NCBI GenBank assembly: GCA_964557345.1 | Contig: CAZKZU010000001.1 | Location: forward strand, 555 to 64,554 | DNA: 64,000 nucleotides | Reading direction: 5' to 3' | From: an uncultured Methanosarcinales archaeon | Lineage (GTDB): Archaea > Nanobdellota > Nanobdellia > Woesearchaeales > DATGWN01 | Part shown: positions 1 through 64,000 of the stretch, piece by piece | Numbering within the stretch: the first letter of the stretch is position 1 | Layout of the letters: each line of letters opens with the position of its first letter | Made by a program: the position numbers and the translations under genes | The notes under the pieces: model-generated | Databases searched by the model: none | Told to the model about the DNA's origin: nothing | Seen by the model: the letters and a program-made list of their open reading frames with translations, nothing else

Positions 1-72
1 TGAGTTCTGAAATTGTAAAAAATTATATTCAGAACTCGAATAAATGGTTAGGAGGTCAACAAAGACTTAGTT

Positions 73-136
73 AAAAAAGTGGGCGGTGGATGCCCCGAAG
101 CCTTTAGCTAGGGGTAGCCCACTTTTTATTTTTCTC
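73..136 (+). terminator. GC-rich hairpin (aaaaagtgggc ... gcccacttttt) with nested CCCC/GGGG stem, followed by a T-tract; possible 3' end of an upstream + strand gene or a small RNA
   Basis: Inverted repeat read directly from the sequence, with a T-run at 123-136. GC-rich against the AT-rich background. Confidence 0.2.
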
Positions 137-300
137 ACTTATTCATTTATTTAAATAGTTATTAAGTTAGTTAATTATTTAGTTAGTTTAATTCCTGTTT
201 TTTAGGAATAGGGTTTATATACTTCCTTTTACTTTATTAATATGTGATAGTAAGAATTTGAAAATATAATTTTTATTAAATAAAATGGAGATGTTACAAA

Positions 301-783
301 ATGAGATCAGTAAATTTGATATATTGTCTAAAAGATAATTTAGTTCTATTAGGATTAAAAAAACGAGGCTTTGGTGTTAATAAACTTAATGGTTATGGCG
401 GAAAACCTGATGCAAATGAGACTATTGAACAAGCTGCTGTTAGAGAATTAAAGGAAGAAGCTGGTGTTACTTCTGATGTTTCTAATTATGAGAAAGTTGC
501 TGAAATAGATTTTATTTTTGCTGATGTTCCTGTTGAGAAGAATTGGAATCAAACAGTTCACGTATATTTTTTAAGAAAATGGGTTGGTGAGCCAGTTGAG
601 ACTGAAGAAATGAAACCTGTTTGGGCAGATATTAAACAGCTTCCTTTTGATAAAATGTGGCTTGATGATAAGTATTGGTTGTCTGATGCAATAGCTGGTA
701 AAAAAATAAAAGCTGAATTTGTATTTGGTAAATCTGGTGCTGAAATTATTGAATTTAAGATAAAATATGTAAATGGGTTTTAA
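301..783 (+). CDS. Nudix hydrolase (MutT/NTP pyrophosphohydrolase family)
   Basis: Perfect Nudix box GGKPDANETIEQAAVRELKEEAGV (Gx5Ex7REUxEExGU). Confidence 0.8.
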   Translation: MRSVNLIYCLKDNLVLLGLKKRGFGVNKLNGYGGKPDANETIEQAAVRELKEEAGVTSDVSNYEKVAEIDFIFADVPVEKNWNQTVHVYFLRKWVGEPVETEEMKPVWADIKQLPFDKMWLDDKYWLSDAIAGKKIKAEFVFGKSGAEIIEFKIKYVNGF

Positions 784-927
784 TTTTGGATTAATTTTTA
801 TTATCTATATTATTGGCATTTGTATTTTTACTATTTTTCCACAAGTTTCTTTTTTGGTTTCTACTCTAACGAAAAGCTTTTAAGGAAAGAATATAGCGTA
901 TGTGTTAAGGGGTTTGTTGGATAATAT

Positions 928-1605
928 ATGACTAAAAAAGATTTGAAAAAAAGGTTGAATGAGGATTTGAAAACAGAGTCTGTTGGAAAAGAAAATCATT
1001 CTAGTTATAGTTTAGTTATGTTTGCTCAAATTATTGGGGTTGTCTTAATATTCCTTGTAATTGTTTTATTATTGGTGTTTGTAAATAATGTTTCTGTTCC
1101 TACTTTTGCAATTGATGGAAGAACTATTGGTAATGCTGATGCACCAGTTGAAGTTATTGTCTGGAGTGATTTTCAATGTCCTTTCTGTTCACAATTTGCA
1201 ACCGATATTATGCCAAGTCTCGAGAAAGACTATGTTAGTACTGGTAAAGTTAAGATTTCATATAAATATTTTTTAGGACATACTGATTCAAAGCGAGCTG
1301 CAATGGCTGCAGAATGTGCTAATGAACAAGGAAAGTTTTGGGAATATCATGATTTAGTGTATAAGAATTCAGATATTAGTGAGAAGGCGCTTAAAAGTTA
1401 TGCAATTTCTTTAAGTTTAAATTCTTCTCAATTTAATGATTGTTATGGTAGTGAAAAATATGGTCGAGCAATTGAAAAGGAATTTATGGAAGGAATAAAT
1501 ATTGGTGTTAAAGGAACTCCTTCGGTTTTTATTAATGGAACTTTTATTGAAGGATTACAAAGTTATTCTAGTTATAAGATGGCGATTGATTTTGCATTGA
1601 AATAA
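928..1605 (+). CDS. Membrane-anchored DsbA-like thiol:disulfide oxidoreductase (thioredoxin fold)
   Basis: N-terminal TM helix, CPFC active-site motif, DsbA-like length and layout. Confidence 0.65.
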   Translation: MTKKDLKKRLNEDLKTESVGKENHSSYSLVMFAQIIGVVLIFLVIVLLLVFVNNVSVPTFAIDGRTIGNADAPVEVIVWSDFQCPFCSQFATDIMPSLEKDYVSTGKVKISYKYFLGHTDSKRAAMAAECANEQGKFWEYHDLVYKNSDISEKALKSYAISLSLNSSQFNDCYGSEKYGRAIEKEFMEGINIGVKGTPSVFINGTFIEGLQSYSSYKMAIDFALK

Positions 1606-1848
1606 TTTTTTTGTTTAAAATAGTTGAATGTATTGTTGTAGTATAATGAAATTATTGTTGCAGTTATTCTTTAGTGAATATTTTGTATCTTTTTTTGCTT
1701 ATTTTTACTCATGGTAAATATTTGGTTTATAAATTATCTTTCTTGAATGTAATTTTTGAAAACTAAAAGTTATAAAATTCACTTCAAATAATATAGTATC
1801 TAAAAGCTATAACTTTAAAAACATAAGGTTACAGTCAATTTAATCGCA

Positions 1849-1896
1849 ATACAACTTGTTGTAGTTTAACCTAACTGATAACACAACGGGTTGTGT
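1849..1896 (+). promoter_or_regulatory. Two palindromic boxes, ACAACttGTTGT (1851-1862) and ACACAACggGTTGTGT (1881-1896), with centres 32 bp apart, upstream of nrdD; NrdR-box-like operator
   Basis: Perfect palindromes read from the sequence. The 16 bp box with ACAC..GTGT ends and ~32 bp spacing resembles bacterial tandem NrdR boxes. A GGAGAGGTG Shine-Dalgarno-like motif lies at 1911-1919. Confidence 0.35.
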
Positions 1897-1924
1897 TTGT
1901 GCTTTTTTATGGAGAGGTGCTAGA

Positions 1925-4084
1925 ATGGAAGGAGTAGACGAATCATACGTTATAAGACGAGTTAAAAAAAGAGACGGATCTATTGTTCTTTTTGATGAAA
2001 AAAGAATTGCAGAAGCAATCTTTAAAGCAGCAAAAGCAGTAGGTGGCGACGATTATGATCTTTCAAAAAAATTAGCACGAAAAGTTACAAACACTCTAGA
2101 TATATTTTTCTATTCCGGTTCTATTCCTCACGTTGAAGCAATCCAAGATTTAATTGAAAAAACTTTAGTTGAAGAAGGTCATGCGAAAACTGTTAAGGCA
2201 TATATTCTTTATCGAAAACAAAGAACTGAACTTAGAGATTCTAAATCTTTTGCATTTGATGTTGAGAAAACTATGGATGGTTATTTAATGCAGTCGGACT
2301 GGAGAGTTAAAGAAAATAGTAATGTTGATTTTTCTCATTCTGGACTTTTACTTCACGTAGCAGGAACAGTTATTGCAAGATATACGCTTGATCGAATTTA
2401 TCCTCCAGAAGTTGCAAATGCGCATAAGGAAGGAGATTTTCATATTCATGATTTAAGTATGGGTATTGCAGGTTATTGTGCAGGTTGGAGTCTTAGACAA
2501 TTACTTGATGAGGGATTTAATGGTGTTCCAGGTAAAACTGATTCTGTTCCGCCAAGACATTTAGATTCTGCATGTTGGCAAATAATTAATTTTATTGGTA
2601 CTTTACAAAACGAATGGGCTGGTGCACAAGCGTTCTCGAGTTTTGATACTTATATGTCTCCTTTTGTAAAAAAAGATAATATGGAGTATAAAAAAGTAAA
2701 ACAATTAATGCAAGCATTTGTATTCAATATGAATATTCCTTCTAGATGGGGTGGACAAACTCCTTTTTCGAACATTACTTTAGATTGGATTGTTCCTGAA
2801 GATTTAAAAAATAAAAAAGCAACTGTTGGTGGTGAAAGACAAACTTTTACATACGGAGATTGTCAAAAAGAAATGGATATGATTAATAGAGCATTTATGG
2901 AAGTTATGACTGAAGGAGATGCTAAGGGCAGAATTTTTACTTTTCCAATTCCAACATATAATGTAACTAAAGATTTTAATTGGGATTCTGAGAATGCAAA
3001 ATTGTTATTCGACATGACTGCAAAATACGGTATTCCTTATTTTCAAAATTTTGTTAATTCAGAATTAAATCCTGGTGATGTAAGAAGTATGTGTTGTAGA
3101 CTTCAAATGAATTTAAATGAATTAAAGGCAAGAGGTGGAGGACTTTTTGGTTCTGCTGAAATGACTGGATCTCTTGGCGTTGTTACAATTAATCTTCCTC
3201 GAATAGGATATTTATCTAATAGTAAAGATGAGTTTTTTGCACGACTTGGAAAATTAATGGAAGTTGCAAAAGAATCTCTTGAAATTAAAAGAAAAATCGT
3301 TTCATTGAATATGGAAAGAGGTCTAATGCCTTATTCTAAAAGATATTTAGGAACTTTAAATAATCATTTCAATACCATTGGTTTAGTTGGTATGAATGAA
3401 GCTATAATGAATTTTATGGGTCCAGAATATAATATTACTACAGTTGATGGAAAAGCATTTGCTGAAGAAGTTTTAGATTTTATGAGAGTAAAATTAACTA
3501 AATTCCAAGAAGAAACTGGAAATATGTATAATTTAGAAGCAACACCTGCCGAAGGTACTAGTTATAGACTTGCAAAAATAGATAAAGAAAAATACAGCGA
3601 TATTATAACTCAAGGAATTGATGCGCCTTATTATACAAATAGTACTCAACTTCCAGTAGGATATACTGATGATGTATTTGAAGCACTTGATTTGCAAGAT
3701 TCACTTCAGATTAAATATACTGGAGGAACTGTTCTTCACGGATTTATCGGCGAGAGTCTTCAAACTGGAGATACTATTAAAAAATTAGTTAAAAGAATCG
3801 CGGAAAATTATAGATTGCCTTATTTTACAATAACTCCGACTTTTAGTATTTGTAAAGAGCATGGTTATGTTGCAGGAAAACATTTTGAATGTCCAACTTG
3901 TAAAGGCGCTTGTGAAGTTTTCAGTAGAGTTGTAGGATATTTAAGACCCGTACAAAATTGGAATAATGGTAAAAGAGAAGAGTTTAAAGAACGAGTTCCG
4001 TTTTCAGTATGTAAGTCAATTGAAAGTAAACATGGAACTCTTGGAAAACCTAAGACTCTTGCTCAACAAATAACTACTTATTGA
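1925..4084 (+). CDS. nrdD: Anaerobic ribonucleoside-triphosphate reductase (class III RNR), with N-terminal ATP-cone
   Basis: ATP-cone VIRRVKKRDGSIV..FDEKRI; C-terminal Zn-ribbon CPTCKGAC and glycyl-radical motif RVVGYLRP; 719 aa. Confidence 0.9.
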   Translation: MEGVDESYVIRRVKKRDGSIVLFDEKRIAEAIFKAAKAVGGDDYDLSKKLARKVTNTLDIFFYSGSIPHVEAIQDLIEKTLVEEGHAKTVKAYILYRKQRTELRDSKSFAFDVEKTMDGYLMQSDWRVKENSNVDFSHSGLLLHVAGTVIARYTLDRIYPPEVANAHKEGDFHIHDLSMGIAGYCAGWSLRQLLDEGFNGVPGKTDSVPPRHLDSACWQIINFIGTLQNEWAGAQAFSSFDTYMSPFVKKDNMEYKKVKQLMQAFVFNMNIPSRWGGQTPFSNITLDWIVPEDLKNKKATVGGERQTFTYGDCQKEMDMINRAFMEVMTEGDAKGRIFTFPIPTYNVTKDFNWDSENAKLLFDMTAKYGIPYFQNFVNSELNPGDVRSMCCRLQMNLNELKARGGGLFGSAEMTGSLGVVTINLPRIGYLSNSKDEFFARLGKLMEVAKESLEIKRKIVSLNMERGLMPYSKRYLGTLNNHFNTIGLVGMNEAIMNFMGPEYNITTVDGKAFAEEVLDFMRVKLTKFQEETGNMYNLEATPAEGTSYRLAKIDKEKYSDIITQGIDAPYYTNSTQLPVGYTDDVFEALDLQDSLQIKYTGGTVLHGFIGESLQTGDTIKKLVKRIAENYRLPYFTITPTFSICKEHGYVAGKHFECPTCKGACEVFSRVVGYLRPVQNWNNGKREEFKERVPFSVCKSIESKHGTLGKPKTLAQQITTY

Positions 4085-4347
4085 TTATAATAAGCACCTC
4101 TCTATTTTTTATTTTTTTATTTTTAAAAAAATTATATTTTAATTTATGATCCTCGATGATGATAAGTTTCGATTAAATAAAAAGTAGCATCTGTCAAAAC
4201 TTTTATACGTTTTGCTAAGGTTCTGCGTTCCCGGATGGAGCATCCCCTCGCAACGAACTCGCAGTGTGGAATTATGAGTTTTGACCTTTTGGGATGCAAC
4301 TTTTTATTGTACAATTAATTTATTATTTATTTAGGAAGGTATTCCCT

Positions 4348-4578
4348 ATGAAAGCATTATTGTTTACAACTCCAACTTGTATTAAATGTAAGAAAGTAAA
4401 AGATTTTCTTGCTAAGCAAAATAAATTTTCTGTTGAATTAGTTGATGCGTCTACTCCTTCTGGTCTTGAGCTTGCTAAAAAGTATGATGTGTTTGGTGTT
4501 CCCACTGTTGTTTTTTTTGATGGCGATACTTTGTTAGGTGTTGCAACTGATATTGACGAGGTAGAACAATATTTATGA
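4348..4578 (+). CDS. Small glutaredoxin/NrdH-like redoxin (CxxC)
   Basis: TPTCIKCKKVKDFL thioredoxin-fold CxxC motif, ~76 aa. AGGAAGGT Shine-Dalgarno-like motif 8 nt upstream. The ORF-track start at 4294 is probably an over-extension. Stop overlaps the nrdG start (ATGA). Confidence 0.55.
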   Translation: MKALLFTTPTCIKCKKVKDFLAKQNKFSVELVDASTPSGLELAKKYDVFGVPTVVFFDGDTLLGVATDIDEVEQYL

Positions 4579-5345
4579 TTCTGAAAAACTTTGGGTCTGC
4601 ATCATGTAATGATTCTGAAAAGTTAAATGCTTTTTCTGATACTTCAAAAATATTTCCTATAAAAGGATTTCAAGCGACATCTCTTATAGATTACCCTGGA
4701 AATATTTGTGCAGTTATTTTTTTAGCTGGATGTAATTTTAGATGTGGCTTTTGTCACAATAAAGATTTAGTTTTTAATTCTAGTAATTTACAACTTCATA
4801 ACGAGGAAGAAATATTAAGTTTGCTTTCTAAACGTTCTAAGTTGATTGATGGGGTTTGTATTACTGGAGGAGAACCAACACTCTATCCTTACTTATATGA
4901 TTTTATTGTCAAGATAAAAAAAATAGGACTGAAAGTTAAGCTTGATACTAATGGGACTAATACTTTTCTTTTATCTCAGTTGATTTCTGAAAGATTGGTG
5001 GATTATGTTGCTATGGATATTAAGCAATGTAAGCAAAAATATGATTTAATTTGTGGCACTAAAGTAGATATGTCTCAAGTAATTGGTTCTGTAGAATTAT
5101 TGAAAATAAGTTATATTGATTATGAATTTAGGACGACGTTTGTACCTGAGTTAATAAGTTGGGAAGATATAGTTGAAATTTCTAAATGGTTAAATGGTGC
5201 AAAAAGATATGTTTTGCAACAATTTGTTCCTATGTATACTCTTATTAATCCAAAATTGACCAAAACTATTTCTGAAGCTGATTTGAAAATGATTTCTGAG
5301 AGAGTAAAGCCTTGCTTTGGAACAGTTGAAGTTAGAGGACATTAA
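4575..5345 (+). CDS. nrdG: Anaerobic RNR activating enzyme (radical SAM)
   Basis: CNFRCGFCHN (Cx3Cx2C) and GGEPT motifs. Translationally coupled to the upstream redoxin gene, downstream of nrdD. Confidence 0.75.
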   Translation: MILKNFGSASCNDSEKLNAFSDTSKIFPIKGFQATSLIDYPGNICAVIFLAGCNFRCGFCHNKDLVFNSSNLQLHNEEEILSLLSKRSKLIDGVCITGGEPTLYPYLYDFIVKIKKIGLKVKLDTNGTNTFLLSQLISERLVDYVAMDIKQCKQKYDLICGTKVDMSQVIGSVELLKISYIDYEFRTTFVPELISWEDIVEISKWLNGAKRYVLQQFVPMYTLINPKLTKTISEADLKMISERVKPCFGTVEVRGH

Positions 5346-8257
5346 TATTCTTTTATGCCTAATATATCTCCTAAAGTGCCTTTAATTTTTGCCTTAGTCA
5401 ATTTTGCATATTCTAATATCTCAGAAGTATTTGCACCTTTTCCACTCATCCCATAGAAAGTATTTTCTCCTAATAAAACATATGACCAAATACAATCCAT
5501 TCTATGTTCGCTAATCAATTCATTTATTTTATCAATCCAATCGATAGTCGCCAAACGTTTCTGCTGAACATTTTTATTATTCAAATCTTTTTCTGCCTTA
5601 GTTTCAACCAAATAGATCTTATCTTTTATTCTAACTAAAAAATCAGGAAAATAGTGCGCTAATAACCCATCATCTCTAATGTAAATAATATTCGCAAAAT
5701 CATAATAGTGTTCATTAATCTTCATAAATGCTTTCACTTGGGAATCTGCGTCTATAAATTCAACAAACGCCTTTTCAAACCCGCCTTTATTTGAAGGATA
5801 TGCAATTTTAGGATATATAGTCTTGGCAACATCAAGTGCATAAGTTTCTCTAATTTTAATTTCATTTATTTCTGAAAATGCTCTTTTAATTATCTTTGCA
5901 TCAATTACTTTAAGACTATTTTGCAAATCATATATACATTGACTTACATTTTTGACAATATGATTTATTATTTTTTCTTGAGTTAAAAGTAAAACCTTCC
6001 AATTATTATTTTTAAGTGGTTCAAATTCCTGTCCAAAAAGCTTATATCTTATATATTCATCAACTAAACTTGCAACCAATGCCGAATTAATCTGCATTAT
6101 CGGATACTTTTGCTCTTTATTTTTTCCTATTTTAATTGGTATAAAAGATACTGCATTAACTATTTTTTGAATAAAAGAATTATAACTTTTTGCTGTAAAA
6201 ATATCAGAAGTTACAGTATATTCCCCATATTTAGTTTTTACCGTCAATTCTTCTCCATAAAAAGTATCGCCATCTTTCAAAACTAAAGGAGTTAAATCAT
6301 CTAGAGGGATAGGAAATTTTTCTAACTTTTCAGAAGAAAGAGATATTGACGAGAAATGTTCTTCCTTATCATGGATTATTATAGGCCAAGAAAAATCGTA
6401 ATCTACAAAGTTTTCTTTTAATGAAATGGAAATAATATCTCCGACAACATGATTTTTAGTAGGCATTTCTTTAGTAATCGCAACAGCACCACTTAATTCA
6501 TTATCATAAAACTGAATAAAAGCAGGATGTTCTATAATACTCAATATATCCATATAATTGTCTGGCTCTTCCTTTCGCACAAGTAATTTATTTCTAATTT
6601 CTTTTTTTGCATCTAAATACTGTGGTTCCCTCCACATTAATCTTAATCCTCTTCCTATAGTCTGTTCTAAAAGAATAAAAGAACTGCTAGATCTTAAAGG
6701 AACAATAACGCAAATATTGCTTACATCAAAACCTTCTCGAAGCATTAAAACAGAAATAATAATTTTAGGCTTTGAATGTTTATCTATACTAAATAATTTC
6801 TGTTTAAGAGAACTCCATTCATCATCAGAAATTTCTCCTTTTTTATTAGAATGTACTTCAATTAATTCATCCTCACTATATCCTTCTTGCTTCAAGAATG
6901 CTGACACATAAGAAACAACTTTTGTGTCTTCACACATAACTAAAAGTTTGGGGTACTTTGTGGGATCTAATGATGTAAATCCTTCTTCAAGAATTCGTAA
7001 TTTAGAAATTCCAGCTCGGAGCATAATTCTTTGACCATCAGATAATCCAAGTATGGTATTTCCTTCTCTTTCAGACTTAAAATCAAGCGGAAGTGCTGCA
7101 AGTTCTTTTCGTTTATCAATTGCAACAGTCTTGACTAATCCTAACTTAATTGCAGTAGGTAATTCAAAATTAGTAATTATATGAGGAAAAAAATGTTTTG
7201 TTCTCTGCTGACCAGAACCTGTAACTGAATACGGAGTCGCTGAAAAATCAATTTGCAAAAATTTATTCTGCTTTTTTTCTGCAATCAAATCAATTGCTTT
7301 TTGCCATTTCTTTTCAAAAGTATCGTCTGATTTTTTAAACTCACCTAAATGATGAGCTTCATCGTTAAAAACAACTAAATCAGAAAGATTTGCTAAATAT
7401 TCAATTTCTTTTCCTCTAAAATGTTGGTTATCCAATTCTTCAAGTGAATGACCTGCAGATATGCCAGGAGTAATAGGAAGCATTTGCTTCACAGTTTTTT
7501 CAGGACTATCTAAAGGAGTTTCAACATCTTCTTCCTCCTCGCTTCCAGACAATAAATGCCAATTAGTAATTGCGATTAACCCCTCTCCAGTTACTTTTTT
7601 CCCGATTTCATCTTTTGTTGAAACGCTAGACTGAATAAACCCGAACATTTCTTCTTTATATGCTTGTGGAAGAAATAAATTCTCAAACTTTTTAAAATCA
7701 GACTCTTCAAAATTTCGTGTACCATCAATGTTTTGCTTTCCCAAATATGCATCAAGCAATCTTTCATAAACAATAAGTCCTGGTGCGATTAATAAAAAGT
7801 TTTTTGAAAATCTTCCAGACATAGACTCTTCATACTTTGCATTTAAATATTGCCAAATAAGAATGGCAGATAAAACCCAAGTTTTACCAGTTCCCGTAGC
7901 CATTTTAATGCAATATTTAGATAATTCATATTTTTCTTTTTTCAAATCAATCAAATCCAATCCTGATAACAATTCGGGATAAATAGATTTGTAAATATCA
8001 GTCACAGTTTTGATTTTCAATATTTCATGAATATAAATAACATTAAGAATTGCTTGCCATTGTCCCTCATGGAAATTAGCATAACGCAAATCTCCAAATG
8101 AACCACTAGGATCCCAAAATCGCAATAAATCTCTAGTAATGGGAGACACTTTTTCCAAAAAGTCTCCTTTCTCATATTCTTTATTTACTTTTTCAGTTAT
8201 AGCTTTCGCTAACTTTAAAGGAATATCCCCAGTTCCGAGATTTTTTGCTTGGACCAT
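5342..8257 (-). CDS. res: Type III restriction enzyme Res subunit (SF2 helicase + nuclease)
   Basis: Walker A MATGTGKTW, DEAH-type FNDEAHHLG, 971 aa. Co-directional and immediately downstream of the mod gene. Confidence 0.85.
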   Translation of the reverse strand: MVQAKNLGTGDIPLKLAKAITEKVNKEYEKGDFLEKVSPITRDLLRFWDPSGSFGDLRYANFHEGQWQAILNVIYIHEILKIKTVTDIYKSIYPELLSGLDLIDLKKEKYELSKYCIKMATGTGKTWVLSAILIWQYLNAKYEESMSGRFSKNFLLIAPGLIVYERLLDAYLGKQNIDGTRNFEESDFKKFENLFLPQAYKEEMFGFIQSSVSTKDEIGKKVTGEGLIAITNWHLLSGSEEEEDVETPLDSPEKTVKQMLPITPGISAGHSLEELDNQHFRGKEIEYLANLSDLVVFNDEAHHLGEFKKSDDTFEKKWQKAIDLIAEKKQNKFLQIDFSATPYSVTGSGQQRTKHFFPHIITNFELPTAIKLGLVKTVAIDKRKELAALPLDFKSEREGNTILGLSDGQRIMLRAGISKLRILEEGFTSLDPTKYPKLLVMCEDTKVVSYVSAFLKQEGYSEDELIEVHSNKKGEISDDEWSSLKQKLFSIDKHSKPKIIISVLMLREGFDVSNICVIVPLRSSSSFILLEQTIGRGLRLMWREPQYLDAKKEIRNKLLVRKEEPDNYMDILSIIEHPAFIQFYDNELSGAVAITKEMPTKNHVVGDIISISLKENFVDYDFSWPIIIHDKEEHFSSISLSSEKLEKFPIPLDDLTPLVLKDGDTFYGEELTVKTKYGEYTVTSDIFTAKSYNSFIQKIVNAVSFIPIKIGKNKEQKYPIMQINSALVASLVDEYIRYKLFGQEFEPLKNNNWKVLLLTQEKIINHIVKNVSQCIYDLQNSLKVIDAKIIKRAFSEINEIKIRETYALDVAKTIYPKIAYPSNKGGFEKAFVEFIDADSQVKAFMKINEHYYDFANIIYIRDDGLLAHYFPDFLVRIKDKIYLVETKAEKDLNNKNVQQKRLATIDWIDKINELISEHRMDCIWSYVLLGENTFYGMSGKGANTSEILEYAKLTKAKIKGTLGDILGIKEY

Positions 8258-8277
8258 AGTAACTTGTTTAAAATTAT

Positions 8278-8772
8278 TTAGTGTTTATCATATTTTTTTG
8301 TTTTGATTAATTTTAACTTTTCAATATACTCTAAAGGCAAATTACATTCTTTAGCACCTTCAATTATAGTCGTCATGTAATTTACATAGGGTAAAAACAT
8401 ATCTTCAGTCATCAAACTAAAGTCATTGCTATAAACTCTGTAGGTTATTGCAGAATATGTTGTACCTGCCATATTTGTAACTAATATGCTCTCTCTTTTA
8501 TATTTTGGAAATTGTTCTTGACTAGTGCCCTCCCAATAATCTAATTTTAAAATATCATCATCAGTTACTTCAAATATAACACCCCACAACTTATCGTTCA
8601 TACTACTATCAAAACTAGCAACGCCACCTTTTTTTTTCAAAGAAAATTTTGGAAAAATTAATTTCATATTATTGATATAGACGATATCTAACAATTGCAA
8701 AGTCTTATTCTTAAGCCTTTCCCTTATTTGAGATAAATTCATATTTGAACCATATGCAAAATAATATTTCAT
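8278..8772 (-). CDS. Gamma-glutamyl cyclotransferase / AIG2-like fold protein embedded in the R-M operon
   Basis: N-terminal YFAYGSNM hallmark and LDYWEG motif (GGCT/GGACT/AIG2 family). Lies 40 bp after the mod stop and 20 bp before the res start, on the same strand. Confidence 0.55.
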   Translation of the reverse strand: MKYYFAYGSNMNLSQIRERLKNKTLQLLDIVYINNMKLIFPKFSLKKKGGVASFDSSMNDKLWGVIFEVTDDDILKLDYWEGTSQEQFPKYKRESILVTNMAGTTYSAITYRVYSNDFSLMTEDMFLPYVNYMTTIIEGAKECNLPLEYIEKLKLIKTKKYDKH

Positions 8773-8812
8773 TTTCCCTCAATAAAAACATAACTTTCTA
8801 TAATTAATATAA

Positions 8813-10870
8813 TCATATATCCTTCACCGTAACACTTTCAAATCCGAATACATCAACAGCTTTAATACAAATTTTTCTTCGACCTGACTTTTTTGGAACT
8901 ATTAATTTTGCTGATTTAATCACCCTAAACTCATCACCATCATTATCTGTGTTTTGACGATAATCCTGCCATTTACTTCTAAAAACTTCTCCATCATAAT
9001 CTGGATCAATACTCCAATATTCGATCAAAGATAAAGGATCTTCCTGAATTACTTTATCCAGTTTTTCTTTATTTTCTTTATCCAACGGTAATGCATCAGG
9101 AGAAAGAAGAACGTAATTTTCCAGTTCAATTTCAATTTCATCTTCGTCATCACTATATTTTTTTGTTTTAACTGGTTTAACAGTTAAATATTGTAAAGAA
9201 GAAAACTTAACCTTTTCTGATTTAATTAAGTCTTGATAACTTGTTTTTGATTTTAATTTATCAAGCAAATCAGGAGGAATTACTAAAACTTCAAGTTTAT
9301 CATCGTTTAAACTACTTAAAATTTTACCTATATTAACATCAAAATTCCATCCAAGAACAATAACTTTATCCCAACCGCCCATAAAACTAGCTCTCAATTC
9401 TTGAGCTTTTTTAAGCGTACTATATCCAGTTAATTTAGATGGAGAATCAACAATAACTAAAATCTTACTAAGTTTAATATATCCAAAATTATTTGGAATC
9501 CCTTCCTGTTGAGGAAAAGGCAAAGCGCCGAAAAGATTTATCACAACTTGAGATAAATCTCCAATAGTCTTAAACTCTGATTTCTCAAACTGTTCTTTTT
9601 GATAATCTCCTATTGATTGATATAAAAAAGGCTTCGCCTCTTGATCAATTAATCGCTTTCTCTGAATCATGCATGCAGGTTTTCCTAATTCACACATAAT
9701 CCAATTTCTTTTTAATTCTTCAGAAGCTATACCTGTTGTTCCAGAGCCTGCAAAAAAGTCTGCAACAATATCATTTTCTCTTGATGCCATTTCAATAATC
9801 CTTTTCAAAAAATTAGGAGATTTGGCAGTTAAAAAATCACTATTATAATCATAAGCAATAACATCATCCCATAGTGTATCGCAAATAGTATATTCCTTCG
9901 GAGCTAAGAAATATTCGGGCATACCGCTACTACCTAACCTAATAAATTCTAAATCAGAATGTTCTAAGGCATATTCATCCAAGGATAAATCATCACGATA
10001 TTTTTTTAAATATATATTATAATTTTCAACTGCTTTTTCAGCTCTATCTTTATTCCACATCCACTGACCTGTAGTAATTTTTACACCTAATAACTCATAT
10101 CTTAATGTAGGCCTATCTGCTGGTTGTTTGAATCCATGCCAATACCCTTTTCGAAAAAATTCTTTAGTAGGGGCATTAAATTTAACAGAAGAAGTTTTCG
10201 CGTATACATAAACTGAATCCCCAAATAAATTAAGAGAATTTAATTTGTCGAATTGTTTGGTTAGATTCTTATTAATTCTTCTGGTCACTATCTCGTTTCT
10301 AAAATTCTCTTTTCCAAATATATCATCCATAATAACTTTAACATAATGTCCAACATGCCAATCAATATGTACATAAATCGAACCTTGTTCTGATAATAAC
10401 TCTCTCATTAAAATTAATCGAGGTATCATCATTTGCAAATATGAAGCTGTTCCATCTTTCCAGGTATCAGAATAAGCGAATTGCTCTATTACTGTTGGCT
10501 TTTGTTCAATATCTGTTCCTGGAAGATGAATTTTAGTTCTATAATCCGCTTTAGAATCAAATGGTGGATCTATGTAAATCAAATTAATTTTTCCGCGCAT
10601 GGACGACATTCCTGTTTGAGGATCGCCTGCAAGTAATGCTTGCATCGCAAGTAGATTATCTCCATAAATCATTCTGTTAAGCCAATCCTTTTTTCCTAAT
10701 TCTTTAACACTCTGACCAAAGAAACCGCCTTTTGCTTTTGTTGGAAGAACTAATTCATTTGTCTGCAAAGTAACACGATTAGGTTTAGAAAGCCCATCTA
10801 AAATCTTTTGAGCTTCCTTTTTACCTTTTTCAATTATTTTTGGTAATTCTTCTATTAATGAGGCAGGCAT
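8813..10870 (-). CDS. mod: Type III R-M Mod subunit (beta-class N6-adenine DNA methyltransferase)
   Basis: Motif IV IYIDPPFDS precedes motif I DFFAGSGTTG; 685 aa; followed co-directionally by res. Confidence 0.85.
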   Translation of the reverse strand: MPASLIEELPKIIEKGKKEAQKILDGLSKPNRVTLQTNELVLPTKAKGGFFGQSVKELGKKDWLNRMIYGDNLLAMQALLAGDPQTGMSSMRGKINLIYIDPPFDSKADYRTKIHLPGTDIEQKPTVIEQFAYSDTWKDGTASYLQMMIPRLILMRELLSEQGSIYVHIDWHVGHYVKVIMDDIFGKENFRNEIVTRRINKNLTKQFDKLNSLNLFGDSVYVYAKTSSVKFNAPTKEFFRKGYWHGFKQPADRPTLRYELLGVKITTGQWMWNKDRAEKAVENYNIYLKKYRDDLSLDEYALEHSDLEFIRLGSSGMPEYFLAPKEYTICDTLWDDVIAYDYNSDFLTAKSPNFLKRIIEMASRENDIVADFFAGSGTTGIASEELKRNWIMCELGKPACMIQRKRLIDQEAKPFLYQSIGDYQKEQFEKSEFKTIGDLSQVVINLFGALPFPQQEGIPNNFGYIKLSKILVIVDSPSKLTGYSTLKKAQELRASFMGGWDKVIVLGWNFDVNIGKILSSLNDDKLEVLVIPPDLLDKLKSKTSYQDLIKSEKVKFSSLQYLTVKPVKTKKYSDDEDEIEIELENYVLLSPDALPLDKENKEKLDKVIQEDPLSLIEYWSIDPDYDGEVFRSKWQDYRQNTDNDGDEFRVIKSAKLIVPKKSGRRKICIKAVDVFGFESVTVKDI

Positions 10871-10968
10871 AGGTTTACAAAAGTTACTTATCGTTTAAAT
10901 ATGTTACGCTAATTGATACTCTATATGTTATTCTAGTTTATATGTAGATTATTACGCTATATGTATTT

Positions 10969-11223
10969 ATGAAGGAAAATCTATCTTTGTTAAGAAGTAA
11001 GCTAAAAAGGGATGTTTTGATGCTTTTAGAGGATAAAGAGCTTTCTCCAGTGATGATTGCTAAGCAATTGAAAAAACCAAGACCTAGTATAAGTAGGATA
11101 ATATTAGAATTAAAGGATAAGGATTATGTTTATTGTATTGATGAAAAGAAAGATAGGTGGCGATTCTATAAAGCAACTCCAAAGGGTAAGAAAACTTTAG
11201 ATGATATAAAAAAGTATGTTTGA
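10969..11223 (+). CDS. Small winged-HTH transcriptional regulator, divergent from mod
   Basis: 84 aa with a wHTH-like SPVMIAKQLKKPRPSISRIILELKDKDYV segment. Divergent promoter region shared with the R-M operon. Confidence 0.4.
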   Translation: MKENLSLLRSKLKRDVLMLLEDKELSPVMIAKQLKKPRPSISRIILELKDKDYVYCIDEKKDRWRFYKATPKGKKTLDDIKKYV

Positions 11224-11253
11224 ATAAATTAGAATTGTTAATATGATTTCTTG

Positions 11254-11808
11254 TTAAATAATGTCTTCAATTACTTTTACAAATGCTTTAGCTCTTTTTA
11301 GTGATGTTTTTGCTTTTTCTTTTTCTGCATTTTTTCCAAGTTCGTATGTGAATATTTTTCTTTTATTCATTTCTGCTGAGAAATCATCAATCATTTCAAA
11401 TACTCTGTTTTCTGAAATTTGCATGAGTTCTTCAGCTTCATTTATTGCTTGTTTATATTCTTCAATAAAGTGTTTTTTTAGTAATTTATTTTGATTGATA
11501 AAATAATATATTATTGCGTGATATGTGAAGCGATGGATACCGTATTCAGACTTTATTTTGTGATTATATTTTGCAAGAAGTGCTGTAGCTGCAAAGAACA
11601 TGGAGTAATAAGCACTGTTAATTACCCAAAGATACGTATTTATTTTTTCAGTTTCAGATATGTCAAAAAGCCTATTTGATACAATTATTGATTGTTTTGC
11701 TTTATCTAGAAAAAAATGATCTGTTCCTTCAATTGATTTAGTAATAATTCCTTCGGAAATGGCTCTTTTAATTATTTTATCGCTTTCGTTTAATTTATTA
11801 GTATCCAT
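11254..11808 (-). CDS. HEPN-like all-alpha protein, partner of the upstream nucleotidyltransferase
   Basis: All-helical 184 aa. Overlaps the upstream NTase gene by 11 nt. Paralog of 55755..56249. No canonical Rx4-6H motif. Confidence 0.35.
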   Translation of the reverse strand: MDTNKLNESDKIIKRAISEGIITKSIEGTDHFFLDKAKQSIIVSNRLFDISETEKINTYLWVINSAYYSMFFAATALLAKYNHKIKSEYGIHRFTYHAIIYYFINQNKLLKKHFIEEYKQAINEAEELMQISENRVFEMIDDFSAEMNKRKIFTYELGKNAEKEKAKTSLKRAKAFVKVIEDII

Positions 11809-12391
11809 TTTTTGTCTTTAATGTATTAATAAATTGCTCGTATCCTGTGATTACATAATGATTTTTTTCAATTTCGTTCCAAACGTTTATTGTTTTAGAT
11901 AGCCACATTTCTTTTAAATCCAGTTTTTTTATTATATTTATATCTGCATTATATAGTGAAAGCTGGTTTTTGATAACTCTTTCAAATTTATCTCTATTTA
12001 TGTCGTCATTAATTATAAATAGTAAATCCATATCTGAATTTTTTGTCGAGGCTCCTTTCGCATAGCTTCCGAATAAAATGCATGCAAAATTATATTCTAC
12101 GTTTAGAAGAGTTTCTTGGATGTTTTTTAAAGTTTTGTCTTTTTTTTCCGAAAATCTTTCCATTTCAACTGTTACATATTCGAGATTACATTTTTTGAAA
12201 TTAAGCTTTATAACTTTAGCAGAGCCTATTTTATTTGTGTTTATTAGCTCTTTTTTTTCTAATCCCTTTATTATTTTATGTGTTTGAGGATATTTTTGGT
12301 TTAATTTTTCGGATATTTTTTTGATAGATATATCTGTGGTGAAATCCTCGAACAATATTTTCAATATTTGGTATTCGTTTTTCTTTAACAT
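11798..12391 (-). CDS. wHTH-fused minimal nucleotidyltransferase (MNT/Pol-beta superfamily)
   Basis: GSYAKGASTKNSDMDLLFI (GS..D.D NTase motif) and an N-terminal wHTH-like segment. Paralog of 55187..55768. Confidence 0.6.
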   Translation of the reverse strand: MLKKNEYQILKILFEDFTTDISIKKISEKLNQKYPQTHKIIKGLEKKELINTNKIGSAKVIKLNFKKCNLEYVTVEMERFSEKKDKTLKNIQETLLNVEYNFACILFGSYAKGASTKNSDMDLLFIINDDINRDKFERVIKNQLSLYNADINIIKKLDLKEMWLSKTINVWNEIEKNHYVITGYEQFINTLKTKNGY

Positions 12392-12640
12392 TTTTGATAT
12401 AATTATTTTATTATATATATATAATAATATTGTTATATTTATATGTTTTATGATTTAAATTCCGCATTTAGTTGTTAAAACTCTAGTATTTAATCAAGTC
12501 GTTTTACAAATGCGCCATTTTCAAATTCTAGAAAATTTTGAATTTTTGATGTATTGACTTGTGATTCTTTTGCCGTTTTTGACAGATAGTTTTATATATT
12601 ATTAGATAATACTTTTTTATATATTGATTGGACTTGTAGT

Positions 12641-13372
12641 ATGGTTAACAAAACATTTATTTTTGATATGGATGATACTCTTGTTCACACTCATTATTTG
12701 TTTTCTAGAGCGAAATCTGATTTTGTAAAATTTGTTGCAGATACTTTAGGACCTAGAGCTCCTGATATTATGGATATTTTAAAAATGCATGAAAAGATGG
12801 ATGTTGAGCTCACTAACACATTAGGATTTAAGATAGAGAGATTTCCGACTTCATTATCTAGAACTTATCTCGATATTTCTCAAAAGTTAAATGAATCTGA
12901 TTCAGATAGAGATAATCATGCTAGTCAAGCGTATAAAATAGGTGAAGATGTTTTTGATGAGAAATTTTGGCATAAAGATTTAGTATCAAATGCAATAATG
13001 GCTCTTAATTTTTTACTTACTCAAGGAGATGAACTTTTTTTAATAACAACTGGGGATTATAAGATTCAACAAAAAAAGATTGAACATTATAATCTTAGTT
13101 TTTGGTTTAGAAATAATATTGATATAGTTTCTTGTGGGAAAAAAGAAAAAATTGATGCTATTTGTTCTTCCCGGGATAAAAGAAATACTTGGTTTGTTGG
13201 TAATTCAGTAAAGAGCGATATTGTCCCTTCTCTTGAAGCGGGAATTGGGGCTATTTATATTCCTTTTGAGACTTGGGCCTATGAGAATCATACACTTGAT
13301 AATGTGGATAAAAGTCGTTTGATTAAATTAGATGAAATAGGCCTAATTCCTGAGATTTATTTTAATTTGTAG
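12641..13372 (+). CDS. HAD-superfamily hydrolase
   Basis: N-terminal FIFDMDDTLV (DxDxT) motif; 243 aa. Confidence 0.6.
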   Translation: MVNKTFIFDMDDTLVHTHYLFSRAKSDFVKFVADTLGPRAPDIMDILKMHEKMDVELTNTLGFKIERFPTSLSRTYLDISQKLNESDSDRDNHASQAYKIGEDVFDEKFWHKDLVSNAIMALNFLLTQGDELFLITTGDYKIQQKKIEHYNLSFWFRNNIDIVSCGKKEKIDAICSSRDKRNTWFVGNSVKSDIVPSLEAGIGAIYIPFETWAYENHTLDNVDKSRLIKLDEIGLIPEIYFNL

Positions 13373-13491
13373 TTATTTTATATTAGTTTTTGTAAAAAAA
13401 TATTTTATTTTCAATTTTTTTCAATTATTATGAACGTTCTTCGAACTAATTATGCAAACTATTTTATTTTATTTGTTTTTTATATTTATTT

Positions 13492-13830
13492 ATGGAAATT
13501 TGGATAAAAGTAGATGATTTATGGGAAAAATTTAAAAATATGTGTTATATCAATGGATATAACATGAAAAAAGACATATTGCGATATCCTCGATTGGATA
13601 CAATTTTAATGGTTGAAAGTTTTATTCAGAAGAAAGATGGGATGTTTAAGAAAAGAAAACTCTGGGAAAGTCTTCCTAAGAAAATGATGTATCAGACTTT
13701 TTGTGTAATTATAGATTATTTAGTAGTTTCTCATAAAATTTCAATCGACAAAGAGGGGAAAATTGGGTGGATATATTATCCTAAAAGCAACAAAAATGTT
13801 AAGAAAGATAGTAGTTTGTTTTGGAAGTGA
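13492..13830 (+). CDS. Hypothetical protein, possible antitoxin partner of the downstream RelE-like gene
   Basis: 112 aa; overlaps the downstream gene by 10 nt; no recognisable motif. Confidence 0.2.
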   Translation: MEIWIKVDDLWEKFKNMCYINGYNMKKDILRYPRLDTILMVESFIQKKDGMFKKRKLWESLPKKMMYQTFCVIIDYLVVSHKISIDKEGKIGWIYYPKSNKNVKKDSSLFWK

Positions 13831-14165
13831 AAATGATTTTACCTTCTAAAGTAAGATTTTTAGATAAATCTTTACAAGATGCTTATTTTTCTTTACAAAG
13901 CGGATTTGATGATGAGAAAAAACTTTTTAAGAGTTTGAATAAAGCCTTTACTGAAATAGAAAAAAATGCTTTTTGTGGTATACAAGTACCAAAAAATCTA
14001 ATTCCTAAAAGATATATTAAGAATGATATTGTAAATATTTGGAAGTATAATCTTCCTAACGGTTGGAGATTATTATATTCTGTTGAAAATCAAAAGATAT
14101 GTGTTGTTTCAATAGTAATAGAATGGTTGGATCATAAGTCTTATGAGAGGAGGTTTAAATATTAG
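13821..14165 (+). CDS. RelE/ParE-family toxin-like protein
   Basis: C-terminal YNLPNGWRLLYSVENQKICVVSIVIEWLDHKSYE matches the RelE/ParE core pattern (W/YRl.Y.v......v.vl.i.H....Y). Confidence 0.4.
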   Translation: MEVKMILPSKVRFLDKSLQDAYFSLQSGFDDEKKLFKSLNKAFTEIEKNAFCGIQVPKNLIPKRYIKNDIVNIWKYNLPNGWRLLYSVENQKICVVSIVIEWLDHKSYERRFKY

Positions 14166-14611
14166 AAACGAATATGTTTTATCATATCTTCTAGATTTGT
14201 TATTATGTATTTTGGTTGTTCTAGTGCATTTTGCGGAGTTTCATTTGCAAATTTTCCAGATTTATACCAAATTGTTTTCATTCCCAGAATATTTCCCAGT
14301 CTTATTTCACTTTTGACTCTATCTCCAACAATTGCTGTTTGCGAATAGGTCGTATTCATAATTCTTGTGCATTCTTGAAGATTTGATTCTGTTTTTTCGC
14401 CTTCGACAACTTGGATGTTTAGAAAATATTTATCTAGACCTAATTGTGCGATTTGTTCTCTTCTCTCGTCTTTTGTTTTTTTACTTAATAGGCAGAGTTT
14501 GTATCCGTCTTTGATTAATGTATCTAATATTTTTAGAACTCCTGGAGTTAATTGCTGTGTATCTGGATCATACAACGTTCTATTGAAATCAAATATAATT
14601 CCTTTTATCAT
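14162..14611 (-). CDS. HAD-like hydrolase (variant DxN motif)
   Basis: N-terminal GIIFDFNRTLYDP and HAD-like C-terminal half; 149 aa. Confidence 0.45.
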   Translation of the reverse strand: MIKGIIFDFNRTLYDPDTQQLTPGVLKILDTLIKDGYKLCLLSKKTKDERREQIAQLGLDKYFLNIQVVEGEKTESNLQECTRIMNTTYSQTAIVGDRVKSEIRLGNILGMKTIWYKSGKFANETPQNALEQPKYIITNLEDMIKHIRF

Positions 14612-14766
14612 GTCGCATTATGCTTTTTATATATTTAATTGTGATATCTTTGCATTGATAAATGTATATATTATTAGGAATATAGTTTATATTTGCTGTT
14701 TAATCCGTAAATCCTTCACTTTTTGAAAAGCAAACTTTAAATACTTGAAAATCTATATACTTACTA

Positions 14767-15744
14767 ATGGAATCTGTTATTTCTGTATTAAATCTGTCAA
14801 AGGGGTTTAAGACTAAACTTAAGGAAGAAGGTCTCAAAGGTAGTTTTAAGGCTTTATTTAAGCCTGAGTATAAAGTTATTAAGGCAGTAGATAGTATTTC
14901 GTTTGATATTAAAAAAGGAGAGATTGTGGCTTTTATTGGGCCTAATGGTGCAGGGAAGTCTACTACTCTTAAAATTTTATCAGGGATACTTTATGCTGAT
15001 TCTGGAAAATGTGTTGTTGATGGATTAAATTCACAAAAAGATAGAAAGAAATTAGCTTATAAGATTGGAACTGTTTTTGGACAAAAACCTCAACTTTGGT
15101 TTCATCTTCCTGCGATTGATTCATTTAGGCTTTTTGCTAGTATTTATGATTTGAAGAAAAAAGATTATGAACCAAGAATGTATGAGCTATTTGATTTGTT
15201 TGAAATTAATGATATAATTACTCAACCTGTAAGAAAATTATCTTTAGGACAGAGAATGAGATGTGAAGTTGCTTTAGCATTGTTGCATAAACCGGAAATC
15301 CTTTTCCTTGATGAACCAACTATTGGTTTAGATGTAGTTGTAAAAAAGAATTTGCGTGAATTAATTAAGAAAATCAATAAGGAAGAAAAAGTTACAGTTA
15401 TTTTAACAAGCCACGATATGGGAGACGTTGAGGATATTTGTAAAAGAGCGATTATTATCAACAAGGGTAAAATAATTTATGATGATTTACTGGATAATAT
15501 TAAGAAGAAATATTTAGGTGTTAAATTAATTACTATAATTACCGAAGATTTTGTTAAAGAAATCAAGAAGAAAGGAGTCAAATTAATTAAGAAAAATAAA
15601 TTTAGTATGAGTATTGAAGTAGATACAAAACTTATGAGTATGAAAAATTTAATAGAAGAAATTACTGAACAAAATTCAATTAAAGATATAACTATTGAAG
15701 AGACTCCTATTGAGGAGATTATTTCGAAGATCTTTAAGGAATGA
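14767..15744 (+). CDS. ABC transporter ATP-binding protein (ABC-2 type) with a C-terminal extension
   Basis: Walker A GPNGAGKST, signature LSLGQRMR, Walker B LFLDEPT. Confidence 0.85.
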   Translation: MESVISVLNLSKGFKTKLKEEGLKGSFKALFKPEYKVIKAVDSISFDIKKGEIVAFIGPNGAGKSTTLKILSGILYADSGKCVVDGLNSQKDRKKLAYKIGTVFGQKPQLWFHLPAIDSFRLFASIYDLKKKDYEPRMYELFDLFEINDIITQPVRKLSLGQRMRCEVALALLHKPEILFLDEPTIGLDVVVKKNLRELIKKINKEEKVTVILTSHDMGDVEDICKRAIIINKGKIIYDDLLDNIKKKYLGVKLITIITEDFVKEIKKKGVKLIKKNKFSMSIEVDTKLMSMKNLIEEITEQNSIKDITIEETPIEEIISKIFKE

Positions 15745-15800
15745 TTTTTAATTTTTATCTAGTTTTGAATTAAGTTAGATTATAATTTGGTTTTTGAAAA

Positions 15801-16589
15801 ATGACAATAAATAAATATGTTCAAATTGCGAAGATTAATTTTGCAAATAGTTTTGTGTATACTTTTGATGTTTTGTCTAGAGCGGGTTTTATTGCTTTAA
15901 TTATTTATATTTTTTCTTGTATGTGGAAAGTGATTTACGCTTCTGGCAATAGTATGTATGGTTTTACTATCGCCACAGTTATTTGGTATTTGGTAATGAC
16001 TGAAGCTATTGCAACTTCTTTATCAAAAGTCGTTGAAGAAATAGGAGATGAAATAAAATCTGGAAGTATTGCAAATTATTTGAATAAGCCTTATAATTAT
16101 ATCGCGTATAAGTATTCATCCGCGATTGGAATTGCGATGTATAAGTTTATGTTTATTTTTTTATTTGGAGGAATTGTCGCATATATAACTGTTGGAGGTT
16201 TTGCATTTTCATGGACCGCACTAATTCCTGTTGCAATTTGTGCATTTTTAGCAATAACTTTAGATTTTGTAATTATGGCAACACTTGGCATATTTGCATT
16301 TTGGTTTGAAGATGCTCGTGCATTAAGTTTTTTATATCAAAAATTTTTATTTACTATTGGAGGAATGTTAATTCCGCTAGAATTTTTTCCTGATTGGTTG
16401 GCATATGTTAGTAAGTTTTTACCATTCAGTTATATCTCTTATGCACCTGCAAAATTATTTGTTAGTTATAGTTTTACCGCCTTTATTAACACTGCTTTAT
16501 TTCAAATTATGTGGATTTTTATCTTTTTAATATTAAGTTATGTGCTTTATAGATTTTGTGAGAAGAGGTTATCTGTAAATGGCGGATAA
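15801..16589 (+). CDS. ABC-2 family permease
   Basis: Six-TM hydrophobic protein immediately after the ABC ATPase; overlaps the next permease by 11 nt. Confidence 0.55.
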   Translation: MTINKYVQIAKINFANSFVYTFDVLSRAGFIALIIYIFSCMWKVIYASGNSMYGFTIATVIWYLVMTEAIATSLSKVVEEIGDEIKSGSIANYLNKPYNYIAYKYSSAIGIAMYKFMFIFLFGGIVAYITVGGFAFSWTALIPVAICAFLAITLDFVIMATLGIFAFWFEDARALSFLYQKFLFTIGGMLIPLEFFPDWLAYVSKFLPFSYISYAPAKLFVSYSFTAFINTALFQIMWIFIFLILSYVLYRFCEKRLSVNGG

Positions 16590-17409
16590 GAAAATTGAAG
16601 GGAAGGTTAATGGAACTTTTTTTGGAAATATTTTGAGCCATATTAAACTTCATTATGAGTATATGAAGGTAGCTTTTAGTACTGCTATGGAATATAAGAC
16701 TAACTTTTTTGTTCAGACAACATCTATGATTATTAATGATGTATTTTGGATTTTATTTTGGGTATTATTTTTTGATAAAATAACTAATATTAGAGGATGG
16801 GGTGCACACGAAGTAATTTTACTTATTGGTATTACTGCTTTTGCATACGGTGTTTGTGGGTTTATGTTTGGTAATTATAGTAAAATAGCTAATATTGTTG
16901 CGGAAGGAAGACTTGACTTTTATTTAGTTTTGCCTAAGAATCAATTGTATCATGTGCTTATGAGCAGGTCTAGCTTTTATGATTTAGGGGATATTATTGT
17001 GGGTTTAGCATTAATGATACTTTTACTTCCAATTGGGCTTTGGCCATTATATTTAGTTTTGTGCTTACTTAGCACTATTTTGTTTATGGCATTTGGGATA
17101 TTGGTAAATTCATTTGCATTTTGGGTTGGGAATATGGAAGAGGCAAGTCGTCAGATGCAGATGGGTTTATTGTCTGTATCAATGTATCCTTGGGGGATAT
17201 ATGAAGGTGCAGCTAAATTTATTTTAATGTTTATAATTCCAGCTGGATTTTTAGCAGGAATTCCTGTAGAGATATTGCAGAATTTTAGTTGGGAGTGGTT
17301 ATTTTATACAGCAATTTGCGCATTCGTATTTTTAGGTCTTGCTATTTTTGTATTCAATCGCGGATTGAAGAGATATGAAAGTGGAAATTGGTTGTATGTT
17401 AGAACTTAA
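16579..17409 (+). CDS. ABC-2 family permease (second subunit)
   Basis: Polytopic membrane protein, operonic with the ATPase and first permease. Confidence 0.55.
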   Translation: MADKKIEGKVNGTFFGNILSHIKLHYEYMKVAFSTAMEYKTNFFVQTTSMIINDVFWILFWVLFFDKITNIRGWGAHEVILLIGITAFAYGVCGFMFGNYSKIANIVAEGRLDFYLVLPKNQLYHVLMSRSSFYDLGDIIVGLALMILLLPIGLWPLYLVLCLLSTILFMAFGILVNSFAFWVGNMEEASRQMQMGLLSVSMYPWGIYEGAAKFILMFIIPAGFLAGIPVEILQNFSWEWLFYTAICAFVFLGLAIFVFNRGLKRYESGNWLYVRT

Positions 17410-17426
17410 GGCGCCATACTAAATTC

Positions 17427-17855
17427 TTAGATTATTTTTTTTATGTTCTTAACAGCTGTTAAATATTCTTTTCCAAATAATACTTTTCTTTTTCTTAGAT
17501 CGATATTAATTGCACCAATGATTAGCTTTGGAATTATATGGTAATGTATATGTTCAATAGATTTTCCTATTTTTTTCATATTTCCTTCTATATATAAAAT
17601 CGAAGCGTCATGATACTGTTTTTGGATTTTAGTCATAGCTAAATTAACTAGACTGTCTACACTTTCTTTTTCTTGTTTTGTTAATTCTTTTAGTGTTATG
17701 GCGTGTCTTTTTGGAACAACTAAAAGATGATCTTTAGTATAAGGTGCTTTTGCAAGAATTAATCTTGCGTGCTTATTTTCTTTTAAAATTTCATTATCTT
17801 CTAAATTACAAAAAGGACATTTTGTTATATTTTTAATAAATGTTTTGTAAAACAT
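17427..17855 (-). CDS. HIT-family (histidine triad) nucleotide hydrolase
   Basis: HIHYHIIP histidine-triad motif near the C-terminus; 142 aa. Confidence 0.75.
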   Translation of the reverse strand: MFYKTFIKNITKCPFCNLEDNEILKENKHARLILAKAPYTKDHLLVVPKRHAITLKELTKQEKESVDSLVNLAMTKIQKQYHDASILYIEGNMKKIGKSIEHIHYHIIPKLIIGAINIDLRKRKVLFGKEYLTAVKNIKKII

Positions 17856-18030
17856 GAATTATTAGATTTAATAATAGCTATAAAAATGTATCCATGGCTA
17901 TAGTCTTTAGAAAACGTACTGATACGATTGTTTTATATTTTAGGCGTGGCAGGGAGGAGGTTGTGTAAATATATGTATTGTCTGCGGAGTTATAAAATCG
18001 ATACCTTTTTAAATATATTAATGACTATTT

Positions 18031-18465
18031 ATGGATATGGGTAATCAAGAAATGTTTGATGATGAGTATTTTGGTAAGCATAGAGTAAGTAATACTAGAG
18101 CTCCAGAAAAGGATGATCAAAAAGTTTACAAGTACCTTAATGTTAAAAATATGCCTGTTAAAAAGGAAGTTGTTGTACCTGTTGAAGAAAATGCAGCAGA
18201 GGCAGATGAACTTGATCAAGAAATGGAAGATTCTAATAAATCAAGAACTTTTAATTTTAATTTAAATTTAAACACTGAAATCCTGAAACTCTTGATTTCT
18301 GGCTTTATGGGAGGATTAATTATCTTTATTTTCGGTTTGAAATATATTCTTAAATTTCCAGTGTTTAGCTTTGTTTTCTGGGCTAGTGTTATTGAAGTTT
18401 TCTTAATGGCAACAATTGTAGTAATTGTCTTAGGATTTATTTTCTCAATGTTAAAGCGGGATTAA
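18031..18465 (+). CDS. Hypothetical protein: acidic N-terminal half, two C-terminal TM helices
   Basis: Composition and hydrophobicity only. Confidence 0.25.
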   Translation: MDMGNQEMFDDEYFGKHRVSNTRAPEKDDQKVYKYLNVKNMPVKKEVVVPVEENAAEADELDQEMEDSNKSRTFNFNLNLNTEILKLLISGFMGGLIIFIFGLKYILKFPVFSFVFWASVIEVFLMATIVVIVLGFIFSMLKRD

Positions 18466-18474
18466 GTAATCACG

Positions 18475-20196
18475 ATGTTTGTTAATCAAATAGCTAAAGC
18501 AATTTCTGATGCGTCAGGTTGTAGTTTTGAAATTATTAAAGAGAAAATAGAAGTTCCTCCAGATTCTAAATTAGGTGATTTTGCATTTCCTTGCTTTATT
18601 CTTTCTAAAGAATTAAAAAAAGCGCCTCCTATGATTGCACAGGATTTAGTCAGTAAGTTGTCTTTGATGACGTCTTTGTCTGCAGCAGGAATTTTTGTAA
18701 AGGCTATTGGACCATATCTTAATTTCTATATTGATCATAGTAAAATTGTAAAGTCTATTTTGTTTGAAGTTTTAACTGAGAAAGAAAATTATGGAAAAGG
18801 AAATAAAACTGAAATAGTTTTAGTTGAATCCCCAGGACCAAATACTAATAAGCCATTGCACATGGGTCATTTGCGTAATATTTTACTTGGAGATTCTATT
18901 TATAAGATCTTACTTAAGAATGGCAAGAATGCGCATTTAGTTAATATTGTTAATGATAGAGGAGTTCATATTTGTAAATCTATGCTTGCTTACCAAATGT
19001 TTGGTAAAGGTATAACTCCTGAAAGTACTGGGATAAAATCTGATCATTTTGTTGGGAATTTTTATGTTGAATATGCGAAATACGCAAAAGAGCATCCTGA
19101 AGTAGAAGAAGAAATTCAGAAAATGCTTGTCAAATGGGAAGATGGAGACTCTGAGGTTAGGAAACTTTGGGCCATGATGAATAAATGGGCTCTTGATGGG
19201 TTTAGTCAAACTTACAAATTATTAGATTTTAATATTGAAAAAGAGTATTTTGAAAGTGACGTTTATTTGTCAGGGAAAGATATAATTTTAGATGGACTAA
19301 ATAAAGGTTTATTTGAGAAAGATGCAGAAGGAGGAGTTATTCTAGATTTAGAAAATAAAGGTTTAGGTAAAAAAGTTCTTTTGCGTTCAAATGGTACTGC
19401 TGTATATATTACTCAAGATATTGCTATGGCAAAGAAGCGATATGATGATTATAAGTTTGATGAAATGATTTATGTTGTAGGAAATGAACAAGAGCATCAT
19501 TTTAAAGTTCTATTCGAAGTTTTCAAAACATTAGGTTGGTCTTTTGGAAATAAATGTGCGCATTTTTCTTATGGAATGGTTGAACTTCCTGAAGGAAAAA
19601 TGAAATCCAGAGAAGGAAATGTTGTTGATACTGATAATTTAGTATCTGACGTAATTCTTATGGCAAAAGAGGAGATTACTAGTAGATATAGTAATTTGTC
19701 CGATGAAGAAATTCAACGAAGATCTAAAATTATTGCAATGGGTGCAATTAGATTTTTTATATTAAAGCACGATGCTAAAAAAGGATTTGTATATAATCCA
19801 AAAGAATCTCTTGCTTTTGAAGGTGAGACAGGTCCTTATGTTCAATATACTCATGCTAGAATTTGTTCAATACTTCGAAAAACAGATTTCAAATTTAACG
19901 GTACTAGTTCAATAAATTATGATTTGTTAAATACTGATTTAGATAAAGAAGTTGTTAAGTTGCTAGGCGAGTATCCTGCAATTGTTGATAAATCTGCAAG
20001 TGAGCTATCTCCGAACGTGCTTTGTAATTATTTAACAAAATTAGCCCAAAAATTTAATAATTATTACGCTGGAAATAAAATAATTCAAGAGGATGTTGCT
20101 TTGCAAGAATCACGATTATGTTTAATTTACGCAGTTAAGATTTTACTTTCTGACGGATTGAAATTACTTGGAATAGACGCTCCTGAAGAGATGTAA
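18475..20196 (+). CDS. argS: Arginine--tRNA ligase
   Basis: Class I HIGH-type motif PLHMGHLRN and typical ArgRS length and organisation (573 aa). Confidence 0.85.
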   Translation: MFVNQIAKAISDASGCSFEIIKEKIEVPPDSKLGDFAFPCFILSKELKKAPPMIAQDLVSKLSLMTSLSAAGIFVKAIGPYLNFYIDHSKIVKSILFEVLTEKENYGKGNKTEIVLVESPGPNTNKPLHMGHLRNILLGDSIYKILLKNGKNAHLVNIVNDRGVHICKSMLAYQMFGKGITPESTGIKSDHFVGNFYVEYAKYAKEHPEVEEEIQKMLVKWEDGDSEVRKLWAMMNKWALDGFSQTYKLLDFNIEKEYFESDVYLSGKDIILDGLNKGLFEKDAEGGVILDLENKGLGKKVLLRSNGTAVYITQDIAMAKKRYDDYKFDEMIYVVGNEQEHHFKVLFEVFKTLGWSFGNKCAHFSYGMVELPEGKMKSREGNVVDTDNLVSDVILMAKEEITSRYSNLSDEEIQRRSKIIAMGAIRFFILKHDAKKGFVYNPKESLAFEGETGPYVQYTHARICSILRKTDFKFNGTSSINYDLLNTDLDKEVVKLLGEYPAIVDKSASELSPNVLCNYLTKLAQKFNNYYAGNKIIQEDVALQESRLCLIYAVKILLSDGLKLLGIDAPEEM

Positions 20197-20284
20197 GTAG
20201 TATTTTTGAGATAGTTATAATTATTTTTTTATTTGGAATTTATCTTGTTGTTTTATTTTTATTTATTAATTCTTTTTTTTATTT

Positions 20285-20821
20285 CTATTTCGTATTTTTT
20301 TGCGATATATGTCTAAATCTTTCTTCAAATATTAAACTAATTGCAAAAGATATTTCTAGATAAGTTTTTTCGAATATGAAATGATCGTATGCAGCGGGGT
20401 CTTCTATATCTAGTTGTGAGAGTCCTGCAAATTCAGTTAGTGTGTATGTTTTAGGAAGTCCTGTTTTGAGATATGCTTCTTGATGTTTTCTTAAGCTATC
20501 TCTTTGCGCAACAGTCATAGTTAAAACTAAATCTGCTTCAAGTAGTTCTTGTCGGGTCATTGATTTTGGTTCGTGTTTATTACAAAAGTCTTCGTCATCA
20601 AGATGGTTGATTATTGAGAATCTAGAATAATCGGATATTTTTGAAAATATAGAATAGCACACTTTTTCATCTATAGTATTTCTTCTTGATGCAATCTGCA
20701 AATTAAGATTTCTTTTTTTGGCTTCATGTTTTGCAATAGCTTCCGCCATGGGGCTTCTGCAAGTATTACCTGTACATGTAAAATATATTATTTTGATATT
20801 ATTGTAATCTTCAGTATTCAT
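20285..20821 (-). CDS. Low-molecular-weight protein-tyrosine phosphatase / ArsC-like
   Basis: P-loop CTGNTCRS (CxGNxCRS signature) near the N-terminus. Confidence 0.75.
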   Translation of the reverse strand: MNTEDYNNIKIIYFTCTGNTCRSPMAEAIAKHEAKKRNLNLQIASRRNTIDEKVCYSIFSKISDYSRFSIINHLDDEDFCNKHEPKSMTRQELLEADLVLTMTVAQRDSLRKHQEAYLKTGLPKTYTLTEFAGLSQLDIEDPAAYDHFIFEKTYLEISFAISLIFEERFRHISQKNTK

Positions 20822-20886
20822 GTCATAAGGAGGAATTAAAATGAATATATAAATTTATTCGATTAGCTCTCTTTCTAATTTATATT

Positions 20887-21243
20887 TTAAAGAATTTTTT
20901 TAATTTTATCTAGATCCCAGACTTCTTTTATATTTATTGCAATGGTGTGGCTTGGAGTGTAAGGTTTGCTATTTTTTATTGCGTATTCGTGATGTTTACC
21001 TGAAGTTAATAGTTCGACTGTGCCTTTTAGTCTGTAGTATTCTTTTTTGTATTTCGTTACTACTACTATTTTTTTGTTTTTTAAAAGGTTGTTTAAGGTG
21101 GTTTTCATTTGACATGCGCCAATTAGTAGTTTTTTGTCGTGGATGCCCAAAGAAATAACAACTATTGCATGTGGGTCAGATTTGTTTGAACTTGTGACAA
21201 CTACTAATTCATTTCCCTTTTTAACTGAAGTTTGCCACGTCAT
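20887..21243 (-). CDS. Hypothetical protein (possibly a PNPOx-like split-barrel fold)
   Basis: 118 aa; weak resemblance only. Confidence 0.2.
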   Translation of the reverse strand: MTWQTSVKKGNELVVVTSSNKSDPHAIVVISLGIHDKKLLIGACQMKTTLNNLLKNKKIVVVTKYKKEYYRLKGTVELLTSGKHHEYAIKNSKPYTPSHTIAINIKEVWDLDKIKKIL

Positions 21244-21272
21244 TGTAGATGTTGTTTTTCAAATAAGAAAAA

Positions 21273-22049
21273 TTAAAGAGAATTATTTTCTTTTACAATT
21301 CGAATGTAGGAATATAATATTATTGCAACTTCAATCATTCTCATATTATGTTCATATGCTCTAACTATTCCTCTTTTTATTTCTTCTATTTTTGTTGTTA
21401 ATAGTTCTGATTTTTGAAGATCTTCTGCAGATAGTTTGTTTTTTATTATACTGAAATCTAATTTTTTTAATTCTTCATCTAATGATACGTGGAAAAGATA
21501 CCCTTTTTTCATGCCTTCATAAAGTCCAGTAATTGCTTGTACCTCTCCTTCGTTGACTATTTCTTCAGCATTAAAATAAAAGTCTCCATCGTGTCTTAAC
21601 ATCCTTTCAAATATATCGCTCAACTTTTTATTGTAATTTGCATTTTCTTCTTCTTTGAATTTTAAATTTTGATTAATCATATATGTGAATTCTCTAATAG
21701 TTTGACCTTTGTATCTAATCATGTTATTAGAATAAAGAATATTTTTGGTAAGTGCTTCTCTTAATTTATCTAAAATATTAATTGCTCTTTGAATATTAAC
21801 TTTACTATATGTTTCGCTTCCATTATCAAGAAGGTCTTTTAATTCATATATAACTGGATTAATTTGATCTAAAGCTTTGTCCATTAAGAATTTGTCAGTA
21901 TCTGACATAAAGTAAGTAATCAATTGAGAGTCTAGTTTTTCTTCAGTTAAAGGCAAAGGATAATTTCTTTTTAATTCTCTCATTACTTTGACAACTTCAA
22001 CTTCAGTTGATTTTGGACTTAAATCGTTTAGTGAGTGGATGTATATCAT
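21273..22049 (-). CDS. Hypothetical cytoplasmic protein
   Basis: 258 aa helical protein with no diagnostic motif. Confidence 0.25.
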   Translation of the reverse strand: MIYIHSLNDLSPKSTEVEVVKVMRELKRNYPLPLTEEKLDSQLITYFMSDTDKFLMDKALDQINPVIYELKDLLDNGSETYSKVNIQRAINILDKLREALTKNILYSNNMIRYKGQTIREFTYMINQNLKFKEEENANYNKKLSDIFERMLRHDGDFYFNAEEIVNEGEVQAITGLYEGMKKGYLFHVSLDEELKKLDFSIIKNKLSAEDLQKSELLTTKIEEIKRGIVRAYEHNMRMIEVAIILYSYIRIVKENNSL

Positions 22050-22205
22050 TGTTTTTACCTTCGTTATTATCTTTATCTCTGAAAGTTACTATGTGAAAGC
22101 TTATTTAAAAGTTTTTTTATGGTTAGGTTTTAATTTAAGCGTAACCTTAGTTTTGAATAAGGTAAGTCAATTTAGCAGGTTTACAATTGATTTAGAGAAT
22201 ACTAT

Positions 22206-22589
22206 TTAAGTTTTAATATCTACTTTTTCCCAGAATGCAGCATCATTTATGCTTCCATTTAGATACGAGTCAATTGCGTCTTTGTGAACTACTATTTTTG
22301 CAGTTGATTTGCCATCCAGAGTATTAATGATTGTTATTTTAGTATAATTAAAACTTGCAGATGTTGCCATTATAGTTGCCCAATCTGCGATTATTTGAGT
22401 GTCATATTCATTTGCTAAGGCTGCATCATAAGTAATGGTTACGCTGTTAAAAAAAGTGTCTATATCTGATACGTGTAATCCTTGTTCTTTTAATGAAAAT
22501 TCTAGAGAATCTGTAGACATTTTAGAACTGCATCCTGATAGCATAAAAGTTATTATTAATGCTAATGTTATTATTAGTATTTTTTTCAT
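22206..22589 (-). CDS. Small secreted lipoprotein
   Basis: Signal peptide plus lipobox LSGC|SS. Confidence 0.5.
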   Translation of the reverse strand: MKKILIITLALIITFMLSGCSSKMSTDSLEFSLKEQGLHVSDIDTFFNSVTITYDAALANEYDTQIIADWATIMATSASFNYTKITIINTLDGKSTAKIVVHKDAIDSYLNGSINDAAFWEKVDIKT

Positions 22590-22650
22590 TTTGTTTTCCT
22601 TTTTTTTGTTTTAAAATTATATTGCTGATTATGGTATTTTTTATGTTTAT

Positions 22651-23934
22651 TTAATATCCGCTAATTCCATCAGTATCACAATGTTCTGGGTCATCTATGC
22701 ATTTGTTTATTGCATGTGTTCTTTGTGCACGTGCGTTTGCTAATTTCATTGCTGCATCGAATGTTTCTTTTGTTACAGTTGAAATTGTACTTCCAAATAC
22801 GGGAACATAACTAGTTGCGTATTCTAATCCTTTACCTAAATAAACTCCGCCTTTAAGGACGTCTGCTTTTCCTTTATCCAATCTTCCTTCAGCAATTAAT
22901 TTATTTATTTTATCTACTTTAGTGTAAACTTCGTTTACTTCATCATAAACTTTTTTGAATTTTTCTATTTTTTCATTTATTGATTTATATTGTTCAGATG
23001 CTTTGTCGTATTTTGCTTTCATTTCTTCAAGTTGATTTAAGTTTTTCTTTAAATCATATCCTGCAGTATTTTTTGCCCATTTCCATCCTTCTTCAGCAAT
23101 TTCTCCTACTTTTTCATCTACTTCTTCTTGAGCATAATCTGTAACGCTTGTTTTCAATTGATCAACTAATGTATTTGCTTTTTCATCTAAGCTTTTTATT
23201 AATTGTTTTTCATCTTTTATTGTTTCAAGTTTAGTCATTAATGTATCTATATTTGCATTTGGATTTTGAACTTTGTATGCGATGTATGCTTTTTTTATGT
23301 CTGAGGAAACATCTTCATCATCTACATCACCAATAACGCTATTTATTCTGTCTCTTGTATATTCGCTTTTTTGTCCAGCTGGTGCAACGCCGAATAGATC
23401 ATCTTTTTTAGTTTGTAATGTTGATAATTCCGCTCTTGTTTTTGAATCAGTTGGATCGCTTGCAAGCTTATCTTTAAGGTCGCTGATTTGGGTGTCCATG
23501 TCTTTTAATGAACTTGATGTAACTCTACTTGATATCGTTGAAGTGCATTTTTGTTGTTCTGCTTGGGATAATTTTGAACATCCTTTTACGTCCATTTTAT
23601 CTGTTGCAATTCCTGAAATACATTCTTCTTTTGTATAAGATCCATATCCGCCTGCTATTTTTGAACAATCAGCATATTTTCCCGTTTCTTGAGCTACCAT
23701 TAAATAACATTTATCTTTTGGCGGATTTGAACCCATTTTTTTATATTCAGGAGGTGCAGTTACTTTTGCACATTTATCTGAATTTCCAGAGCCGACTGCT
23801 GCTTGCTGGTAGCAATGACTTGAGTCAGGATTGATATCGCAAAGTAATTCAGTTAATTCAGGAATTAGATCGCATCCGGGTAGAATTAGTAGTAATGCGA
23901 TTGCAAGGATAAAGATAGCAGATATTTTTTTCAT
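22651..23934 (-). CDS. Secreted lipoprotein with a Cys-rich N-terminal module and long coiled-coil
   Basis: Signal peptide with LPGC lipobox; about 14 Cys in the first 130 residues; K/D/E-rich heptad-like remainder. Confidence 0.45.
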   Translation of the reverse strand: MKKISAIFILAIALLLILPGCDLIPELTELLCDINPDSSHCYQQAAVGSGNSDKCAKVTAPPEYKKMGSNPPKDKCYLMVAQETGKYADCSKIAGGYGSYTKEECISGIATDKMDVKGCSKLSQAEQQKCTSTISSRVTSSSLKDMDTQISDLKDKLASDPTDSKTRAELSTLQTKKDDLFGVAPAGQKSEYTRDRINSVIGDVDDEDVSSDIKKAYIAYKVQNPNANIDTLMTKLETIKDEKQLIKSLDEKANTLVDQLKTSVTDYAQEEVDEKVGEIAEEGWKWAKNTAGYDLKKNLNQLEEMKAKYDKASEQYKSINEKIEKFKKVYDEVNEVYTKVDKINKLIAEGRLDKGKADVLKGGVYLGKGLEYATSYVPVFGSTISTVTKETFDAAMKLANARAQRTHAINKCIDDPEHCDTDGISGY

Positions 23935-24548
23935 TTTTTCACCTTATTATATGTTTTTTTTGAGATGTGTTTAATTTTATGATATGAATTAGTTGTATGT
24001 GTTGCTAATTTTTTACTTCCTTTTGCAATTGCTGGAAAAACAGTATTCATTAATAATTGCCAGTTTAAGTATATTAAAACTAATAGTAAAATTCCCAGTA
24101 TTATTTCTGTTGCATAAAGTAATGGAATTCCTGCAAATAGAATTATTCCAATTGATATAGGAGAATATCTGGATTCAATGTAAACTAGTTGTATTGCAAG
24201 CCATAATAATAATAGTGCTCCAATTAATCCAATTATTGTTGTAGTTTGTTTGTATTTATTTAATTTGAGTAATTTTGATAGTCCAAAAAGTATAGAGTAT
24301 AAAATCGATAAAAGTATTCCTAAAATAATTCCAACTGCAAATCCGTATTTTGATGCATATTTTAATGTGCCTTCAGTTGCAGTATACATATATGTTGAAA
24401 TAACTCTGGATTCTGAAGTTATTTTTTTAAATTCAGTTGTTAATTCTGATTTTTGCATAAAGAATATTGCAATAAATAACACTACAAAAGCTATAACTAT
24501 AGTCCATAAGAAAGCCTTGCTTTGTAAGTATGGTGTTTTTTCTTCCAT
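23931..24548 (-). CDS. Polytopic membrane protein
   Basis: Five or six hydrophobic helices; start overlaps the previous gene's stop. Confidence 0.35.
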   Translation of the reverse strand: MEEKTPYLQSKAFLWTIVIAFVVLFIAIFFMQKSELTTEFKKITSESRVISTYMYTATEGTLKYASKYGFAVGIILGILLSILYSILFGLSKLLKLNKYKQTTTIIGLIGALLLLWLAIQLVYIESRYSPISIGIILFAGIPLLYATEIILGILLLVLIYLNWQLLMNTVFPAIAKGSKKLATHTTNSYHKIKHISKKTYNKVKK

Positions 24549-24819
24549 TTAGCATTTACTTTTTTTAATAATTTAAAAAGGTTTTTGTTGTGATAGTTAG
24601 TGTTTTTATATCAACTGAAGTTAAATAATCACGTATTTAATCTTTTAAAGATATATAAGTAATATTTTTTGTTGTCAGTATAGTTTTGATTTTAGGTTTA
24701 ATTGGAACTTGGGTGTTTAATAGAATTGAAACTTTAAGCGGATATATTTTTTCAAATTAACTTATTAGATAAAAATTTTAGAAAATATACAAAATTGAAA
24801 ATATAAAAAAATAAAATAT

Positions 24820-25533
24820 TTATGGATATTTAATTCCACTTGGAATCATATTTGAAATATCTTGTGCTGCTGCGGGTAATTGAAATACGCTTGAGTCAAC
24901 AGTTCTTAATACCTTTGTTGCAATCATATTTGATTGAGGTGTTGCCATTTCAAGTAAAATCCCGTCATTTGTATAACAAACTTTAGATGTGGACTTATTA
25001 TAATTGACTTCGTATTTATTTCCAGTTTCTCCTGCTTGTGTACAAGTTCCAATAAGTGTTGATATTACTGAACCATCTTTGATTCCACTTTCCATTTGAG
25101 TGTTAGCAGGTTTTGGAACATCCATTTTAAAACAAGTCCAAGATCCAGCCATATTATTACATGAATTAACAGTATTTCCATCAAATATTACTTTAGCATC
25201 TCCTTGGGTAGTTTTTATGATTGTAGCTAATTTAGGAAGATCTAATGCAATTGTCATTGTTTGAACGGGATTTGATCCAGCTGTTAAACTATAATCTACA
25301 GTGTATTTTGGGACAGCAACTGAAAGAATGTCTTTTAAAGATTTTCCTTCAACTTTTGGTGTTGTTGGAGTTTCAGTTTTTGTGGGTTGTTTTTCTGTTT
25401 GTGTTTCAGGCGTTTTTGATGTAACTGAATCAGTGTTTTGTTTTTGTTTCTCTGTATTAACAGTAGAATTTTCTTGTGAGCATCCTGCTAGTATAAGCAG
25501 TAGTGCCAAACATATTATTCCTAATATTTTCAT
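24820..25533 (-). CDS. Secreted lipoprotein with a Thr/Pro-rich linker
   Basis: Signal peptide plus LAGC lipobox, then a TETPTTPK low-complexity linker and a Cys-containing domain. Confidence 0.5.
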   Translation of the reverse strand: MKILGIICLALLLILAGCSQENSTVNTEKQKQNTDSVTSKTPETQTEKQPTKTETPTTPKVEGKSLKDILSVAVPKYTVDYSLTAGSNPVQTMTIALDLPKLATIIKTTQGDAKVIFDGNTVNSCNNMAGSWTCFKMDVPKPANTQMESGIKDGSVISTLIGTCTQAGETGNKYEVNYNKSTSKVCYTNDGILLEMATPQSNMIATKVLRTVDSSVFQLPAAAQDISNMIPSGIKYP

Positions 25534-25661
25534 TATTGCACCTCTAGATTAAATAAAGAATTCTATTTTGGTTTAAATAGATTTGGATACCAGTTTGTGT
25601 TTTTTAATAAGAGTTATATCTATTCAATAATAATTTTATGTATGTAAACTGTTGTACCTTT

Positions 25662-25730
25662 GTTATTAGTATTATTATTATTATTATTACTATTATTGTT
25701 ACTAATATTACTATTAATAGTTATTATGTC
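25662..25730. repeat. Simple sequence repeat (TAT/ATT)n, ~70 bp, imperfect
   Basis: tattagtattattattattattattactattattgttactaatattactattaatag read directly. Intergenic, ~130 bp upstream of the lipoprotein gene start at 25533. Confidence 0.6.
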
Positions 25731-25787
25731 GAAAGAAGTGTGTGCTATTTTTAGCGTTGCTATATTGAAGAATATATCGTAGACGGA

Positions 25788-26411
25788 TTATTCTTTTCTA
25801 CCATAACTTCTATCTCCTGCATCTCCAAGTCCTGGAACTATAAAATATTTATCGTTTAGAATTGGATCGCTTACTGCAGTATGTATTTTAATGTCTGGTT
25901 TGTATTTTAGAATATTTTCTATTCCAGGTTTACTTGCTATCGCACTTGCTATGATTATTTCTTTAGGATTTTCTTTTTCTAATATTTTTATCGATTCAAT
26001 TATGCTTCCACCGGTTGCTAACATGGTGTCTGCCAGTATGACTATTTTTTTATAGATATTTGGTAATGCGACATAACTTATAGTTGATTTTGCTGTTTTT
26101 TCATCTCTCATTGCACCGATAAATCCTGCTTCTGAATCTGGAAATGCTCTAAGAAGACCATTCATAAAGGGAATTCCTGCTCTTAGAACTCCGATAATAA
26201 TTGGTTGTTCGGCTAAAATGTTGTGATATGCATTTTTTCCTAATTGAGTTTTTACTTCTTGTTTTGCAGTCGGTAAATCTTGTGCTATTATGTATCCTAT
26301 TTGTTCACCTACTGTTTCTAGTGTTGTTCTAAACTGACTTTTTTCTGTAAGAGGATTTCTTAGTTTAAATATTAAAGCCTCAAGTTGTGGGTTGTTTTGG
26401 TTTTGGGTCAT
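25788..26411 (-). CDS. upp: Uracil phosphoribosyltransferase
   Basis: PRPP-binding motif ILADTMLATGGS and UPRTase-like length (207 aa). Confidence 0.8.
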   Translation of the reverse strand: MTQNQNNPQLEALIFKLRNPLTEKSQFRTTLETVGEQIGYIIAQDLPTAKQEVKTQLGKNAYHNILAEQPIIIGVLRAGIPFMNGLLRAFPDSEAGFIGAMRDEKTAKSTISYVALPNIYKKIVILADTMLATGGSIIESIKILEKENPKEIIIASAIASKPGIENILKYKPDIKIHTAVSDPILNDKYFIVPGLGDAGDRSYGRKE

Positions 26412-26502
26412 GTTTATGTTAAAAATATTTTTATATTATAATTTAGTGTAGTAGATGATTCTACACTTTTTATACAATGTTTTTTAAACGTTTGACTTAT
26501 AT

Positions 26503-26706
26503 TTGGATATAATGACTGATGTACAAGAAGTAAATGGTGTTTCTATAAGGGTTAAAGAATTAGATCGTACTAAGTTAACTATAGGACAAAAAAAATGGTT
26601 AAATATGCATAGATGTGAGAATTGTAATTCTATTATGCCAAGTATTAAAAAAAATATTATCCTTATTTGTGATAAATGTTGGAGAGTTGTAATTGCCAAG
26701 AAATAA
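26503..26706 (+). CDS. Small zinc-ribbon protein
   Basis: CENCNS...CDKCW (two CxxC pairs) in 67 aa. Confidence 0.3.
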   Translation: MDIMTDVQEVNGVSIRVKELDRTKLTIGQKKWLNMHRCENCNSIMPSIKKNIILICDKCWRVVIAKK

Positions 26707-26727
26707 TTGGTTTTTTATTATGCTTCT

Positions 26728-28083
26728 TTATTCTTTTAGTTTAATTTTTCTTAGTTGATTAAGATAACTGCTCATGTCGTTTAATTTAATGATAGCATCT
26801 CCTCTCAAACAAATAATTTTTGGTCCATTCGTTGATTTTTCATATGCTTTTAATAATGCAGGAAAATCCATGTCTAATAATTCGTTGAATGTATATTTAT
26901 TTGCTCTAGCAATCTCAAAATATATGTGGTATCCTATCGAATAGCAATAATTGTATAATTTCTCTGATAAATCTTTATTTTTATTTTGTACTTTTTGCAA
27001 ATCAACAAATGTGACATCTTTAAAAACAATCATTGTCTCTAGCCATTCTTTTTCAACTTTTTCAGCATCACGTTTTGCATAAGCAAATGCTGATTTAGAT
27101 TCCATTTCAGTCATAGGTACTTGTCCAAATTTTCCTATGAATGTAGCTATTCCTTCAGACATAATTTCATCTTTAAAAATTTCAAGAGTTATTCTAAATA
27201 TTTCATACGCACTTAGTGTTGCATGTTGATTTAACGTATTAGCAGCTGTTAAAATGTTATGCATTGACTTTGCGTGTTTGTGAATTCTGTCGTTTTTTGC
27301 TAGGAAGTTCCTGTGTATTTTTCCTTGGATTTGTTCAACTATATGTGTTGCTTCATGTCGCATCACGTTTAGCATTATCGTTTTGTATGAATCATTTTCT
27401 TTGGCACGTTTTTCTTGTAGTTTGTATTCAGTAAATTTTAAAATCTGATCTATCGGAATGTTACATTGGATCATGCTTCTAACATCGTATGGGATGTCGG
27501 TTTCTATGAGAATTTTTGGCTCTTTATAATGGAAAATTAGAAGATCTAGTGCAACTTCATATTCTATAATAGTTCCTGTTGATAAATAATAGAGTCTGTC
27601 AAAAAATATATGTATTCTGAATTTATTTTGATCAATTTCTTTTGGTGTTACATATGCAATGTCGCTAGTTGTCCAATCTTTTTCAACTTTTCTAATAATG
27701 GTTTTTTGATTTTTATTAAGGTATTTTTCTGGGATCGATTTAATTAGGGATTCTCCTGCTCCTTCTTCTAGAATAATTTCTAATTCTGGGATACAGCTGA
27801 AAAATGGTTCTTGTTTTATAATTGTAGTGCATTCTTTAACAATATTTGCAATGAAATTATATACTTCCTTAACTCGGGTTTTATAGTCTCCAGTGATTTC
27901 GCAAAGTAATGCTTTTTGTAATGATTCACTTGAATCTAAACTCCCTGAGAGATTATTAAGTCGTAAGTCTACTAATTTTTTTGATAATTTACTTGTTATT
28001 TTTACAGGAATTCCTCCTGCTATACCATTAAATAAAGTATCTTGATCTAGGAGTTTGTCATTTAAAATATTAAATATACTCAT
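26728..28083 (-). CDS. Cytoplasmic HExxH protein (putative zinc-dependent hydrolase of unknown family)
   Basis: VMRHEATHIVE HExxH motif in a 451 aa protein with no signal peptide. Confidence 0.3.
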   Translation of the reverse strand: MSIFNILNDKLLDQDTLFNGIAGGIPVKITSKLSKKLVDLRLNNLSGSLDSSESLQKALLCEITGDYKTRVKEVYNFIANIVKECTTIIKQEPFFSCIPELEIILEEGAGESLIKSIPEKYLNKNQKTIIRKVEKDWTTSDIAYVTPKEIDQNKFRIHIFFDRLYYLSTGTIIEYEVALDLLIFHYKEPKILIETDIPYDVRSMIQCNIPIDQILKFTEYKLQEKRAKENDSYKTIMLNVMRHEATHIVEQIQGKIHRNFLAKNDRIHKHAKSMHNILTAANTLNQHATLSAYEIFRITLEIFKDEIMSEGIATFIGKFGQVPMTEMESKSAFAYAKRDAEKVEKEWLETMIVFKDVTFVDLQKVQNKNKDLSEKLYNYCYSIGYHIYFEIARANKYTFNELLDMDFPALLKAYEKSTNGPKIICLRGDAIIKLNDMSSYLNQLRKIKLKE

Positions 28084-28201
28084 AAGTGTCTTTTGGAAAT
28101 ACTTATTAATAAATCTTTGTTTAAATTGTGTTTTATTTATTTAGTTTTATTAATTTCGTTTATAGATGTATGATTTTGTTATTAGTTATTTATTCGCATG
28201 T

Positions 28202-29170
28202 TTATTCAAAAACTAATTTATTACAAGGAAATATTATATCTTCTCGCATTGTGGCTGTTTCTATTTTTATTACGTTTTTAGAGAATTCTTTTGTGAATTG
28301 CCCCATCGTTGAATCGTATTCTGCAAAGTTTTGTGCAAATAAGACTAGTTCTAAGTCCCATGATGCAATTTGTTTAACCATGTTGATTATTACTTTATTA
28401 TTTTTTATGTATTCATTTATTTTTTTTAGTAGATTGTCGTCTACGTCTTTTAGATAAACAAACGCTTTATAGTATTCATATCCTATTTTTTGGTAGTCTA
28501 TTATCGTGGAATATCTAATAATAATTTTGTCTTTTTTGAAGTTTTGTAGTCTTGTTCTTACTATGTCTACTGTCGTTTTTAGATTGAATGCGATTTCCGC
28601 TATATTTTTTTTGGCGTCCCAATATATTTCATTCAATACTTTTTTTCCAATAGCATCTATTTCAATTTCTTCTACTTTTTCAGTAAATGTTGTTAATGTT
28701 GTGATTTCGTCTATTAAGAAGTTTTTTTCATGCACGCTTACGCCTACTAGAGATGCCATTTTTATATCTAGAATTATATCTTTGTATTCTGAGATAAGTT
28801 CGTGTTTAATTTCAAATATTTCTTCTTTGGATTTAATAAAATAACTAACTCCTATGTTCCAGGCTCCTTCCGCAACTCCGATCCAATAAGTTCTTTTATC
28901 ATTTTTTATTTGTTTGATTAGTTGTTGTTTTTTATTTGGAAGGTTAAGTAAGTTTAAGTAAAACGTTTCTGTACTGTATCCTAATTTTGCATAGTCTATC
29001 CAGGTTTTGTATCCAGTTATTATTTTGTCTTTTTCTAGTCTTTTAATTCGGTATTTGACTGCATCTTTACTTTTTTTAGTTATTTTTGCAAGTTGAATGT
29101 CTGAAATTCGTGCATTCCTTTCTAATTCGAATAGAATTCTTTTATCTATTTTGTCGAGATTTATTTGCAT
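28202..29170 (-). CDS. Tandem (double) Lrp/AsnC-family transcriptional regulator
   Basis: Two successive wHTH + RAM-like halves (IDKRILFELERNARISDIQLAK... and LNEIYWDAKKNIAEIAFNLKTTVDIVRTRLQ...). Paralog of 57370..58314. Confidence 0.6.
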   Translation of the reverse strand: MQINLDKIDKRILFELERNARISDIQLAKITKKSKDAVKYRIKRLEKDKIITGYKTWIDYAKLGYSTETFYLNLLNLPNKKQQLIKQIKNDKRTYWIGVAEGAWNIGVSYFIKSKEEIFEIKHELISEYKDIILDIKMASLVGVSVHEKNFLIDEITTLTTFTEKVEEIEIDAIGKKVLNEIYWDAKKNIAEIAFNLKTTVDIVRTRLQNFKKDKIIIRYSTIIDYQKIGYEYYKAFVYLKDVDDNLLKKINEYIKNNKVIINMVKQIASWDLELVLFAQNFAEYDSTMGQFTKEFSKNVIKIETATMREDIIFPCNKLVFE

Positions 29171-29277
29171 AATACTATATTTATGGATTTGTATATAAAT
29201 ATTTCCATTATTTTCTTAAATTTAAGACGAAAGATTATTATATATTGGCAATGTTCTTTCTCTAAAGGAGTGAAAAA

Positions 29278-30117
29278 ATGCAATCTCAAAAAGAATTAAA
29301 CCTAATTTTTATTAAAGGATTGAAGCAGGAAGAATTTTTATTATATGGACAAAATCATATAGCAAAATTAGAACGATCTCTAGCTAAGGCAATAAAAGCT
29401 AATGGCGGAGCATGTTGGCTTGGAGATTTTCAAGAGCCATTGTATAAATATGTAAGAGAACAGTTTGATTCAAAAATATTTCTTCCAAATTCTGGTCATA
29501 ATTCTCTTGAAAAATGGGCATGGTATCACAAAGAAGAAAAGCCTACTCTCGATGAATATCTTTCTAGTCCAGAACGAGAGAAAGTTGTAAGTGAATCATT
29601 GTTTAAAAGAGTTAAAGCAGCGTTAAATAGAGTGACTGATGCTCCAAGGGAATTTAAGTCGGCGGAAGTACAAGGTTTTTTTAGAGAATATTGTTTACTT
29701 GAAAAGGAAGATTCTTTGGAATTTTTAGAGCCTTTGATAAATTTAGAAAATGTTGCAAGTCCGAACGTATTAGAGGTTTATAATAAGCTTTATTCTCGAA
29801 GAATGATTTCTAGAGAAAGGGGTAGTCCAGTATTTCCTGGTGATAGATACACCTTCGCTTTATTTGAAAAATTTTTGTCGGGAAATATAGGTGAAGAAAT
29901 ATACTCAAAAGAAAGGACAACTGATAAAAGTGATTACAGCTGGGAAATGGAACATCTGAATTATTTTTGTAAATCCTTGCAAAGACATTTTAGAGTGCTT
30001 ATTGCAAATACGCGATTTGTATATACTGATAAAGAAATGGCTAGACGCTTGATTGAAGAATATACTAATCCTGAAACAGAAACTAGGAAAAAAGTTCAGG
30101 TGTCTATGAGAATTTAA
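29278..30117 (+). CDS. Hypothetical protein
   Basis: 279 aa with no diagnostic motif. Confidence 0.25.
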   Translation: MQSQKELNLIFIKGLKQEEFLLYGQNHIAKLERSLAKAIKANGGACWLGDFQEPLYKYVREQFDSKIFLPNSGHNSLEKWAWYHKEEKPTLDEYLSSPEREKVVSESLFKRVKAALNRVTDAPREFKSAEVQGFFREYCLLEKEDSLEFLEPLINLENVASPNVLEVYNKLYSRRMISRERGSPVFPGDRYTFALFEKFLSGNIGEEIYSKERTTDKSDYSWEMEHLNYFCKSLQRHFRVLIANTRFVYTDKEMARRLIEEYTNPETETRKKVQVSMRI

Positions 30118-30186
30118 TTTGATTAATTTAAGTAAAGATTATTTTTCTTTCCATAATTTGTAAAATATTTTTTTCTTTGATAAAAA

Positions 30187-30570
30187 TTATGTTTTTTCTA
30201 TTTTTGTTTTTTCTCTTATTTCTTCTCTAATATTCATTGCTTTCATAAAGCCACAAAGCATTTTTCTTATTTCTATTATATCGATAAGTATTTCATTGCA
30301 CCAGTTTTCATTTAGTAATTTTATGTCTCTAAAATAATTGACCCAGTATTCTGCTTCAGTTATTTCTGCAAGAACTATTCTTATTTTGCATTTAGTATAT
30401 CTATCTGTTCTATACCCTTTCATTTCTGCAAGATTTGCTGGAACAGAAGTTATGCTTCTAAATAGTTGTTCTCTAAAATACAGGTTTTCTATTTTTTGTG
30501 CTTCTGTTGATACTTTAATTGCTAGATCGTATGCTTTTTTGTAAACTAATAGATTGTCGATGTTTGTCAT
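30187..30570 (-). CDS. Four-helix-bundle protein (23S rRNA intervening-sequence protein family, TIGR02436-like)
   Basis: LLVYKKAYDLAIKV....SITSVPANLAE pattern characteristic of this family; 127 aa. Confidence 0.45.
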   Translation of the reverse strand: MTNIDNLLVYKKAYDLAIKVSTEAQKIENLYFREQLFRSITSVPANLAEMKGYRTDRYTKCKIRIVLAEITEAEYWVNYFRDIKLLNENWCNEILIDIIEIRKMLCGFMKAMNIREEIREKTKIEKT

Positions 30571-30751
30571 AGTTAAATTGAGATTTTGATGATTATTATT
30601 AGTAGTGGTGAAATATTCGAAAAGTTTTTTTAATATTTGAATTAATTCGTAGAAGCTCTTGATTTTTCCGGGGTTTAAGTCCCACTCTTTGATTTTTACA
30701 GAATATGGTGAAGTTGGAGTATTAGGTGTAACGTGAAAGAAAAATATAGAG

Positions 30752-30824
30752 TGGGAACGGTGGGACTTGAACCCACGACTTCAAGAGCTTCAGTCTTGCA
30801 CTCTTCCAGCTGAGTTACGTTCCC
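30752..30824 (-). tRNA. tRNA-Phe (anticodon GAA)
   Basis: The reverse complement GGGAACGTAACTCAGCTGGAAGAGTGCAAGACTGAAGCTCTTGAAGTCGTGGGTTCAAGTCCCACCGTTCCCA folds as a cloverleaf. It has a 7 bp acceptor stem, a CAAGA/TCTTG anticodon stem with loop CTGAAGC, GTGGG/CCCAC T-arm and discriminator A. CCA is not encoded. A TATATAAA box lies ~34 nt upstream on the minus strand. Confidence 0.9.
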
Positions 30825-30986
30825 CTGACTCTGCTGTAATGGCAAAATACATGGTTTATATAGGTTTCTGTCTGATTTAGGGTCAGGGGTCTGGAAGATG
30901 TGCAATTTAGTGGGTTTTTTTGGTTTTGTTGCGATATAATGATTTCTAAGTTATATGCCTGTAGGAGTGTGAAACGCAGAATGAAG

Positions 30987-31448
30987 TTAATTTACGTTAA
31001 TTGTGCCGACGTTTTGTTTATTTAGTTTAATTGTTGTAAATCCTTTTGATTTTGGTATTATTGTGATTGATATGTTGCTATTCGGAATTAGTTTACCTTG
31101 GAATTCAGAACCGTATATTGGAATTTCTATTTCTTGCGAGTAGATGTCTTTATTTATTATCATTAGATTTGTAGTTCTGTTGAAAGTTAGGTTTAAGTTT
31201 CTGGGAATAAGTCCTTCTTTGTGAATTGTTAGAGTTTTATTTTCTTCAGGATTAACTATGTTATTATTATTTTCTTGTGAATTTATTTGATTATCTACAT
31301 TAGAGGGGATTATTGTTTTTTCTTCATTATCAAAAATAGGTGTTGTTGTTTGTATTTCTTGATTATTAGAACAGGCGCTAAGGACAAAAAGTGATACAAA
31401 AATTAATATAAAGATTAATTTAAATGAAAAAAAATTGATTGGTTTCAT
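30987..31448 (-). CDS. Small secreted lipoprotein, tandem paralog of 31453..31869
   Basis: Signal peptide plus LSAC lipobox. The C-terminal ...GTINVN matches ...GTVNVK of the neighbouring gene. Confidence 0.45.
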   Translation of the reverse strand: MKPINFFSFKLIFILIFVSLFVLSACSNNQEIQTTTPIFDNEEKTIIPSNVDNQINSQENNNNIVNPEENKTLTIHKEGLIPRNLNLTFNRTTNLMIINKDIYSQEIEIPIYGSEFQGKLIPNSNISITIIPKSKGFTTIKLNKQNVGTINVN

Positions 31449-31452
31449 TTAC

Positions 31453-31869
31453 TTATTTAACATTAACAGTTCCTAATTGAACGCCTGCTAATTCTAGAGG
31501 GTAAATTCCTTTATATTTTGGTGTTGCTGTAATAATTGCGTATCCGCCTGCAACAATGTCTTCTCTTACGTTCATTTGAGGAATTTCTACTCTTTTAGTA
31601 TCGCTTTGGGAATTGTATATAGTAATTGTATTAGCTACTCCTGCTGTCATACTTATTGTACTTGGATTAAATTGACCATCAATAATTTCAATATCCCACG
31701 ATATTGGTTTAGCTGGAGAATTAACAACAGTTGTGTCTTTTGTTTCAATAACTTTTGAAGTGTCTGCTGCTTGAGTAGTGTTGTCGTTATCAGCAGGCTG
31801 TGCTGTGCATGCAACTAATAAAAGAGCTGCAATCATCATTATTATTGTTATTATTTTCATTTTTATCAC
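31453..31869 (-). CDS. Small secreted lipoprotein, tandem paralog of 30987..31448
   Basis: Signal peptide plus LVAC lipobox; shared C-terminal beta-rich domain. Confidence 0.45.
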   Translation of the reverse strand: MIKMKIITIIMMIAALLLVACTAQPADNDNTTQAADTSKVIETKDTTVVNSPAKPISWDIEIIDGQFNPSTISMTAGVANTITIYNSQSDTKRVEIPQMNVREDIVAGGYAIITATPKYKGIYPLELAGVQLGTVNVK

Positions 31870-31999
31870 ATCAAGTGGGATGTTTATTGATATTATAAAC
31901 CTTGCTTTTTTGTAGTTAATTAGGGCTTTGTTTATTTATAAAAGATGATGTTAAATTAGAACTTAAAGGAATTACAAAAAAAAGAAAATAAAAAGCAAA

Positions 32000-32896
32000 T
32001 TAATTTGCTTTGAAATGTTTTACTAATGCAATTATTCCCCATATTATTGCAATGAATATTGCGTAAGGCAATATTGCAAAAATTAAGTATAGTAAGCTAT
32101 TCATGCTTTGTACTAAAGTTTTTACTAGGTCTGCAAATTTTACAAATGCCACGTCAATATAATTAGGTGTTTTTTCAGTCATTACTAAGTAAACTGTTGA
32201 ATATTCTACTTTATTGTCAAGATTGTTTAATGAATCTTCAAGGTATTTAATTGTTCTTTCTTCATCGAATATTCTGTCATTTAATGTAATTTTATCAGCT
32301 ATAATGTCTGCTTTGTCATACATTGCTTGATATCTTGCAAGTCTTTCTTTTTCAACCGCTATTTCAATTTTAGTATTTTTGAAGCTTGCTGTAATATCTG
32401 CTGAGTTTTCGCTAAATGATTTTACTTCTCCTAATTTTTTTAGTTCAGTTACTGTTAAATCATAGCTAGATACTGGAATTTTTATTGTGTATGATCCAGA
32501 AGAATATTTGTTTTTTCCTGATCCTTCTGAATTCACATTTTGACTTAATATTATGCTTTTTGTCGATGAGGCTAATGCCGTTACTTCGCTTTCTTTATTA
32601 TTAAATTCTCCTCTAGTAATTTCTAATCCTAGATTAACAGTTTTAGTTATTTTTCGGTCTGCAATTTCTGGTGCAAAATCACTAACTGATGGACTTGGAT
32701 AATACATATTTTTACTTAAGCTACTACTTACGCCATCATTTGCAGAATATCTGCCGGACATTGAATTAGAATACTGCGCTGAATTTGAAACATTGCTTAG
32801 TAAATTTGGCATGCTAAAAATTAATAAAATTACTAAAACGATCAAGATTATTAACCAGTTGTCTGTTATTTTTTTCCATTGTTCTTTTGCTGTCAT
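32000..32896 (-). CDS. Membrane-anchored protein with N- and C-terminal TM helices (DUF4349-like architecture)
   Basis: N-terminal TM, ~230 aa extracytoplasmic region with a coiled-coil segment, C-terminal TM; architecture only. Confidence 0.3.
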   Translation of the reverse strand: MTAKEQWKKITDNWLIILIVLVILLIFSMPNLLSNVSNSAQYSNSMSGRYSANDGVSSSLSKNMYYPSPSVSDFAPEIADRKITKTVNLGLEITRGEFNNKESEVTALASSTKSIILSQNVNSEGSGKNKYSSGSYTIKIPVSSYDLTVTELKKLGEVKSFSENSADITASFKNTKIEIAVEKERLARYQAMYDKADIIADKITLNDRIFDEERTIKYLEDSLNNLDNKVEYSTVYLVMTEKTPNYIDVAFVKFADLVKTLVQSMNSLLYLIFAILPYAIFIAIIWGIIALVKHFKAN

Positions 32897-32968
32897 TTTT
32901 CCTCTTTATATTTTAAATTTTATTTTTATCTATTCAATTTTATATTTATAAATCTATTCTTGATATGT

Positions 32969-33140
32969 GCTCTGTAGAAAATCTGTCGCTTACGCTCCTA
33001 TTTGCCAAGTTCGCTCGCAGATTTTAGTTCGCTAGCGCTCACAATTGTCGCCACGCTCGTCGTTATCACTCCTTGCTGCTCCTCATATGTCTACGTTAAA
33101 ATAGCTCACAAAAAGGCAACAATAACGATTTTCTACAGAG
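32969..33140. repeat. 172 bp element bounded by a perfect 15 bp inverted repeat (gctctgtagaaaatc); its core resembles the MITE-like family at 41254, 45655 and 62446
   Basis: Terminal inverted repeats read directly. The internal segments tttgccaagttcgc, tgtcgccacgctc and ctacgttaaaatagctcacaa resemble repeat C. GC-rich relative to the flanks. Confidence 0.5.
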
Positions 33141-33322
33141 CCCTTAATATAGGAAAAGGGTTTCATATTAGCCCTTGCTAAACTCAGAGGTTTTTACTTA
33201 GCTCTTGATTTGTGTTTGAATGATTGTTTTAGAACTAGCAGTATTAATCTAGTAAAAAGTTGTTTTAGATAAATAAGTTATAATAAGAATTAATAAAAAA
33301 AATAAAAAAAAAGAAAGCTAAT

Positions 33323-34540
33323 TTACTGGAAATAAGCTGTGTCGTTAAAGACTGGAGCTCGATTCTTATTTTCAATTACAATTGCTATATCTTTGCTTAC
33401 TGAATCTTTACCATCGCTTACAGTTACAATTGTTTTATAATTTCCTGCATCTGTATAAGTTGTTTGGTATGTTGAAGATTTCATAAAGCCGCTATATGTA
33501 ATTTTTAAGCTGTCGCCATCTTTGTCTGAAACTACAGGTTTTATTTCAATTAAATCTCCTTCTGAGACTGTAATTGTGCTTGGTACGTCAATTACTGGTA
33601 GATTGTTTAAAGCCTTAACTGTAACTTTAAATGTTTCTTTGTCTTGTAATTTCCCGTCGGATGCTGTTACATCTATTTCGTAAACTCCTGCGTCTCCTAC
33701 TTTAGTTGTCCATTTTCCATTTGTATCAAGTGGCATGCCATATACTATTGATAATGCATCTCCATCTGGATCTGTTGCGCTTGCAGAAACTTTTACAGTG
33801 TCTTTTTCAGTGACTGTTAAGTCAGAGATAGGAGATAATTTTGGAGCTCTGTTTACGTTGTTGATTGTAATTGAAATTGTTTTTGTGTTTTCAGTTTTAC
33901 CATCTTTAGCTGTTAATGTTACAGTTTTATCTCCTGCATCACTATAAGTTGTTTGGTATTCTGAAGTAGTCATAAATCCTGAATATTTTAAAGTTACTTT
34001 GTCGCCATCTTCATCAGTTACTGTTGGATTGAATGTAATTAAATCTCCTTCATTTACTGTGATGTCTTTAAAGTTTGTAATAACGGGTGCTCTATTTACA
34101 GCGTCGATAATTAATCTGATTTTTTGAGTACTTTCAAGTTGACCATCGGAAGCAGTTACAGAAATAATATATTCTCCAGCATCTCCGATTTTAGTAGTCC
34201 ATTCTCCATTTTTGTCTAACGGAAGTGAAAATGTATATGTTAATTTACTTCCATCAGGGTCATAAGCTAAATCTTTTTTAAATTTTACAACATCGCCTTC
34301 TTTGAAAGTTTTTGTTGGAAGATCTTTGATCGCTATGTTATCTTTGCTGTTATCTACGATTACAGTAGATTTATTTTCTTTTGCTGTAGTGCCTTCAGTT
34401 GTATTGCTTTTTGAATAATTCAAATCAAGCAGTACGGACTTAGTGTCATTTGTATTATTTGCACTAGTTCCGGTTGGTGTTTGGCAACCAGCTAATACTA
34501 GTAGAAATAAGCACAATATTATTGCTAGTACTTTTTTCAT
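33323..34540 (-). CDS. Surface lipoprotein with three or more cadherin-like / putative-Ig (He_PIG-type) repeats
   Basis: LAGC lipobox; repeated ~90 aa modules containing NRAPV...D.DGD.L...Y signatures. Confidence 0.55.
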   Translation of the reverse strand: MKKVLAIILCLFLLVLAGCQTPTGTSANNTNDTKSVLLDLNYSKSNTTEGTTAKENKSTVIVDNSKDNIAIKDLPTKTFKEGDVVKFKKDLAYDPDGSKLTYTFSLPLDKNGEWTTKIGDAGEYIISVTASDGQLESTQKIRLIIDAVNRAPVITNFKDITVNEGDLITFNPTVTDEDGDKVTLKYSGFMTTSEYQTTYSDAGDKTVTLTAKDGKTENTKTISITINNVNRAPKLSPISDLTVTEKDTVKVSASATDPDGDALSIVYGMPLDTNGKWTTKVGDAGVYEIDVTASDGKLQDKETFKVTVKALNNLPVIDVPSTITVSEGDLIEIKPVVSDKDGDSLKITYSGFMKSSTYQTTYTDAGNYKTIVTVSDGKDSVSKDIAIVIENKNRAPVFNDTAYFQ

Positions 34541-34723
34541 AAATTATCACCCTATATTATCTATTATTAAATGGTGACGTATTTAAATAGTTTTTGCTTG
34601 AAAGTGGTAGTTGCAGCAAATTTTGAATTTTTCGTCTAAACGGAGTGATGATTATTTTTTTGTTTTTTAATGATTATTTTTGGTTTTAGAAAAGTTATTA
34701 AGTTTAAGAAATTCTTTTGAGTT

Positions 34724-35062
34724 ATGGATCCTATTTTGATTGCATTTATTTTTGGTATATTATTAAGTGTAATAACTGTTTTTGCTGACGTTTTGATTAA
34801 ACATGCTTCGTTACAGAATGGTTTTTCAGGTTGGTTTACTTTGCTATTAGGAGCAGTTGTGTATGGAATTACTGCACTTGGTTGGTTTTTTTTGATGAGG
34901 AAAGTAAAACTTTCCACACTTGGAGTTTTGTACGCAGTTAGTTGTGTAGTTCTTTTGACTTTATTTAGCGTTTTTTATTTTAAGGAAAAAATAAATGTAT
35001 TTGAGATTGTCGGAATTGTGCTTGCTATAATTTCTTTAATATTATTGTCTAGATTTGCATAA
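34724..35062 (+). CDS. Small four-TM transporter-like protein (SMR/DMT-superfamily-like)
   Basis: 112 aa with four hydrophobic helices; topology resemblance only. Confidence 0.35.
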   Translation: MDPILIAFIFGILLSVITVFADVLIKHASLQNGFSGWFTLLLGAVVYGITALGWFFLMRKVKLSTLGVLYAVSCVVLLTLFSVFYFKEKINVFEIVGIVLAIISLILLSRFA

Positions 35063-35118
35063 AGTAAAACTTTCGTTTAAAAAGTAATCTTATTAAATAG
35101 CAGTATGTTAATATTATT

Positions 35119-36525
35119 ATGGACAGAGATTATATTTTTCATGAGTCAACAGAGAGTATTTGCCCGAAGTGTTTAGCGCGAATACCTGCCAAAATAATCT
35201 ATAAAGATAATAAGGTTTTTCTGAAAAAGTTTTGTAAAGTTCATGGTGAACAATTGGAATTGTATGAAGAAGATATTGAATATTATGAAACCAAAAAAGG
35301 ATTTGATAAGCCAGGTACAATTTCTAAAACGCAAACTAAAATTAATCGCGGATGTCCTTTTGATTGCGGGTTATGTCCTGATCATGATCAGCATACTTGT
35401 ATTGGTCTTATTGAAGTAACCAATAAGTGTAATCTTAATTGTCCAACATGTTATGCAAATAGTGGGAAAGGGAATTTTTTGTCTTTAGATAAATTATCTA
35501 AAATGATGGATTTTTTGATTGAATCAGAAGGTGGGCAGTCAGAAATTTTGCAGATTAGTGGAGGGGAGCCAACTATACATCCTGAAATAATTAAAATTAT
35601 TGAGTTAGCGAGAACTAAAAAAATAAATTACGTTATGCTTAATACTAATGGTGTGCGAATTGCTGAGGATGAGAATTTCGTAAAATCTCTTGGTAAGTTT
35701 AAAGGAAAGTTTGAAGTGTATTTGCAATTTGATGGTTTTTCTCCTAAAGCAAATATTGCACTTCGTGGAAAAGATTTGGTTAAAATTAAATTGAAGGCAA
35801 TCGAAAATTTGCGAAAATATAATATTCCCATAACTCTTGTAACAACAGTTCAAAAGGGTTTGAATGATTCTGAATTAGGGAAAATAATTAAGTTTGGAAT
35901 GGAAACTTCTTGTATTAGAGGAATAAATTTTCAACCGGTTTGTTATTCTGGAAGAGGTTCATTTAAAGACACTAAAAAGACTGAATTAATAAATGATCGA
36001 ATTACGCTTTCTGGCGTTATTAAAAAAATAGAGCAGCAATTGCCAGAAGTATTTGTGAAAGGCGATATTGTACCATTACCTTGTAATGCTGAACGTGTTG
36101 CTGTTACGTATTTGGCAAGATCTGGTGATAATAATGGTAATAATAAAAAAAATAATGATTTTATTCCAATAACAAGAAGTGTTAAAGTTAAAAGTTATCT
36201 TCCCTTAATAGATAATACTTTTGGTTTTGATGCAGATAAGATATTAAAACAAAATGTTAAAAAGGCAATTACTCCTGCGGGTTTTTGTAATTGTATGAGT
36301 TTTATTAAAGATCTTAAAGGCATTATTCCTTTGAGTTATGCATTAAAATCTGATGACGAGAAACTCACTTATTTGAATGAAAATACATTTAGGTTAAGCG
36401 TTACTTCTTTTATTGATGTGTTTAATTTTGATATTAAGTCGATGCAAAAAGAGTGTGTGCATATTATAACTCCTGATTTTAAAAAAATTCCTTTTTCAGC
36501 ATATAATATGTTTTATAGAAAATGA
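35119..36525 (+). CDS. Radical SAM enzyme with N-terminal rubredoxin/Zn-ribbon-like Cys cluster and a second Cys cluster; possible lipid-modifying enzyme (Tes/GDGT-MAS-like, tentative)
   Basis: CPKC..(x)..CKVHG; CPFDCGLCPDHDQHTC; radical SAM Cx3Cx2C in VTNKCNLNCPTCYA; GGEPT motif. Followed by lipid-related genes. Confidence 0.65.
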   Translation: MDRDYIFHESTESICPKCLARIPAKIIYKDNKVFLKKFCKVHGEQLELYEEDIEYYETKKGFDKPGTISKTQTKINRGCPFDCGLCPDHDQHTCIGLIEVTNKCNLNCPTCYANSGKGNFLSLDKLSKMMDFLIESEGGQSEILQISGGEPTIHPEIIKIIELARTKKINYVMLNTNGVRIAEDENFVKSLGKFKGKFEVYLQFDGFSPKANIALRGKDLVKIKLKAIENLRKYNIPITLVTTVQKGLNDSELGKIIKFGMETSCIRGINFQPVCYSGRGSFKDTKKTELINDRITLSGVIKKIEQQLPEVFVKGDIVPLPCNAERVAVTYLARSGDNNGNNKKNNDFIPITRSVKVKSYLPLIDNTFGFDADKILKQNVKKAITPAGFCNCMSFIKDLKGIIPLSYALKSDDEKLTYLNENTFRLSVTSFIDVFNFDIKSMQKECVHIITPDFKKIPFSAYNMFYRK

Positions 36526-36566
36526 TTGTTGTTAGAATTAATTAGGTTACAAAACAGTGGTTTTTA

Positions 36567-37151
36567 TTGACAATGGTAGATTTAATATTAGTAATTGCGG
36601 ATGTTGTAATTGGGCTGTGTCTTTTTGCGTTATTTACTTCTATACTTATTAATTTTGTAGAGTCTAAACATAAAGAAGTGAAAAAAGAAAAAAGAAGTAT
36701 AGTTGAAACGGGATCGATGACTTTATTTTTTATCTTTTTTTATTTATTAATACGATTTAAAATCGGCGCATTTGTCGTAGGGGATTTTGCTAGGGTCAGT
36801 TTGATTATAATAGGCCTAATTATGATAGTATTTGGATGTTTTGTTAACATTTTTGGTAGATTTAATTTAGGCAAAAATTGGGCTAACCAAGTTAAAATAT
36901 ATAAAAACCAAACTCTTGTGAAAGTTGGAGTTTATAGATTTGTAAGGCATCCTTTGTATGCTTCAATTATGTTGATGTTTTATGGTGCGTGTTTAGTGCA
37001 TTTGAATTATTTGGCGTTTTTTTCGAATACATTCATATTTATTCCATTTATGTATTATAGGGCGAAGCAAGAAGAATGGCTATTAAGTAAAACTTTTAAA
37101 GAATATAGTAAATATCAAAAAGAAGTAGGAATGTTTTTTCCAAAGTTGTGA
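36567..37151 (+). CDS. Isoprenylcysteine carboxyl methyltransferase (ICMT) / phospholipid methyltransferase family membrane enzyme
   Basis: VRHPLYAS motif and C-terminal EEWLL..FKEY..Y...V pattern typical of ICMT/PEMT; polytopic. Confidence 0.6.
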   Translation: MTMVDLILVIADVVIGLCLFALFTSILINFVESKHKEVKKEKRSIVETGSMTLFFIFFYLLIRFKIGAFVVGDFARVSLIIIGLIMIVFGCFVNIFGRFNLGKNWANQVKIYKNQTLVKVGVYRFVRHPLYASIMLMFYGACLVHLNYLAFFSNTFIFIPFMYYRAKQEEWLLSKTFKEYSKYQKEVGMFFPKL

Positions 37152-37708
37152 TTGTTATGAAAGCTAAATTAAATACAATGAAAAAAGTAAGTGTGGCTAA
37201 TAAAAAAGTTTTGAAAACTAATAGTTCTGTAAAATTAGAAACTTGTGATAGTTGTAAAACGTGTTCAACTGATTTAGTTGATATTAGAAAAGATGCATTT
37301 GCTTTTTGTCGATATGGAGTTATGGTTCTTGTTTGGATAGCATTTATTTTTAAAATTAAATGGTTGGTTTTATTGGTATTTGGAATTCTTGTGTTGTCGG
37401 CAATTCTTGGTGTGCAATATGCTCCAATGATTCTGTTATATAATTATACTGTTGGTTTATTTTTTAAGTTCAAAACAGAATCGCTTGGAATTAGCGGAAT
37501 GAGGTTTGCTCATACGTTAGGAAGTTTTTTATCTGGACTTGCGGTATTATTCTTATTTTTCTGGAATGTAAAAATTGGTTGGAGTATTACTTTGTTTTTA
37601 GCTATTATGAAGACGATTTCCGCTTTAGGATTATGTCCTGCATATAAATTATATAATTGTATGAAATCTGGTGGCTGTTGTTCTTTTACTAAACGATTGA
37701 GCAAGTGA
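37148..37708 (+). CDS. Membrane protein with Cys-rich termini (CDSCKTC; CPAYKLYNC..GGCC)
   Basis: Hydrophobic helices; overlaps the upstream methyltransferase stop (ATGA-type coupling). Confidence 0.3.
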   Translation: MIVMKAKLNTMKKVSVANKKVLKTNSSVKLETCDSCKTCSTDLVDIRKDAFAFCRYGVMVLVWIAFIFKIKWLVLLVFGILVLSAILGVQYAPMILLYNYTVGLFFKFKTESLGISGMRFAHTLGSFLSGLAVLFLFFWNVKIGWSITLFLAIMKTISALGLCPAYKLYNCMKSGGCCSFTKRLSK

Positions 37709-37754
37709 GTAAATGAATATTTCAGTAAAAATATTATAATAAACGGTAAACAAA

Positions 37755-38507
37755 ATGTTAGATTATCACACAGTTCCATCGGGAGTTTGGGGAATTAGAC
37801 CCGTTTTATTTAGTATTGGAAAATTTGAAGTTAACTCTTATTCTTTTTTTGTCCTTCTTGGGCTTATTGTAGGTCTTGCAGTATATTATTACTTGGCTAG
37901 AACGGAGAAAAAAGTTAATGAGAATTCTTTTTATGTTTTAATGGCGGGACTTTTGGGTGGCGTTATTGGCGCTAAGCTACCAATGTGGATTATTAATTAT
38001 CGTTTGATAATTGAAAGTTTTCCCGATATTACTCCTCTACTTTCAGGTAGAACTATTACAGGGGGACTTATTGGTGGAACTCTTGCCGTTATGTATGTTA
38101 AATACAAGTTGAAAATTAAAGATAAGAAAGGAAATTTATTTGCACCAGCTATTGCAATTGGTGTTGCTATTGGTAGAATTGGTTGTTTATTTAAAGGATG
38201 TTGTTATGGAATTGCAACAAGTTTACCTTGGGGTGTTGATTTTGGTGATGGAATACCTAGGCATCCAACTCAGATATATGAAATAATTTTTTTCCTTTTG
38301 ATGTTTGTGTTTTTGATGGTGAAGCGCGAAACTGCAAAACCAGGTCAGTTATTTTATTGGCTTATGAATAGTTATTTCATATTTAGATTTGTTGAAGAGT
38401 TTATTCGAGAAGAGCCAACTTTGTTTTTAGGTTTGACTATATTTCAATATATTTCAATTGTTGCACTAATTTTTATCAACGCAAAGTATTTAAATGAGAA
38501 GAAGTAG
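37755..38507 (+). CDS. lgt: Prolipoprotein diacylglyceryl transferase homolog
   Basis: Lgt signature GRIGCLFKGCCYG (G.R.GNF.NGE-like) and HPTQIYE. Polytopic, 250 aa. Confidence 0.65.
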   Translation: MLDYHTVPSGVWGIRPVLFSIGKFEVNSYSFFVLLGLIVGLAVYYYLARTEKKVNENSFYVLMAGLLGGVIGAKLPMWIINYRLIIESFPDITPLLSGRTITGGLIGGTLAVMYVKYKLKIKDKKGNLFAPAIAIGVAIGRIGCLFKGCCYGIATSLPWGVDFGDGIPRHPTQIYEIIFFLLMFVFLMVKRETAKPGQLFYWLMNSYFIFRFVEEFIREEPTLFLGLTIFQYISIVALIFINAKYLNEKK

Positions 38508-38516
38508 GTAAATGGT

Positions 38517-38885
38517 ATGGCGAATGTTAAAGTAACTAAGATGTCTAAAACTGAAAATAATTTTTCTAAAGTCGAAAAAGATTATTATGATACTACTAGT
38601 AAGAAAGTTGTTGATTTCTCAAAAGGCTTTTTTTTAAATATTGTAATTGGAGTTGTTGTTACAGTAATCAATTTCTATACTGGAGCGGCTATATTTGATA
38701 GTTCTCCGACGATAATAACTAGGCTAATTGGTATTGCAGTTCCTTTAACTGTAATTCCTTTGGAGATCTTTCTGATTAGACATTTTTTCAAACAGAAAAG
38801 ATTTATTGCAATTGGTATGTTGTCTTCTTTAATATTGCCATTGTTAGTTACTGGAACTTGTTCTTTTATGTTTTTAACGGCTTGA
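38517..38885 (+). CDS. Small membrane protein (tandem paralog 1)
   Basis: MANVKVTKMSK...DYYDTTSKK N-terminus followed by three TM helices. Paralog of 38936..39292. Confidence 0.35.
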   Translation: MANVKVTKMSKTENNFSKVEKDYYDTTSKKVVDFSKGFFLNIVIGVVVTVINFYTGAAIFDSSPTIITRLIGIAVPLTVIPLEIFLIRHFFKQKRFIAIGMLSSLILPLLVTGTCSFMFLTA

Positions 38886-38935
38886 TTAGTAAATTAGCTA
38901 AAAACATTTAAATTAGAGAGTAAATCATATTTACT

Positions 38936-39292
38936 ATGGCAAATGCAAAATTATCTAAAAAAGTAAAAATTGAAAAAGATTATTATCAATCAACTGCTAG
39001 TAAAGCAACTGATTTTGTAATAGGGTTTTTTGGTGTTTGGGTAGTTAATGCGTTAATTGGTTATGGGTCTTATTTAATGTTTGCTAGACTTATTAATTGG
39101 TCTGCTAATTATACTTTGATTTATTCCTTGACTACTATTTTTTATTTAGTAATACTTGGTTTAAATATTGCAGTAATAATTTTATCTTTTAAACGAAATA
39201 GGCGATATATTGGAATAGGAATTTTGTGTTCTGCGGTTTTACTTCCATTACTTGCTTTTGGAGCATGTATAGTTGCTCTTAGTGGTTTATAA
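38936..39292 (+). CDS. Small membrane protein (tandem paralog 2)
   Basis: MANAKLSKKVKIEKDYYQSTASKATDF followed by TM helices. Paralog of 38517..38885. Confidence 0.35.
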   Translation: MANAKLSKKVKIEKDYYQSTASKATDFVIGFFGVWVVNALIGYGSYLMFARLINWSANYTLIYSLTTIFYLVILGLNIAVIILSFKRNRRYIGIGILCSAVLLPLLAFGACIVALSGL

Positions 39293-39365
39293 AATAATTA
39301 TAGCTCTCATTATTTTTAGGATTATTTAAAATAATTCTTTAATTTATTAATTAAATTATAAATTT

Positions 39366-40022
39366 TTATTTTTCATTAATGTTGTGCGGGTTTTCTAGTC
39401 CTATTAATTCACAGATTCCAAAATAAATTAGTCCTAACGCAAAATATGAGATTTGCATCCATATTGGTGCATGAATACAATTAAAAAATGGAATTCCGTT
39501 GTAAATAGCAGCAGATGCATTTTGAATGTTGAATACGTGGTATGCGATAGTTTCAATTGATATGAGAAGTGGCCAGTATATAGCGATGAATAAAAGCATT
39601 TTTTTCGCGTAACTTTTTGAGTTTATTTTGTGTTCAAGGTGTGAATATAATATGTACGTTAAAAATAATCCTGTTGCCCAGGCGAAAAGAGGGTAAATAG
39701 TTATTCCGAAAATAGTGAGCATTTCTTTGTTATAACCATATTGATTGTGTGCGAAAATCATCCATATTAGTGCAACTCCTGATGATACAAAAAGGTGATA
39801 AATTAATCTTTTTCTCGATGTTAAATATAAATATGGAAATAATAGAATATATGCTCCAATCATAACTAAATCTGGGCGAAATATAGCTAATAGGAAGAAA
39901 ATTAATAGAGTGATAATTTTGTCAAAAAAAAACATTTGTTTTTTCCAATTACGAGATTTTGTTTTAGTTTTAATATTCTGTTTATGCAAGAATATACTAT
40001 TTATGTATTTTGTTAAATTCAT
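39366..40022 (-). CDS. Polytopic integral membrane protein of unknown function
   Basis: Six or seven hydrophobic helices with no catalytic motif. Checked for the prepilin-peptidase GxGD motif; not found. Confidence 0.3.
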   Translation of the reverse strand: MNLTKYINSIFLHKQNIKTKTKSRNWKKQMFFFDKIITLLIFFLLAIFRPDLVMIGAYILLFPYLYLTSRKRLIYHLFVSSGVALIWMIFAHNQYGYNKEMLTIFGITIYPLFAWATGLFLTYILYSHLEHKINSKSYAKKMLLFIAIYWPLLISIETIAYHVFNIQNASAAIYNGIPFFNCIHAPIWMQISYFALGLIYFGICELIGLENPHNINEK

Positions 40023-40171
40023 TGACGTTAGTTATTTCATATTGGTTTTTAAAACATTCTGTTATTTTACAAAATTACTCTCCTAGTTATTTTAATAAAA
40101 TATTGTTTTTGAGATATAGATTATATATTTTTATTCAAACCTGTTTATTAAATATCAGATCTTGGTTTATA

Positions 40172-41215
40172 TTAAATATCAAATCTTAATTTGGCTGCAA
40201 TTCCGCCTAGCCCATCAAGTCTTTTTACGTGATCTCCTTTTCCGGATATGATTTTAATTTTTCCGCCATTTTCTTCTATTTGTCTAAATAGAAATTCTAG
40301 TTCGCCCATGGTTTCGTTTTCTCTTTTCTTTTTGATTAAGTTGTCGGAACAGACAAGTGTTTCAATTGCAGATTGTTCGTTTGCTTTTGTGCAATCTTTT
40401 AATCCATATGCTACTTTTGAATCTTTAGAAATGCTCGTAAATATGTCCTCTACAAGTCTTGCATCTCGTACAGCTTGTTGATCTTTTAGTGCTATTTCTA
40501 TTTCCGGTCTTCTTAGAAGTTCAGCAAAACTACTTTCAGAGACTTCGTTTATGATTGCAAAGATTGTTTTCTTTTTTAAATCTCCTAGTTCATTTTCCAT
40601 ATTATTTTTCCAGAAATGACTGCTTGCGCAAATAATATGTTTTGGTTTAATTCTATTATCAAGTTCAGTTAGTTGATCTACGATTTCTTTAAAGAAATTT
40701 GTTGCTTTTGGAGTTCCTGCAACTTTTTTTTCTACATTTCCTGCAACTTTTGAAATAGTATGAAAGCTATTTTTTTCTAATTTTGCAAATATTGCTTCTT
40801 CTCGATCAAAAATACATGCAATGATTTTAGAATCTTCTTTATTTACTGCTTCATTGATTTTGTCGAGTTGATAAGTTAACCAATTTTTTCGTATTTCAAT
40901 TTCATCGTTTTCTGCTACGTTTAATGAATGATAACTTCCAAGAGGAATATCTTCTGGACCTGCAATAACAGTTCCAAGAATTTTTAGATTAGTATCTTCT
41001 AAATCGATTTTTTCCGCTTTTATTGCTAAAAAGACTGGTTTTTTGATAGCTTTTGTTTTTTCTGAGGTTTTATCTCCTAATATTATTTTTCTTATTGTAA
41101 TTCCTGAAACTGCATCCCCTTTGCTTAATATAGTACTAATACACCATAGGTCATCTATGCTTTCTGGCTTTATCTTTAAGCTTCCTTGTTTTAGGTTTTG
41201 GGATATTATTTTCAT
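40172..41215 (-). CDS. pelA: Pelota / Dom34-like mRNA surveillance factor
   Basis: Typical Pelota N-terminus MKI....G.LKIKPESIDDLWCISTIL.KGD and an eRF1-domain-3-like C-terminus; 347 aa. Confidence 0.8.
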   Translation of the reverse strand: MKIISQNLKQGSLKIKPESIDDLWCISTILSKGDAVSGITIRKIILGDKTSEKTKAIKKPVFLAIKAEKIDLEDTNLKILGTVIAGPEDIPLGSYHSLNVAENDEIEIRKNWLTYQLDKINEAVNKEDSKIIACIFDREEAIFAKLEKNSFHTISKVAGNVEKKVAGTPKATNFFKEIVDQLTELDNRIKPKHIICASSHFWKNNMENELGDLKKKTIFAIINEVSESSFAELLRRPEIEIALKDQQAVRDARLVEDIFTSISKDSKVAYGLKDCTKANEQSAIETLVCSDNLIKKKRENETMGELEFLFRQIEENGGKIKIISGKGDHVKRLDGLGGIAAKLRFDI

Positions 41216-41253
41216 TTTGGTTTATTTATTTGCTAAATAATGCATAATTCTCA

Positions 41254-41387
41254 AATTATACTGCCAATTCGCCTTTCTGGTTTTTGTCGGCATTCGCCTG
41301 AGTATAGTCGCGAACGCTCCTCACTATGCGTTCGTCGCTGCTCCATTGAGTCATACGCAATATCGGCTCATGAGCAGGCAGTATATT
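41254..41387 (+). repeat. MITE-like repeat copy A (~134 bp, terminal inverted repeats ~TATACTGCC/GGCAGTATA)
   Basis: Nearly identical to the reverse complement of 45655..45790, and colinear with 62446..62579. GC-rich and intergenic. Confidence 0.7.
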
Positions 41388-41479
41388 TTTGGATTGTTTC
41401 GGGGTAACTTTTTTTTATGGTGCGTTCCCACTATATACTATTATAGATATATTTATAAATATTAAGTGCAAATAAGTTC

Positions 41480-43168
41480 TTGATGAAGAGTAAGTTAGCG
41501 CAGACAGCTAGTGCAGCAGGAGTAGTTGGTGTTATAGCGTTAGTTTTAATTATTTATATCGTATTAATTCCTGGTATTAAAGATTCTATTAATGGAGGAA
41601 GTTCTAGTGGCGGTAGTTCTGCTGGTGGGACAACAAGCGGTTCAACCCTTGTAAATGGATCTAGACCTTTAAATTATGTTGATCAGTTTTCTTTTCCAGG
41701 TCCTGGATTAGTTGATAGTTCAACAAATGGAAGGCAAATTATTTTACCTACTCTTAATCTTAAGACAACTACAAATTCTAAAATTTTAGCAAGTGATAAT
41801 AGTTTTTATGTGTATAAAACTTTTTTTGGAAATGATAAAAGAAAATCAATTATGTTTGATATTAAAGATTCAGAGCAAATTAGTAATGCACAGATTTCCT
41901 TTTTAGTTAAGAAATCATACGGTATGATTTATATTGATTTAAACGGCGTTAGAATTTATGAAGATGAACTTAGTTCTATGAATATAAATCCAATTAAAGT
42001 AAGTTCTGCTTTATTTCAAAAAAATAATTTATTAGAAATTTATACTGACTATCCAGGAATTGTATTCTGGAGACAACATCAATATATAATTGATGACTTT
42101 AAACTTTTTGCAGACGTTACTCAAACAAGTCAACAATCAAGTTTGGTTTCTTTTGATCTTAAACCATCAGAATTTAAATCATTAAGTAGATTGAAACTTA
42201 AATTTTATCCAACTTGCACTCAATCAACTGTCGATAAATTATATGTCTCATTAAATGGGCAAACAATTTCTGAACAAGTTCCTGATTGTAATGTATTAAA
42301 TATTTATGATCTTCCTCAAATACAAACAAAAGAAGGAATGAATACTATCGAGTTTAAAACTTTAAAAGATTCGTACTTGGTTGATCAACTTTCAGTGCAG
42401 ACTGAGCTTAAAGAAAATGATGATTTAATTTATACTTTTGATTTAGATAAAAAATTATTTAATTTTAAAGAAGAAGCTAAAAACGTGTGTGGTGAATTAG
42501 ATGGCGTATGTCCTGATTCATGTACTGCTGATCAAGATAAAGATTGCTGTTTCTTAGAATATAATAAAGGATTTTGGTGTACTGCTCCAACATTAAATGA
42601 AAATGATAAATGTGTTGGTAGAGTTGATAATTATAATATTGGTTTATGTCCTTCTGGATATGAAGATAAAAGTAAAAATCCTCCAACTGATTTTGAAAAT
42701 TTATGTGGTGATGATACTGATGGTACTTGTCCATTAGGTTGTTCTAAATTTATGGATAAGGATTGTTGTTTTGAGAATACTGGATATTGGTGTTCCGACG
42801 TTGCAACTAATGGAATGGCTGGCGTTTGTGTTGATGTTGTTACAAAAGATAGTTGTTCTTTTTGTCCTAGCGGATATAAAGGAGAGGATTCAACTCCAAC
42901 TTGTGATGGTTATGAAACTAGAAATCCAATGGAAGAAGTTTCTCAATTAAAATCTACATATCAAGCTGACGTTCAACTAAGATTTGTTGATGATGGTAAT
43001 AGAAAGAAAGGTAAAATTATTGTTGATGGTAGTACTATTTCATTTACTACACTAGAAGGAACTTATACTAAAGAAATTAGTACATTAGTTCAAGATGGAA
43101 ATAATTATGTGCAGATTGTTCCTGAAAGCGATTTCAATTTAGTTAATGTTAAGGTTACTGTTAAATAG
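41480..43168 (+). CDS. Surface protein with a pilin-like (class III-type) N-terminal signal and tandem Cys-rich modules
   Basis: N-terminus MMKSKLAQTASAAGVVGVIALVLIIYIV. Repeated C..DG.CP..C....DKDCCF...G(F/Y)WC modules at ~42480-42915. Confidence 0.4.
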   Translation: MMKSKLAQTASAAGVVGVIALVLIIYIVLIPGIKDSINGGSSSGGSSAGGTTSGSTLVNGSRPLNYVDQFSFPGPGLVDSSTNGRQIILPTLNLKTTTNSKILASDNSFYVYKTFFGNDKRKSIMFDIKDSEQISNAQISFLVKKSYGMIYIDLNGVRIYEDELSSMNINPIKVSSALFQKNNLLEIYTDYPGIVFWRQHQYIIDDFKLFADVTQTSQQSSLVSFDLKPSEFKSLSRLKLKFYPTCTQSTVDKLYVSLNGQTISEQVPDCNVLNIYDLPQIQTKEGMNTIEFKTLKDSYLVDQLSVQTELKENDDLIYTFDLDKKLFNFKEEAKNVCGELDGVCPDSCTADQDKDCCFLEYNKGFWCTAPTLNENDKCVGRVDNYNIGLCPSGYEDKSKNPPTDFENLCGDDTDGTCPLGCSKFMDKDCCFENTGYWCSDVATNGMAGVCVDVVTKDSCSFCPSGYKGEDSTPTCDGYETRNPMEEVSQLKSTYQADVQLRFVDDGNRKKGKIIVDGSTISFTTLEGTYTKEISTLVQDGNNYVQIVPESDFNLVNVKVTVK

Positions 43169-43300
43169 GCTTTAACCCTAGTTATGCTTATTTAGTTGTA
43201 TTTATTTGGTTGTATTTGTTTAGTTGATTTATTTAGAATTTGATACTTTATTATAATGATGATTAAAAATTTCTTAAAAAGAGGAGAAGTATAGATTAAT

Positions 43301-45598
43301 ATGGCTAATGTTCCTGGCGCTACTGGAGGTTCTTCTACTAGTAGTCCCGTTACTCCTTCAGCTCCCATCATTCCTAAGCCGGGATTTATGGAAAGGTTTG
43401 GAAAATATATTCCTTTTGTTGTAAATAAGTCAAGAGCAGCGGCAGTAGCTGGTGTGGGAATGGCGGGTGCAGCTTGGGGATTTGGATCTAAAGTAGCTAA
43501 AAGTGTTGCTGAAAAAGCGCCTTCTATTAAATATTCAATGATGTTTATTATTGCATGTATTTTGGCAGCAGTTAATTTTGTTTATTCTTCCAATAATACT
43601 TTAAAATTAAGTCTTCTTATTGTATATTTGGTTATTTTTTATTATTCATTTCAGAATAATATTGATAATATAAATAAAGAATACGGAAAGATCATCTTTT
43701 TTTCACTGATATATATTTTTGCTCCAACACTTGGTAATTTACTTGTATCATATGTGCCTGATATTGGTATTAGAAATTTATTAGTATATTTTTTGTTTAT
43801 ATTTGGATATTTGAGTCCATTGATAATGCTTTTATCAGTTCATCATGAAGAAAATTGGTTTAGCATTACTTTAGAATTACTTTTAGTCTTTTTCTTAATA
43901 GTTTTAGTTTTAAAATTTATGGCTACAGCAGGAATTCTTCCAGAAGGAGATCAAATTAGTTCTGATCAAAAGGAGGCATTTACTTCATTATTTGTTGGGA
44001 CTTGGGACACCATTAAATCCATTCCTACTTATGTTAAAACCTCAATCAATGGAACTGCGCACGATATAAATCAATCTTGGAATCAGATTCAAGGTAATAG
44101 TTATGAGGAAGAAATTGATCAAAGTGCCCTGGTAAGTACTCTTGGTTTAAAATTAAATGATATATCTTTTTCTAATACAGATGGCGCTTATTATCAAGGA
44201 GATCCTATTGATGCATGGACCTCTATTGAAGGAAAGAGTCTTGCTCGAGTTATTAAAGTAAAAACTTCGTGTGTTGTTGATAGGAAAAGAGGTTTAACTG
44301 AAAATATAACTTGGGTTCCTAAAAAACCTGAATTTTATATCAACGATATTGGATTTGAAGATATCTCGTGTAAGTTTCCAAAAAATAAATTTACTACTGT
44401 TAGAAGTTATGAATTAGAAATGTTTGCTGATTTTGATTTTACAACTAGTTCATATTTAAGACGATATTTTATTTCTGAAGCAGATAATAATAATATGAGG
44501 AAAAATAATATAGATCCAATTGTTTATTATAATATTCCACAGACTGATGAAGAAGGTAAATATACTAACGGACCAGTTGAACTTTCAGTTGTTAAAAACA
44601 ATTTATTACAACCTTTAGCTGATCAAGGAGATACTTTTTTATTAGGAATTAAAATCGCGACAAATAGAAAACAAGGTTTTGGCGATGGTAAATTAGTTAC
44701 AATGACCAATCTTCATCTTTCTTTGCCCCCCGGATTTGAGCTTGCTAGAGATGGTTCTAGATATGACTGCGGTAATTATGAGTTCGAAGTTTATCCTGGT
44801 GCTGATTGTATTGCGGATTGTACCCGGCTTATGAAAGGAGAAAGATGTATAGCTGATTGTAATAATTATAATAATTATAGGTTAAAAGCAGCTGATTCTA
44901 ATAATATAAGTGCTGGTGTTTTACCAAAAATAAAAGAAGAAGGAAAAGAATTCGTTAAATTACCTTTGCAAATTCCATGTTATGTGAAAACTAAATCTTC
45001 GCAATCTATACTTAAAACATCCAAGTTCGTTATGGAAAATTTCAGAGCAACAGCAGATTATGATTTCGAAATTTCAGTAGCAAAACCTTTTAAGATTCAA
45101 GAAAAGCAAGGTTATGTTAATGCAGAAAAATTAGCTGATTTTTGTGGCTTTAAAACAAGTTATATCAATTCAAGTTTAATTACAAAAGATAATGTTAATA
45201 GTTTAATTTCCAGGTCTGCTGAGCTTATTAATGATAGTAAAGTTTCTTTTTCAGGTTCAACAGTTTGTTCACAATTAATCAAAGCTATTGTCGTATATAA
45301 GAATAGAAATGGTGTTGAAAATAATATGGGTTATGGAATTACTGGTATAACTGAAGAACAGCTTGATTATTCTTATCAATGGCCAACTAATTTAGCTAAT
45401 GTTGAAACACAACATCAAGATATAACTTTAACTTCAAATTATTTGAAATATGCGCTTAGTCATGAGTGTACGATTGATGGACAACAAAATTTAGATTGTG
45501 CTCTTGGTTATTATTTCTGTAATTCTGGAACTGGTAGTTGCGTTGAAACTGTAGCTCCAATTGTAATACAGATCGCTAAAGCATTAAGTACTCCTTAA
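43301..45598 (+). CDS. Large polytopic membrane protein with a Gly/Ala-rich N-terminus and a large Cys-containing extracellular domain
   Basis: 765 aa; multiple TM helices at residues ~80-215, then ~550 aa soluble domain with many Cys. Confidence 0.4.
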   Translation: MANVPGATGGSSTSSPVTPSAPIIPKPGFMERFGKYIPFVVNKSRAAAVAGVGMAGAAWGFGSKVAKSVAEKAPSIKYSMMFIIACILAAVNFVYSSNNTLKLSLLIVYLVIFYYSFQNNIDNINKEYGKIIFFSLIYIFAPTLGNLLVSYVPDIGIRNLLVYFLFIFGYLSPLIMLLSVHHEENWFSITLELLLVFFLIVLVLKFMATAGILPEGDQISSDQKEAFTSLFVGTWDTIKSIPTYVKTSINGTAHDINQSWNQIQGNSYEEEIDQSALVSTLGLKLNDISFSNTDGAYYQGDPIDAWTSIEGKSLARVIKVKTSCVVDRKRGLTENITWVPKKPEFYINDIGFEDISCKFPKNKFTTVRSYELEMFADFDFTTSSYLRRYFISEADNNNMRKNNIDPIVYYNIPQTDEEGKYTNGPVELSVVKNNLLQPLADQGDTFLLGIKIATNRKQGFGDGKLVTMTNLHLSLPPGFELARDGSRYDCGNYEFEVYPGADCIADCTRLMKGERCIADCNNYNNYRLKAADSNNISAGVLPKIKEEGKEFVKLPLQIPCYVKTKSSQSILKTSKFVMENFRATADYDFEISVAKPFKIQEKQGYVNAEKLADFCGFKTSYINSSLITKDNVNSLISRSAELINDSKVSFSGSTVCSQLIKAIVVYKNRNGVENNMGYGITGITEEQLDYSYQWPTNLANVETQHQDITLTSNYLKYALSHECTIDGQQNLDCALGYYFCNSGTGSCVETVAPIVIQIAKALSTP

Positions 45599-45654
45599 TT
45601 GTAGATTGTTATATTTCTTATTTTATTTGATTTTACATATTATTCTTTGACTGA

Positions 45655-45790
45655 AAGTATACTGCCTGACTATGAGCCAATAAAACGTACTAAATTGGTG
45701 GAGCAACGACGAACGCATAGTGAGGAGTGTTCGCGACAATAGACAGGCGAATGCCGATAAAAAAAAGAACGGCGAATTGGCAGTATACTT
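45655..45790 (-). repeat. MITE-like repeat copy B (inverted relative to copy A)
   Basis: Its reverse complement aligns with 41254..41387 over ~135 bp with few mismatches. Perfect 12 bp terminal inverted repeat aagtatactgcc/ggcagtatactt. Confidence 0.7.
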
Positions 45791-45857
45791 GATAAAATCA
45801 TAAGACTTAAGCAATTTTACCATAAATATTAAAAATAGCAGAGAATATAGCTATGTT

Positions 45858-46820
45858 ATGAGAAGAAGTATTTTAAGATTGATTTTGATTGTTGTGGTAG
45901 TATTTTCTTTATTGTTCATGTCTGGATGCGGATCTAGCGGTAATACAATTAATTACATTTCTGATAATCAATTTAGAACTGGTACTAATGGAGTTACTAT
46001 GGAATTTGTGCAAAATTCTCCTCCTGAATCGATGATTGAAGATGCTGAAGTTTCTGTTGGAGTTAAATTACATAATGATGGCGCTTATAATGTTCAAAAT
46101 GGGTATTTAGTTGTTAGTTATGATAAGGATTATTTGACTTTATTTAATACGGGACAAAAGTCCTTTAATTTAGAAGGGAAAAATAAATATAATAAAGCTG
46201 GTGAAGAAAAGAGTATTTTTTTTGATGGTAAAACTTCTGTGTTAGAAGTTGAAAGCCAAAGACATGATGTTCCAATTGTAGCATCTATATGTTATCAATA
46301 TAATGCAACTTTATTAGATTTACTTTGCTTTGATACTCCTGATTTGCCGAATAAAGAAAAGGGTAAAACTATTTGTTCCTATAAGTCCGATTATTCTTAT
46401 AGTGGCCAAGGGGCTCCAGTTTCGATTTCTAACGTTAAATTAACTTTATCCTATTCTGAGGTTACTCAAAAATTTAAACCCATTATTGACTTTGAAATAA
46501 GTCATACTGCAAGTGGTTTTAGTAGTGATAAAGGCTTGGTTGTTAATTATGATAATTATAGATCAGCATGTACTAGTTCTGGATCGTCATCTTTTGATAA
46601 TTTGAATTTAGTTAAATTTGAGGCATCAATATCTGATGAAATTTTATCTTGTAATAAAGAAGAAGGGACAGTTACTCTTAGAGATGGAAAAGCAAATGTT
46701 AGATGCACTGGAAATTATATTGAGGCAGGATATTTGCCTTATCAAGCTCCATTAAAGATAGATTTACTTTATGGTTATATGACTACTACATCTACGACAA
46801 TGCAAGTAATTCGAAGTTAA
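45858..46820 (+). CDS. Secreted lipoprotein
   Basis: Signal peptide plus lipobox MSGC|GSS; Cys-containing beta-rich protein, 320 aa. Confidence 0.45.
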   Translation: MRRSILRLILIVVVVFSLLFMSGCGSSGNTINYISDNQFRTGTNGVTMEFVQNSPPESMIEDAEVSVGVKLHNDGAYNVQNGYLVVSYDKDYLTLFNTGQKSFNLEGKNKYNKAGEEKSIFFDGKTSVLEVESQRHDVPIVASICYQYNATLLDLLCFDTPDLPNKEKGKTICSYKSDYSYSGQGAPVSISNVKLTLSYSEVTQKFKPIIDFEISHTASGFSSDKGLVVNYDNYRSACTSSGSSSFDNLNLVKFEASISDEILSCNKEEGTVTLRDGKANVRCTGNYIEAGYLPYQAPLKIDLLYGYMTTTSTTMQVIRS

Positions 46821-46895
46821 GAAATAAGTTATTATTTTTAGGTCATTAACGTTTAGATTTTTTAGCATTTAAATAAGTCTTATGATTTAATTTTA

Positions 46896-47687
46896 TTAGA
46901 TTAGTTCAAATACGTAGTTTTTAACATACAAACTATTAGTAGTTGTAGAATATGTCACTATTTGGTTTGTATCGATTTTATAGATTTCTTTATTTGTTAA
47001 TTTTACGCACGTATCTTCTGTTTTTGTTACTTTACATCTAACAAAGAAGTCTTTAGCTTGATAGATAGTTGATATGTCTGTAAAAAAATCCGATTTAGCT
47101 GTAAAGTGTGGCCAGTAATAATAGTAGCTATGATCATTATTGGTTGCCATTCTTTTTATTCTTTCGCTATGTTTTGCAATGCCGTATACATTTTCATCTT
47201 TTTCAATTAGTGTGTAATTATTAGGGGAAATAGCGTTTATTGTTTTGTCTTCTTCTTTGTTATCCATTATAATTGAGTTGTATAATTTTATTTTGTTAGG
47301 TAGTTCTAAGTTGGTTTGATTTTCCATCCACTCCAATGCATATTTAGATAAATCTAATTGATAAGTTGAATTTTGGAGAATAATTTTCCCGTCTTGTTTT
47401 GGTAGATTTTTAATGGCATAGTCTTCGAAGATTTTGCTTTTTTCATCAATTATCTTTTGTGACGCAGTTTCAATGAAGAACCTTTGTTTGTAGCTTTCTT
47501 GCTTCATTTCTGTAATTTTAGCTGCGTCTATACCAACATAAGTAGTTGAGGATATTTGTGTTGCAATTCCACTAATTGCTATGTATAAAACGAAAATAAC
47601 GAATACCATTAATAGACTTACAATTAGGACTGATGCTTTTTTTCCAGCTTTATGTATTGAACTTTTTGTATTGTTTTTTGTTGTCAT
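46896..47687 (-). CDS. Pilin-like protein (class III signal peptide)
   Basis: Signal HKAGKKA|SVLIVSLLMVFVIFVLYIAI; last gene of the minus-strand pilin-like cluster. Confidence 0.4.
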   Translation of the reverse strand: MTTKNNTKSSIHKAGKKASVLIVSLLMVFVIFVLYIAISGIATQISSTTYVGIDAAKITEMKQESYKQRFFIETASQKIIDEKSKIFEDYAIKNLPKQDGKIILQNSTYQLDLSKYALEWMENQTNLELPNKIKLYNSIIMDNKEEDKTINAISPNNYTLIEKDENVYGIAKHSERIKRMATNNDHSYYYYWPHFTAKSDFFTDISTIYQAKDFFVRCKVTKTEDTCVKLTNKEIYKIDTNQIVTYSTTTNSLYVKNYVFELI

Positions 47688-47691
47688 TTTT

Positions 47692-48189
47692 TTATTTATC
47701 GGTTTTATCTAAAAACATTAGGTATGCTCCTCTATTTTGATAGTTAACCATTAATTCAGCAGAGTATGGATTAACTATTACTATTGAAGGTATTTCTATA
47801 GCACTTTTTCTATATGGCAATATTAAATATGACTTTTTGAAAGGCATTTTATCATTAAAATTTTCATTGGTTACTATGTCCCCTTTAAACGTTACATATT
47901 CTTTTTCAGCAAAAATATTATTGCTATCATCATAATTTTTTAGTTCAATGGTGATTGGAGTATACTCATCGTAAAGAGATCTATTCATCTTTATTAGCAT
48001 TGGAATAAATGAATCTACAATGTCGTTATTGTGAGAATCTGTTATTTTTTTGTTTTTCATTTCTTCTAGTTTAGAACTTAAGAGCCAAAAACCTACTATT
48101 AGTGCTACAAGTATGATTACTCCGATTATTACATCAGTCGCAAGATCTGCTTGTGCTTTTTTTGTATTCCTTATGGTTATTGGTCTCAT
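47692..48189 (-). CDS. Pilin-like protein (class III signal peptide)
   Basis: Signal TKKA|QADLATDVIIGVIILVALIVGF. Confidence 0.4.
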   Translation of the reverse strand: MRPITIRNTKKAQADLATDVIIGVIILVALIVGFWLLSSKLEEMKNKKITDSHNNDIVDSFIPMLIKMNRSLYDEYTPITIELKNYDDSNNIFAEKEYVTFKGDIVTNENFNDKMPFKKSYLILPYRKSAIEIPSIVIVNPYSAELMVNYQNRGAYLMFLDKTDK

Positions 48190-48300
48190 GTTTTTTAGTT
48201 ATTATTTTTCTAGTTTTTTCTTTTATGTTTTTAGTTATTTTATTGTTTGTTCTAGTATTTTTTAGTGTTATTTATTGCACTCTTATTATTATTCTTATCA

Positions 48301-48792
48301 TCATATTTTCCAAAATGATATATTTATCTTTCCGGCTTTGTATCCGTTAGTATCTTTGATTAAAATAGGATAAACTTTACTAAAATCAGGCCTGTCGATA
48401 TAATTTATTGTTTTTAATGATCCATTTACCTCGTTGTTTTTATCGTAAACAGTCAGTTTTACTCCTTTATTTTCTTCCTCAGAATAAAGTCCCATGCAAT
48501 TACTAAAAGTTACGTTATTAGTTAGTTTTGATTCGTCTATTACTTTACTATATTTTATTCCTGTGAATGGATCAATGTAATTGATACAATTGAAAGCTCT
48601 TTCTTCAAAGTTAAGAACGTTTGTTCCGTATGTGTTTTTGTAATATTTGTCGTTAATGCCTGTTGCAAGGATCATTAAGAATATGAATAGAACTATAATT
48701 ATAATTATTGCAATTATATAATAACCCATTTTATTTCCTAAATCAAATGATTCAGATTGGGCCTTCTTATTTAATTTCTTGAATGGTTTCAT
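48301..48792 (-). CDS. Pilin-like protein (class III signal peptide)
   Basis: Signal NKKA|QSESFDLGNKMGYYIIAIIIIIVLFIF. Confidence 0.35.
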   Translation of the reverse strand: MKPFKKLNKKAQSESFDLGNKMGYYIIAIIIIIVLFIFLMILATGINDKYYKNTYGTNVLNFEERAFNCINYIDPFTGIKYSKVIDESKLTNNVTFSNCMGLYSEEENKGVKLTVYDKNNEVNGSLKTINYIDRPDFSKVYPILIKDTNGYKAGKINISFWKI

Positions 48793-48805
48793 TTTTTAGT
48801 TTAAT

Positions 48806-49840
48806 TTAAGGTTTATTTACGCTTGCAATTTCAGTTCCTGCGCCATTTTCTAGTATAGGGACTATTTTGATGCTATTAATAACTATATTATTGTCAGTGT
48901 ATTTTGTTTCATCTTTTACATACGGAGAATAGTATCTAACTTCGTACCATTGCTCAGGATAAAGTTCTTTTAATTGAGGCCCACTACTTGGAATCATCCT
49001 ATCGTAAAAAGAATTAATTGCATCATATCCCGCTCCTGCAACCATTATGGCTATCGCAGCCCAGCCAAATGGAGTTGATCCTAAAAAAAAGGCCACAGGT
49101 AGCATTATTAGAGGCATGTTTTTCATTGCATTTCCGATATTAGATGATTGTTCATTCCATGCAATTGTCTCATCAACTTTTTCAATAAATTCAATGTAGC
49201 CATTTCCTTCGTAGAATACATATCCTGCATATGAGAGATAGTTTTTATCTCCAGCTCCATATTTTTTAATTGATTCTTCAAAAGTTGTATCTATTTTTTT
49301 TCCTTTAGTATTATAGTTCCAAAGAGAATATTTGTTATTGACGTCTAATAATTCTGATGTTGATATTTTTGCATTTTTATCATCTAAATGTAGTTTGAAT
49401 TTATAGCACGAAAAATAGTAATTTCCGTCTTCTCTCCACCCAATCCAATTAGTAGTGCCTTGCCCGAAAGTGTTAAGTATTTTTCCTTCTCCAAATGTGC
49501 TCCAGCAACTATCGATCATATTTCCCATTTCAATTGTAACTTTTTCTTTTAATTTATCCCCGCTGTATTTTGTTAAGTTTATTTCTTTTGTTTGCGTTAT
49601 GCACATAGGGTGTTTCATAGCTCCTTTCGCTACGGCATCTAGTCCCCATATATCTTTTTGAAGTATCGATCTAGAGACTTGTAATTCTTCTTTACAGATC
49701 ATATTTTGCGTTTTTGGTTCAAGACTTAAATAGAATTTGCTGACTATTGCAATTGCAAGTATTGCGAATATGATAACTAAGAGGATTTGCATTATTGCAG
49801 TCATTTCTCCTTTTTTGTTTTTTTGGATTATTTTGGCCAT
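48806..49840 (-). CDS. Pilin-like protein with a large C-terminal domain; paralog of 52853..53803
   Basis: Signal NKKG|EMTAIMQILLVIIFAIL. The C-terminal YEVRYYSPYVKDETKY..N.IK.VP..E.GAG is shared with 52853..53803. Confidence 0.45.
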   Translation of the reverse strand: MAKIIQKNKKGEMTAIMQILLVIIFAILAIAIVSKFYLSLEPKTQNMICKEELQVSRSILQKDIWGLDAVAKGAMKHPMCITQTKEINLTKYSGDKLKEKVTIEMGNMIDSCWSTFGEGKILNTFGQGTTNWIGWREDGNYYFSCYKFKLHLDDKNAKISTSELLDVNNKYSLWNYNTKGKKIDTTFEESIKKYGAGDKNYLSYAGYVFYEGNGYIEFIEKVDETIAWNEQSSNIGNAMKNMPLIMLPVAFFLGSTPFGWAAIAIMVAGAGYDAINSFYDRMIPSSGPQLKELYPEQWYEVRYYSPYVKDETKYTDNNIVINSIKIVPILENGAGTEIASVNKP

Positions 49841-49915
49841 TTGATTTTATTATTTTGTTTTATTATTATTTTTTCTTTATAGTTTAGTTCTTAGTATTTT
49901 CATATTTTTCGTCCT

Positions 49916-50809
49916 TTAATTTAATCCTTGAACGTATTCTCCGAATTTGTTAGTTTTAGTAATAATGATTGGATTTTTCTCAAGTTGCTCTTTTGTTACT
50001 ATAATTTGAACTGATTGAAGTGCAGAGATTATTTCATCATAATTAGTGATCGGAATGCTGTTTACTTCGCCTAGTTTATTTTTTGTTGAAGTTGCCTTGA
50101 TTTGGTTGTAATAGATGTCGCCATAAGTTTTTGCTTTATCATTGTATTCTATTTCGAAAGAGTTTTCTTTTGAGTCAATTTGTATCCAAATCAGAGAACT
50201 CATATTTTCTAATGCTTTAGTGATTTGACTTTCTGTATTTATGTTTTTATTTTTTAGAAGGAAATTCATAGCACTTTTGTATTGGAGATTATTTGTGCTG
50301 TTGGTGTAGAAAAATATCTTTGTTTGTTTGAAATTATCTGTATTAGTATTAACGGCATTTCCATCATTATTTGTTATTTCTTTATCTGTTAACCTACTTT
50401 CTAAATCTTCTTTTGGTTTGTCGCTTGCATATAATTGAGTTCCTATTTTATAGAAATAAAGTTTTGAAACGTTTTGGAATTTTGCTTCTATTTGAAAGTT
50501 TTTGGGATTAGCGTATCTTGCCGCATATTTTTTATCAGTAAGTGATGGAGATTTGTCTAATTGTATAGTGTCTTTTTGAAAGTCAATATCTACACTTTTA
50601 TTGAACTGAAAAACATATTTAAAATTTCCTTCTATCGAAGGTGTTCTTTCCATAAATAAAGCTAAATTGTAGGTGTCAAAACCAATCATTTTAGCATCGC
50701 TAACTGTTACTTTGTATGCATATCCTGTGAATGTAATTATGATTAAAGCTAGAAGTACAAGTTCCATTAGGAAGAATATTTCTGCTTTTTTACTTTTGTG
50801 TTTTATCAT
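49916..50809 (-). CDS. Pilin-like protein (class III signal peptide)
   Basis: Signal SKKA|EIFFLMELVLLALIIITF (type IV pilin-like, Glu in the hydrophobic N-terminus). Confidence 0.4.
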   Translation of the reverse strand: MIKHKSKKAEIFFLMELVLLALIIITFTGYAYKVTVSDAKMIGFDTYNLALFMERTPSIEGNFKYVFQFNKSVDIDFQKDTIQLDKSPSLTDKKYAARYANPKNFQIEAKFQNVSKLYFYKIGTQLYASDKPKEDLESRLTDKEITNNDGNAVNTNTDNFKQTKIFFYTNSTNNLQYKSAMNFLLKNKNINTESQITKALENMSSLIWIQIDSKENSFEIEYNDKAKTYGDIYYNQIKATSTKNKLGEVNSIPITNYDEIISALQSVQIIVTKEQLEKNPIIITKTNKFGEYVQGLN

Positions 50810-50812
50810 TTT

Positions 50813-51409
50813 TTATGTGCACGTTTGTTGAGTTGCATTAAGGCAGAATTGGATTTTATTGTCTTCTCGTATGATGTAAACATTATCTGAGTAGATAATA
50901 CTCCTTTGACCAGGTTTTGCATTTATTTGGGTGTGTTTGTTTCCAAATACATAAAAGTCTTCTGAGTTGTAAGGAGTTTTAAATAATGAAATGGCAGATA
51001 CTCCTAATGTTTTGCAGTAAGTGAATTTATTTGATTTTGTATAAAATGCACAAATACAGGATATTTCATTGCATTTTGTGGGTTTGTATAAATTTTGCTT
51101 TGTAATGTCTGAATAGCCTAGTGTCTTATTTGATCCAATTTGAAAGATGAAGATTAAATAATTTCCATCCAAATCTTCATTAATAGGAAGAAGTTGAGTT
51201 AGATATTTTTCAGGTCTTTGATTTAGTTCTTTAATTTCATTTGCCCATTGGTCAATTACATCTTCTTCATAGTGTTTATCCATGAAGCCTGTGAATTTCA
51301 AAACGATTCCTATAAAAAATAGTATTAAGAATACAGAGCCTAAAAGTCCCATTAAAAATTTTAAAGAGATGCTTGTGCCGGCTTTTTTTGAGTGGTTGAA
51401 TTTTTGCAT
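50813..51409 (-). CDS. Pilin-like protein (class III signal peptide); start trimmed to MQKF...
   Basis: Signal SKKAG|TSISLKFLMGLLGSVFLILFFIGIVL. The ORF-track N-terminal extension to 51511 is unlikely to be real. Confidence 0.35.
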   Translation of the reverse strand: MQKFNHSKKAGTSISLKFLMGLLGSVFLILFFIGIVLKFTGFMDKHYEEDVIDQWANEIKELNQRPEKYLTQLLPINEDLDGNYLIFIFQIGSNKTLGYSDITKQNLYKPTKCNEISCICAFYTKSNKFTYCKTLGVSAISLFKTPYNSEDFYVFGNKHTQINAKPGQRSIIYSDNVYIIREDNKIQFCLNATQQTCT

Positions 51410-51702
51410 ATTTTCCTCTTTCTTTTTAGTGTGAATGGAAGTCCTAGTAAAAACATAGGTTTGAAATCTTTTGTAAGTGTGCAAGTTGCAGTTTCTTGTC
51501 CAGGGATACATTGTCCAACCCCGCCGATAGTTTGGTTTACTACATCGTTTTCTCTTCCAATGTTTTTAACGAATATGAATATTACAACGACTAATACAAG
51601 GATAAGGATAGTTGCAATTATAACAGTTGAAAGTGTTAATTCATTGGATTTTTTATTATTAATATTTACTTTTGATTTTTGGTTGTTAGTTGTTTTTGTC
51701 AT
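51361..51702 (-). CDS. Small Cys-containing pilin-like protein; paralog of 53947..54207
   Basis: Signal NKKS|NELTLSTVIIATILILVLVVVIF; short C-terminal Cys-containing domain. Confidence 0.35.
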   Translation of the reverse strand: MTKTTNNQKSKVNINNKKSNELTLSTVIIATILILVLVVVIFIFVKNIGRENDVVNQTIGGVGQCIPGQETATCTLTKDFKPMFLLGLPFTLKRKRKICKNSTTQKKPAQASL

Positions 51703-51787
51703 GGGTTATCTCCTTTTTAGCTTTGTTATTTTTACTATAGTTTTTAATTATTCTTAATTCTTATTATATTTTTAATTTTGCTTAGTA

Positions 51788-52573
51788 TTAAGGACAAATA
51801 GGTAATTTTTCAATTTCGGCAGTTTTATCTGTTTCTAAGTTTCCACCAAACCAATTATGTTCGGTGTCTATTAATATTATATTTTTGCCTGACTTAATAG
51901 TTGTTTTCCAAATGTATTTTGAACTTAACGATTTACTATCGGCGTCATAGTAATAACTTGGGTTTAATACCTGATCTGTATAAAGCGATAATGTGCTATT
52001 TGTTCCTTTTATTTCTTCAGCTACATAATTGCTTTCCATGAATTTTTTTCTGATTGTTATTATGGATAATTTACTTGGTGATTTTTGTTGCTCTGCTAGG
52101 GATAATAACTCTTGTATTGAATGTGTGTCTAGGTATCCATCTAAATCTTGGATGATGTAAACGTCGTTTATACTTACCAATTCTTTTTCAAATGAAAGAC
52201 CTTGAACTGGATCTTGATATTGGAACGATAATTTTTGATTTTCAGTTTTATTTATTTTGAAATTGTATCCTTTTTCTCCATTTCCAACTGATGGTTTTAA
52301 AGTTTGATTTATTCTGCATAAATTTGTTCCAGACGATGCAGCTCTTTCCCAAGATGCTGTCAGATTTGTAAAATATTCTTTAGATTTTAGAATAATTCCT
52401 TTTTCATCTACTTTAGTATTATTTTGATTAGTTAAATTTCCTACAGTTGAATTTACAATTGAATCAGTTAGTTTATGTGCGCCAAAAATTTGGTTTGGGC
52501 CTATCCATAGTAAAATAAATCCCACTGCAATTACTATAGTGTATCCTATTATTTTATTTAGTTCTAGTGCCAT
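51788..52573 (-). CDS. N-terminally anchored secreted protein in the pilin-like cluster
   Basis: N-terminal hydrophobic segment IIGYTIVIAVGFILLWIG, without the usual KK motif. Confidence 0.3.
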   Translation of the reverse strand: MALELNKIIGYTIVIAVGFILLWIGPNQIFGAHKLTDSIVNSTVGNLTNQNNTKVDEKGIILKSKEYFTNLTASWERAASSGTNLCRINQTLKPSVGNGEKGYNFKINKTENQKLSFQYQDPVQGLSFEKELVSINDVYIIQDLDGYLDTHSIQELLSLAEQQKSPSKLSIITIRKKFMESNYVAEEIKGTNSTLSLYTDQVLNPSYYYDADSKSLSSKYIWKTTIKSGKNIILIDTEHNWFGGNLETDKTAEIEKLPICP

Positions 52574-52586
52574 TTTTTATTGGTAT

Positions 52587-52784
52587 TTAATCGAATAATC
52601 CTGAAATTGAATCTACAATTGAATTTTCGCTTGTAAACATTGTTTTTATAAAAAATAATAGTACAATTGCTATAATAATTATTACTAGCCACATAACAAT
52701 AATTTTCATTTCCATGCCTTTTTTGCTGGTATTGAATCTAGTTAATGCGTGTTTGGATGTTGTTTGTTGTGTTTTTGTTTTCAT
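52587..52784 (-). CDS. Very small pilin-like protein (65 aa)
   Basis: Signal SKKG|MEMKIIVMWLVIIIIAIVLLFFI, with almost no mature domain. Confidence 0.3.
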   Translation of the reverse strand: MKTKTQQTTSKHALTRFNTSKKGMEMKIIVMWLVIIIIAIVLLFFIKTMFTSENSIVDSISGLFD

Positions 52785-52852
52785 TGTGTACTTCTTTTTA
52801 TTTCTCTTATATATATTGATTTTGATATGTTTATATAATAAACTTACAATGA

Positions 52853-53803
52853 TTAAACTGTGCCTGCTCCTGTAATTACATTTCCAGCGCCATCTTCTCC
52901 AACTGGAACTACTTTTATGTTGTTTAGAACATATGTGTCTTTGTATTTGTCTATATCTTTAATATAAGGGGAGTAATATCTTACTTCGTAGTATCGTTCT
53001 GCATTGATTTCAATTAGCGGAGTTCCCATGTTAGGAGTTGCTTTTTTGATAAAGTCAATTCCCCCATCTAAATGTAACCATTGGGTAAGTTTAAATGAAT
53101 CTCTTGTATCTCCCGTTCCAAATGTTAGTTTTTCTTTAGTAGTATTCATGAATTCTAAGTACCCATAACCATTATAGAATATGTAACCTGCATAGGAAAT
53201 GTAGTTTTTATCTCCTGCAATTGCCTTATTGTAGCTTTCTTCAAAACTTATTTCGATTGGTTTTTTATTTATGTTGTATTTCCAAAGTAATCCGTCATTT
53301 GGATTTGAACTATATTCTAATAGTTTAGCTGTAGTAATTTTGTAGTTTGGATCTTTAGTATGAATTTTGAATTTGTAACATGTGAAGTAATAATTATTGA
53401 AATCAGTAAATCCCCAGTTTGAGGAATCTTGAATAAAAGTATTTGGATATTTTCCTTCTCCAAATGTTTTCCAACAATTTTCTGTCATTTCTCCTATTTC
53501 AATTGCGACTTGTTTATCTAGTTCAATTCCTTCATATTTAGTTAGATCAATTCGATTAATTTTTGTTGTGCATAAAGGATCTTTTACAGAAGTTTTAGCA
53601 AATTCATCTAATGACCAGGCAATTTCTTTATTTACTGCTTTATTTGCAAGGATGATATTAGCTGAACATATTTCTTGTTGAGTTGTTGTGTCTAGTGTTT
53701 TCATTAGTTTTCCAGATACCGTCCAGACTAAAATAGCAGCAATTAAGATAAGTATGATAGACATAATTACGCTCATACTTTTTTTATTTAGTTTTTTAAC
53801 CAA
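52853..53803 (-). CDS. Pilin-like protein; paralog of 48806..49840
   Basis: Signal NKKS|MSVIMSIILILIAAILVW; shared C-terminal domain with 48806..49840. Confidence 0.45.
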   Translation of the reverse strand: MVKKLNKKSMSVIMSIILILIAAILVWTVSGKLMKTLDTTTQQEICSANIILANKAVNKEIAWSLDEFAKTSVKDPLCTTKINRIDLTKYEGIELDKQVAIEIGEMTENCWKTFGEGKYPNTFIQDSSNWGFTDFNNYYFTCYKFKIHTKDPNYKITTAKLLEYSSNPNDGLLWKYNINKKPIEISFEESYNKAIAGDKNYISYAGYIFYNGYGYLEFMNTTKEKLTFGTGDTRDSFKLTQWLHLDGGIDFIKKATPNMGTPLIEINAERYYEVRYYSPYIKDIDKYKDTYVLNNIKVVPVGEDGAGNVITGAGTV

Positions 53804-53946
53804 GAATCATCGCCGCTTTTTTTCTAATTATAAAGAAAATAATAATAAATAGAACAATAACGACTGCGATAATAATGGCAATTCCTAAAAATCCTGAATT
53901 GTCTTCTTCGCTATCGGTATCATCCATGAGTTAGTTAAGCAGCCAA

Positions 53947-54207
53947 TTAAGGAGCTAGTTTTCCGCAACAATATAGATTATTACTGCATTTCAAGTCAAG
54001 TCTATATACAGGGTATTGTTCGTTTCCAATATCTCCGCAATCTAATTTACTTGCAACACATTTTCCTTGTTGAGCTTCACAACTAGCGATATTTTTGTCT
54101 CCTGCTCCCATGTATCTTATAAAAATAAATGATAGCACTATTAATACTAAGATTACTAAAGCTGCTATTATTACTGTGTTTAATGTCATACTTTGAGATT
54201 TTTTCAT
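53947..54207 (-). CDS. Small Cys-rich pilin-like protein (first gene of cluster)
   Basis: Signal MKKS|QSMTLNTVIIAALVILVLIVL followed by a 6-Cys ~45 aa domain. Confidence 0.4.
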   Translation of the reverse strand: MKKSQSMTLNTVIIAALVILVLIVLSFIFIRYMGAGDKNIASCEAQQGKCVASKLDCGDIGNEQYPVYRLDLKCSNNLYCCGKLAP

Positions 54208-54246
54208 ATTATCACCTACATAACTTCCGGGTAAAAGTATTTATAA

Positions 54247-54789
54247 ATGTTTTCTTATACCTCAATGTTTGGAATAAGCATGGTTAAATACATTCATAAC
54301 ATTGAAATTAAGGTTTTTTATAAGCCAATTGTAAAAAGTGACGTGGTAACTGAGAATGCAGAACCTGTAGTTAGCGTTGATTTAGATGACGAAATAGCTT
54401 TAAAAAATAGGTTGAAGTTATTTGCTGGACTTAAAGATTCTTCAAGTATTATTGAAGAGAGACTTTTAGGTGTTGATGATTTAGGTAATGCAATTGGTAG
54501 TGATTTAGTTATATTTACTATTAGAATTAATAACAGGTGTGAAGAGTTTATGAGAAATATATTTTCCAAGATTTCAAACGAAGAGCGATTGCGGATTAGA
54601 GAAAGTATTGATGAGTTAGCTAATTGTTATTTAAGATTAGATTTAGATAAGTATGTAAAAGACAATCAAATAGAAAGTGTAACCCATGGTAATTGCATAC
54701 ATGTAAGAGTAAAGTTGGCAGCATATCCTGCAAAATTAGAACCTGCGATTAAAGCATATGATGGACTGATTGGAAGTATAAAGGGTTAA
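54247..54789 (+). CDS. Hypothetical protein
   Basis: 180 aa soluble protein with no motif; the real start may be at a downstream Met. Confidence 0.2.
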   Translation: MFSYTSMFGISMVKYIHNIEIKVFYKPIVKSDVVTENAEPVVSVDLDDEIALKNRLKLFAGLKDSSSIIEERLLGVDDLGNAIGSDLVIFTIRINNRCEEFMRNIFSKISNEERLRIRESIDELANCYLRLDLDKYVKDNQIESVTHGNCIHVRVKLAAYPAKLEPAIKAYDGLIGSIKG

Positions 54790-54810
54790 TTATTTTTATA
54801 TCTCTTATAT

Positions 54811-55065
54811 TTATTTTTTTGAGATAGTATTATTTATTTCATTAAGATTTATTTTTTCTTTGGATAATTTCTTTCTTATATTTCTAATTTCTTTAACTGA
54901 ATTTCCCGTATTTTTGATTGATCCTAATTGTTGTTCCAGAATTAGTTTTCTTAATGCATCCCTAACTACGTCAGATTTATTTGTGTAGATGCCTTTATTG
55001 ATCAGTTTGTCTATTTCATCAACTAGTCCTTGAGGTAATCTTACTTGTGTAACTGTCATTGTCAT
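54811..55065 (-). CDS. Ribbon-helix-helix (CopG/antitoxin-like) DNA-binding protein
   Basis: N-terminal TVTQVRLPQGLVDEIDKLINKG..SDVVRDALRKL, a typical RHH beta-strand plus two helices. Confidence 0.5.
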   Translation of the reverse strand: MTMTVTQVRLPQGLVDEIDKLINKGIYTNKSDVVRDALRKLILEQQLGSIKNTGNSVKEIRNIRKKLSKEKINLNEINNTISKK

Positions 55066-55186
55066 ACATTTGTAGTACAGGTGTACTATATAAAGTTTTG
55101 GGTATTTTTTCTGAATTATTCAATGTTTGTTAAACAAAAGCTTTATATACTAATGGTGTATACTTATACACTGGCGGTGTATATTT

Positions 55187-55768
55187 ATGTTAACTCCCAA
55201 CGAAAAAAAGGTGTTGAAATTGATTATATTTTCTTTTGATACTGATTATTCTATTAATCAAATAGCAAAAGAGTGTAAGTTATCTGCTAATGGGGCATAT
55301 AAAATTCTTTTAAAATATGAAAAAGAAGGTATTTTACAACATAAAAATATTGCTAATTTGAAATCCTATAAGATTGATTTTAAAAGCGATAAGACCGCCA
55401 GTATTCTCGAATTAGTTTTGATTCCAGAATTGGATAAAAAAATTAAATTGAGATTAGATGATTTGAAAGAAGTAAGAGAGGTTTCTTCTGCTTGTATTTT
55501 CTTCGGTTCTTATATTAATAAAAAGGATCCGAATGATTTGGATGTAATTTTTGTTATTGATAAAAATAAATATAAGAATTATTCCGAAAAAATTGCTGTT
55601 GCAAAAGAAATAATTCCGATTAAAGTACATGATGTTGTTCAAACCTTCGAAGATTTAAAGCAAAATATTTTAAGTAAAGACAAAATTGTTCTTAGTGCAC
55701 TAAAAGAAGGAGTTATACTTTGGGGCTATAATGTTGTAATTCAGGTGATTAAAGATGTCTATAACTGA
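55187..55768 (+). CDS. wHTH-fused minimal nucleotidyltransferase (paralog of 11798..12391)
   Basis: ACIFFGSYINKKDPNDLDVIFVID NTase motif; N-terminal wHTH-like segment. Confidence 0.6.
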   Translation: MLTPNEKKVLKLIIFSFDTDYSINQIAKECKLSANGAYKILLKYEKEGILQHKNIANLKSYKIDFKSDKTASILELVLIPELDKKIKLRLDDLKEVREVSSACIFFGSYINKKDPNDLDVIFVIDKNKYKNYSEKIAVAKEIIPIKVHDVVQTFEDLKQNILSKDKIVLSALKEGVILWGYNVVIQVIKDVYN

Positions 55769-56249
55769 CAAATTAAAAAAATGTTTTAAGGAAGGGGAAA
55801 CTGGGGCTCGTCATAAAGGAGTACGTAAGATTGCAAAATCTCCTGAACTTGCAAATCAACATTTACAAAAAGCGATACATAATTTTAAGGCAATGTCTGA
55901 GTTTCAAAAAATAGGTTATTCGGATTGGTCTGCGTCTGCTTCTTTTTACAGCCTTTATCATTGTCTTTTGGCAATACTTGCTAAAGAAGGATATGAATCT
56001 AGAAATCAAAGTTGTACATTTGCGTTAATTGAAAGTATGATTGATAAGTTATCTATTACAAAAGAAGAATTAAAAGAAATATTTGACAGAGATGTTACTG
56101 AAGATCTAGAGCATAGTAACAAAATTCTTGATATAAGAGAAACAATGCAATATTCAATCAAAACTTCTTTAAAGCAGGAAGAATTTTTAATGTTAAAAGA
56201 AAAAACAAAAATACTTTTTGACAAATTAAGAAGAGATATTGAGAAGTGA
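55755..56249 (+). CDS. HEPN-like alpha-helical partner protein (paralog of 11254..11808)
   Basis: Overlaps the upstream NTase gene by 14 nt; all-helical; no canonical Rx4-6H motif. Confidence 0.35.
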   Translation: MSITDKLKKCFKEGETGARHKGVRKIAKSPELANQHLQKAIHNFKAMSEFQKIGYSDWSASASFYSLYHCLLAILAKEGYESRNQSCTFALIESMIDKLSITKEELKEIFDRDVTEDLEHSNKILDIRETMQYSIKTSLKQEEFLMLKEKTKILFDKLRRDIEK

Positions 56250-56262
56250 TTGGTAAATAAAA

Positions 56263-57327
56263 ATGAAAGGTGTGGTTGTAACAAATAAAAATGCGGAAAA
56301 AGTACTTGATTTTCTTAAGACAGGGTATTTGCATCCTAGTTTTAAAGTTAAGAAAGGACAAAACTTTTTAATTTTTCCAGTTGTTGATGATTTTGACATG
56401 AAAAAAGCTAAGCCTATTTCTAAATGGATTAAATTTGTTGATGATAAGTTTCCTGCTAAGAACGTAAGTTTGGATTTTAAAATTGAGGCTGAGAAAATAT
56501 TAAGTGACGAAGAGAAGCCTCATCTTAAGACTGCTTATGATTTAGTTGGAAAGATTGCTATTCTTGAATTTGATGATTTAGTTAGACCTAAAGCCAAAAA
56601 GGTTGCGGAAATTTTACTTAAATGTAATAAAAATGTAGAAACTGTTGTTATGAAAAAAGGTAAGCATGAAGGAGAACTTCGAATACAGGATTATGAAATA
56701 ATCGCTGGAAAAAAAACAATGGTTGCAAAGCATAAAGAAAGTGGTTGCATTCTAAATGTCGAATTAAATAAAGTATATTATTCTGCAAGATCTGCAACTG
56801 AAAGAATGAGAGTTGCTAGTATGGTTAAACCTGGTGAGAAAATTTTAGTTATGTTTTCTGGTTGTGCTCCTTTTGTTTGTGTATTCGCTAAAAACACTGA
56901 TGCGCGTTCAATATTAGGAATTGAATTAAATAAAGATGGTCATAAATATGGTCTTATGAATATTGCTGAAAATAGAATTACTAATGCTGAATTGATTTGT
57001 GGGGATGTAAGAAAAGTTTGTCCAAAACTTCGTGAAGAAAAAAAAGTTTTTGATAGAATTGCAATGCCGTTACCAAAGACTGCAGAAGAATTTTTACCTG
57101 AAGCTTTTATGGTTTCTAAAAAAGGAACAATTATTCATCTATACGATTTCGTTGATGAGAAAGAATTTCCAAAGTCAACTGTAGATAAGATTGAAAATTA
57201 TGCTAATATTTATTCAAAGACAACAAAAAAGAAACTGAAATATAAAATTTTAAATGCAGTTAAATGCGGACAATTTTCCCCCAGCATATATAGGGTTTGT
57301 GTTGATTTTGAGATTGTTGATATTTGA
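56263..57327 (+). CDS. tRNA (guanine37-N1)-methyltransferase Trm5 / Taw2-like (Met-10+ family)
   Basis: Class I SAM-methyltransferase core VMFSGCAPFVCVFAK...GIELNKD...CGDVRKV...FDRIAMPLP, matching the Met-10+ pattern. Confidence 0.65.
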   Translation: MKGVVVTNKNAEKVLDFLKTGYLHPSFKVKKGQNFLIFPVVDDFDMKKAKPISKWIKFVDDKFPAKNVSLDFKIEAEKILSDEEKPHLKTAYDLVGKIAILEFDDLVRPKAKKVAEILLKCNKNVETVVMKKGKHEGELRIQDYEIIAGKKTMVAKHKESGCILNVELNKVYYSARSATERMRVASMVKPGEKILVMFSGCAPFVCVFAKNTDARSILGIELNKDGHKYGLMNIAENRITNAELICGDVRKVCPKLREEKKVFDRIAMPLPKTAEEFLPEAFMVSKKGTIIHLYDFVDEKEFPKSTVDKIENYANIYSKTTKKKLKYKILNAVKCGQFSPSIYRVCVDFEIVDI

Positions 57328-57369
57328 GAATTTATTATTTAATATTACATACTAAATATTATCTTTAAT

Positions 57370-58314
57370 TTAAAATAAATGTTTTATGTGCTGTTTTTCT
57401 ACATAATATATTGCATCATTTATTTTGTAATGAATTGCTTTTTTTAAGTCATTTATTATTTTCGAGTATTCAATTATATCTTTGCATTCTATGTTTATTA
57501 ATGCTTCGAAGTGACCAATAAATATTCCGAAGTAAGTTATGTTAGGATGTTTTTCTGCAAATCTTTCTAGATTTTTTAGTTCTTTTGTGTCTGTAAATGA
57601 AATTAAAACTTTGTGTCTTTGAAAACATAATTTATCTAAATTTATTGTAATTCCATACCCTGTTATTATGTTTTCTTTTTCTAGGTATTCAATTATTTTC
57701 TTAATTTTATGTACTGATATATTAGTTTTTTTAAATATTTCAACAAGTGATGCTCTCGGATATGCTATCAATGTGTTTAAAATTTTTTCTTGACCGTTAT
57801 TTAATTTTTTTATTTCGCAAATGTATTTTTTTCTAATTTTAGGAGGATTTGCGGGATTCAAATATTTTCTGTTGTAACTTATTTCTTGTACTGGTTGAAT
57901 TATTTCTTTTATTATTATATTTTGTCCGAATTTATCTTTTAATTTGGTTATTTCTTGAAAAATCTCTAATTTGTTTTTAGCAAAAAAAGAAACATATAGA
58001 TCAAAGACTTCTTCGCATTTAATTATCACTCTGATCTTTTCGTTTTTGTTTAAATAATCAATAATATTTTTTTCAATTTTTGGCGTGGTCTGATTGTATT
58101 TAATTAGAAGTTGGAGGGTTATGTTTCCTAAATATCCTAAATCGATTGCAGTATAAAATCTAGTGATAACTCCAGTTTCTATCAATTTATTAACTTTAGC
58201 AGATACTGCTTCTCTAGTTAGATGAACCTTTTTACCAATATCCGCATAAGACTCTCTTGAATTGTTGTCGAGCCTGTTAATTATCATTAAATCTTTTTGG
58301 TTCATTGTTTCCAT
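57370..58314 (-). CDS. Tandem (double) Lrp/AsnC-family transcriptional regulator
   Basis: Two wHTH+RAM halves (IINRLDNNSRESYADIGKKVHLTREAVSAKVNKLIETGVI... and ILNTLIAYPRASLVEIFKKTNISVHKIKKIIEYLEKENII...). Paralog of 28202..29170. Confidence 0.6.
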   Translation of the reverse strand: METMNQKDLMIINRLDNNSRESYADIGKKVHLTREAVSAKVNKLIETGVITRFYTAIDLGYLGNITLQLLIKYNQTTPKIEKNIIDYLNKNEKIRVIIKCEEVFDLYVSFFAKNKLEIFQEITKLKDKFGQNIIIKEIIQPVQEISYNRKYLNPANPPKIRKKYICEIKKLNNGQEKILNTLIAYPRASLVEIFKKTNISVHKIKKIIEYLEKENIITGYGITINLDKLCFQRHKVLISFTDTKELKNLERFAEKHPNITYFGIFIGHFEALINIECKDIIEYSKIINDLKKAIHYKINDAIYYVEKQHIKHLF

Positions 58315-58413
58315 AAGTTAAAATTAGCTTTAAATATTTTGTGTTTTGTCAGATTTTTTTTAAGAAAGCATTATATAGAGGTTATTTCCTTGTATACTTT
58401 GCGGTTTGAGATT

Positions 58414-58447
58414 AGTAAGGTAATTGCTTTCGAGCTTTTACCTTACT
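58414..58447. promoter_or_regulatory. Perfect 10 bp inverted repeat (AGTAAGGTAA-n14-TTACCTTACT) in the divergent promoter region between the Lrp gene and the pilin-adhesin gene, followed by a TTTTATATAA TATA-like box at 58451-58460
   Basis: Read directly from the sequence. Candidate regulator operator. Confidence 0.3.
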
Positions 58448-58536
58448 TTCTTTTATATAAACTGCACAGTACTAAAATTGCTAATAACAACTTTTATTAA
58501 CACAGTTAACTAGGGTTAGGGTATACATAAGTATTT

Positions 58537-61371
58537 ATGGAAACAAAACGATCTCAGACCGCAACAGAGTATTTAATAATTCTCGCAGTAGTTATTATTA
58601 TAGCATTAGTTGTAGTTAATACTCTTGGTGGATTTCCTGGGATTGGTGCGAATAATAATAAGAAGGTTTCGGATTATAAACTTCAATCTGATACTGTTGG
58701 GGTTGAAAGTTATTCTATTGGTGCTAATAGTTCTTTGTTTAAATTAAAGAATAATTATTTTGATACAATTACAGTAACTGAATTTAGAGTTAATCAACAA
58801 AGTAATTTAACTTGTAATTCTTCTAATACAAATCCTTCTTTGCCGATTGTTTTGAATGTTGGGCAGAGTATGATTGTTAATTGTAGTGTTGTAAATAGTT
58901 CATCTTATACAATTACTAATAGGCAAGTTCCTGTTGTTGGGATATTATTTACTGATTCAGTTACAAGTAATAGATTTGCTGGGAATGCGCAAAGTTACGG
59001 TGCTGTTTCTTTAAGTGGAACATCTGGACAAAGTGGTTGTGTTGTAACAGGTGGAAATATAACTATTGTAAACGGTTATAAGATTCATACTTTTTTAAGT
59101 AATGGTACATTAAATATAACTTCAGGTAGTTGTGTCGCCGAGGTTTTAGTTGTTGCTGGCGGTGGTGCTGGTGGTGGAAATGGTGCTCCAGGAGGAGGTG
59201 GAGGTGCTGGTGGTTTAATTTACAATAGTTCTTATAATCTTAATTTAAGTAATTATAGCATTGTAGTAGGAAATGGTGGTTTAGCAGGTTACAATGGAGG
59301 AAATTCTAGTTTTGGTAGTTTAGTTGCAATTGGTGGCGGACATGGTGCTATGTATTCTGGTTCAAGAACTACTGGAGGATCTGGTGCTGGAGGAGGTTAT
59401 TCTACTTCAGCAGGAGCTGCAGGAACTGCAGGACAAGGTAATAATGGAGGTAATGGTTTAGGAACTTCAGTATTACCTTTAGGAGCTGGTGGTGGAGGAG
59501 GAGCTGGGACTGTAGGACAAGCTGCAACTGCAAATCCTTCTGGAAAATCAGGAGATGGTGGAATTGGACTTAATTATTCTATATCCGGCGTTAATACTTA
59601 TTATGCTGGTGGTGGTGGTGCTGGAGTAACTGCACAAGGAAGTACTCAAGGATTTGGAGGACTTGGTGGTGGAGGAAATGGTACTAGCGTACAAAACGCA
59701 GTTGGAGGAAGCGCAATTGCAAATACTGGTGGCGGTGGAGGAGGATCTCATAACGCAGCAGGAGGATCAGGTGGTTCAGGAATTGTAATTGTAAGATATG
59801 CTTTGACTGGAGGTAGTATTCCTAATTGTGCAGATGGGCAAATTTTGTGTAATGGTACTATTTATTCAAATTGCTCGAATGGAAATTGGGTAAATAATGG
59901 AAATGTTGATGGACTATGCGGATATTCTGCTCCTGGAAATATTACTTCACTTAGAACTGGATTAGTAGGATATTGGCCATTGGATGGAAATGTATCTGAT
60001 TCAAGTGGAAGTAATAAGGGTGGCGCAAATAATGGTGCAACTTATACTATTTCAGGAAAAGTTGGTGGCGCATATAGTTTTGATGGAAGTACTACTTTAA
60101 TTAACACAAATTTAACAATGCCAACTACTAATTTTTCTATTTCTATTTGGTATAATACTTCAGATAACGGTGGATCTTATACTCATAGGCCATTTGGTTC
60201 AGGCGATAGTTGTTGTGGCTCACATGGATTAGATTATACTGTTAATAATGGTGGTGGACGAGCTACTGTAATATTTAGAAACAATGGTGCAAGTTATGAT
60301 TTTGATTGTGGTTCATCTCCTTCTATTAATATTTGGGAAAATTTAATACTTGCAGTTTCTTCTACGACAGGAACTACTTGTTATAGAAACTCCGTTTCTT
60401 CTGGAAGTAATTCTAATGCTAAATCTATATCTACTGGTGGATTGACTTTTAAAATGGGTTCTGCAGGAGATACAGGTGGTGTTTTTAGTGGAAAAATGGA
60501 TGAAGTTTCTGTTTGGAATCGGTCTTTGAATTCAACTGAAGTATTACAATTATATAATAATGGAACTGGTTTAAGTTTATCTTTATCTGGAGCTCAAACT
60601 CCTGTGTGTGCTGCTGGACAAACTAGTTGCAATGTTACTAATTATTTAACTTGCTCGAATGGAAGTTGGTTTAATAATGGAAATATTACTGGTTATTGTG
60701 GATATGCTCCTCCTGGAAATGTAACTCAACTTAGACAAAATTTAATTGAATATTATCATTTCGATGGAAATGTTACTGATTATAGTGGTTATGGCAGAAA
60801 TGCAAGTTGGTCAGGTGCTAGTTCTTATGTATCAGGAAAGATTGGACAATCTGCAAATTTAAACGGTTGGGATAGTTTTATTTGGTTACCCTCTAATTAT
60901 ATTCCGAATTCAAATGTTACTTTAAGTATGTGGATTAAACCTTACATTCTTCGAGATGCACTTATTGTTGAAAGAGGTCCTACTGCAGGGTGTGATGGAT
61001 TATTATTTATGTTAGGTGAAGGAGGAGATACTTCAAGTAGATTAAGATTTGATTATGGATGTTCAGATTATAGTTTGCATTCTAATAATTCTTTGACAAT
61101 AAATTCTTGGAATCATGTAGCAATAACTCAGGATGCTGCAGGATATTCTAAAATATATATCAATGGTCAATTTGAGGCAGGAGAATCTCAAGGAATTCAT
61201 ACTAATACGAACATTCAATCTTTAGGTGGAGGATATGGTGGCGGGACTTACGTTGGTACTTGGAACTTAAATGGTACTGTAGATGAATTCGCAGCATGGA
61301 ATAGAGTTTTGAATGATACAGAAATAGCGCAGATGTATAATGGCGGAAATGGATTAAGTTTAGTTCCATAA
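58537..61371 (+). CDS. Large pilin-signal surface protein with a Gly-rich repeat region and two concanavalin A-like (LamG) lectin domains
   Basis: N-terminus METKRS|QTATEYLIILAVVIIIALVVV (archaeal type IV pilin-like QTA.EYL). ~270 aa of GGGAGGG/NGG repeats. Two LamG-like ends: MDEVSVWNRSLNSTEVLQLYNNGTGLS and VDEFAAWNRVLNDTEIAQMYNGGNGLS. Confidence 0.55.
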   Translation: METKRSQTATEYLIILAVVIIIALVVVNTLGGFPGIGANNNKKVSDYKLQSDTVGVESYSIGANSSLFKLKNNYFDTITVTEFRVNQQSNLTCNSSNTNPSLPIVLNVGQSMIVNCSVVNSSSYTITNRQVPVVGILFTDSVTSNRFAGNAQSYGAVSLSGTSGQSGCVVTGGNITIVNGYKIHTFLSNGTLNITSGSCVAEVLVVAGGGAGGGNGAPGGGGGAGGLIYNSSYNLNLSNYSIVVGNGGLAGYNGGNSSFGSLVAIGGGHGAMYSGSRTTGGSGAGGGYSTSAGAAGTAGQGNNGGNGLGTSVLPLGAGGGGGAGTVGQAATANPSGKSGDGGIGLNYSISGVNTYYAGGGGAGVTAQGSTQGFGGLGGGGNGTSVQNAVGGSAIANTGGGGGGSHNAAGGSGGSGIVIVRYALTGGSIPNCADGQILCNGTIYSNCSNGNWVNNGNVDGLCGYSAPGNITSLRTGLVGYWPLDGNVSDSSGSNKGGANNGATYTISGKVGGAYSFDGSTTLINTNLTMPTTNFSISIWYNTSDNGGSYTHRPFGSGDSCCGSHGLDYTVNNGGGRATVIFRNNGASYDFDCGSSPSINIWENLILAVSSTTGTTCYRNSVSSGSNSNAKSISTGGLTFKMGSAGDTGGVFSGKMDEVSVWNRSLNSTEVLQLYNNGTGLSLSLSGAQTPVCAAGQTSCNVTNYLTCSNGSWFNNGNITGYCGYAPPGNVTQLRQNLIEYYHFDGNVTDYSGYGRNASWSGASSYVSGKIGQSANLNGWDSFIWLPSNYIPNSNVTLSMWIKPYILRDALIVERGPTAGCDGLLFMLGEGGDTSSRLRFDYGCSDYSLHSNNSLTINSWNHVAITQDAAGYSKIYINGQFEAGESQGIHTNTNIQSLGGGYGGGTYVGTWNLNGTVDEFAAWNRVLNDTEIAQMYNGGNGLSLVP

Positions 61372-61452
61372 ATATATTCTTGTTTTTGATTTTATTATTT
61401 GAGAAATAGATTTATTTATGTTTATTAGTATTAATTTTATTACTATTATTAT

Positions 61453-62346
61453 CTATTCAAATTCTAAATCGAAGAATTCTTCTGGTTTGATTATTCCTAT
61501 GTCGCAGATTACTGCTGTTATTAATTTAGGATCTATTTTTTCAAACATTGTGTTTTTTATTGTGATAAGTTTTGGTGTTTTATCGAATATTATTATTTTT
61601 TCATTTAATCTTTCTATTCCTTTTTTCATTTCATCTATGTTAAATTTTTTAATTTTTTTCATGCAATCTGTGCAGATGTATATTGGAATATCGTACTTGT
61701 TTGCAATCTCTGCTACAAGTTCAGAACCCATTGTGTTTATGAATTTATTTTCTGATGCAGCTTCACATCCAAGTAAAACCATATTAGAGGATTTTACTGC
61801 TAGTCTTATTGATGAGTCTGAGTAAATTGTTACAGGGATATTTAGTTTAGCAATTTCTTCTGCCATTTTTTTCCCATTACCATATGGTCGAGCTTCAGTT
61901 ATATTAACTTTGAAATTTTTGCATTTAGCGTCATTTAGAATTCTTAAAACTGTTGAAGAATATCCGTGGGTGTAAACTACAGAGTTTTCTTTTATTTTAT
62001 TTGCACCATTTCTTCCTATTTCTAAATAAACTTTTTCTAGGTGCTTTTCAATTTTGGTTATTTTTTTATTTAATTCTATTTGAATTTCTTTTAATGTTTT
62101 ATATTTTGATAATGTTTCTTTGTCAAAAATATAATTGATAATGTTAATCGTTGCAGGATCTGATGAAATTACTTCAAATATTGTTGTTTTTGCTTTATCT
62201 AGATTTTTTAGGTAAGTATTAATGAACACGCAAGTATTGTCTAAATCTGTTTTTTCTGCTTTGAATGCTTTTAGACTCCAAAGTGGAAGGTTTTCTGGTC
62301 CAGAAATAGATCCGCTCTTAATATCTGCAATTATTTGCTTAAACAT
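61453..62346 (-). CDS. eIF-2B alpha/beta/delta-family protein (ribose-1,5-bisphosphate isomerase or aIF-2B-like)
   Basis: Family-typical C-terminal core GCEAASENKFINTMGSELVAEIANKYDIPIYICTD; 297 aa. Confidence 0.65.
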   Translation of the reverse strand: MFKQIIADIKSGSISGPENLPLWSLKAFKAEKTDLDNTCVFINTYLKNLDKAKTTIFEVISSDPATINIINYIFDKETLSKYKTLKEIQIELNKKITKIEKHLEKVYLEIGRNGANKIKENSVVYTHGYSSTVLRILNDAKCKNFKVNITEARPYGNGKKMAEEIAKLNIPVTIYSDSSIRLAVKSSNMVLLGCEAASENKFINTMGSELVAEIANKYDIPIYICTDCMKKIKKFNIDEMKKGIERLNEKIIIFDKTPKLITIKNTMFEKIDPKLITAVICDIGIIKPEEFFDLEFE

Positions 62347-62445
62347 AAGATATATGCTAACAATGTGGCTTTAAAAACATTAGTCACTACTTTCTTAGAA
62401 TTTATTAATAATATGAACTATTTTTCTTATATTGTCTTTTGAAAT

Positions 62446-62579
62446 AAGTATTTTGCCAATTCGCCCTACTTCTTTTTGCCGGCATTCGCCTGTATATAGT
62501 CGCCACACTCCTCACTATTCGTTCGTCGTTGCTCCATCTAGATCAACGTAAAAATGGCTCATAACAGGGCAGTATACTT
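62446..62579 (+). repeat. MITE-like repeat copy C (same orientation as copy A)
   Basis: Shares gccaattcgcc, ggcattcgcctg, ctcctcactat.cgttcgtcgttgctcca, ggctcat and gggcagtatactt blocks with A and B. Left terminal repeat degenerate (aagtattttgcc). Confidence 0.65.
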
Positions 62580-62617
62580 ATTTCTTGATGTCTTGATCTT
62601 ACCTTAAAATATATTAT

Positions 62618-62932
62618 TTAAGCATATCTCATAATCAAATATCCTGCTATTAGAGCTAATATTAAGATTAGTGCTATAAAGAACATAATTGGTTTTTTGT
62701 CTTTTGGAGCGCTTCCTACGTTTTTAGGCATGGTATTCTGAGATAAAGTAGCATTTGTGTTAACTTTAGGTGTTTTTGATACTGGTTTAGCTGTTTTTGC
62801 CTTTGTTTTTGTTGTTTTTTTGTTTTTTACCATAGGATTTCTAGAGTTTGCTTGTATAGTTACATTTATAATTTTTCTCGTTTCTTGTATGGTTATGTGT
62901 GGAATAATTGGAGCGATTGGGGAAGATTGCAA
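62618..62932 (-). CDS. Small Lys/Thr-rich protein with a C-terminal TM anchor
   Basis: Composition only. The start may instead be at the internal Met (62833), which would avoid overlapping the asnB start. Confidence 0.25.
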   Translation of the reverse strand: MQSSPIAPIIPHITIQETRKIINVTIQANSRNPMVKNKKTTKTKAKTAKPVSKTPKVNTNATLSQNTMPKNVGSAPKDKKPIMFFIALILILALIAGYLIMRYA

Positions 62933-64000
62933 GGAAATTGTTGCAAATGGCCTTAAAGTTATGAAGAATCGAGGTAAAGATAATTCTTCTAGTTGGTTTT
63001 CTAAGGAGATTGGTGTTGCTTTAGGACATAATCTTCATTCAATTGTTTCTTATGTTGAACAACCTTTGTTTTCTTCTGACAAAGAAAAGCGATTTATTTT
63101 TGCAGCAAATTGCGAGATATATAATTGGAAGGAGCTTTCTGAAAAATATAAAATTAAAGCTGATAATGATGCAGTTCTTTTGTTTGAATTATTTTTACAA
63201 AAAGGAGTAAAATGTTTAACTGAGTTAGATGGAGTTTATGCTTTCTTTTTGTATGACTCAAAAGAAAAGAAACTAATTCTTGCAAGAGATATTCTTGGAG
63301 TTAAGCCTTTATTTTATTTACATGATAAGCGAAATAACTTTTGTTTTGCATCTGAGAAAAAGTCTTTGCCTAAAGGTTTAGTTCAGGAATTAAATCCACG
63401 ACAAGTTTTAACTTATGTTGTTGATAGCGATGAGGCATTATTTGAGGATAGAGAATTTTTTAAGATTGGAAATATTGATGTTTCAAAAAGCAAAATTGTT
63501 TATGAGCTTGAGGAGAAATTTACTTCTGCAATTATGAAAAGAATTCCTGATAAGAAGTTTGGACTTCTTTTTTCTGGGGGAGTTGACTCGACTTTAATTG
63601 CTTACATTATGAAAAAGAAAGGTTTGAAATTTACTTGCTATACGGCTGCAATTTCTGATATTGGAGAATCTGAAGATTTAGTTTATGCTAAGAAAATTGC
63701 AAAAGAATTTGATTTAGATCTTAAAATAGCGACAATAACTCTTGCTGAGCTTGAAGATTATATTAAAAAAGTAGCTCCATTAATTGAGTCAAATAACGTT
63801 GTTAAAGTTGGTGTTGCACTTCCTTTCTTTTTAGCATGTGAAGCTGCAAGAAAAGATAAATTAAAAGTTATTTTTTCGGGACTTGGTAGTGAGGAACTTT
63901 TTGCAGGTTATGAAAGACATGCAGTATCAGCAGGAGTTAGTATTCGAGGAGAAGAATATTTAGATAAAATGAATGCATATGATACTTTATCTATGGATAA
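62895..64000 (+). CDS. asnB: Asparagine synthetase (glutamine-hydrolysing), 5' part; runs off the window end
   Basis: Ntn-amidotransferase N-terminus MCGIIG and PP-loop LFSGGVDST read from my own translation. Not in the ORF track because it is truncated by the window end. Confidence 0.75.
   Translation, partial: MCGIIGAIGEDCKEIVANGLKVMKNRGKDNSSSWFSKEIGVALGHNLHSIVSYVEQPLFSSDKEKRFIFAANCEIYNWKELSEKYKIKADNDAVLLFELFLQKGVKCLTELDGVYAFFLYDSKEKKLILARDILGVKPLFYLHDKRNNFCFASEKKSLPKGLVQELNPRQVLTYVVDSDEALFEDREFFKIGNIDVSKSKIVYELEEKFTSAIMKRIPDKKFGLLFSGGVDSTLIAYIMKKKGLKFTCYTAAISDIGESEDLVYAKKIAKEFDLDLKIATITLAELEDYIKKVAPLIESNNVVKVGVALPFFLACEAARKDKLKVIFSGLGSEELFAGYERHAVSAGVSIRGEEYLDKMNAYDTLSMD

Follow-up and report, generated by a model that had tools for sequence, protein, structure and literature searches.

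NrdR boxes were reportedly first predicted by Rodionov and Gelfand in 2005. The operator is now described as two 16-bp, partially palindromic boxes, separated by a linker of 15-16 bp (rarely 26-27 bp) whose sequence is not conserved and whose length brings the two boxes to the same side of the helix (PMC13584703). Six positions of the box are highly conserved, C4, A6, A8, T9, T11 and G13; mutagenesis showed C4 and G13 to be critical for NrdR binding, and native bacterial boxes contain 63-100% A+T between these two positions (PMC13584703). As for the protein, PMC9110341 describes Streptomyces coelicolor NrdR as a dodecamer unable to bind DNA in the presence of ATP alone, and as a tetramer that occupies both boxes and represses in the presence of dATP and ATP. 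A precedent for the association of NrdR with a ribonucleotide reductase (RNR) operon in archaea is that of the haloarchaeal nrdR-nrdAB operons, tied to inter-domain transfer and described by Lundin et al. 2010 as being of bacterial origin (PMC3019208).

Here we compare with these systems a site located upstream of the nrdD gene in a 64-kb stretch of DNA with 29.6% GC, which we call the window (Table 1). The bacterial operators of nrdDG, nrdAB and nrdHIEF in E. coli, and of nrdRJ and nrdAB in S. coelicolor (PMC9110341, PMC12176259, PMC13584703), consist of two 16-bp boxes, as does the site in the window. Common features include a 16-bp linker, within the canonical 15-16 bp, the presence of C4, A6, T11 and G13 in each box, and a position past the promoter but ahead of the start codon in an RNR operon. 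Furthermore, a published synthetic consensus box, ACACAACATCTAGTGG, has the same left arm, ACACAAC, as found in the window. Box 1 matches five of the six consensus positions and box 2 four, the only deviations being at A8/T9: the centres are TT and GG, versus AT in bacterial NrdR boxes, and that of box 2 (CGGG) is unusually GC-rich. With 50% A+T from C4 to G13, in a genome of about 30% GC, box 2 falls under the native bacterial range. The promoter also differs, as an archaeal host implies one of the TATA/TFB type, versus a sigma-70 promoter for bacterial NrdR. A first-pass annotation of this DNA had noted the likeness to NrdR boxes; sequence, spacing and position all fit it, and the reading of 1849-1896 as a two-box NrdR operator of ordinary type is well supported.

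Judging from its genes, the host is a DPANN-type archaeon. The window encodes pelota (TIGR00111, 202.9 bits vs a cutoff of 177.65) and a Trm5b-like methyltransferase, which bears out the archaeal character that had been suspected. The nearest named relatives of its NrdD belong to Woesearchaeota, Undinarchaeales and Nanoarchaeota, and the relatives' contigs carry genes for PCNA, archaeal primase, S27e, eIF2-alpha, Nop10, SRP54/RIO1 and thermosome. NrdD itself matches the NRDD (PF13597, E=4.6e-197) and ATP-cone (PF03477, E=1.5e-21) families; for the thioredoxin-like ORF, a shorter version of 76 aa is called in another assembly.

Table 1. Features of the nrdD locus in the window and box pairs at loci of close archaeal relatives (box 1-linker length-box 2; identities are to the NrdD of the window)
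Feature	Position	Strand	Remarks
Candidate archaeal TATA box TTTAAAAA	1814..1821	+	27 bp before box 1; proposed by analogy with relatives
Weaker alternative TATA candidate AATTTAAT	1837-1844		4 bp before box 1
Putative NrdR box 1 ATACAACTTGTTGTAG	1849..1864	.	consensus C4, A6, T9, T11, G13; T at A8
Inter-box linker, 16 bp	1865..1880	.	read from the sequence
Putative NrdR box 2 ACACAACGGGTTGTGT	1881..1896	.	C4, A6, T11, G13; GG replaces AT centre
Shine-Dalgarno-like sequence GGAGAGGTG	1911..1919	+	5 nt upstream of ATG
nrdD, class III anaerobic ribonucleoside-triphosphate reductase, N-terminal ATP-cone	1925..4084	+	719 aa
Small thioredoxin/glutaredoxin-like protein, nrdD operon	4294..4578	+	
nrdG-type radical-SAM activase	4575..5345	+	4-nt overlap with thioredoxin-like ORF
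Box pair, L083			NrdD 77% identical; CCACAAGATGTTGTGG-16-CCACAACCTGTTGTGT; no adjacent nrdR
Box pair, L169			NrdD 75% identical; ACACAACAGGTTGTAT-15-ACACAACGGGTTGTTA; no adjacent nrdR
Box pair, L168			NrdD 72% identical; ATACAATGCATTGTAT-16-ACACAACATGTTGTTG; no adjacent nrdR
Box pair, L085 (Woesearchaeota)			NrdD 72% identical; CCACAATATGTTGTGG-16-TAACAACATATGGAGT; no adjacent nrdR
Box pair, L086 (Undinarchaeales, JAWOEA010000021)			NrdD 72% identical; boxes precede nrdR; adjacent nrdR
Box pair, L167 (GCA_964426715)			NrdD 70% identical; boxes precede nrdR; adjacent nrdR
Box pair, L170			NrdD 75% identical; boxes precede nrdR; adjacent nrdR

The two boxes are centred at 1856.5 and 1888.5, 32 bp apart, and 29 bp separate the end of box 2 from the nrdD ATG in the window sequence. 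They had been called perfect palindromes: the inverted-repeat arms are indeed exact (6+6 bp in box 1, 7+7 bp in box 2), but the 2-bp centres TT and GG are non-self-complementary and break the symmetry. We searched for box pairs using a score derived from the published NrdR consensus alone, prior to inspecting the window. The site obtained the top score in the whole window (27.0, runner-up 24.0) and falls inside the 319-bp region upstream of nrdD; a score of 27 is attained anywhere in 3.3% of simulated 64-kb sequences. No further site for this motif was found in the 64-kb window, the next-best pairs scoring at most 24 and lying in coding sequence, nor did we find other nrd genes there. A profile of 46 pairs from other, independent related loci (nhmmer) also had the window site as its top match, with a weak E-value (0.25) that we attribute to the atypical box centres.

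Short inverted repeats are abundant in AT-rich genomes, and the window holds 43 of the 6-2-6 type, which would be in line with palindromes arising by chance within AT-rich intergenic DNA. However, the core common to both boxes, ACAACNNGTTGT, is expected only 0.07 times per 64 kb from dinucleotide shuffles and 0.02 times from Markov simulation, yet it is present without mismatch in two copies in the window, both at the box pair and 32 bp apart; none of 150 Markov simulations contained at least two copies. As the boxes are also kept upstream of orthologous genes, a chance origin was ruled out by these core statistics and by conservation, and we dismiss it with near certainty.

This conservation was assessed at loci containing NrdD relatives, 80 metagenomic and 80 genomic among the matches listed, plus the seven loci of the closest NrdD protein matches. 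For 81 of the 146 non-redundant loci (4-22 kb, among the matches listed), the best-scoring pair of the entire locus is situated upstream of nrdD at a distance of 1 kb or less, while the positional expectation is about 11 of 146. Sixty-five loci present a strong upstream pair, most commonly with a linker of 16 bp (36 sites) or 15 bp (18 sites). All seven close archaeal relatives have a box pair directly upstream of nrdD or of nrdR-nrdD. The window, L083, L085, L168 and L169 share a variant with exact ACAAC/GTTGT arms and mostly non-AT centres, and the sequence ACACAACGGGTTGT makes up the first 14 bases of box 2 in both L169 and the window. Across 20 archaeal sites, A6, T11 and G13 show little or no variation, and C4 is found in 17/20 and 20/20; these sites were chosen by a score that rewards these very positions, and the independent evidence is their location at nrd promoters.

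Is the GC-rich centre of box 2 compatible with recognition by NrdR? The affinity of the S. coelicolor and E. coli proteins is unchanged on TT- or CG-centred boxes (PMC13584703 Table 5). In addition, a DPANN nrdR-nrdJ operon (L171) has the pair ACGCAACATATGGGGT-15-ACACTACGGGTGGGGT directly upstream of nrdR. The GG-centred ACACTACGGGTGGGGT thus adjoins nrdR, and a GG centre does co-occur with NrdR.

Two papers call NrdR "rare in archaea" (PMC9110341, PMC12176259), and the most recent figure is that 22% of archaeal genomes have it (PMC13584703). We found the protein (PF22811 Zn-ribbon plus ATP-cone) annotated in Undinarchaeales, Woesearchaeota, Nanoarchaeota/Nanoarchaeia, Aenigmarchaeota, Micrarchaeota and unclassified archaea. 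Moreover, three of the seven closest archaeal relatives (L086, L167 and L170) have nrdR as the gene just before nrdD, in an archaeal gene context of PCNA, archaeal primase or thermosome. The view of NrdR as essentially bacterial, expressed in the first-pass annotation, does not withstand the 22% figure, the many DPANN annotations and this adjacency, and the convergent regulator proposed there is unneeded, as NrdR itself is known in archaea. Since NrdR and its boxes are common in DPANN archaea, the oddity of such an operator in an archaeon mostly dissolves.

The operons of L086, L167 and L170, of the form nrdR-nrdD(-trx)-nrdG, are close counterparts of that in the window: their NrdD proteins belong to the same clade (70-75% identity), the gene set of nrdD, a small thioredoxin-like gene and nrdG is common to all, and their box pair, with a 15-16 bp linker, is just downstream of the TATA box. 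They differ in that the operon opens with nrdR and has the boxes ahead of this gene, which points to autoregulation, whereas in the window, L083, L085, L168 and L169 the boxes are directly before nrdD and nrdR is non-adjacent. No nrdR was found within the window, as already stated in the first-pass annotation: tblastn with E. coli and B. subtilis NrdR gave E-values of at least 0.6. An identical NrdD was met elsewhere only on short contigs of the same organism (8.5, 3.0 and 2.3 kb). Among the matches listed, no NrdR protein maps to the contig of the window or to that of L083. One NrdR candidate, P0262, was rejected because it comes from a different MAG (GCA_041479965), in which it is the leading gene of an nrdR-nrdJ operon. 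Among the 65 loci whose upstream box pair is strong, 41 lack an adjacent nrdR, hence an unlinked nrdR is the usual arrangement. We consider it likely that the boxes serve as the operator for a repressor of the NrdR type (Zn-ribbon plus ATP-cone), whose gene would lie at another place in the genome.

A recurrent DPANN gene order, PCNA - ... - small Fer4_13 ferredoxin - nrdR - RNR, is observed at L167 (254-8731), L170 (160-7652) and L171 (4684-14201), with the addition of RNase J-like and DUF1858 genes in L170 and L171. In this PCNA-linked order, L167 and L170 have nrdD as the RNR gene, and L171 has a class II nrdJ with an intein. In the window, nrdD is found in the context NUDIX - DsbA-like - nrdD. 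Given this differing context, the nrdR that we infer elsewhere in this organism's genome may remain at the PCNA-linked locus.

Alternatively, nrdR could have been lost, with the boxes left as a decaying relic or bound by an unrelated archaeal regulator. Such a loss would agree with the lack of nrdR in 64 kb, with the ACAAC/GTTGT arms and mostly non-AT centres of the loci that have no adjacent nrdR (the window, L083, L085, L168 and L169), and with the presence in the window of two HTH_24/AsnC-type proteins (28202-29170 and 57370-58314). However, the exact arms (6+6 and 7+7 bp) are kept among relatives whose NrdD is just 75-77% identical, which argues for ongoing selection on C4, A6, T11, G13 and the 15-16 bp linker. 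The GG-centred box that adjoins nrdR in L171 and the prevalence of unlinked nrdR also speak against a loss, which we regard as unlikely. It is conceivable, if rather doubtful, that the operator of one DPANN sublineage (the window, L083, L168 and L169), with its non-AT and in part even GC-rich centres, is read unlike the bacterial paradigm, either by a divergent NrdR or, nrdR being lost, by a non-NrdR factor. A divergent NrdR might need no AT-centred DNA kink, and would repress a TATA/TFB promoter through occlusion of the start site.

How did this system come to be present in an archaeon? The first-pass annotation had suggested a horizontal acquisition of the nrd locus. In a rough neighbour-joining (NJ) tree of 41 sequences, based on BLOSUM62 distances and without support values, the NrdD of the window nests in a clade of seven loci (L083, L170, L169, L167, L085, L168 and L087). 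Five of these are archaeal by name or by neighbouring genes, and the other two, L168 and L169 (Logan contigs), by their placement in the tree. Next nearest to this DPANN clade are CPR/Patescibacteria; further out, archaea and bacteria of other lineages are interleaved. At 32%, nrdD is close in GC content to the window (30%). The nesting within DPANN and the host-like GC leave a recent acquisition from bacteria unsupported, and we rejected it on these two grounds. Because the tree is interleaved, an ancient exchange of an nrdR/nrdD module between DPANN archaea and bacteria, especially CPR, is plausible, and it would fit the mobility of RNR genes (PMC3019208). The haloarchaeal case concerns the class I RNR of Halobacteria and shows a clear signal of a bacterial donor; the window, in contrast, has a class III RNR from a DPANN clade and no sign of recent transfer.

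Archaeal relatives present a canonical TATA box, TTTATAAA or TTTATATA, with an A-rich BRE-like stretch before it. This TATA box is 16-19 bp before box 1 in L083, L085, L086, L102, L103, L004, L169 and L170, and 4-10 bp before box 1 in several other relatives; in L020, L031, L043 and L098 it is downstream of the boxes. The window lacks a canonical TTTATAAA at 16-19 bp before box 1. Considering the usual archaeal distance from TATA box to transcription start, the TATA boxes ahead of box 1 would put the start of the relatives within box 1 or close beside it. With either TATA candidate of the window, the boxes would be at or just downstream of the transcription start, before the ribosome-binding site.

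If both the binding of NrdR at these boxes and its nucleotide-sensing logic are extrapolated from the proteins of Streptomyces and E. coli, a dATP/ATP-loaded NrdR tetramer would occupy both boxes, presented on one face of the helix by their 32-bp spacing of about three turns. Bound past the likely TATA box and ahead of the nrdD start codon, the repressor might block recruitment of RNA polymerase or early elongation. Plentiful dNTPs would then shut off nrdD, the trx-like gene and nrdG, and NrdR would come off the DNA when ATP dominates.

A control at the RNA level was also considered, in which the transcribed boxes pair as a long 5'-UTR hairpin and a second hairpin sequesters the Shine-Dalgarno sequence, with mRNA stability, termination or translation under control. 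The predicted fold of 1840-1930 does join box 1 and box 2 in a continuous stem of about 18 bp (14 bp box-to-box, with U.G at the TT/GG centres), for an MFE of -24.1 kcal/mol (z = -2.9), and forms a second stem over GGAGAGGUG in the Shine-Dalgarno region. However, two copies of one palindromic consensus are always mutually complementary, and in the 20 archaeal sites the inter-box complementarity (10.75/16) is not in excess of the within-box dyad symmetry (10.3 and 10.5). The centre positions are uncompensated in L083 and L169, and where the TATA box is downstream of the boxes (L020, L031, L043 and L098) these would be untranscribed. A hairpin explains neither the fixed spacing of 15-16 bp nor the NrdR-specific bases, and an Rfam scan returned no RNA family at the site. 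The hairpin was rejected as the primary function, its stability being explained by palindrome duplication with no inter-box excess in the 20 sites, and we hold an RNA-level element to be very improbable. The box 1-box 2 hairpin is probably a by-product of the duplicated palindrome, and may still act as a secondary layer of control.

With an NrdR operator at this site, a repressor and operator well characterised in bacteria would gain a concrete example at the promoter of a DPANN archaeon. Genomes of Woesearchaeota-like archaea, Undinarchaeales and Micrarchaeia have conserved boxes, including variants with a GC-rich centre, upstream of nrdD and, in one relative, of nrdJ; for the most part these boxes come shortly after a TATA box. 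This provides annotators of such genomes with a direct regulatory call, and offers a test case for a bacterial-type nucleotide-sensing repressor acting on the archaeal transcription machinery. In the literature, we found no work linking NrdR with DPANN nor, among the matches listed, with Woesearchaeota or Nanoarchaeota, and no experimental work on any archaeal NrdR. The known picture is unchanged since NrdR in archaea was already reported; the interest that remains is modest and concerns the GC-rich box centre, a sublineage with unlinked nrdR, and the action of NrdR on an archaeal promoter.

Several relatives present unusual RNR genes. An NrdR-type Zn-ribbon (CxxC...CxxC, RRRR, FTTYE) is fused in frame to NrdD in L098 (9860-12136, Woesearchaeota WJJM01000007.1), L150 (4066-6291), L020 (5346-7616), L031 (5873-8161) and P0114. 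In the first four, the ribbon is joined directly to NrdD's own ATP-cone, giving a protein of about 756 aa, while the 885-aa P0114 combines an entire NrdR, ribbon and cone, with a complete NrdD behind it. We found no description of this fusion in the literature. NrdR-box pairs are present upstream of the fusion genes, so that the DNA-binding domain of the repressor may be built into the enzyme itself. In L083 (10001-12335), L169 (10001-12233) and L170 (5350-7652), NrdD is split into a main ORF of 667-678 aa followed by a separate ORF of 67-81 aa that matches the NRDD family and is presumably the C-terminal glycyl-radical piece; the NrdD of the window, by contrast, is a single ORF. LAGLIDADG inteins are found in several DPANN RNR genes, namely those of the NrdD homologues of about 980 aa P0027, P0052 and P0091, and the nrdJ of L171 (10548-14201).

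Other parts of the window also deserve mention. The block directly behind nrdG (5342-12391) resembles a defence island. Its genes encode a ResIII helicase of 971 aa that has a TnsA-like endonuclease domain, an AIG2-like protein, an N6/N4 DNA methylase of 685 aa, and a HEPN and nucleotidyltransferase pair. A radical-SAM protein with an HMPTM zinc ribbon (35119-36525) resembles the tetraether lipid synthase Tes and TrsS, with scores under both NCBIfam cutoffs (325 vs 450 and 344 vs 490). Finally, two 7-2-7 inverted repeats 83 bp apart, TAGTACAGGTGTACTA (55073-55088) and GTGTATACTTATACAC (55156-55171), are located just upstream of an ORF for a Polbeta-type nucleotidyltransferase (55187-55768), and this pair could be another operator.

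What the first reader, a model, noticed from the sequence alone, without database searches (positions are those of the whole stretch)
5342..10870. Type III R-M operon with a GGCT/AIG2-like gene inserted between mod and res
mod (8813-10870), a 164 aa GGCT-like gene with YFAYGSNM (8278-8772) and res (5342-8257) are co-directional, with 40 bp and 20 bp gaps, which implies one transcript. Type III systems are normally a strict mod-res pair. A cyclotransferase-fold gene sitting inside the operon is unusual. It could be an accessory effector or modulator, or a passenger.
Basis: partly seen in the sequence, partly recalled or inferred. Interest (0 to 1): 0.7.

Follow-up and report, generated by a model that had tools for sequence, protein, structure and literature searches.

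The report
Cyclotransferase gene inside restriction-modification operon
An intact type III restriction-modification operon carries a working-looking gamma-glutamyl cyclotransferase gene between its two core genes, and relatives of this small enzyme also turn up inside or beside several other anti-virus systems, so it may be an unrecognised accessory of microbial immunity.

Summary
The small protein is a close counterpart of human GGCT: family profile E 1.4e-39, model pLDDT 93.5, TM 0.85, YGSNM motif and catalytic Glu intact.

In 27 related cassettes, 21 have mod abutting res. Three, from different DPANN lineages, carry a GGCT in that slot. Two carry unrelated membrane proteins, and one carries a Schlafen-like ATPase beside a mod remnant. 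GGCT is therefore optional cargo in a variable slot.

The wider GGCT family recurs in defence contexts. It is embedded in Hma/DUF499 systems (9 of 80 metagenome loci). It follows a SNF2 helicase and type IIG methylase, and a plasmid DNA methylase. It adjoins CBASS, Mza and CRISPR-Cas loci and lies about 0.9 kb from a Qat locus. It is fused to a TIR domain and to a McrC-like nuclease module.

PADLOC has no model that matches this protein, and I found no paper making the link. The mechanism is unknown. My best guess is an auxiliary enzyme that cleaves a gamma-glutamyl conjugate relevant to virus-host conflict. A passenger gene remains a serious rival. The enrichment lacks a formal control.

The parts
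8813..10870 (-). mod: type III DNA methyltransferase (beta-class N6A/N4C; DPPF at residue 101, FAGSG at 373; the central part of Mod differs between relatives)
   Evidence: PF01555 7e-32; PADLOC MTase_III 9e-64; motifs. In one search the central part fails to align in L006, L011, L019 and L023.
8773..8812 (-). 40 nt mod-GGCT spacer: AT-rich (TTATATTAATTATAG), with GAGGG 5 nt before the ATG. The loosest junction among the five insert-bearing cassettes.
   Evidence: In L014 and L031 the mod stop overlaps or abuts the GGCT ATG. An internal promoter cannot be excluded.
8278..8772 (-). gamma-glutamyl cyclotransferase (human-GGCT-like AIG2_2 subfamily), 164 aa, active-site residues intact (Y7-G8-S9-N10-M11, E81, Y91, Y111, Y132)
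   Evidence: phrog_2520; conserved columns; pLDDT 93.5; profile vs human GGCT 1.4e-39; TM 0.85 to 3CRY and 2RBH.
8258..8277 (-). 20 nt GGCT-res spacer
5342..8257 (-). res: type III restriction subunit (SF2 helicase motifs plus a C-terminal PD-(D/E)xK nuclease)
   Evidence: REase_III 5e-30; distant from the BPTD_3080 family: 198 bits against a cut-off of 800; more than 4000 relatives; the best 120 listed are 64-74% identical; motifs.
10871..10968 (.). intergenic region upstream of mod, the likely operon promoter region, shared with the divergent wHTH gene
   Evidence: sequence. Inference only.
10969..11223 (+). small winged-helix regulator transcribed divergently from mod; a possible controller of the cassette
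   Evidence: TrmB/MarR_2-type wHTH, just below gathering scores; it is the only window flank gene with a homologue next to a related cassette (L009, same divergent position).

Best explanation
This is an intact, horizontally mobile type III restriction-modification cassette in a low-GC genome, probably a DPANN-type archaeon. The junction between mod and res, normally a translationally coupled stop/start overlap, has been used as a cargo slot. Here the cargo is a catalytically intact gamma-glutamyl cyclotransferase, most likely expressed from the operon's transcript.

The enzyme is not part of the core restriction machinery. It belongs to a family of small GGCT enzymes that are repeatedly recruited into, or fused to, anti-virus systems.

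My preferred mechanism is inferred, not shown. I propose that it is an auxiliary enzyme that cleaves a gamma-glutamyl-amine or gamma-glutamyl-peptide conjugate, giving 5-oxoproline plus the free amine. Such a conjugate could be the kind of mark or metabolite that invader-encoded gamma-glutamyl amidoligases are predicted to make, so the enzyme would support the defence system it travels with. In the fusion proteins the same domain could act as the sensing or processing module.
For: Shown:
- Gene identities, intact motifs and a compact arrangement with no terminator-like site on the coding strand.
- A GGCT fold and active site like the human enzyme.
- A GGCT in the same slot in L014 (Micrarchaeota) and L031 (Nanoarchaeota), with native-style stop/start coupling at both junctions.
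- Other cargo in the same slot in L009, L010 and L027.
- Relatives 25-38% identical to the window protein embedded in Hma/DUF499 systems in 9 of 80 metagenome loci. They also occur after a SNF2 helicase plus type IIG methylase (L071), before MzaB/MzaC (L081), about 0.9 kb upstream of QatA (L093), before a CBASS pair (L049) and before a type I cas operon (L001).
- Fusions to a CAP12/Pycsar TIR domain, to a DUF2357 + PD-(D/E)xK nuclease module and to DUF4145.
- All five annotated plasmid contexts I opened lie in defence or mobile-element regions. One is a beta-class DNA methylase followed by GGCT.
- Phages carry distant GGCTs, some next to an annotated amidoligase.

Inferred: the cleavage chemistry follows from what is established for GGCT and GGACT enzymes. 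The target and the benefit to defence are conjecture.
Against: - 21 of 27 related cassettes work without any insert.
- The closest GGCT relatives (P0126, P0127, P0128, P0130, P0133; 39-46% identical by BLAST) are standalone genes in ordinary neighbourhoods, and most of the 80 broader loci show no defence neighbour.
- The enrichment has no formal background control. The nine Hma loci are related to each other, so independent associations number roughly 7-10, not 20.
- No gamma-glutamyl mark on restriction enzymes or on DNA is known.
- Phages carry the GGCT together with the amidoligase, so GGCT need not oppose that module.
- The window copy has the loosest junctions of the five and could have its own promoter.
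Confidence: 0.5

Rival explanations
1. Passenger. This is an ordinary metabolic GGCT gene (salvage of gamma-glutamyl peptides) that landed in the one position of a two-gene operon where an insertion does no harm. It spreads with the mobile cassette, or between cassettes by recombination across the conserved mod 3' and res 5' ends, and contributes nothing to defence.
For: It is absent from 21 of 27 cassettes, and unrelated genes use the same slot. Its nearest relatives are standalone genes near ribosomal, tRNA-synthetase, S-layer or apparently rRNA genes. The R-M-embedded copies are not monophyletic in a weak NJ tree. Composition is not clearly foreign (GC 0.27 against 0.30-0.31). Defence islands and mobile elements collect assorted cargo.
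Against: Both junctions keep tight stop/start coupling in L014 and L031. The active site is conserved in all three embedded copies. The same family recurs inside several unrelated defence operons and in fusion proteins with TIR and restriction-nuclease domains. A neutral passenger would be unlikely to do this repeatedly.
Confidence: 0.3
2. PrrC-like backup effector. GGCT would be a second-line abortive-infection effector held in check by the type III enzyme. When a virus inhibits restriction, it would be released to deplete an essential gamma-glutamyl metabolite and stop growth.
For: There is precedent for effectors embedded in R-M operons: PrrC in EcoprrI (PMC12707154) and HEPN families (PMC3710099). 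The same slot holds membrane proteins and a Schlafen-like ATPase in other genomes, which are typical effector types. GGCT domains are fused to TIR and nuclease effectors.
Against: GGCT is not a known toxin. Near relatives live as unregulated standalone genes, which argues against toxicity. The protein has no sensor or regulatory domain. No abundant gamma-glutamyl metabolite is known for DPANN-type archaea (my own knowledge).
Confidence: 0.12
3. Sequence-independent spacer. Any ORF placed between mod and res breaks the direct mod-to-res translational coupling. That would lower or delay Res synthesis relative to Mod, which helps the cassette establish in a new host. On this view the identity of the insert is irrelevant.
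For: In the 20 direct junctions printed the mod stop abuts or overlaps the res ATG. Unrelated genes occupy the slot in L009 and L010. Delayed Res translation is known to matter for EcoP15I establishment (PMC12707154).
Against: It does not explain why GGCT was chosen three times, why its active site is conserved, or why it recurs in Hma, type IIG, McrBC-like and TIR contexts.
Confidence: 0.08

Closest known systems
Type III restriction-modification systems (EcoP15I/EcoP1I type; NCBIfam BPTD_3080 family as the nearest named Res family)
   Same: mod lies upstream of res. Mod is a beta-class N6A/N4C methylase whose central part varies between relatives. Res is about 970 aa, with SF2 helicase motifs and a C-terminal PD-(D/E)xK nuclease. 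In most relatives the mod stop overlaps or abuts the res start.
   Different: A third gene sits between mod and res. Res is only a distant relative of the named families (198 bits against a cut-off of 800 for BPTD_3080; 30 bits against 564 for PRK15483). The family is mainly found in DPANN and Thermoplasmata archaea.
Human gamma-glutamyl cyclotransferase (C7orf24; PDB 2PN7, 2RBH, 3CRY) and Pfam AIG2_2
   Same: Full-length profile match (E 1.4e-39), TM 0.85, the YGSN loop, the catalytic Glu in the LDxxEG motif and the C-terminal helix GAKExxLPxEY.
   Different: About 28% identity, a prokaryotic host, and a location inside a defence operon rather than in a gamma-glutamyl cycle. The substrate is unknown.
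PrrC anticodon nuclease embedded in the type Ic EcoprrI locus
   Same: An extra gene embedded among R-M core genes and expressed with them.
   Different: PrrC is an ABC-ATPase-HEPN toxin with a known trigger (T4 Stp). GGCT is a small metabolic-type enzyme with no known toxicity or trigger. Also, this is a type III system, not type I.
Phage and plasmid amidoligase / class II amidotransferase / GGCT modules (Iyer et al. 2009, cited through PMC11318856 and PMC5498523; P. yayanosii PYG1 island, PMC5126054)
   Same: The same enzyme superfamily on mobile elements. phrog_2520 matches the window protein at 2.9e-10, and an amidoligase is annotated next to GGCT in a phage.
   Different: The window has no amidoligase or amidotransferase partner, because the neighbours are mod and res. 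Identity to the phage copies is only 25-34%.
Hma / DUF499-centred BREX-related systems with embedded auxiliary genes (PMC12839542, PMC11232893)
   Same: These are methylase plus helicase/ATPase defence operons that accept extra genes. I find GGCT embedded next to the HmaB methylase in nine metagenome loci.
   Different: The core proteins differ (DUF1156 methylase, DUF499 ATPase, SNF2 helicase-nuclease). The published surveys list nuclease effectors as auxiliaries and do not mention GGCT.

Membership tests
Type III restriction-modification system | Mod subunit: DNA N6A/N4C methyltransferase with motif IV (DPPY/F) before motif I (FxGxG) and a variable central part between them | tested here: met
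   PF01555 7e-32 and PADLOC MTase_III 9e-64. DPPF at residue 101 and FAGSG at 373. The central part does not align in some relatives.
Type III restriction-modification system | Res subunit: SF2 helicase/ATPase motifs plus a PD-(D/E)xK nuclease at the C-terminus | tested here: met
   ResIII 1.4e-13 and REase_III 5e-30. DEAH, SAT, QxxGRxxR and PD...ExK found by pattern search. GTGKT read from the translation.
Type III restriction-modification system | A two-gene mod-res operon | tested here: not met
   A third gene lies between them here. 21 of 27 relatives are strict mod-res pairs. This is a variant architecture and not a reason to exclude the system from the type.
Type III restriction-modification system | ATP-dependent cleavage that needs two inversely oriented unmodified sites, with methylation of one strand only | not testable with these tools
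   This needs biochemistry.
Gamma-glutamyl cyclotransferase (GGCT proper, Pfam AIG2_2 / GGACT clan) | A sequence match above the curated threshold | tested here: met
   AIG2_2 49 bits (cut-off 27) and GGACT 31.6 bits (cut-off 22.8).
Gamma-glutamyl cyclotransferase (GGCT proper, Pfam AIG2_2 / GGACT clan) | The GGCT/BtrG-type fold | tested here: met
   Model pLDDT 93.5. Foldseek top hits are human GGCT, TM 0.85, E 1.5e-13.
Gamma-glutamyl cyclotransferase (GGCT proper, Pfam AIG2_2 / GGACT clan) | The YGS(N)L substrate loop and the catalytic glutamate | tested here: met
   Y7-G8-S9-N10-M11 and E81 are invariant or nearly invariant across alignments A1-A3 and align with the human motifs.
Gamma-glutamyl cyclotransferase (GGCT proper, Pfam AIG2_2 / GGACT clan) | Release of 5-oxoproline from gamma-glutamyl substrates | not testable with these tools
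   This needs an enzyme assay.
PrrC-type R-M-embedded backup effector | The gene is embedded among R-M core genes | tested here: met
PrrC-type R-M-embedded backup effector | A toxic effector domain plus a regulatory NTPase or sensor | tested here: not met
   It is a single-domain 164 aa GGCT with no other Pfam or PADLOC domain.
PrrC-type R-M-embedded backup effector | Held inactive by the R-M enzyme and released by a viral anti-restriction factor | not testable with these tools
   This needs genetics and biochemistry.
Mobile amidoligase-amidotransferase-GGCT module | GGCT adjacent to an amidoligase and/or a class II glutamine amidotransferase | tested here: not met
   The neighbours are mod and res. 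The further flanks are a wHTH gene, a HEPN/MNT pair and nrdD/nrdG.

The most novel reading that the evidence does not exclude
Human-type GGCT enzymes may be a widespread, so far unrecognised module of prokaryotic immunity. They are recruited as standalone genes into type III R-M, Hma/BREX-related and type IIG/SNF2 operons, lie next to CBASS, Mza and CRISPR-Cas operons and near a Qat locus, and are fused to TIR and McrC-like nuclease effectors. On this reading they would act on gamma-glutamyl-amine conjugates, for example products of viral amidoligases or gamma-glutamylated amino groups on hypermodified viral DNA. That would define a new metabolite or modification axis in virus-host conflict. 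The repeated position right next to DNA methyltransferase genes might also point to a link with methylation chemistry or with its cofactor.
Probability: 0.3. Interest if true: 0.85.

Novelty: new variant of a known kind. Interest (0 to 1): 0.66.

Why it matters
Type III systems are textbook two-gene units. This case shows that the mod-res junction of one large archaeal family is a cargo slot, and GGCT is the only cargo I saw in more than one genome.

The same enzyme family also appears inside several unrelated defence operons and in effector fusions, yet PADLOC has no model that matches this protein and I found no paper linking it to defence. If the link is functional, it adds an enzyme chemistry to prokaryotic immunity (cleavage of gamma-glutamyl conjugates to 5-oxoproline) that is shared with human GGCT and with the plant AIG2 family. 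It would also give a concrete handle on what the phage amidoligase/GGCT modules are for.

If the gene is only a passenger, the result still documents how R-M cassettes carry cargo between DPANN archaeal lineages.

Tried and rejected
- **Single insertion event:** I tested whether the three GGCT-bearing cassettes descend from one insertion. The Res NJ tree is star-like and the GGCT NJ tree interleaves embedded and standalone copies. Neither tree is strong enough to count events.
- **Decayed cassette in L115:** the standalone P0126 gene is followed by ATGGCACAAGCC, which resembles the conserved res start, but there is no mod remnant upstream and a pattern search did no better than chance. Rejected as unsupported.
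- **Promoter scan:** the sigma-70 promoter scan is uninformative for a probable archaeon and found fewer sites than shuffled sequence.
- **Viral carriage of the cassette:** no viral contig encodes a relative of this Res.
- **Direct type III link in the wider family:** none of the 80 broader-family loci has this type of Mod or Res. The link with defence only appeared when the neighbours were scanned against PADLOC.
- **L092:** it looked defence-like (GajB and DRT helicase hits), but the hit is a UvrD-type helicase and the neighbour set shows paired UvrD-helicase and PDDEXK_1 matches, so I read it as an AddAB-type repair locus and did not count it.
- **Partners of the fusion proteins:** PDB sequence searches of the ORFs upstream of the two fusion proteins found nothing. 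Calling them McrB-like and HsdR-N-like rests on my reading of motifs.
- **Slot alternatives and protein X:** the proteins in the slot in L009 and L010, and protein 'X' between HmaB and GGCT, have no Pfam hits; the slot proteins also have no PADLOC hits.
- **Unavailable sources:** the source contig could not be fetched and Iyer et al. 2009 is not held.
- **Organism:** tRNA and Rfam scans did not settle the organism.
Full report
**1. The observation**

The minus strand of the window carries three consecutive ORFs exactly as described: mod 8813-10870 (685 aa), a 164 aa ORF at 8278-8772, and res 5342-8257 (971 aa). They are separated by 40 nt and 20 nt.
- Mod matches Pfam N6_N4_Mtase (7e-32) and PADLOC MTase_III (9e-64).
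- Res matches ResIII (1.4e-13), with weaker Helicase_C and C-terminal endonuclease hits, and PADLOC REase_III (5e-30).
- Mod has DPPF before FAGSG, the beta-class order. Res has DEAH, SAT, QTIGRGLR and a C-terminal PDF...VETK, plus GTGKT (read from the translation).
- No terminator-like site lies on the coding strand anywhere between the genes.

The system looks complete and active. Res is only distantly related to named families: 198 bits against a cut-off of 800 for the BPTD_3080 family.

**2. The small protein is a genuine GGCT**

- It passes the gathering scores of AIG2_2 and GGACT and matches phrog_2520, annotated as gamma-glutamyl cyclotransferase.
- A 53-sequence alignment gave a confident model: pLDDT 93.5, pTM 0.88.
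- The best structural matches are human GGCT (3CRY, 2RBH, 2I5T) at TM 0.85 and E about 1e-13. They score well ahead of YkqA, ChaC and GGACT.
- The family profile matches human GGCT over its full length at E 1.4e-39, including the C-terminal helix.
- The YGSN loop, the glutamate of the LDxxEG motif (E81) and three tyrosines are invariant or nearly so.

**3. Related type III cassettes**

Res has thousands of relatives. The best 120 listed are 64-74% identical and come mostly from DPANN and Thermoplasmata archaea. A scan of one genome per species returned 29 loci. Counting the window, 27 mod-res junctions can be read:
- **21 are direct.** In the 20 I printed, the mod stop abuts or overlaps the res ATG.
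- **3 carry a GGCT.** These are the window, L014 (Micrarchaeota, 41.5% identity) and L031 (Nanoarchaeota, 46%).
- **2 carry unrelated membrane proteins** with no Pfam or PADLOC match (L009, L010).
- **1 has a Schlafen/AlbA_2 ATPase** next to a mod remnant (L027, Saccharibacteria).

In L009, L010, L014 and L031 both junctions keep the native tight coupling. The window's 40 and 20 nt spacers are the loosest of the five.

The window's flanking genes (nrdD, nrdG, HEPN, MNT, HAD) are not found beside any other cassette. Only the divergent wHTH gene has a homologue in the same position, in L009. The cassette therefore moves horizontally, and the wHTH may be its controller.

The three embedded GGCTs are not monophyletic in a weak NJ tree. 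L014 pairs with the standalone P0126 (58%) and the window pairs with P0127. The Res tree is star-like. I cannot count insertion events. Exchange by recombination across the conserved mod 3' and res 5' ends is a plausible route.

**4. Where the nearest GGCT relatives live**

An exhaustive search found 2,247 relatives. Only two representative clusters besides the query itself reach E 1e-30. The nearest ones (P0126, P0127, P0128, P0130, P0133) are standalone genes beside ribosomal, tRNA-synthetase, S-layer, Fic or apparently rRNA genes. This is the main support for the passenger reading.

**5. The wider family is repeatedly tied to defence**

Eighty metagenome loci with GGCTs 24-38% identical to the window protein contain no type III system of this kind. 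Scanning their neighbours against PADLOC and Pfam and cross-comparing them by tblastn showed the following.
- **Hma / DUF499 systems, nine loci.**
  - HmaB methylase, then an unknown protein X, then GGCT, in L052 and L038. L057 shows X then GGCT.
  - X, then GGCT, then the HmaC ATPase, in L066. L067 is the same but has an extra ORF before HmaC.
  - GGCT, then HmaB with a 0-6 nt gap, in L043, L095 and L098.
  - GGCT, then a SMODS cyclase, then a patatin (a CBASS pair), then HmaB, in L049.
- **Other systems.**
  - L071: SNF2 helicase, then a type IIG/DrmMI-like methylase (7e-111), then GGCT one nucleotide later.
  - L081: GGCT, then MzaB, MzaC and a DUF4420 protein.
  - L093: a GGCT domain at the end of a 460 aa ORF, about 0.9 kb upstream of a QatA-led operon.
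  - L001 (Thermocrinis): two tandem GGCT genes 18 nt upstream of a complete type I cas operon.
- **Fusions.**
  - P0262: CAP12/Pycsar-type TIR domain plus GGCT.
  - P0227: DUF2357 plus PD-(D/E)xK plus GGCT. It follows an ORF with McrB-like AAA+ motifs, on my reading of the sequence.
  - P0175: GGCT plus DUF4145.
- **Plasmids.** All five annotated contexts I opened are defence or mobile-element regions.
  - A beta-class DNA methylase followed by GGCT after 75 nt (methylase checked).
  - A locus with an AAA/S8-peptidase pair, a multiubiquitin/ThiF pair and a nuclease/ATPase pair.
  - A 402 aa GGCT-family protein next to a DUF5677 gene, TA systems and an IS21 element.
  - A 505 aa GGCT-family protein 2.5 kb from Shedu genes.
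  - A truncated copy near an ABC-three-component system.
- **Viruses.** 362 viral contigs carry relatives, and some phages pair GGCT with an annotated amidoligase.

**6. Caveats**

- The nine Hma loci are related to one another (their GGCTs are 57-62% identical to L052's), so they may represent one or two events. Independent associations number roughly seven to ten.
- I have no formal background rate. My expectation that only a few percent of random genes lie within two genes of a defence gene comes from general knowledge, not from a control run here.
- ORFs in the metagenome loci were called with a simple script.
- Defence islands and mobile elements do collect unrelated cargo.

**7. Literature**

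- PADLOC has no model that matches this protein.
- Full-text searches combining GGCT or AIG2 terms with restriction, anti-phage, defence-system or defence-island terms found no paper proposing a defence role.
- A 2026 survey of BREX and DUF499-centred (Hma) systems catalogues auxiliary nuclease effectors. It does not mention GGCT in its text or in six supplementary files.
- The Hma experimental paper describes the hma region as an insertion hotspot for defence genes.
- Effectors embedded in R-M operons have precedents: PrrC in EcoprrI and several HEPN families.
- A Pyrococcus island carries a gamma-glutamylcyclotransferase next to a class II amidotransferase and an ADP-ribosyl glycohydrolase, in the same island as McrBC and AbiE genes. 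The authors interpreted it as gamma-glutamyl-cycle metabolism.

**8. Interpretation**

Shown:
- an intact type III cassette with a catalytically intact GGCT in a variable slot;
- recurrence of that arrangement in three DPANN lineages;
- recurrence of the family in and beside other defence systems, and in effector fusions.

Inferred:
- co-transcription;
- a benefit to defence;
- the substrate.

I favour an auxiliary enzyme that cleaves a gamma-glutamyl-amine or gamma-glutamyl-peptide conjugate relevant to virus-host conflict (confidence about 0.5 for a functional link, much lower for the specific target). The rivals are a passenger gene (0.3), a PrrC-like backup effector (0.12) and a sequence-independent spacer that tunes Res translation (0.08).

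**9. Verdict**

This is a new variant of a known kind of system. The most interesting open possibility is that GGCT enzymes form an unrecognised defence-associated family. A controlled genome-wide association test and a deletion/E81A experiment would decide it.

Noticed in passing
window 11254-12391 (-): A HEPN (184 aa) and nucleotidyltransferase/MNT (197 aa) pair with overlapping ORFs lies immediately upstream of the R-M cassette. This looks like a toxin-antitoxin-type module, so the region resembles a small defence cluster.
   Followed up: partly
window 1925-5345 (+): A class III anaerobic ribonucleotide reductase set: nrdD, a thioredoxin-like gene and the nrdG activase. It converges on res, and the nrdG and res ORFs overlap by 4 nt at their 3' ends (5342-5345).
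   Followed up: partly
L009 5360-5998 and L010 5525-6001: Unrelated proteins occupy the mod-res slot in a Pacearchaeota and an Iainarchaeum genome: a 212 aa hydrophobic, apparently multi-pass membrane protein and a 158 aa protein with a hydrophobic N-terminus (my reading of the sequences). Both keep tight stop/start coupling. Neither has a Pfam or PADLOC match.
   Followed up: partly
L027 2826-7748: In a Saccharibacteria MAG a 49%-identical Res follows a 592 aa Schlafen/AlbA_2 + HATPase_c_4 protein, and only a short C-terminal mod remnant is left. This may be a rebuilt, methylase-less system.
   Followed up: no
L038, L043, L049, L052, L057, L066, L067, L095, L098: GGCT genes are embedded in Hma / DUF499-centred BREX-related systems beside the DUF1156 methylase. 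A conserved protein X of about 270 aa with no Pfam match lies between HmaB and GGCT in several of them. It might correspond to the DUF3780 component described for type-2 BR systems, but Pfam found no such match.
   Followed up: partly
L049 520-3678: A CBASS pair (SMODS cyclase and patatin phospholipase) sits between a GGCT gene and the HmaB methylase, so one defence system is nested in another.
   Followed up: no
L001 324-9000: In a Thermocrinis assembly two tandem GGCT-family genes (118 and 157 aa) lie 18 nt upstream of a complete type I cas operon (cas7, a Cas5d-family 720 aa protein, cas3, cas4, cas1, cas2, cas6).
   Followed up: no
P0227 (L202 1015-3825) and P0262 (L203 1481-2923): Fusion proteins: a DUF2357 + PD-(D/E)xK nuclease module with a C-terminal GGCT, preceded by an ORF with McrB-like AAA+ motifs; and a CAP12/Pycsar TIR domain with a C-terminal GGCT, preceded by an HsdR-N-like ORF. 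The partner assignments are my reading of motifs.
   Followed up: partly
L006, L011, L019, L023 (mod genes): The central part of Mod (roughly residues 200-345 of the window protein) does not align with the window's Mod, while both ends are 66-89% identical. This is consistent with swapped target-recognition domains and different specificities within one cassette family.
   Followed up: no
L115 7469-7490: Directly after the stop codon of the standalone GGCT P0126 comes ATGGCACAAGCCAAT, which matches 12 of the first 16 bases of the conserved res start. No mod remnant lies upstream. It could be chance or the scar of a lost cassette.
   Followed up: yes
L007 and L008: The mod and res tblastn statistics and the junction sequence are identical in contigs binned as a Gammaproteobacteria MAG and as a Micrarchaeota MAG from the same study. 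This suggests a binning error or a very recent transfer.
   Followed up: no
window 13492-14165 (+): Two small adjacent ORFs (112 and 114 aa) overlap by 10 nt, which looks like a toxin-antitoxin-style pair. I did not annotate them.
   Followed up: no

Follow-up and report, generated by a model that had tools for sequence, protein, structure and literature searches.

Positions 5342-14165 of the window, by which we mean the whole stretch of 64,000 nucleotides analysed, contain a genuine cluster of conflict genes, namely a Type III restriction-modification (R-M) operon, a small winged-helix (wHTH) regulator, a nucleotidyltransferase/HEPN (NTase/HEPN) pair and a pair that includes a YoeB/RelE-fold protein. 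An initial annotation of this DNA had proposed a defence island here, and the genes that it listed are indeed present, each module being backed by HMM, motif or fold evidence. It had also set the bounds correctly, with NrdD and NrdG on one side and ABC_tran and ABC2_membrane_6 on the other. Two HAD hydrolase genes that interrupt the island between modules (12641-13372 and 14162-14611) were omitted from its list. The layout is identical in other assemblies of the same organism. Neither the composition of the window nor its mobility genes or flanking repeats give a direct sign of recent acquisition: GC content is flat throughout (0.25-0.32), and no integrase gene, transposase gene or flanking att-like repeat was found in it.

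In Type III systems, Mod methylates the recognition site, and Mod-Res, with ATP and a C-terminal PD-ExK nuclease, cuts unmethylated invading DNA. The window's mod gene (8813..10870, minus strand) encodes a beta-class N6-adenine DNA methyltransferase of 685 aa (N6_N4_Mtase, 7e-32; PADLOC MTase_III, 9e-64), in which DPPF at residue 101 precedes FAGSG (FxGxG) at residue 373; among solved structures it is closest to Type III Mod proteins, such as Mbo45V, 6k0w (deposited as 'Mod') and EcoP15I Mod (6.7e-12). No phase-variable repeats were found in mod. The restriction subunit Res (5342..8257, minus strand; 971 aa) is an SF2 ATPase that ends in a PD-ExK nuclease domain (Pfam ResIII, 1.4e-13; PADLOC REase_III, 5e-30), and carries GTGKT at 122, DEAH at 299, SAT at 339, QTIGR (QxxGR) at 532 and PD..ETK (PD...ExK) at 871. 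The operon thus resembles Type III R-M systems of the EcoP15I/EcoP1I type (NCBIfam 'BPTD_3080 family restriction endonuclease') in having mod before res on one strand, in a Mod that is a beta-class N6_N4 methyltransferase akin to that of EcoP15I, and in the SF2 ATPase motifs and C-terminal nuclease domain of Res. It differs from them in that Res lacks any sequence-level match to solved structures and scores 198 bits against the BPTD_3080 model, for which 800 are needed, as well as in possessing a divergent wHTH regulator and a third gene between mod and res. The reported operon of mod and res therefore stands by Pfam, PADLOC, motifs and solved Mod relatives, but its content has to be amended to mod-GGCT-res, the middle gene having been missed. 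This gene (8278..8772, minus strand), with a gap of 40 nt to mod upstream and of 20 nt to res downstream, encodes a gamma-glutamyl cyclotransferase (GGCT/AIG2-like) of 164 aa (AIG2_2, 8.5e-13; GGACT, 2.8e-7).

The wHTH-NTase gene (11798..12391, minus strand) encodes a minimal, MNT-like nucleotidyltransferase (NTP_transf_2, 1.1e-8; Polbeta, 1.2e-8; PADLOC PDC-M05A, 2e-10) with a GSx10DMD motif (GSx10DxD) and an N-terminal HTH_24/MarR domain. It overlaps by 11 nt a gene (11254..11808, minus strand) for a HEPN-domain protein of the UPF0332/PF05168 type, which scores 24.2 bits against PF05168, above the cutoff of 22. For the HEPN protein, 60 homologues were retrieved from DPANN archaea, which their source records call UPF0332, and the family profile matches the solved HEPN proteins 9xbd (3e-5) and AF0298. 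The family conserves H92 and R150-x4-Y155; a conserved Rx4-6H motif was not found in it. The same pair occurs elsewhere with proteins of 198-199 aa and 184-186 aa, in one case again with an 11-nt overlap. The description of an overlapping wHTH-NTase and HEPN-like pair is borne out. Its architecture is that of MNT-HEPN toxin-antitoxin modules (HI0073/HI0074 type; MntA/HepT, type VII), with which it shares the overlap of a gene for a minimal nucleotidyltransferase with the HEPN gene downstream of it, and a two-gene cassette conserved elsewhere, here matching PADLOC PDC-M05A/B. Unlike MntA/HepT, however, the HEPN protein is PF05168/UPF0332 rather than a DUF86 HepT, with His92 and R-x4-Y in place of Rx4-6H, and the NTase has an N-terminal wHTH and reaches 29 bits against the MntA model, the cutoff of which is 60. 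Directly upstream of the wHTH-NTase start lies an AT-rich palindrome (12397..12438; inverted repeat I20, 21-nt arms, 86% complementary), which is possibly an operator, a weak assignment as such low-complexity AT-rich DNA may be palindromic by chance.

The second pair consists of a YoeB/RelE-fold toxin-like protein of 110 aa (13833..14165, plus strand) and a preceding partner, a putative antitoxin (13492..13830, plus strand). Pfam YoeB_toxin is matched at 24 bits, under the cutoff of 27, and the profile matches YoeB 8yxv (0.007) in the PDB. The AF2 model of the toxin (pLDDT 73.9) retrieves YoeB 7bwf first in Foldseek (E 5.7e-4, TM 0.73), then RelK, ParE and HigB, and the top ~30 matches are all RelE/ParE-superfamily toxins. 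The RelE and HEPN assignments, for which a lack of HMM support would have spoken against the island, are sustained by the predicted fold in the former case and by the above-cutoff PF05168 match in the latter. The toxin most likely starts at the ATG at 13833, because its homologues (326, in DPANN archaea and CPR bacteria) are 107-111 aa long and gene callers on other assemblies of the organism agree; it consequently begins 2 nt after its partner, so that of the earlier "overlapping pair ending in a RelE/ParE-like gene" the fold holds and the overlap does not. The partner probably starts at M17 (13540) or M25 (13564), not at 13492. It has no Pfam, PADLOC, PHROG or PDB sequence match; its single-sequence AF2 model (pLDDT 52.5) has a pattern of three helices followed by two strands, and partners of 91-95 aa, 64-65% identical, precede toxin homologues elsewhere. 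Small partner and YoeB-fold toxin have a type II toxin-antitoxin architecture, similar to YefM-YoeB and RelBE in the predicted fold, the small upstream partner, the tight two-gene cassette and the quite different neighbourhoods in which it recurs. It departs from them in a partner that is not YefM/Phd- or RelB-like and a toxin ~25 aa longer than YoeB, as well as in the identity of 52-66% that toxin and partner retain across archaea and bacteria; such conservation is atypical for toxin-antitoxin genes and counts against this reading.

The wHTH regulator (10969..11223, plus strand; 84 aa), with TrmB, MarR_2, HTH_34 and ArsR-type matches that all fall under their cutoffs, is, as had been reported, transcribed divergently from mod; a 98-bp control region (10871..10968) separates the two. 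This spacer contains three repeats in the same orientation: GCGTAAT (10951-10957), between the TATA-like box of the wHTH gene (10937-10945) and its ATG; a degenerate GAGTATC (10915-10921); and GCGTAAC (10903-10909), which abuts the TATA-like box of mod (10893-10902). Nine matches to GCGTAAY occur in the window, two of them in the spacer, and the three sites are kept in related loci (L015, L040 and L023) while their flanks diverge. Judged from its sequence context, the wHTH protein looks like a real controller of both mod-GGCT-res and itself. It may bind the three GCGTAAY-type direct repeats; one repeat lies downstream of its own TATA-like box and ahead of its start codon, which suggests autorepression, and binding at the two repeats against the mod TATA-like box, in the position of a BRE, would control mod-GGCT-res. 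The copy beside this box could partly be an ordinary BRE. That the protein is instead an unrelated regulator, such as an ArsR-type metal sensor, which stands beside mod by chance, accords with its weak and generic family matches, but is very unlikely: small divergent wHTH genes lie upstream of mod in ~17 of 67 related loci (the L015 copy being 52% identical), and the repeat motif covaries with the wHTH subfamily. The suggestion that this gene is a candidate controller has thereby gained comparative support.

For comparison of the R-M operon, 80 metagenomic loci with Mod proteins 54-74% identical to that of the window were used, in 67 of which res (56-75% identity) follows mod. The 67 mod-res junctions, which reduce to 60 distinct operons when near-duplicates are merged, have gaps of either 6-20 nt (45) or 274-5768 nt (22), and about one-third of the distinct operons (21/60) carry same-strand cargo there, long cargo ORFs all lying on the operon strand. 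Cargo includes two ThsB_TIR genes with 8xMP (ThsB-like TIR proteins with a membrane protein), SIR2 (7e-66) with HerA (5e-174), and an AriA/Old-like ATPase (1e-26) with PDC-M19A (4e-113), in addition to RusA, Bro-N, small membrane proteins and ORFs of no recognised family. It is scattered over the Mod tree, and the closest relative of the window's Mod (74%) has a membrane protein in place of GGCT. The mod-res junction is thus a cargo slot, many occupants of which are recognised anti-phage modules, and its identifiable cargo is mostly defence-related.

The GGCT protein, overlooked initially, is the most interesting part of the region. It matches human GGCT (2pn7) over its full length (4e-12), with the YFAYGSN motif and the catalytic Glu (Glu81) aligned and invariant, and is predicted to be catalytically intact. 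In five of the 80 loci a homologue adjoins mod, in one or the other of two positions, and the operons concerned are dispersed over the Mod tree; the remaining ~0.8 Mb of those loci contains none (p = 2.6e-4 for association with mod, in a rough Fisher test). Other relatives include two tandem copies in Thermocrinis, 18 nt upstream of cas7-cas5/8-cas3-cas4-cas1-cas2-cas6, a gene that precedes a type IIG-like R-M fusion by ~1.2 kb, and another that follows an orphan N6_N4 methyltransferase gene on a Mesorhizobium plasmid after 75 nt. Further members lie within bacterial defence islands, where two of them form the C-terminal domain of a longer fusion protein. We infer that GGCT serves as an accessory defence gene embedded in the operon rather than as a housekeeping one. 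It may be a second-line effector, destroying some metabolite with a gamma-glutamyl linkage, or it may erase the gamma-glutamyl-amide marks that phage amidoligase modules make. The literature search returned no paper linking GGCT to defence. Modules of Amidoligase_2 and GGCT were reportedly described by Iyer et al. in Mol Biosyst in 2009. They occur in phages and prophages as phrog_2443/phrog_2520 (PMC11318856), and the window's GGCT belongs to the same family (phrog_2520, 2.9e-10), in both settings on mobile conflict-related DNA. Viral GGCT, however, is paired with Amidoligase_2 and not with R-M (361 matches on viral contigs; amidoligase in 34 of 80 viral loci), whereas GGCT stands alone in R-M, cas and plasmid contexts; the family is therefore not specific to defence loci.

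Nesting of defence genes in restriction loci has precedents, as in PrrC within the type IC R-M locus EcoprrI (PMC12707154) and TgvAB within the type I R-M of V. cholerae VPI-2 (PMC11411939). A preprint describes a 'guilt by embedding' pattern (bioRxiv 10.1101/2024.01.29.577857); the hosts named in the matching passages are Hma, BREX, DISARM and Type I R-M, and the terms 'RM type III', cyclotransferase, GGCT and AIG2 do not occur in it. The present operon shares with these cases the insertion of a gene, here a candidate defence gene, among those of a restriction system made up of several, in a slot that holds known defence systems in relatives; its GGCT is homologous neither to PrrC nor to TgvAB, and no PADLOC model matches it. 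A further parallel is DarTG2 in an RptR-controlled type I R-M of enteropathogenic E. coli (PMC12255303). There, as here, a small dedicated regulator adjoins an R-M promoter with three direct repeats, through which RptR acts, and an unrelated module is nested just before the restriction gene. That system is Type I and gammaproteobacterial, while the window's is Type III and probably archaeal; RptR is an all-helical protein of 79 aa encoded by the first gene of its operon and binds TAGCTA palindromes over the -10 box, in contrast to a divergently transcribed winged helix that would bind GCGTAAY repeats at TATA/BRE positions; and the cargo is DarTG2 in one and GGCT in the other. The island per se is ordinary, and what is new lies, within the known pattern of embedded defence, in the Type III cargo slot and in GGCT as a defence candidate.

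GGCT is found in just five of 80 related operons, which counts against a defence role. It might be a mere passenger, an ordinary gene of 5-oxoproline or gamma-glutamyl metabolism in a permissive insertion site. The protein looks normal, full-length and most similar to the human enzyme, its family is widespread, no PADLOC model matches it, and the slot also takes genes without a known defence role (Bro-N, RusA, unassigned ORFs). We nevertheless hold this to be rather unlikely, given the repeated, dispersed linkage to mod, the absence of GGCT from the rest of those loci, the nearest relatives beside cas, type IIG, orphan methyltransferase and defence-island genes, and the predominance of defence among identifiable cargo. 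A functional partnership with the DNA methyltransferase, in which GGCT processes a cofactor, by-product or base adduct of the modification reaction, draws on the DNA methyltransferase genes that directly adjoin GGCT in the majority of the contexts found (Type III mod in six, a type IIG enzyme in one, and the orphan N6_N4_Mtase on two near-identical Mesorhizobium plasmids), together with a cytosine-5 methyltransferase-like ORF family, recognised by motifs and not by HMM, that lies no more than 2.5 kb from GGCT in 10 of the 80 viral loci. It is improbable, as 75 of 80 related Type III operons do without GGCT, no methyltransferase gene adjoins the copies linked to cas or to islands, and, to our knowledge, no known chemistry joins gamma-glutamyl cyclotransferase to AdoMet-dependent methylation.

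Taken as a whole, the region is probably best explained as a three-cassette island with a regulated mod-GGCT-res operon and GGCT as an embedded accessory defence gene; the three cassettes would be independent and horizontally mobile, with two HAD hydrolase genes between them, in a low-GC genome, probably that of a DPANN archaeon. Conserved housekeeping synteny, which would speak against an island, was not found among genomes of which the nearest share merely 42-55% NrdG identity, none being a close relative; the R-M, NTase/HEPN and toxin cassettes recur in differing neighbourhoods, every module being seen again in unrelated genomic contexts. None of the 80 R-M loci adjoins nrd genes or the HAD, NTase or toxin genes of the window, and weak ABC-ATPase matches (28-38% identity) lie 2-7 kb away in two. 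Alternatively, there would be no coordinated island: the R-M operon and both toxin-antitoxin-like pairs would be selfish addiction cassettes without relation to each other, the pairs having no anti-virus role, that became neighbours by chance in a small, gene-dense genome. The intervening HAD genes, the occurrence of each cassette alone elsewhere, the lack of a PADLOC match for the toxin and its partner, and the absence of mobility genes and compositional signal in the window agree with such a reading, which we consider unlikely: three conflict cassettes fall inside 9 kb, the NTase/HEPN pair is recognised by PADLOC as a candidate system, PDC-M05A/B, and an ORF112-like gene and a HEPN homologue are found near other copies of the R-M family (L028, L042 and L019).

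The region at 5342-14165 of the window is a probable defence island in its overall architecture, as the initial annotation had read it: three conflict cassettes lie within 9 kb, and they are bordered at one end by NrdD, a glutaredoxin-like gene and NrdG and at the other by an ABC ATPase and two permeases, as had also been described. Each ORF then listed is present, and each of the three cassettes is mobile in the sense that it recurs elsewhere in different neighbourhoods. A role in defence, for the two toxin-antitoxin-like pairs as for the gamma-glutamyl cyclotransferase (GGCT) gene discussed below, is less certain than this architecture. An island of restriction-modification (R-M) and toxin-antitoxin genes is by itself routine; what is new here is a cargo slot within a Type III operon, the GGCT candidate that occupies it, and a series of covarying winged-helix (wHTH) regulator and repeat pairs.

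The Type III assignment is borne out by the agreement of motifs, Pfam matches and PADLOC matches in both subunits. The genes mod (8813-10870, minus strand; N6_N4_Mtase, 7e-32; PADLOC MTase_III, 9e-64) and res (5342-8257, minus strand; ResIII; PADLOC REase_III, 5e-30) are separate and co-directional, with mod first, and the same order is found in 67 related loci. In the Type III family, Mod methylates and the Mod-Res complex restricts. Mod shows the beta-class motif order, DPPF at residue 101 preceding FAGSG (FxGxG) at residue 373, and the solved proteins closest to it are Mbo45V, 6k0w (deposited as 'Mod') and EcoP15I Mod (6.7e-12); no simple-sequence repeats were found in the gene. Res carries the motifs GTGKT, DEAH, SAT and QTIGR (QxxGR), as well as a C-terminal PD..ETK of the PD-(D/E)xK nuclease type. 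It does not pass the curated Type III Res equivalog models (198.5 bits against a cutoff of 800 for NF046055, 30 against 564 for NF012027), and its sequence search of the PDB gave no match; judged by these comparisons, Res is divergent.

While the R-M pair of the operon had been recognized correctly, a gene between mod and res had been overlooked. It encodes a 164-aa GGCT (8278-8772, minus strand) with matches to AIG2_2 (8.5e-13; 49 bits against a Pfam cutoff of 27) and GGACT (2.8e-7; 31.6 bits against 22.8), and it aligns over its full length with human GGCT (4e-12), with YFAYGSN at residues 4-10 and the catalytic Glu81 in register. Both YFAYGSN and the catalytic Glu are invariant among 11 relatives. 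The gene lies on the same strand as mod and res, 40 nt past the former and 20 nt ahead of the latter, and because of this tight spacing and the Shine-Dalgarno-like GAGGG that precedes it, it is to be regarded as an internal gene of the operon. No PADLOC model matches it, and full-text literature searches returned no paper tying GGCT/AIG2 proteins to phage defence; the enzyme class has no known role in immunity.

A metagenome scan with Mod as query yielded 80 loci at 54-74% identity, almost every one of which has res downstream of mod. The gap between the two genes is 6-20 nt in 45 of the 67 junctions observed and 274-5768 nt in 22, so that the junction can be described as a slot, and 21 of 60 distinct operons, with near-identical loci merged, hold cargo in it; the long ORFs of the slot are all on the operon strand. 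Several recognized defence genes are found among this cargo. The slots of loci L018 and L052 contain two ThsB-like TIR proteins and an 8xMP octameric membrane protein, that of L080 contains SIR2 (7e-66), HerA (5e-174) and a DUF3037 protein, and that of L084 contains an AriA/Old-like ATPase-Toprim protein with PDC-M19A (4e-113). A RusA-like protein occupies the slot of L031 and a Bro-N protein that of L041, and further contents comprise several small multi-pass membrane protein families and proteins without assignment. On a neighbour-joining tree of Mod the cargo types are scattered, and the nearest Mod relative, L014 (74%), has a 156-aa membrane protein in place of GGCT; this scatter, together with the different cargo in L014, points to cargo having been gained or swapped repeatedly.

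The TIR-TIR-8xMP set (L018, 2757-3960; L052, 3508-4734) stands in two different operons and may represent a Thoeris-like system with a membrane effector. Other slot families also recur: a 147-149-aa family matching phrog_7512 (L024/L025, 5907-6356; L038, 2546-2989), multi-pass membrane proteins in L036, L050 and L042, two of which have an N-terminal FQEWR in common, membrane proteins of 217-227 aa in L023 and L092, and a family of 334-335-aa proteins in L052 and L054. The recurring unannotated families are candidates for new embedded defence genes.

Precedents for such nesting include PrrC in EcoprrI (PMC12707154), TgvAB in a type I R-M system of V. cholerae (PMC11411939) and DarTG2 in a type I R-M system of E. 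coli (PMC12255303). GGCT resembles these embedded defence genes, PrrC-like guardians among them, in being nested within a multi-gene defence system and co-directional with its neighbours there, and in that the slot is filled in related operons by recognized systems (SIR2-HerA, ThsB-like TIR, AriA/Old-like and PDC-M19A). Passages of a preprint on guilt by embedding (bioRxiv 10.1101/2024.01.29.577857) name Hma, BREX, DISARM and Type I R-M as nesting hosts, and neither GGCT/AIG2 terms nor 'RM type III' occur in its text. The nesting of defence genes in defence operons, shown for those four hosts, also appears to extend to the mod-res junction of a widespread Type III family, and this junction is a new place in which to seek immune genes still to be found.

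GGCT itself recurs in this setting, with homologues in the slot of L035, L037 and L066; in L038 and L049 the homologue shares the strand of mod and immediately precedes it. No GGCT beyond the mod-adjacent copies came up when the roughly 0.83 Mb of the Mod loci were searched with a profile, and a rough Fisher test of the GGCT-mod association gave p = 2.6e-4. The six GGCT operons, including that of the window, are not mutual closest relatives on the Mod tree. We regard the alternative that GGCT is only a passenger in the operon as rather unlikely.

Beyond the Type III family, the few close relatives of GGCT are also found in conflict contexts. In Thermocrinis (L094, 324-1159) two tandem GGCT-family genes head a type I cas operon and are co-directional with it, the second ending 18 nt before cas7 in the order cas7-cas5/8-cas3-cas4-cas1-cas2-cas6, and on a metagenomic contig a type IIG-like fusion of HSDR_N_2, N6_Mtase and Eco57I is found about 1.2 kb downstream of a GGCT. 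A scan of 72,556 plasmids gave a GGCT match in nine. Among those whose neighbourhoods were examined, one GGCT gene (Rhizobiales) has an orphan N6_N4 methyltransferase 75 nt upstream of it; another has an AAA/S8-peptidase pair to one side and a nuclease/ATPase pair to the other, and a ubiquitin-like module close by; one forms the C-terminus of a 505-aa fusion 2.5 kb from Shedu; one is the C-terminal domain of a 402-aa fusion adjoining IS21 and a Phd/MazF pair; and one is near an ABC-three-component system. The orphan-methyltransferase locus and the loci of the two fusions are L195 (5276-6471), L197 (5296-6504) and L198 (5011-6528), and the N-terminal regions of both fusions are without assignment.

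Viral contigs were scanned with a GGCT alignment of five sequences, an 11-sequence one being too diverse, and gave 361 matches. In 34 of the 80 loci retained (L100-L179), Amidoligase_2 (Pfam) lies within 2.5 kb of GGCT, a SNF2-type helicase (Pfam) is found in 10, and an ORF family called cytosine-5 methyltransferase-like on the basis of sequence motifs alone is also found in 10; none of the 80 has a mod or res neighbour. The pairing of amidoligase and GGCT in prophages has been noted earlier (PMC11318856), and amidoligase and amidotransferase genes are known from thymidine-hypermodification clusters of phages (PMC8989533).

Two modes of action can be proposed for GGCT, which would be an embedded accessory defence gene of the R-M operon. 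As an effector, it would deplete a gamma-glutamyl metabolite as a back-up when restriction fails; this mode would fit because abortive-infection-type effectors (NADases, membrane proteins and nucleases) make up much of the remaining slot cargo, and because GGCT is also the C-terminal domain of longer defence-island proteins. As an eraser, it would cyclise off gamma-glutamyl-amide groups that phage amidoligases put on DNA bases or host proteins, which would fit because phages hold the matching ligase and the defence-linked GGCT stands alone beside DNA-reading systems. The recurrence of GGCT in the slot, together with its pairing with amidoligase in phages, suggests a possible writer/eraser conflict over gamma-glutamyl modifications. 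More broadly, and as a tentative proposal that we ourselves consider doubtful, stand-alone GGCTs could constitute an unrecognized defence-associated class that rides in or beside DNA-targeting immunity (Type III and IIG R-M, type I CRISPR-Cas and orphan methyltransferases), as eraser or as back-up effector, in which case the mod-res junction would serve such second-line genes as a dedicated docking slot.

Divergently from mod, and 98 bp apart from it (shared spacer 10871-10968), lies the 84-aa wHTH gene (10969-11223, plus strand) that had been put forward as a candidate controller, a proposal supported by its linkage to mod and by the covariation of regulator and repeat. Its family matches are generic winged-helix ones only (TrmB, MarR_2, HTH_34 and ArsR). 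In about 17 of the 67 loci having upstream sequence, mod has a small wHTH gene of 83-106 aa immediately upstream, which in nearly every case is transcribed divergently from it. Three same-orientation GCGTAAY sites are common to the 93-98-bp spacers of the window, L015, L040 and L023, the remainder of the spacer having diverged; the motif has 9 matches in the 64 kb of the window, 2 of them inside the 98-bp spacer. Start codons in the region are 25-30 nt (about 27) downstream of TATA-like boxes. Site 1 is between the wHTH TATA-like box and the wHTH ATG, site 2 is 12 bp upstream of the mod TATA-like box, and site 3 abuts that box; the copy at the BRE position could in part be an ordinary BRE. A second wHTH subfamily (L021, L022, L027, L056, L060 and L066) is accompanied by GGAAAC-N4-GTTTCC-N4-GGAAAC abutting TTTAATTAA, tandem GTTACC-like repeats occur in the spacers of L014 and L042, and a CACCAAAATTGGTG palindrome occurs in those of L030 and L058. 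Mainly because regulator and repeat covary in this way, we infer that the wHTH protein regulates the R-M operon and itself, with the repeats as putative operators. RptR (PMC12255303) offers a parallel in being a small regulator by an R-M promoter with three direct repeats, but it is not homologous to the wHTH of the window; homology was found neither to RptR nor to C proteins (Xre-type HTH), and wHTH families alone match. The covarying pairs represent a testable case of dedicated transcriptional control of R-M, probably in archaea, where to our knowledge such control is essentially unstudied. An assignment of the wHTH gene to the neighbouring nucleotidyltransferase (NTase)/HEPN pair was rejected: the gene is transcribed convergently to that pair, and it is also found with mod in loci that have no NTase/HEPN genes.

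The NTase/HEPN pair (11798-12391 and 11254-11808, both minus strand) was correctly described as an overlapping wHTH-nucleotidyltransferase and HEPN-like pair: the overlap is 11 nt, and the NTase motif and the family matches of both proteins support the assignment. An N-terminal wHTH in the NTase is accompanied by a GSx10DxD motif, GSYAKGASTKNSDMD, which fits the G[SG]x9-13Dx[DE] of minimal nucleotidyltransferases. The pair matches the PADLOC candidate PDC-M05A/B. The HEPN protein belongs to UPF0332/PF05168, with 60 homologues almost all from DPANN archaea, and its profile matches the solved HEPN proteins 9xbd (3e-5) and AF0298. The Rx4-6H RNase motif is not conserved in the family, the window protein having only R93-x3-H97 with neither residue conserved; the invariant residues are H92, E146, K149, R150, Y155 and R172, giving an R-x4-Y motif. 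A 198-199-aa gene precedes the HEPN homologue in both cases examined, and one of these two genes is a recognized NTase; the 11-nt overlap is repeated in one of these two other contexts, the neighbourhoods of which are unrelated to each other. The arrangement shares with MNT-HEPN (MntA-HepT) systems a minimal nucleotidyltransferase adjoining a HEPN gene, but the HEPN of the window is PF05168 and not DUF86, and its NTase does not pass the MntA_antitoxin model (29 bits against a cutoff of 60).

Of the last cassette, described as an overlapping pair ending in a RelE/ParE-like gene, the toxin fold is supported by AF2 and Foldseek and the overlap is not. The toxin (13833-14165, plus strand) most likely begins at the ATG at 13833 and not at the TTG at 13821, since independent gene calls make it 110 aa long and the length of its homologues is 107-111 aa; therefore, 2 nt separate it from its upstream partner (from 13492, plus strand), whose own start is probably M17 or M25. 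Homologues of the 110-aa toxin number 326, are 52-66% identical to it and come from DPANN archaea and Parcubacteria (CPR). Its profile matches YoeB weakly in the PDB (0.007), and it scores 24 bits against 27 for PF06769, which is found in a few of the homologues, and 16.6 against 51.8 for TIGR02116. The AF2 model (pLDDT 73.9) retrieves almost solely RelE/ParE-superfamily toxins in Foldseek, with YoeB as the lead match (E 5.7e-4, TM 0.73) and YoeB, RelK, ParE and HigB at probability 1.00; the modelled protein is thus of the RelE/YoeB fold. Within the family, the C-terminal H101-x2-Y104 and R79 vary little or not at all; the catalytic residues of E. coli YoeB are Glu46, Arg65, His83 and Tyr84. 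Homologues of the partner, 64-65% identical, precede the toxin in two unrelated contexts with a 4-nt overlap. Although the toxin shares its fold with those of YefM-YoeB and RelBE, the partner matches no known family, YefM/Phd and RelB antitoxins included, and no PDB sequence, and its single-sequence structure model is of low confidence (pLDDT 52.5).

Toxin and partner are 52-66% identical across DPANN archaea and CPR bacteria (window 13833-14165, L180 and L184-L188). Toxin-antitoxin genes are not usually conserved across the domains to this degree, which suggests that the episymbiont groups have exchanged the pair recently or that it has a constrained function other than toxicity. Two HAD-superfamily hydrolase genes (12641-13372, plus strand; 14162-14611, minus strand) bracket the cassette, each with weak matches to TIGR02253 and YjjG-type pyrimidine nucleotidases; in the 149-aa protein, motif I is DFN rather than DxD. 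They might be connected with the conflict genes, for instance through the removal of non-canonical nucleotides. The modules of what had been called a compact island are all present, but these two genes lie among them.

The GC content of the window, about 29%, shows no deviation at the island, and neither flanking direct repeats nor mobility genes were found there. NrdG relatives 42-55% identical come from Woesearchaeota, Pacearchaeota and Nanoarchaeota (or mislabelled) genome bins, groups from which the HEPN and toxin homologues are also named; no R-M genes occur in their nrdG neighbourhoods, and these relatives are too distant to gauge the variability of the block. On the low GC content, these affinities and the distance of start codons from TATA-like boxes, the genome is treated here as that of a DPANN-type archaeon. 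Other assemblies of the source organism, retrieved by exact look-ups of NrdG and the ABC ATPase, have an identical gene order. In the Logan assembly SRR12261226, contigs break at the borders of the island, just inside res (after nrdG) and at the NTase start (L097, L098), which might reflect strain heterogeneity or simply low coverage. The glutaredoxin/thioredoxin-like gene between nrdD and nrdG (4294-4578, plus strand) is conserved in DPANN relatives. Several other large ORFs of the window match no family. Of two predicted large surface proteins (33323-34540, minus strand; 58537-61371, plus strand), one has PKD, Big_9 and cadherin-like domains and the other, of 944 aa, has Gly_rich_2 and Laminin_G_3; such proteins are typical of the cell-surface repertoires of episymbionts.
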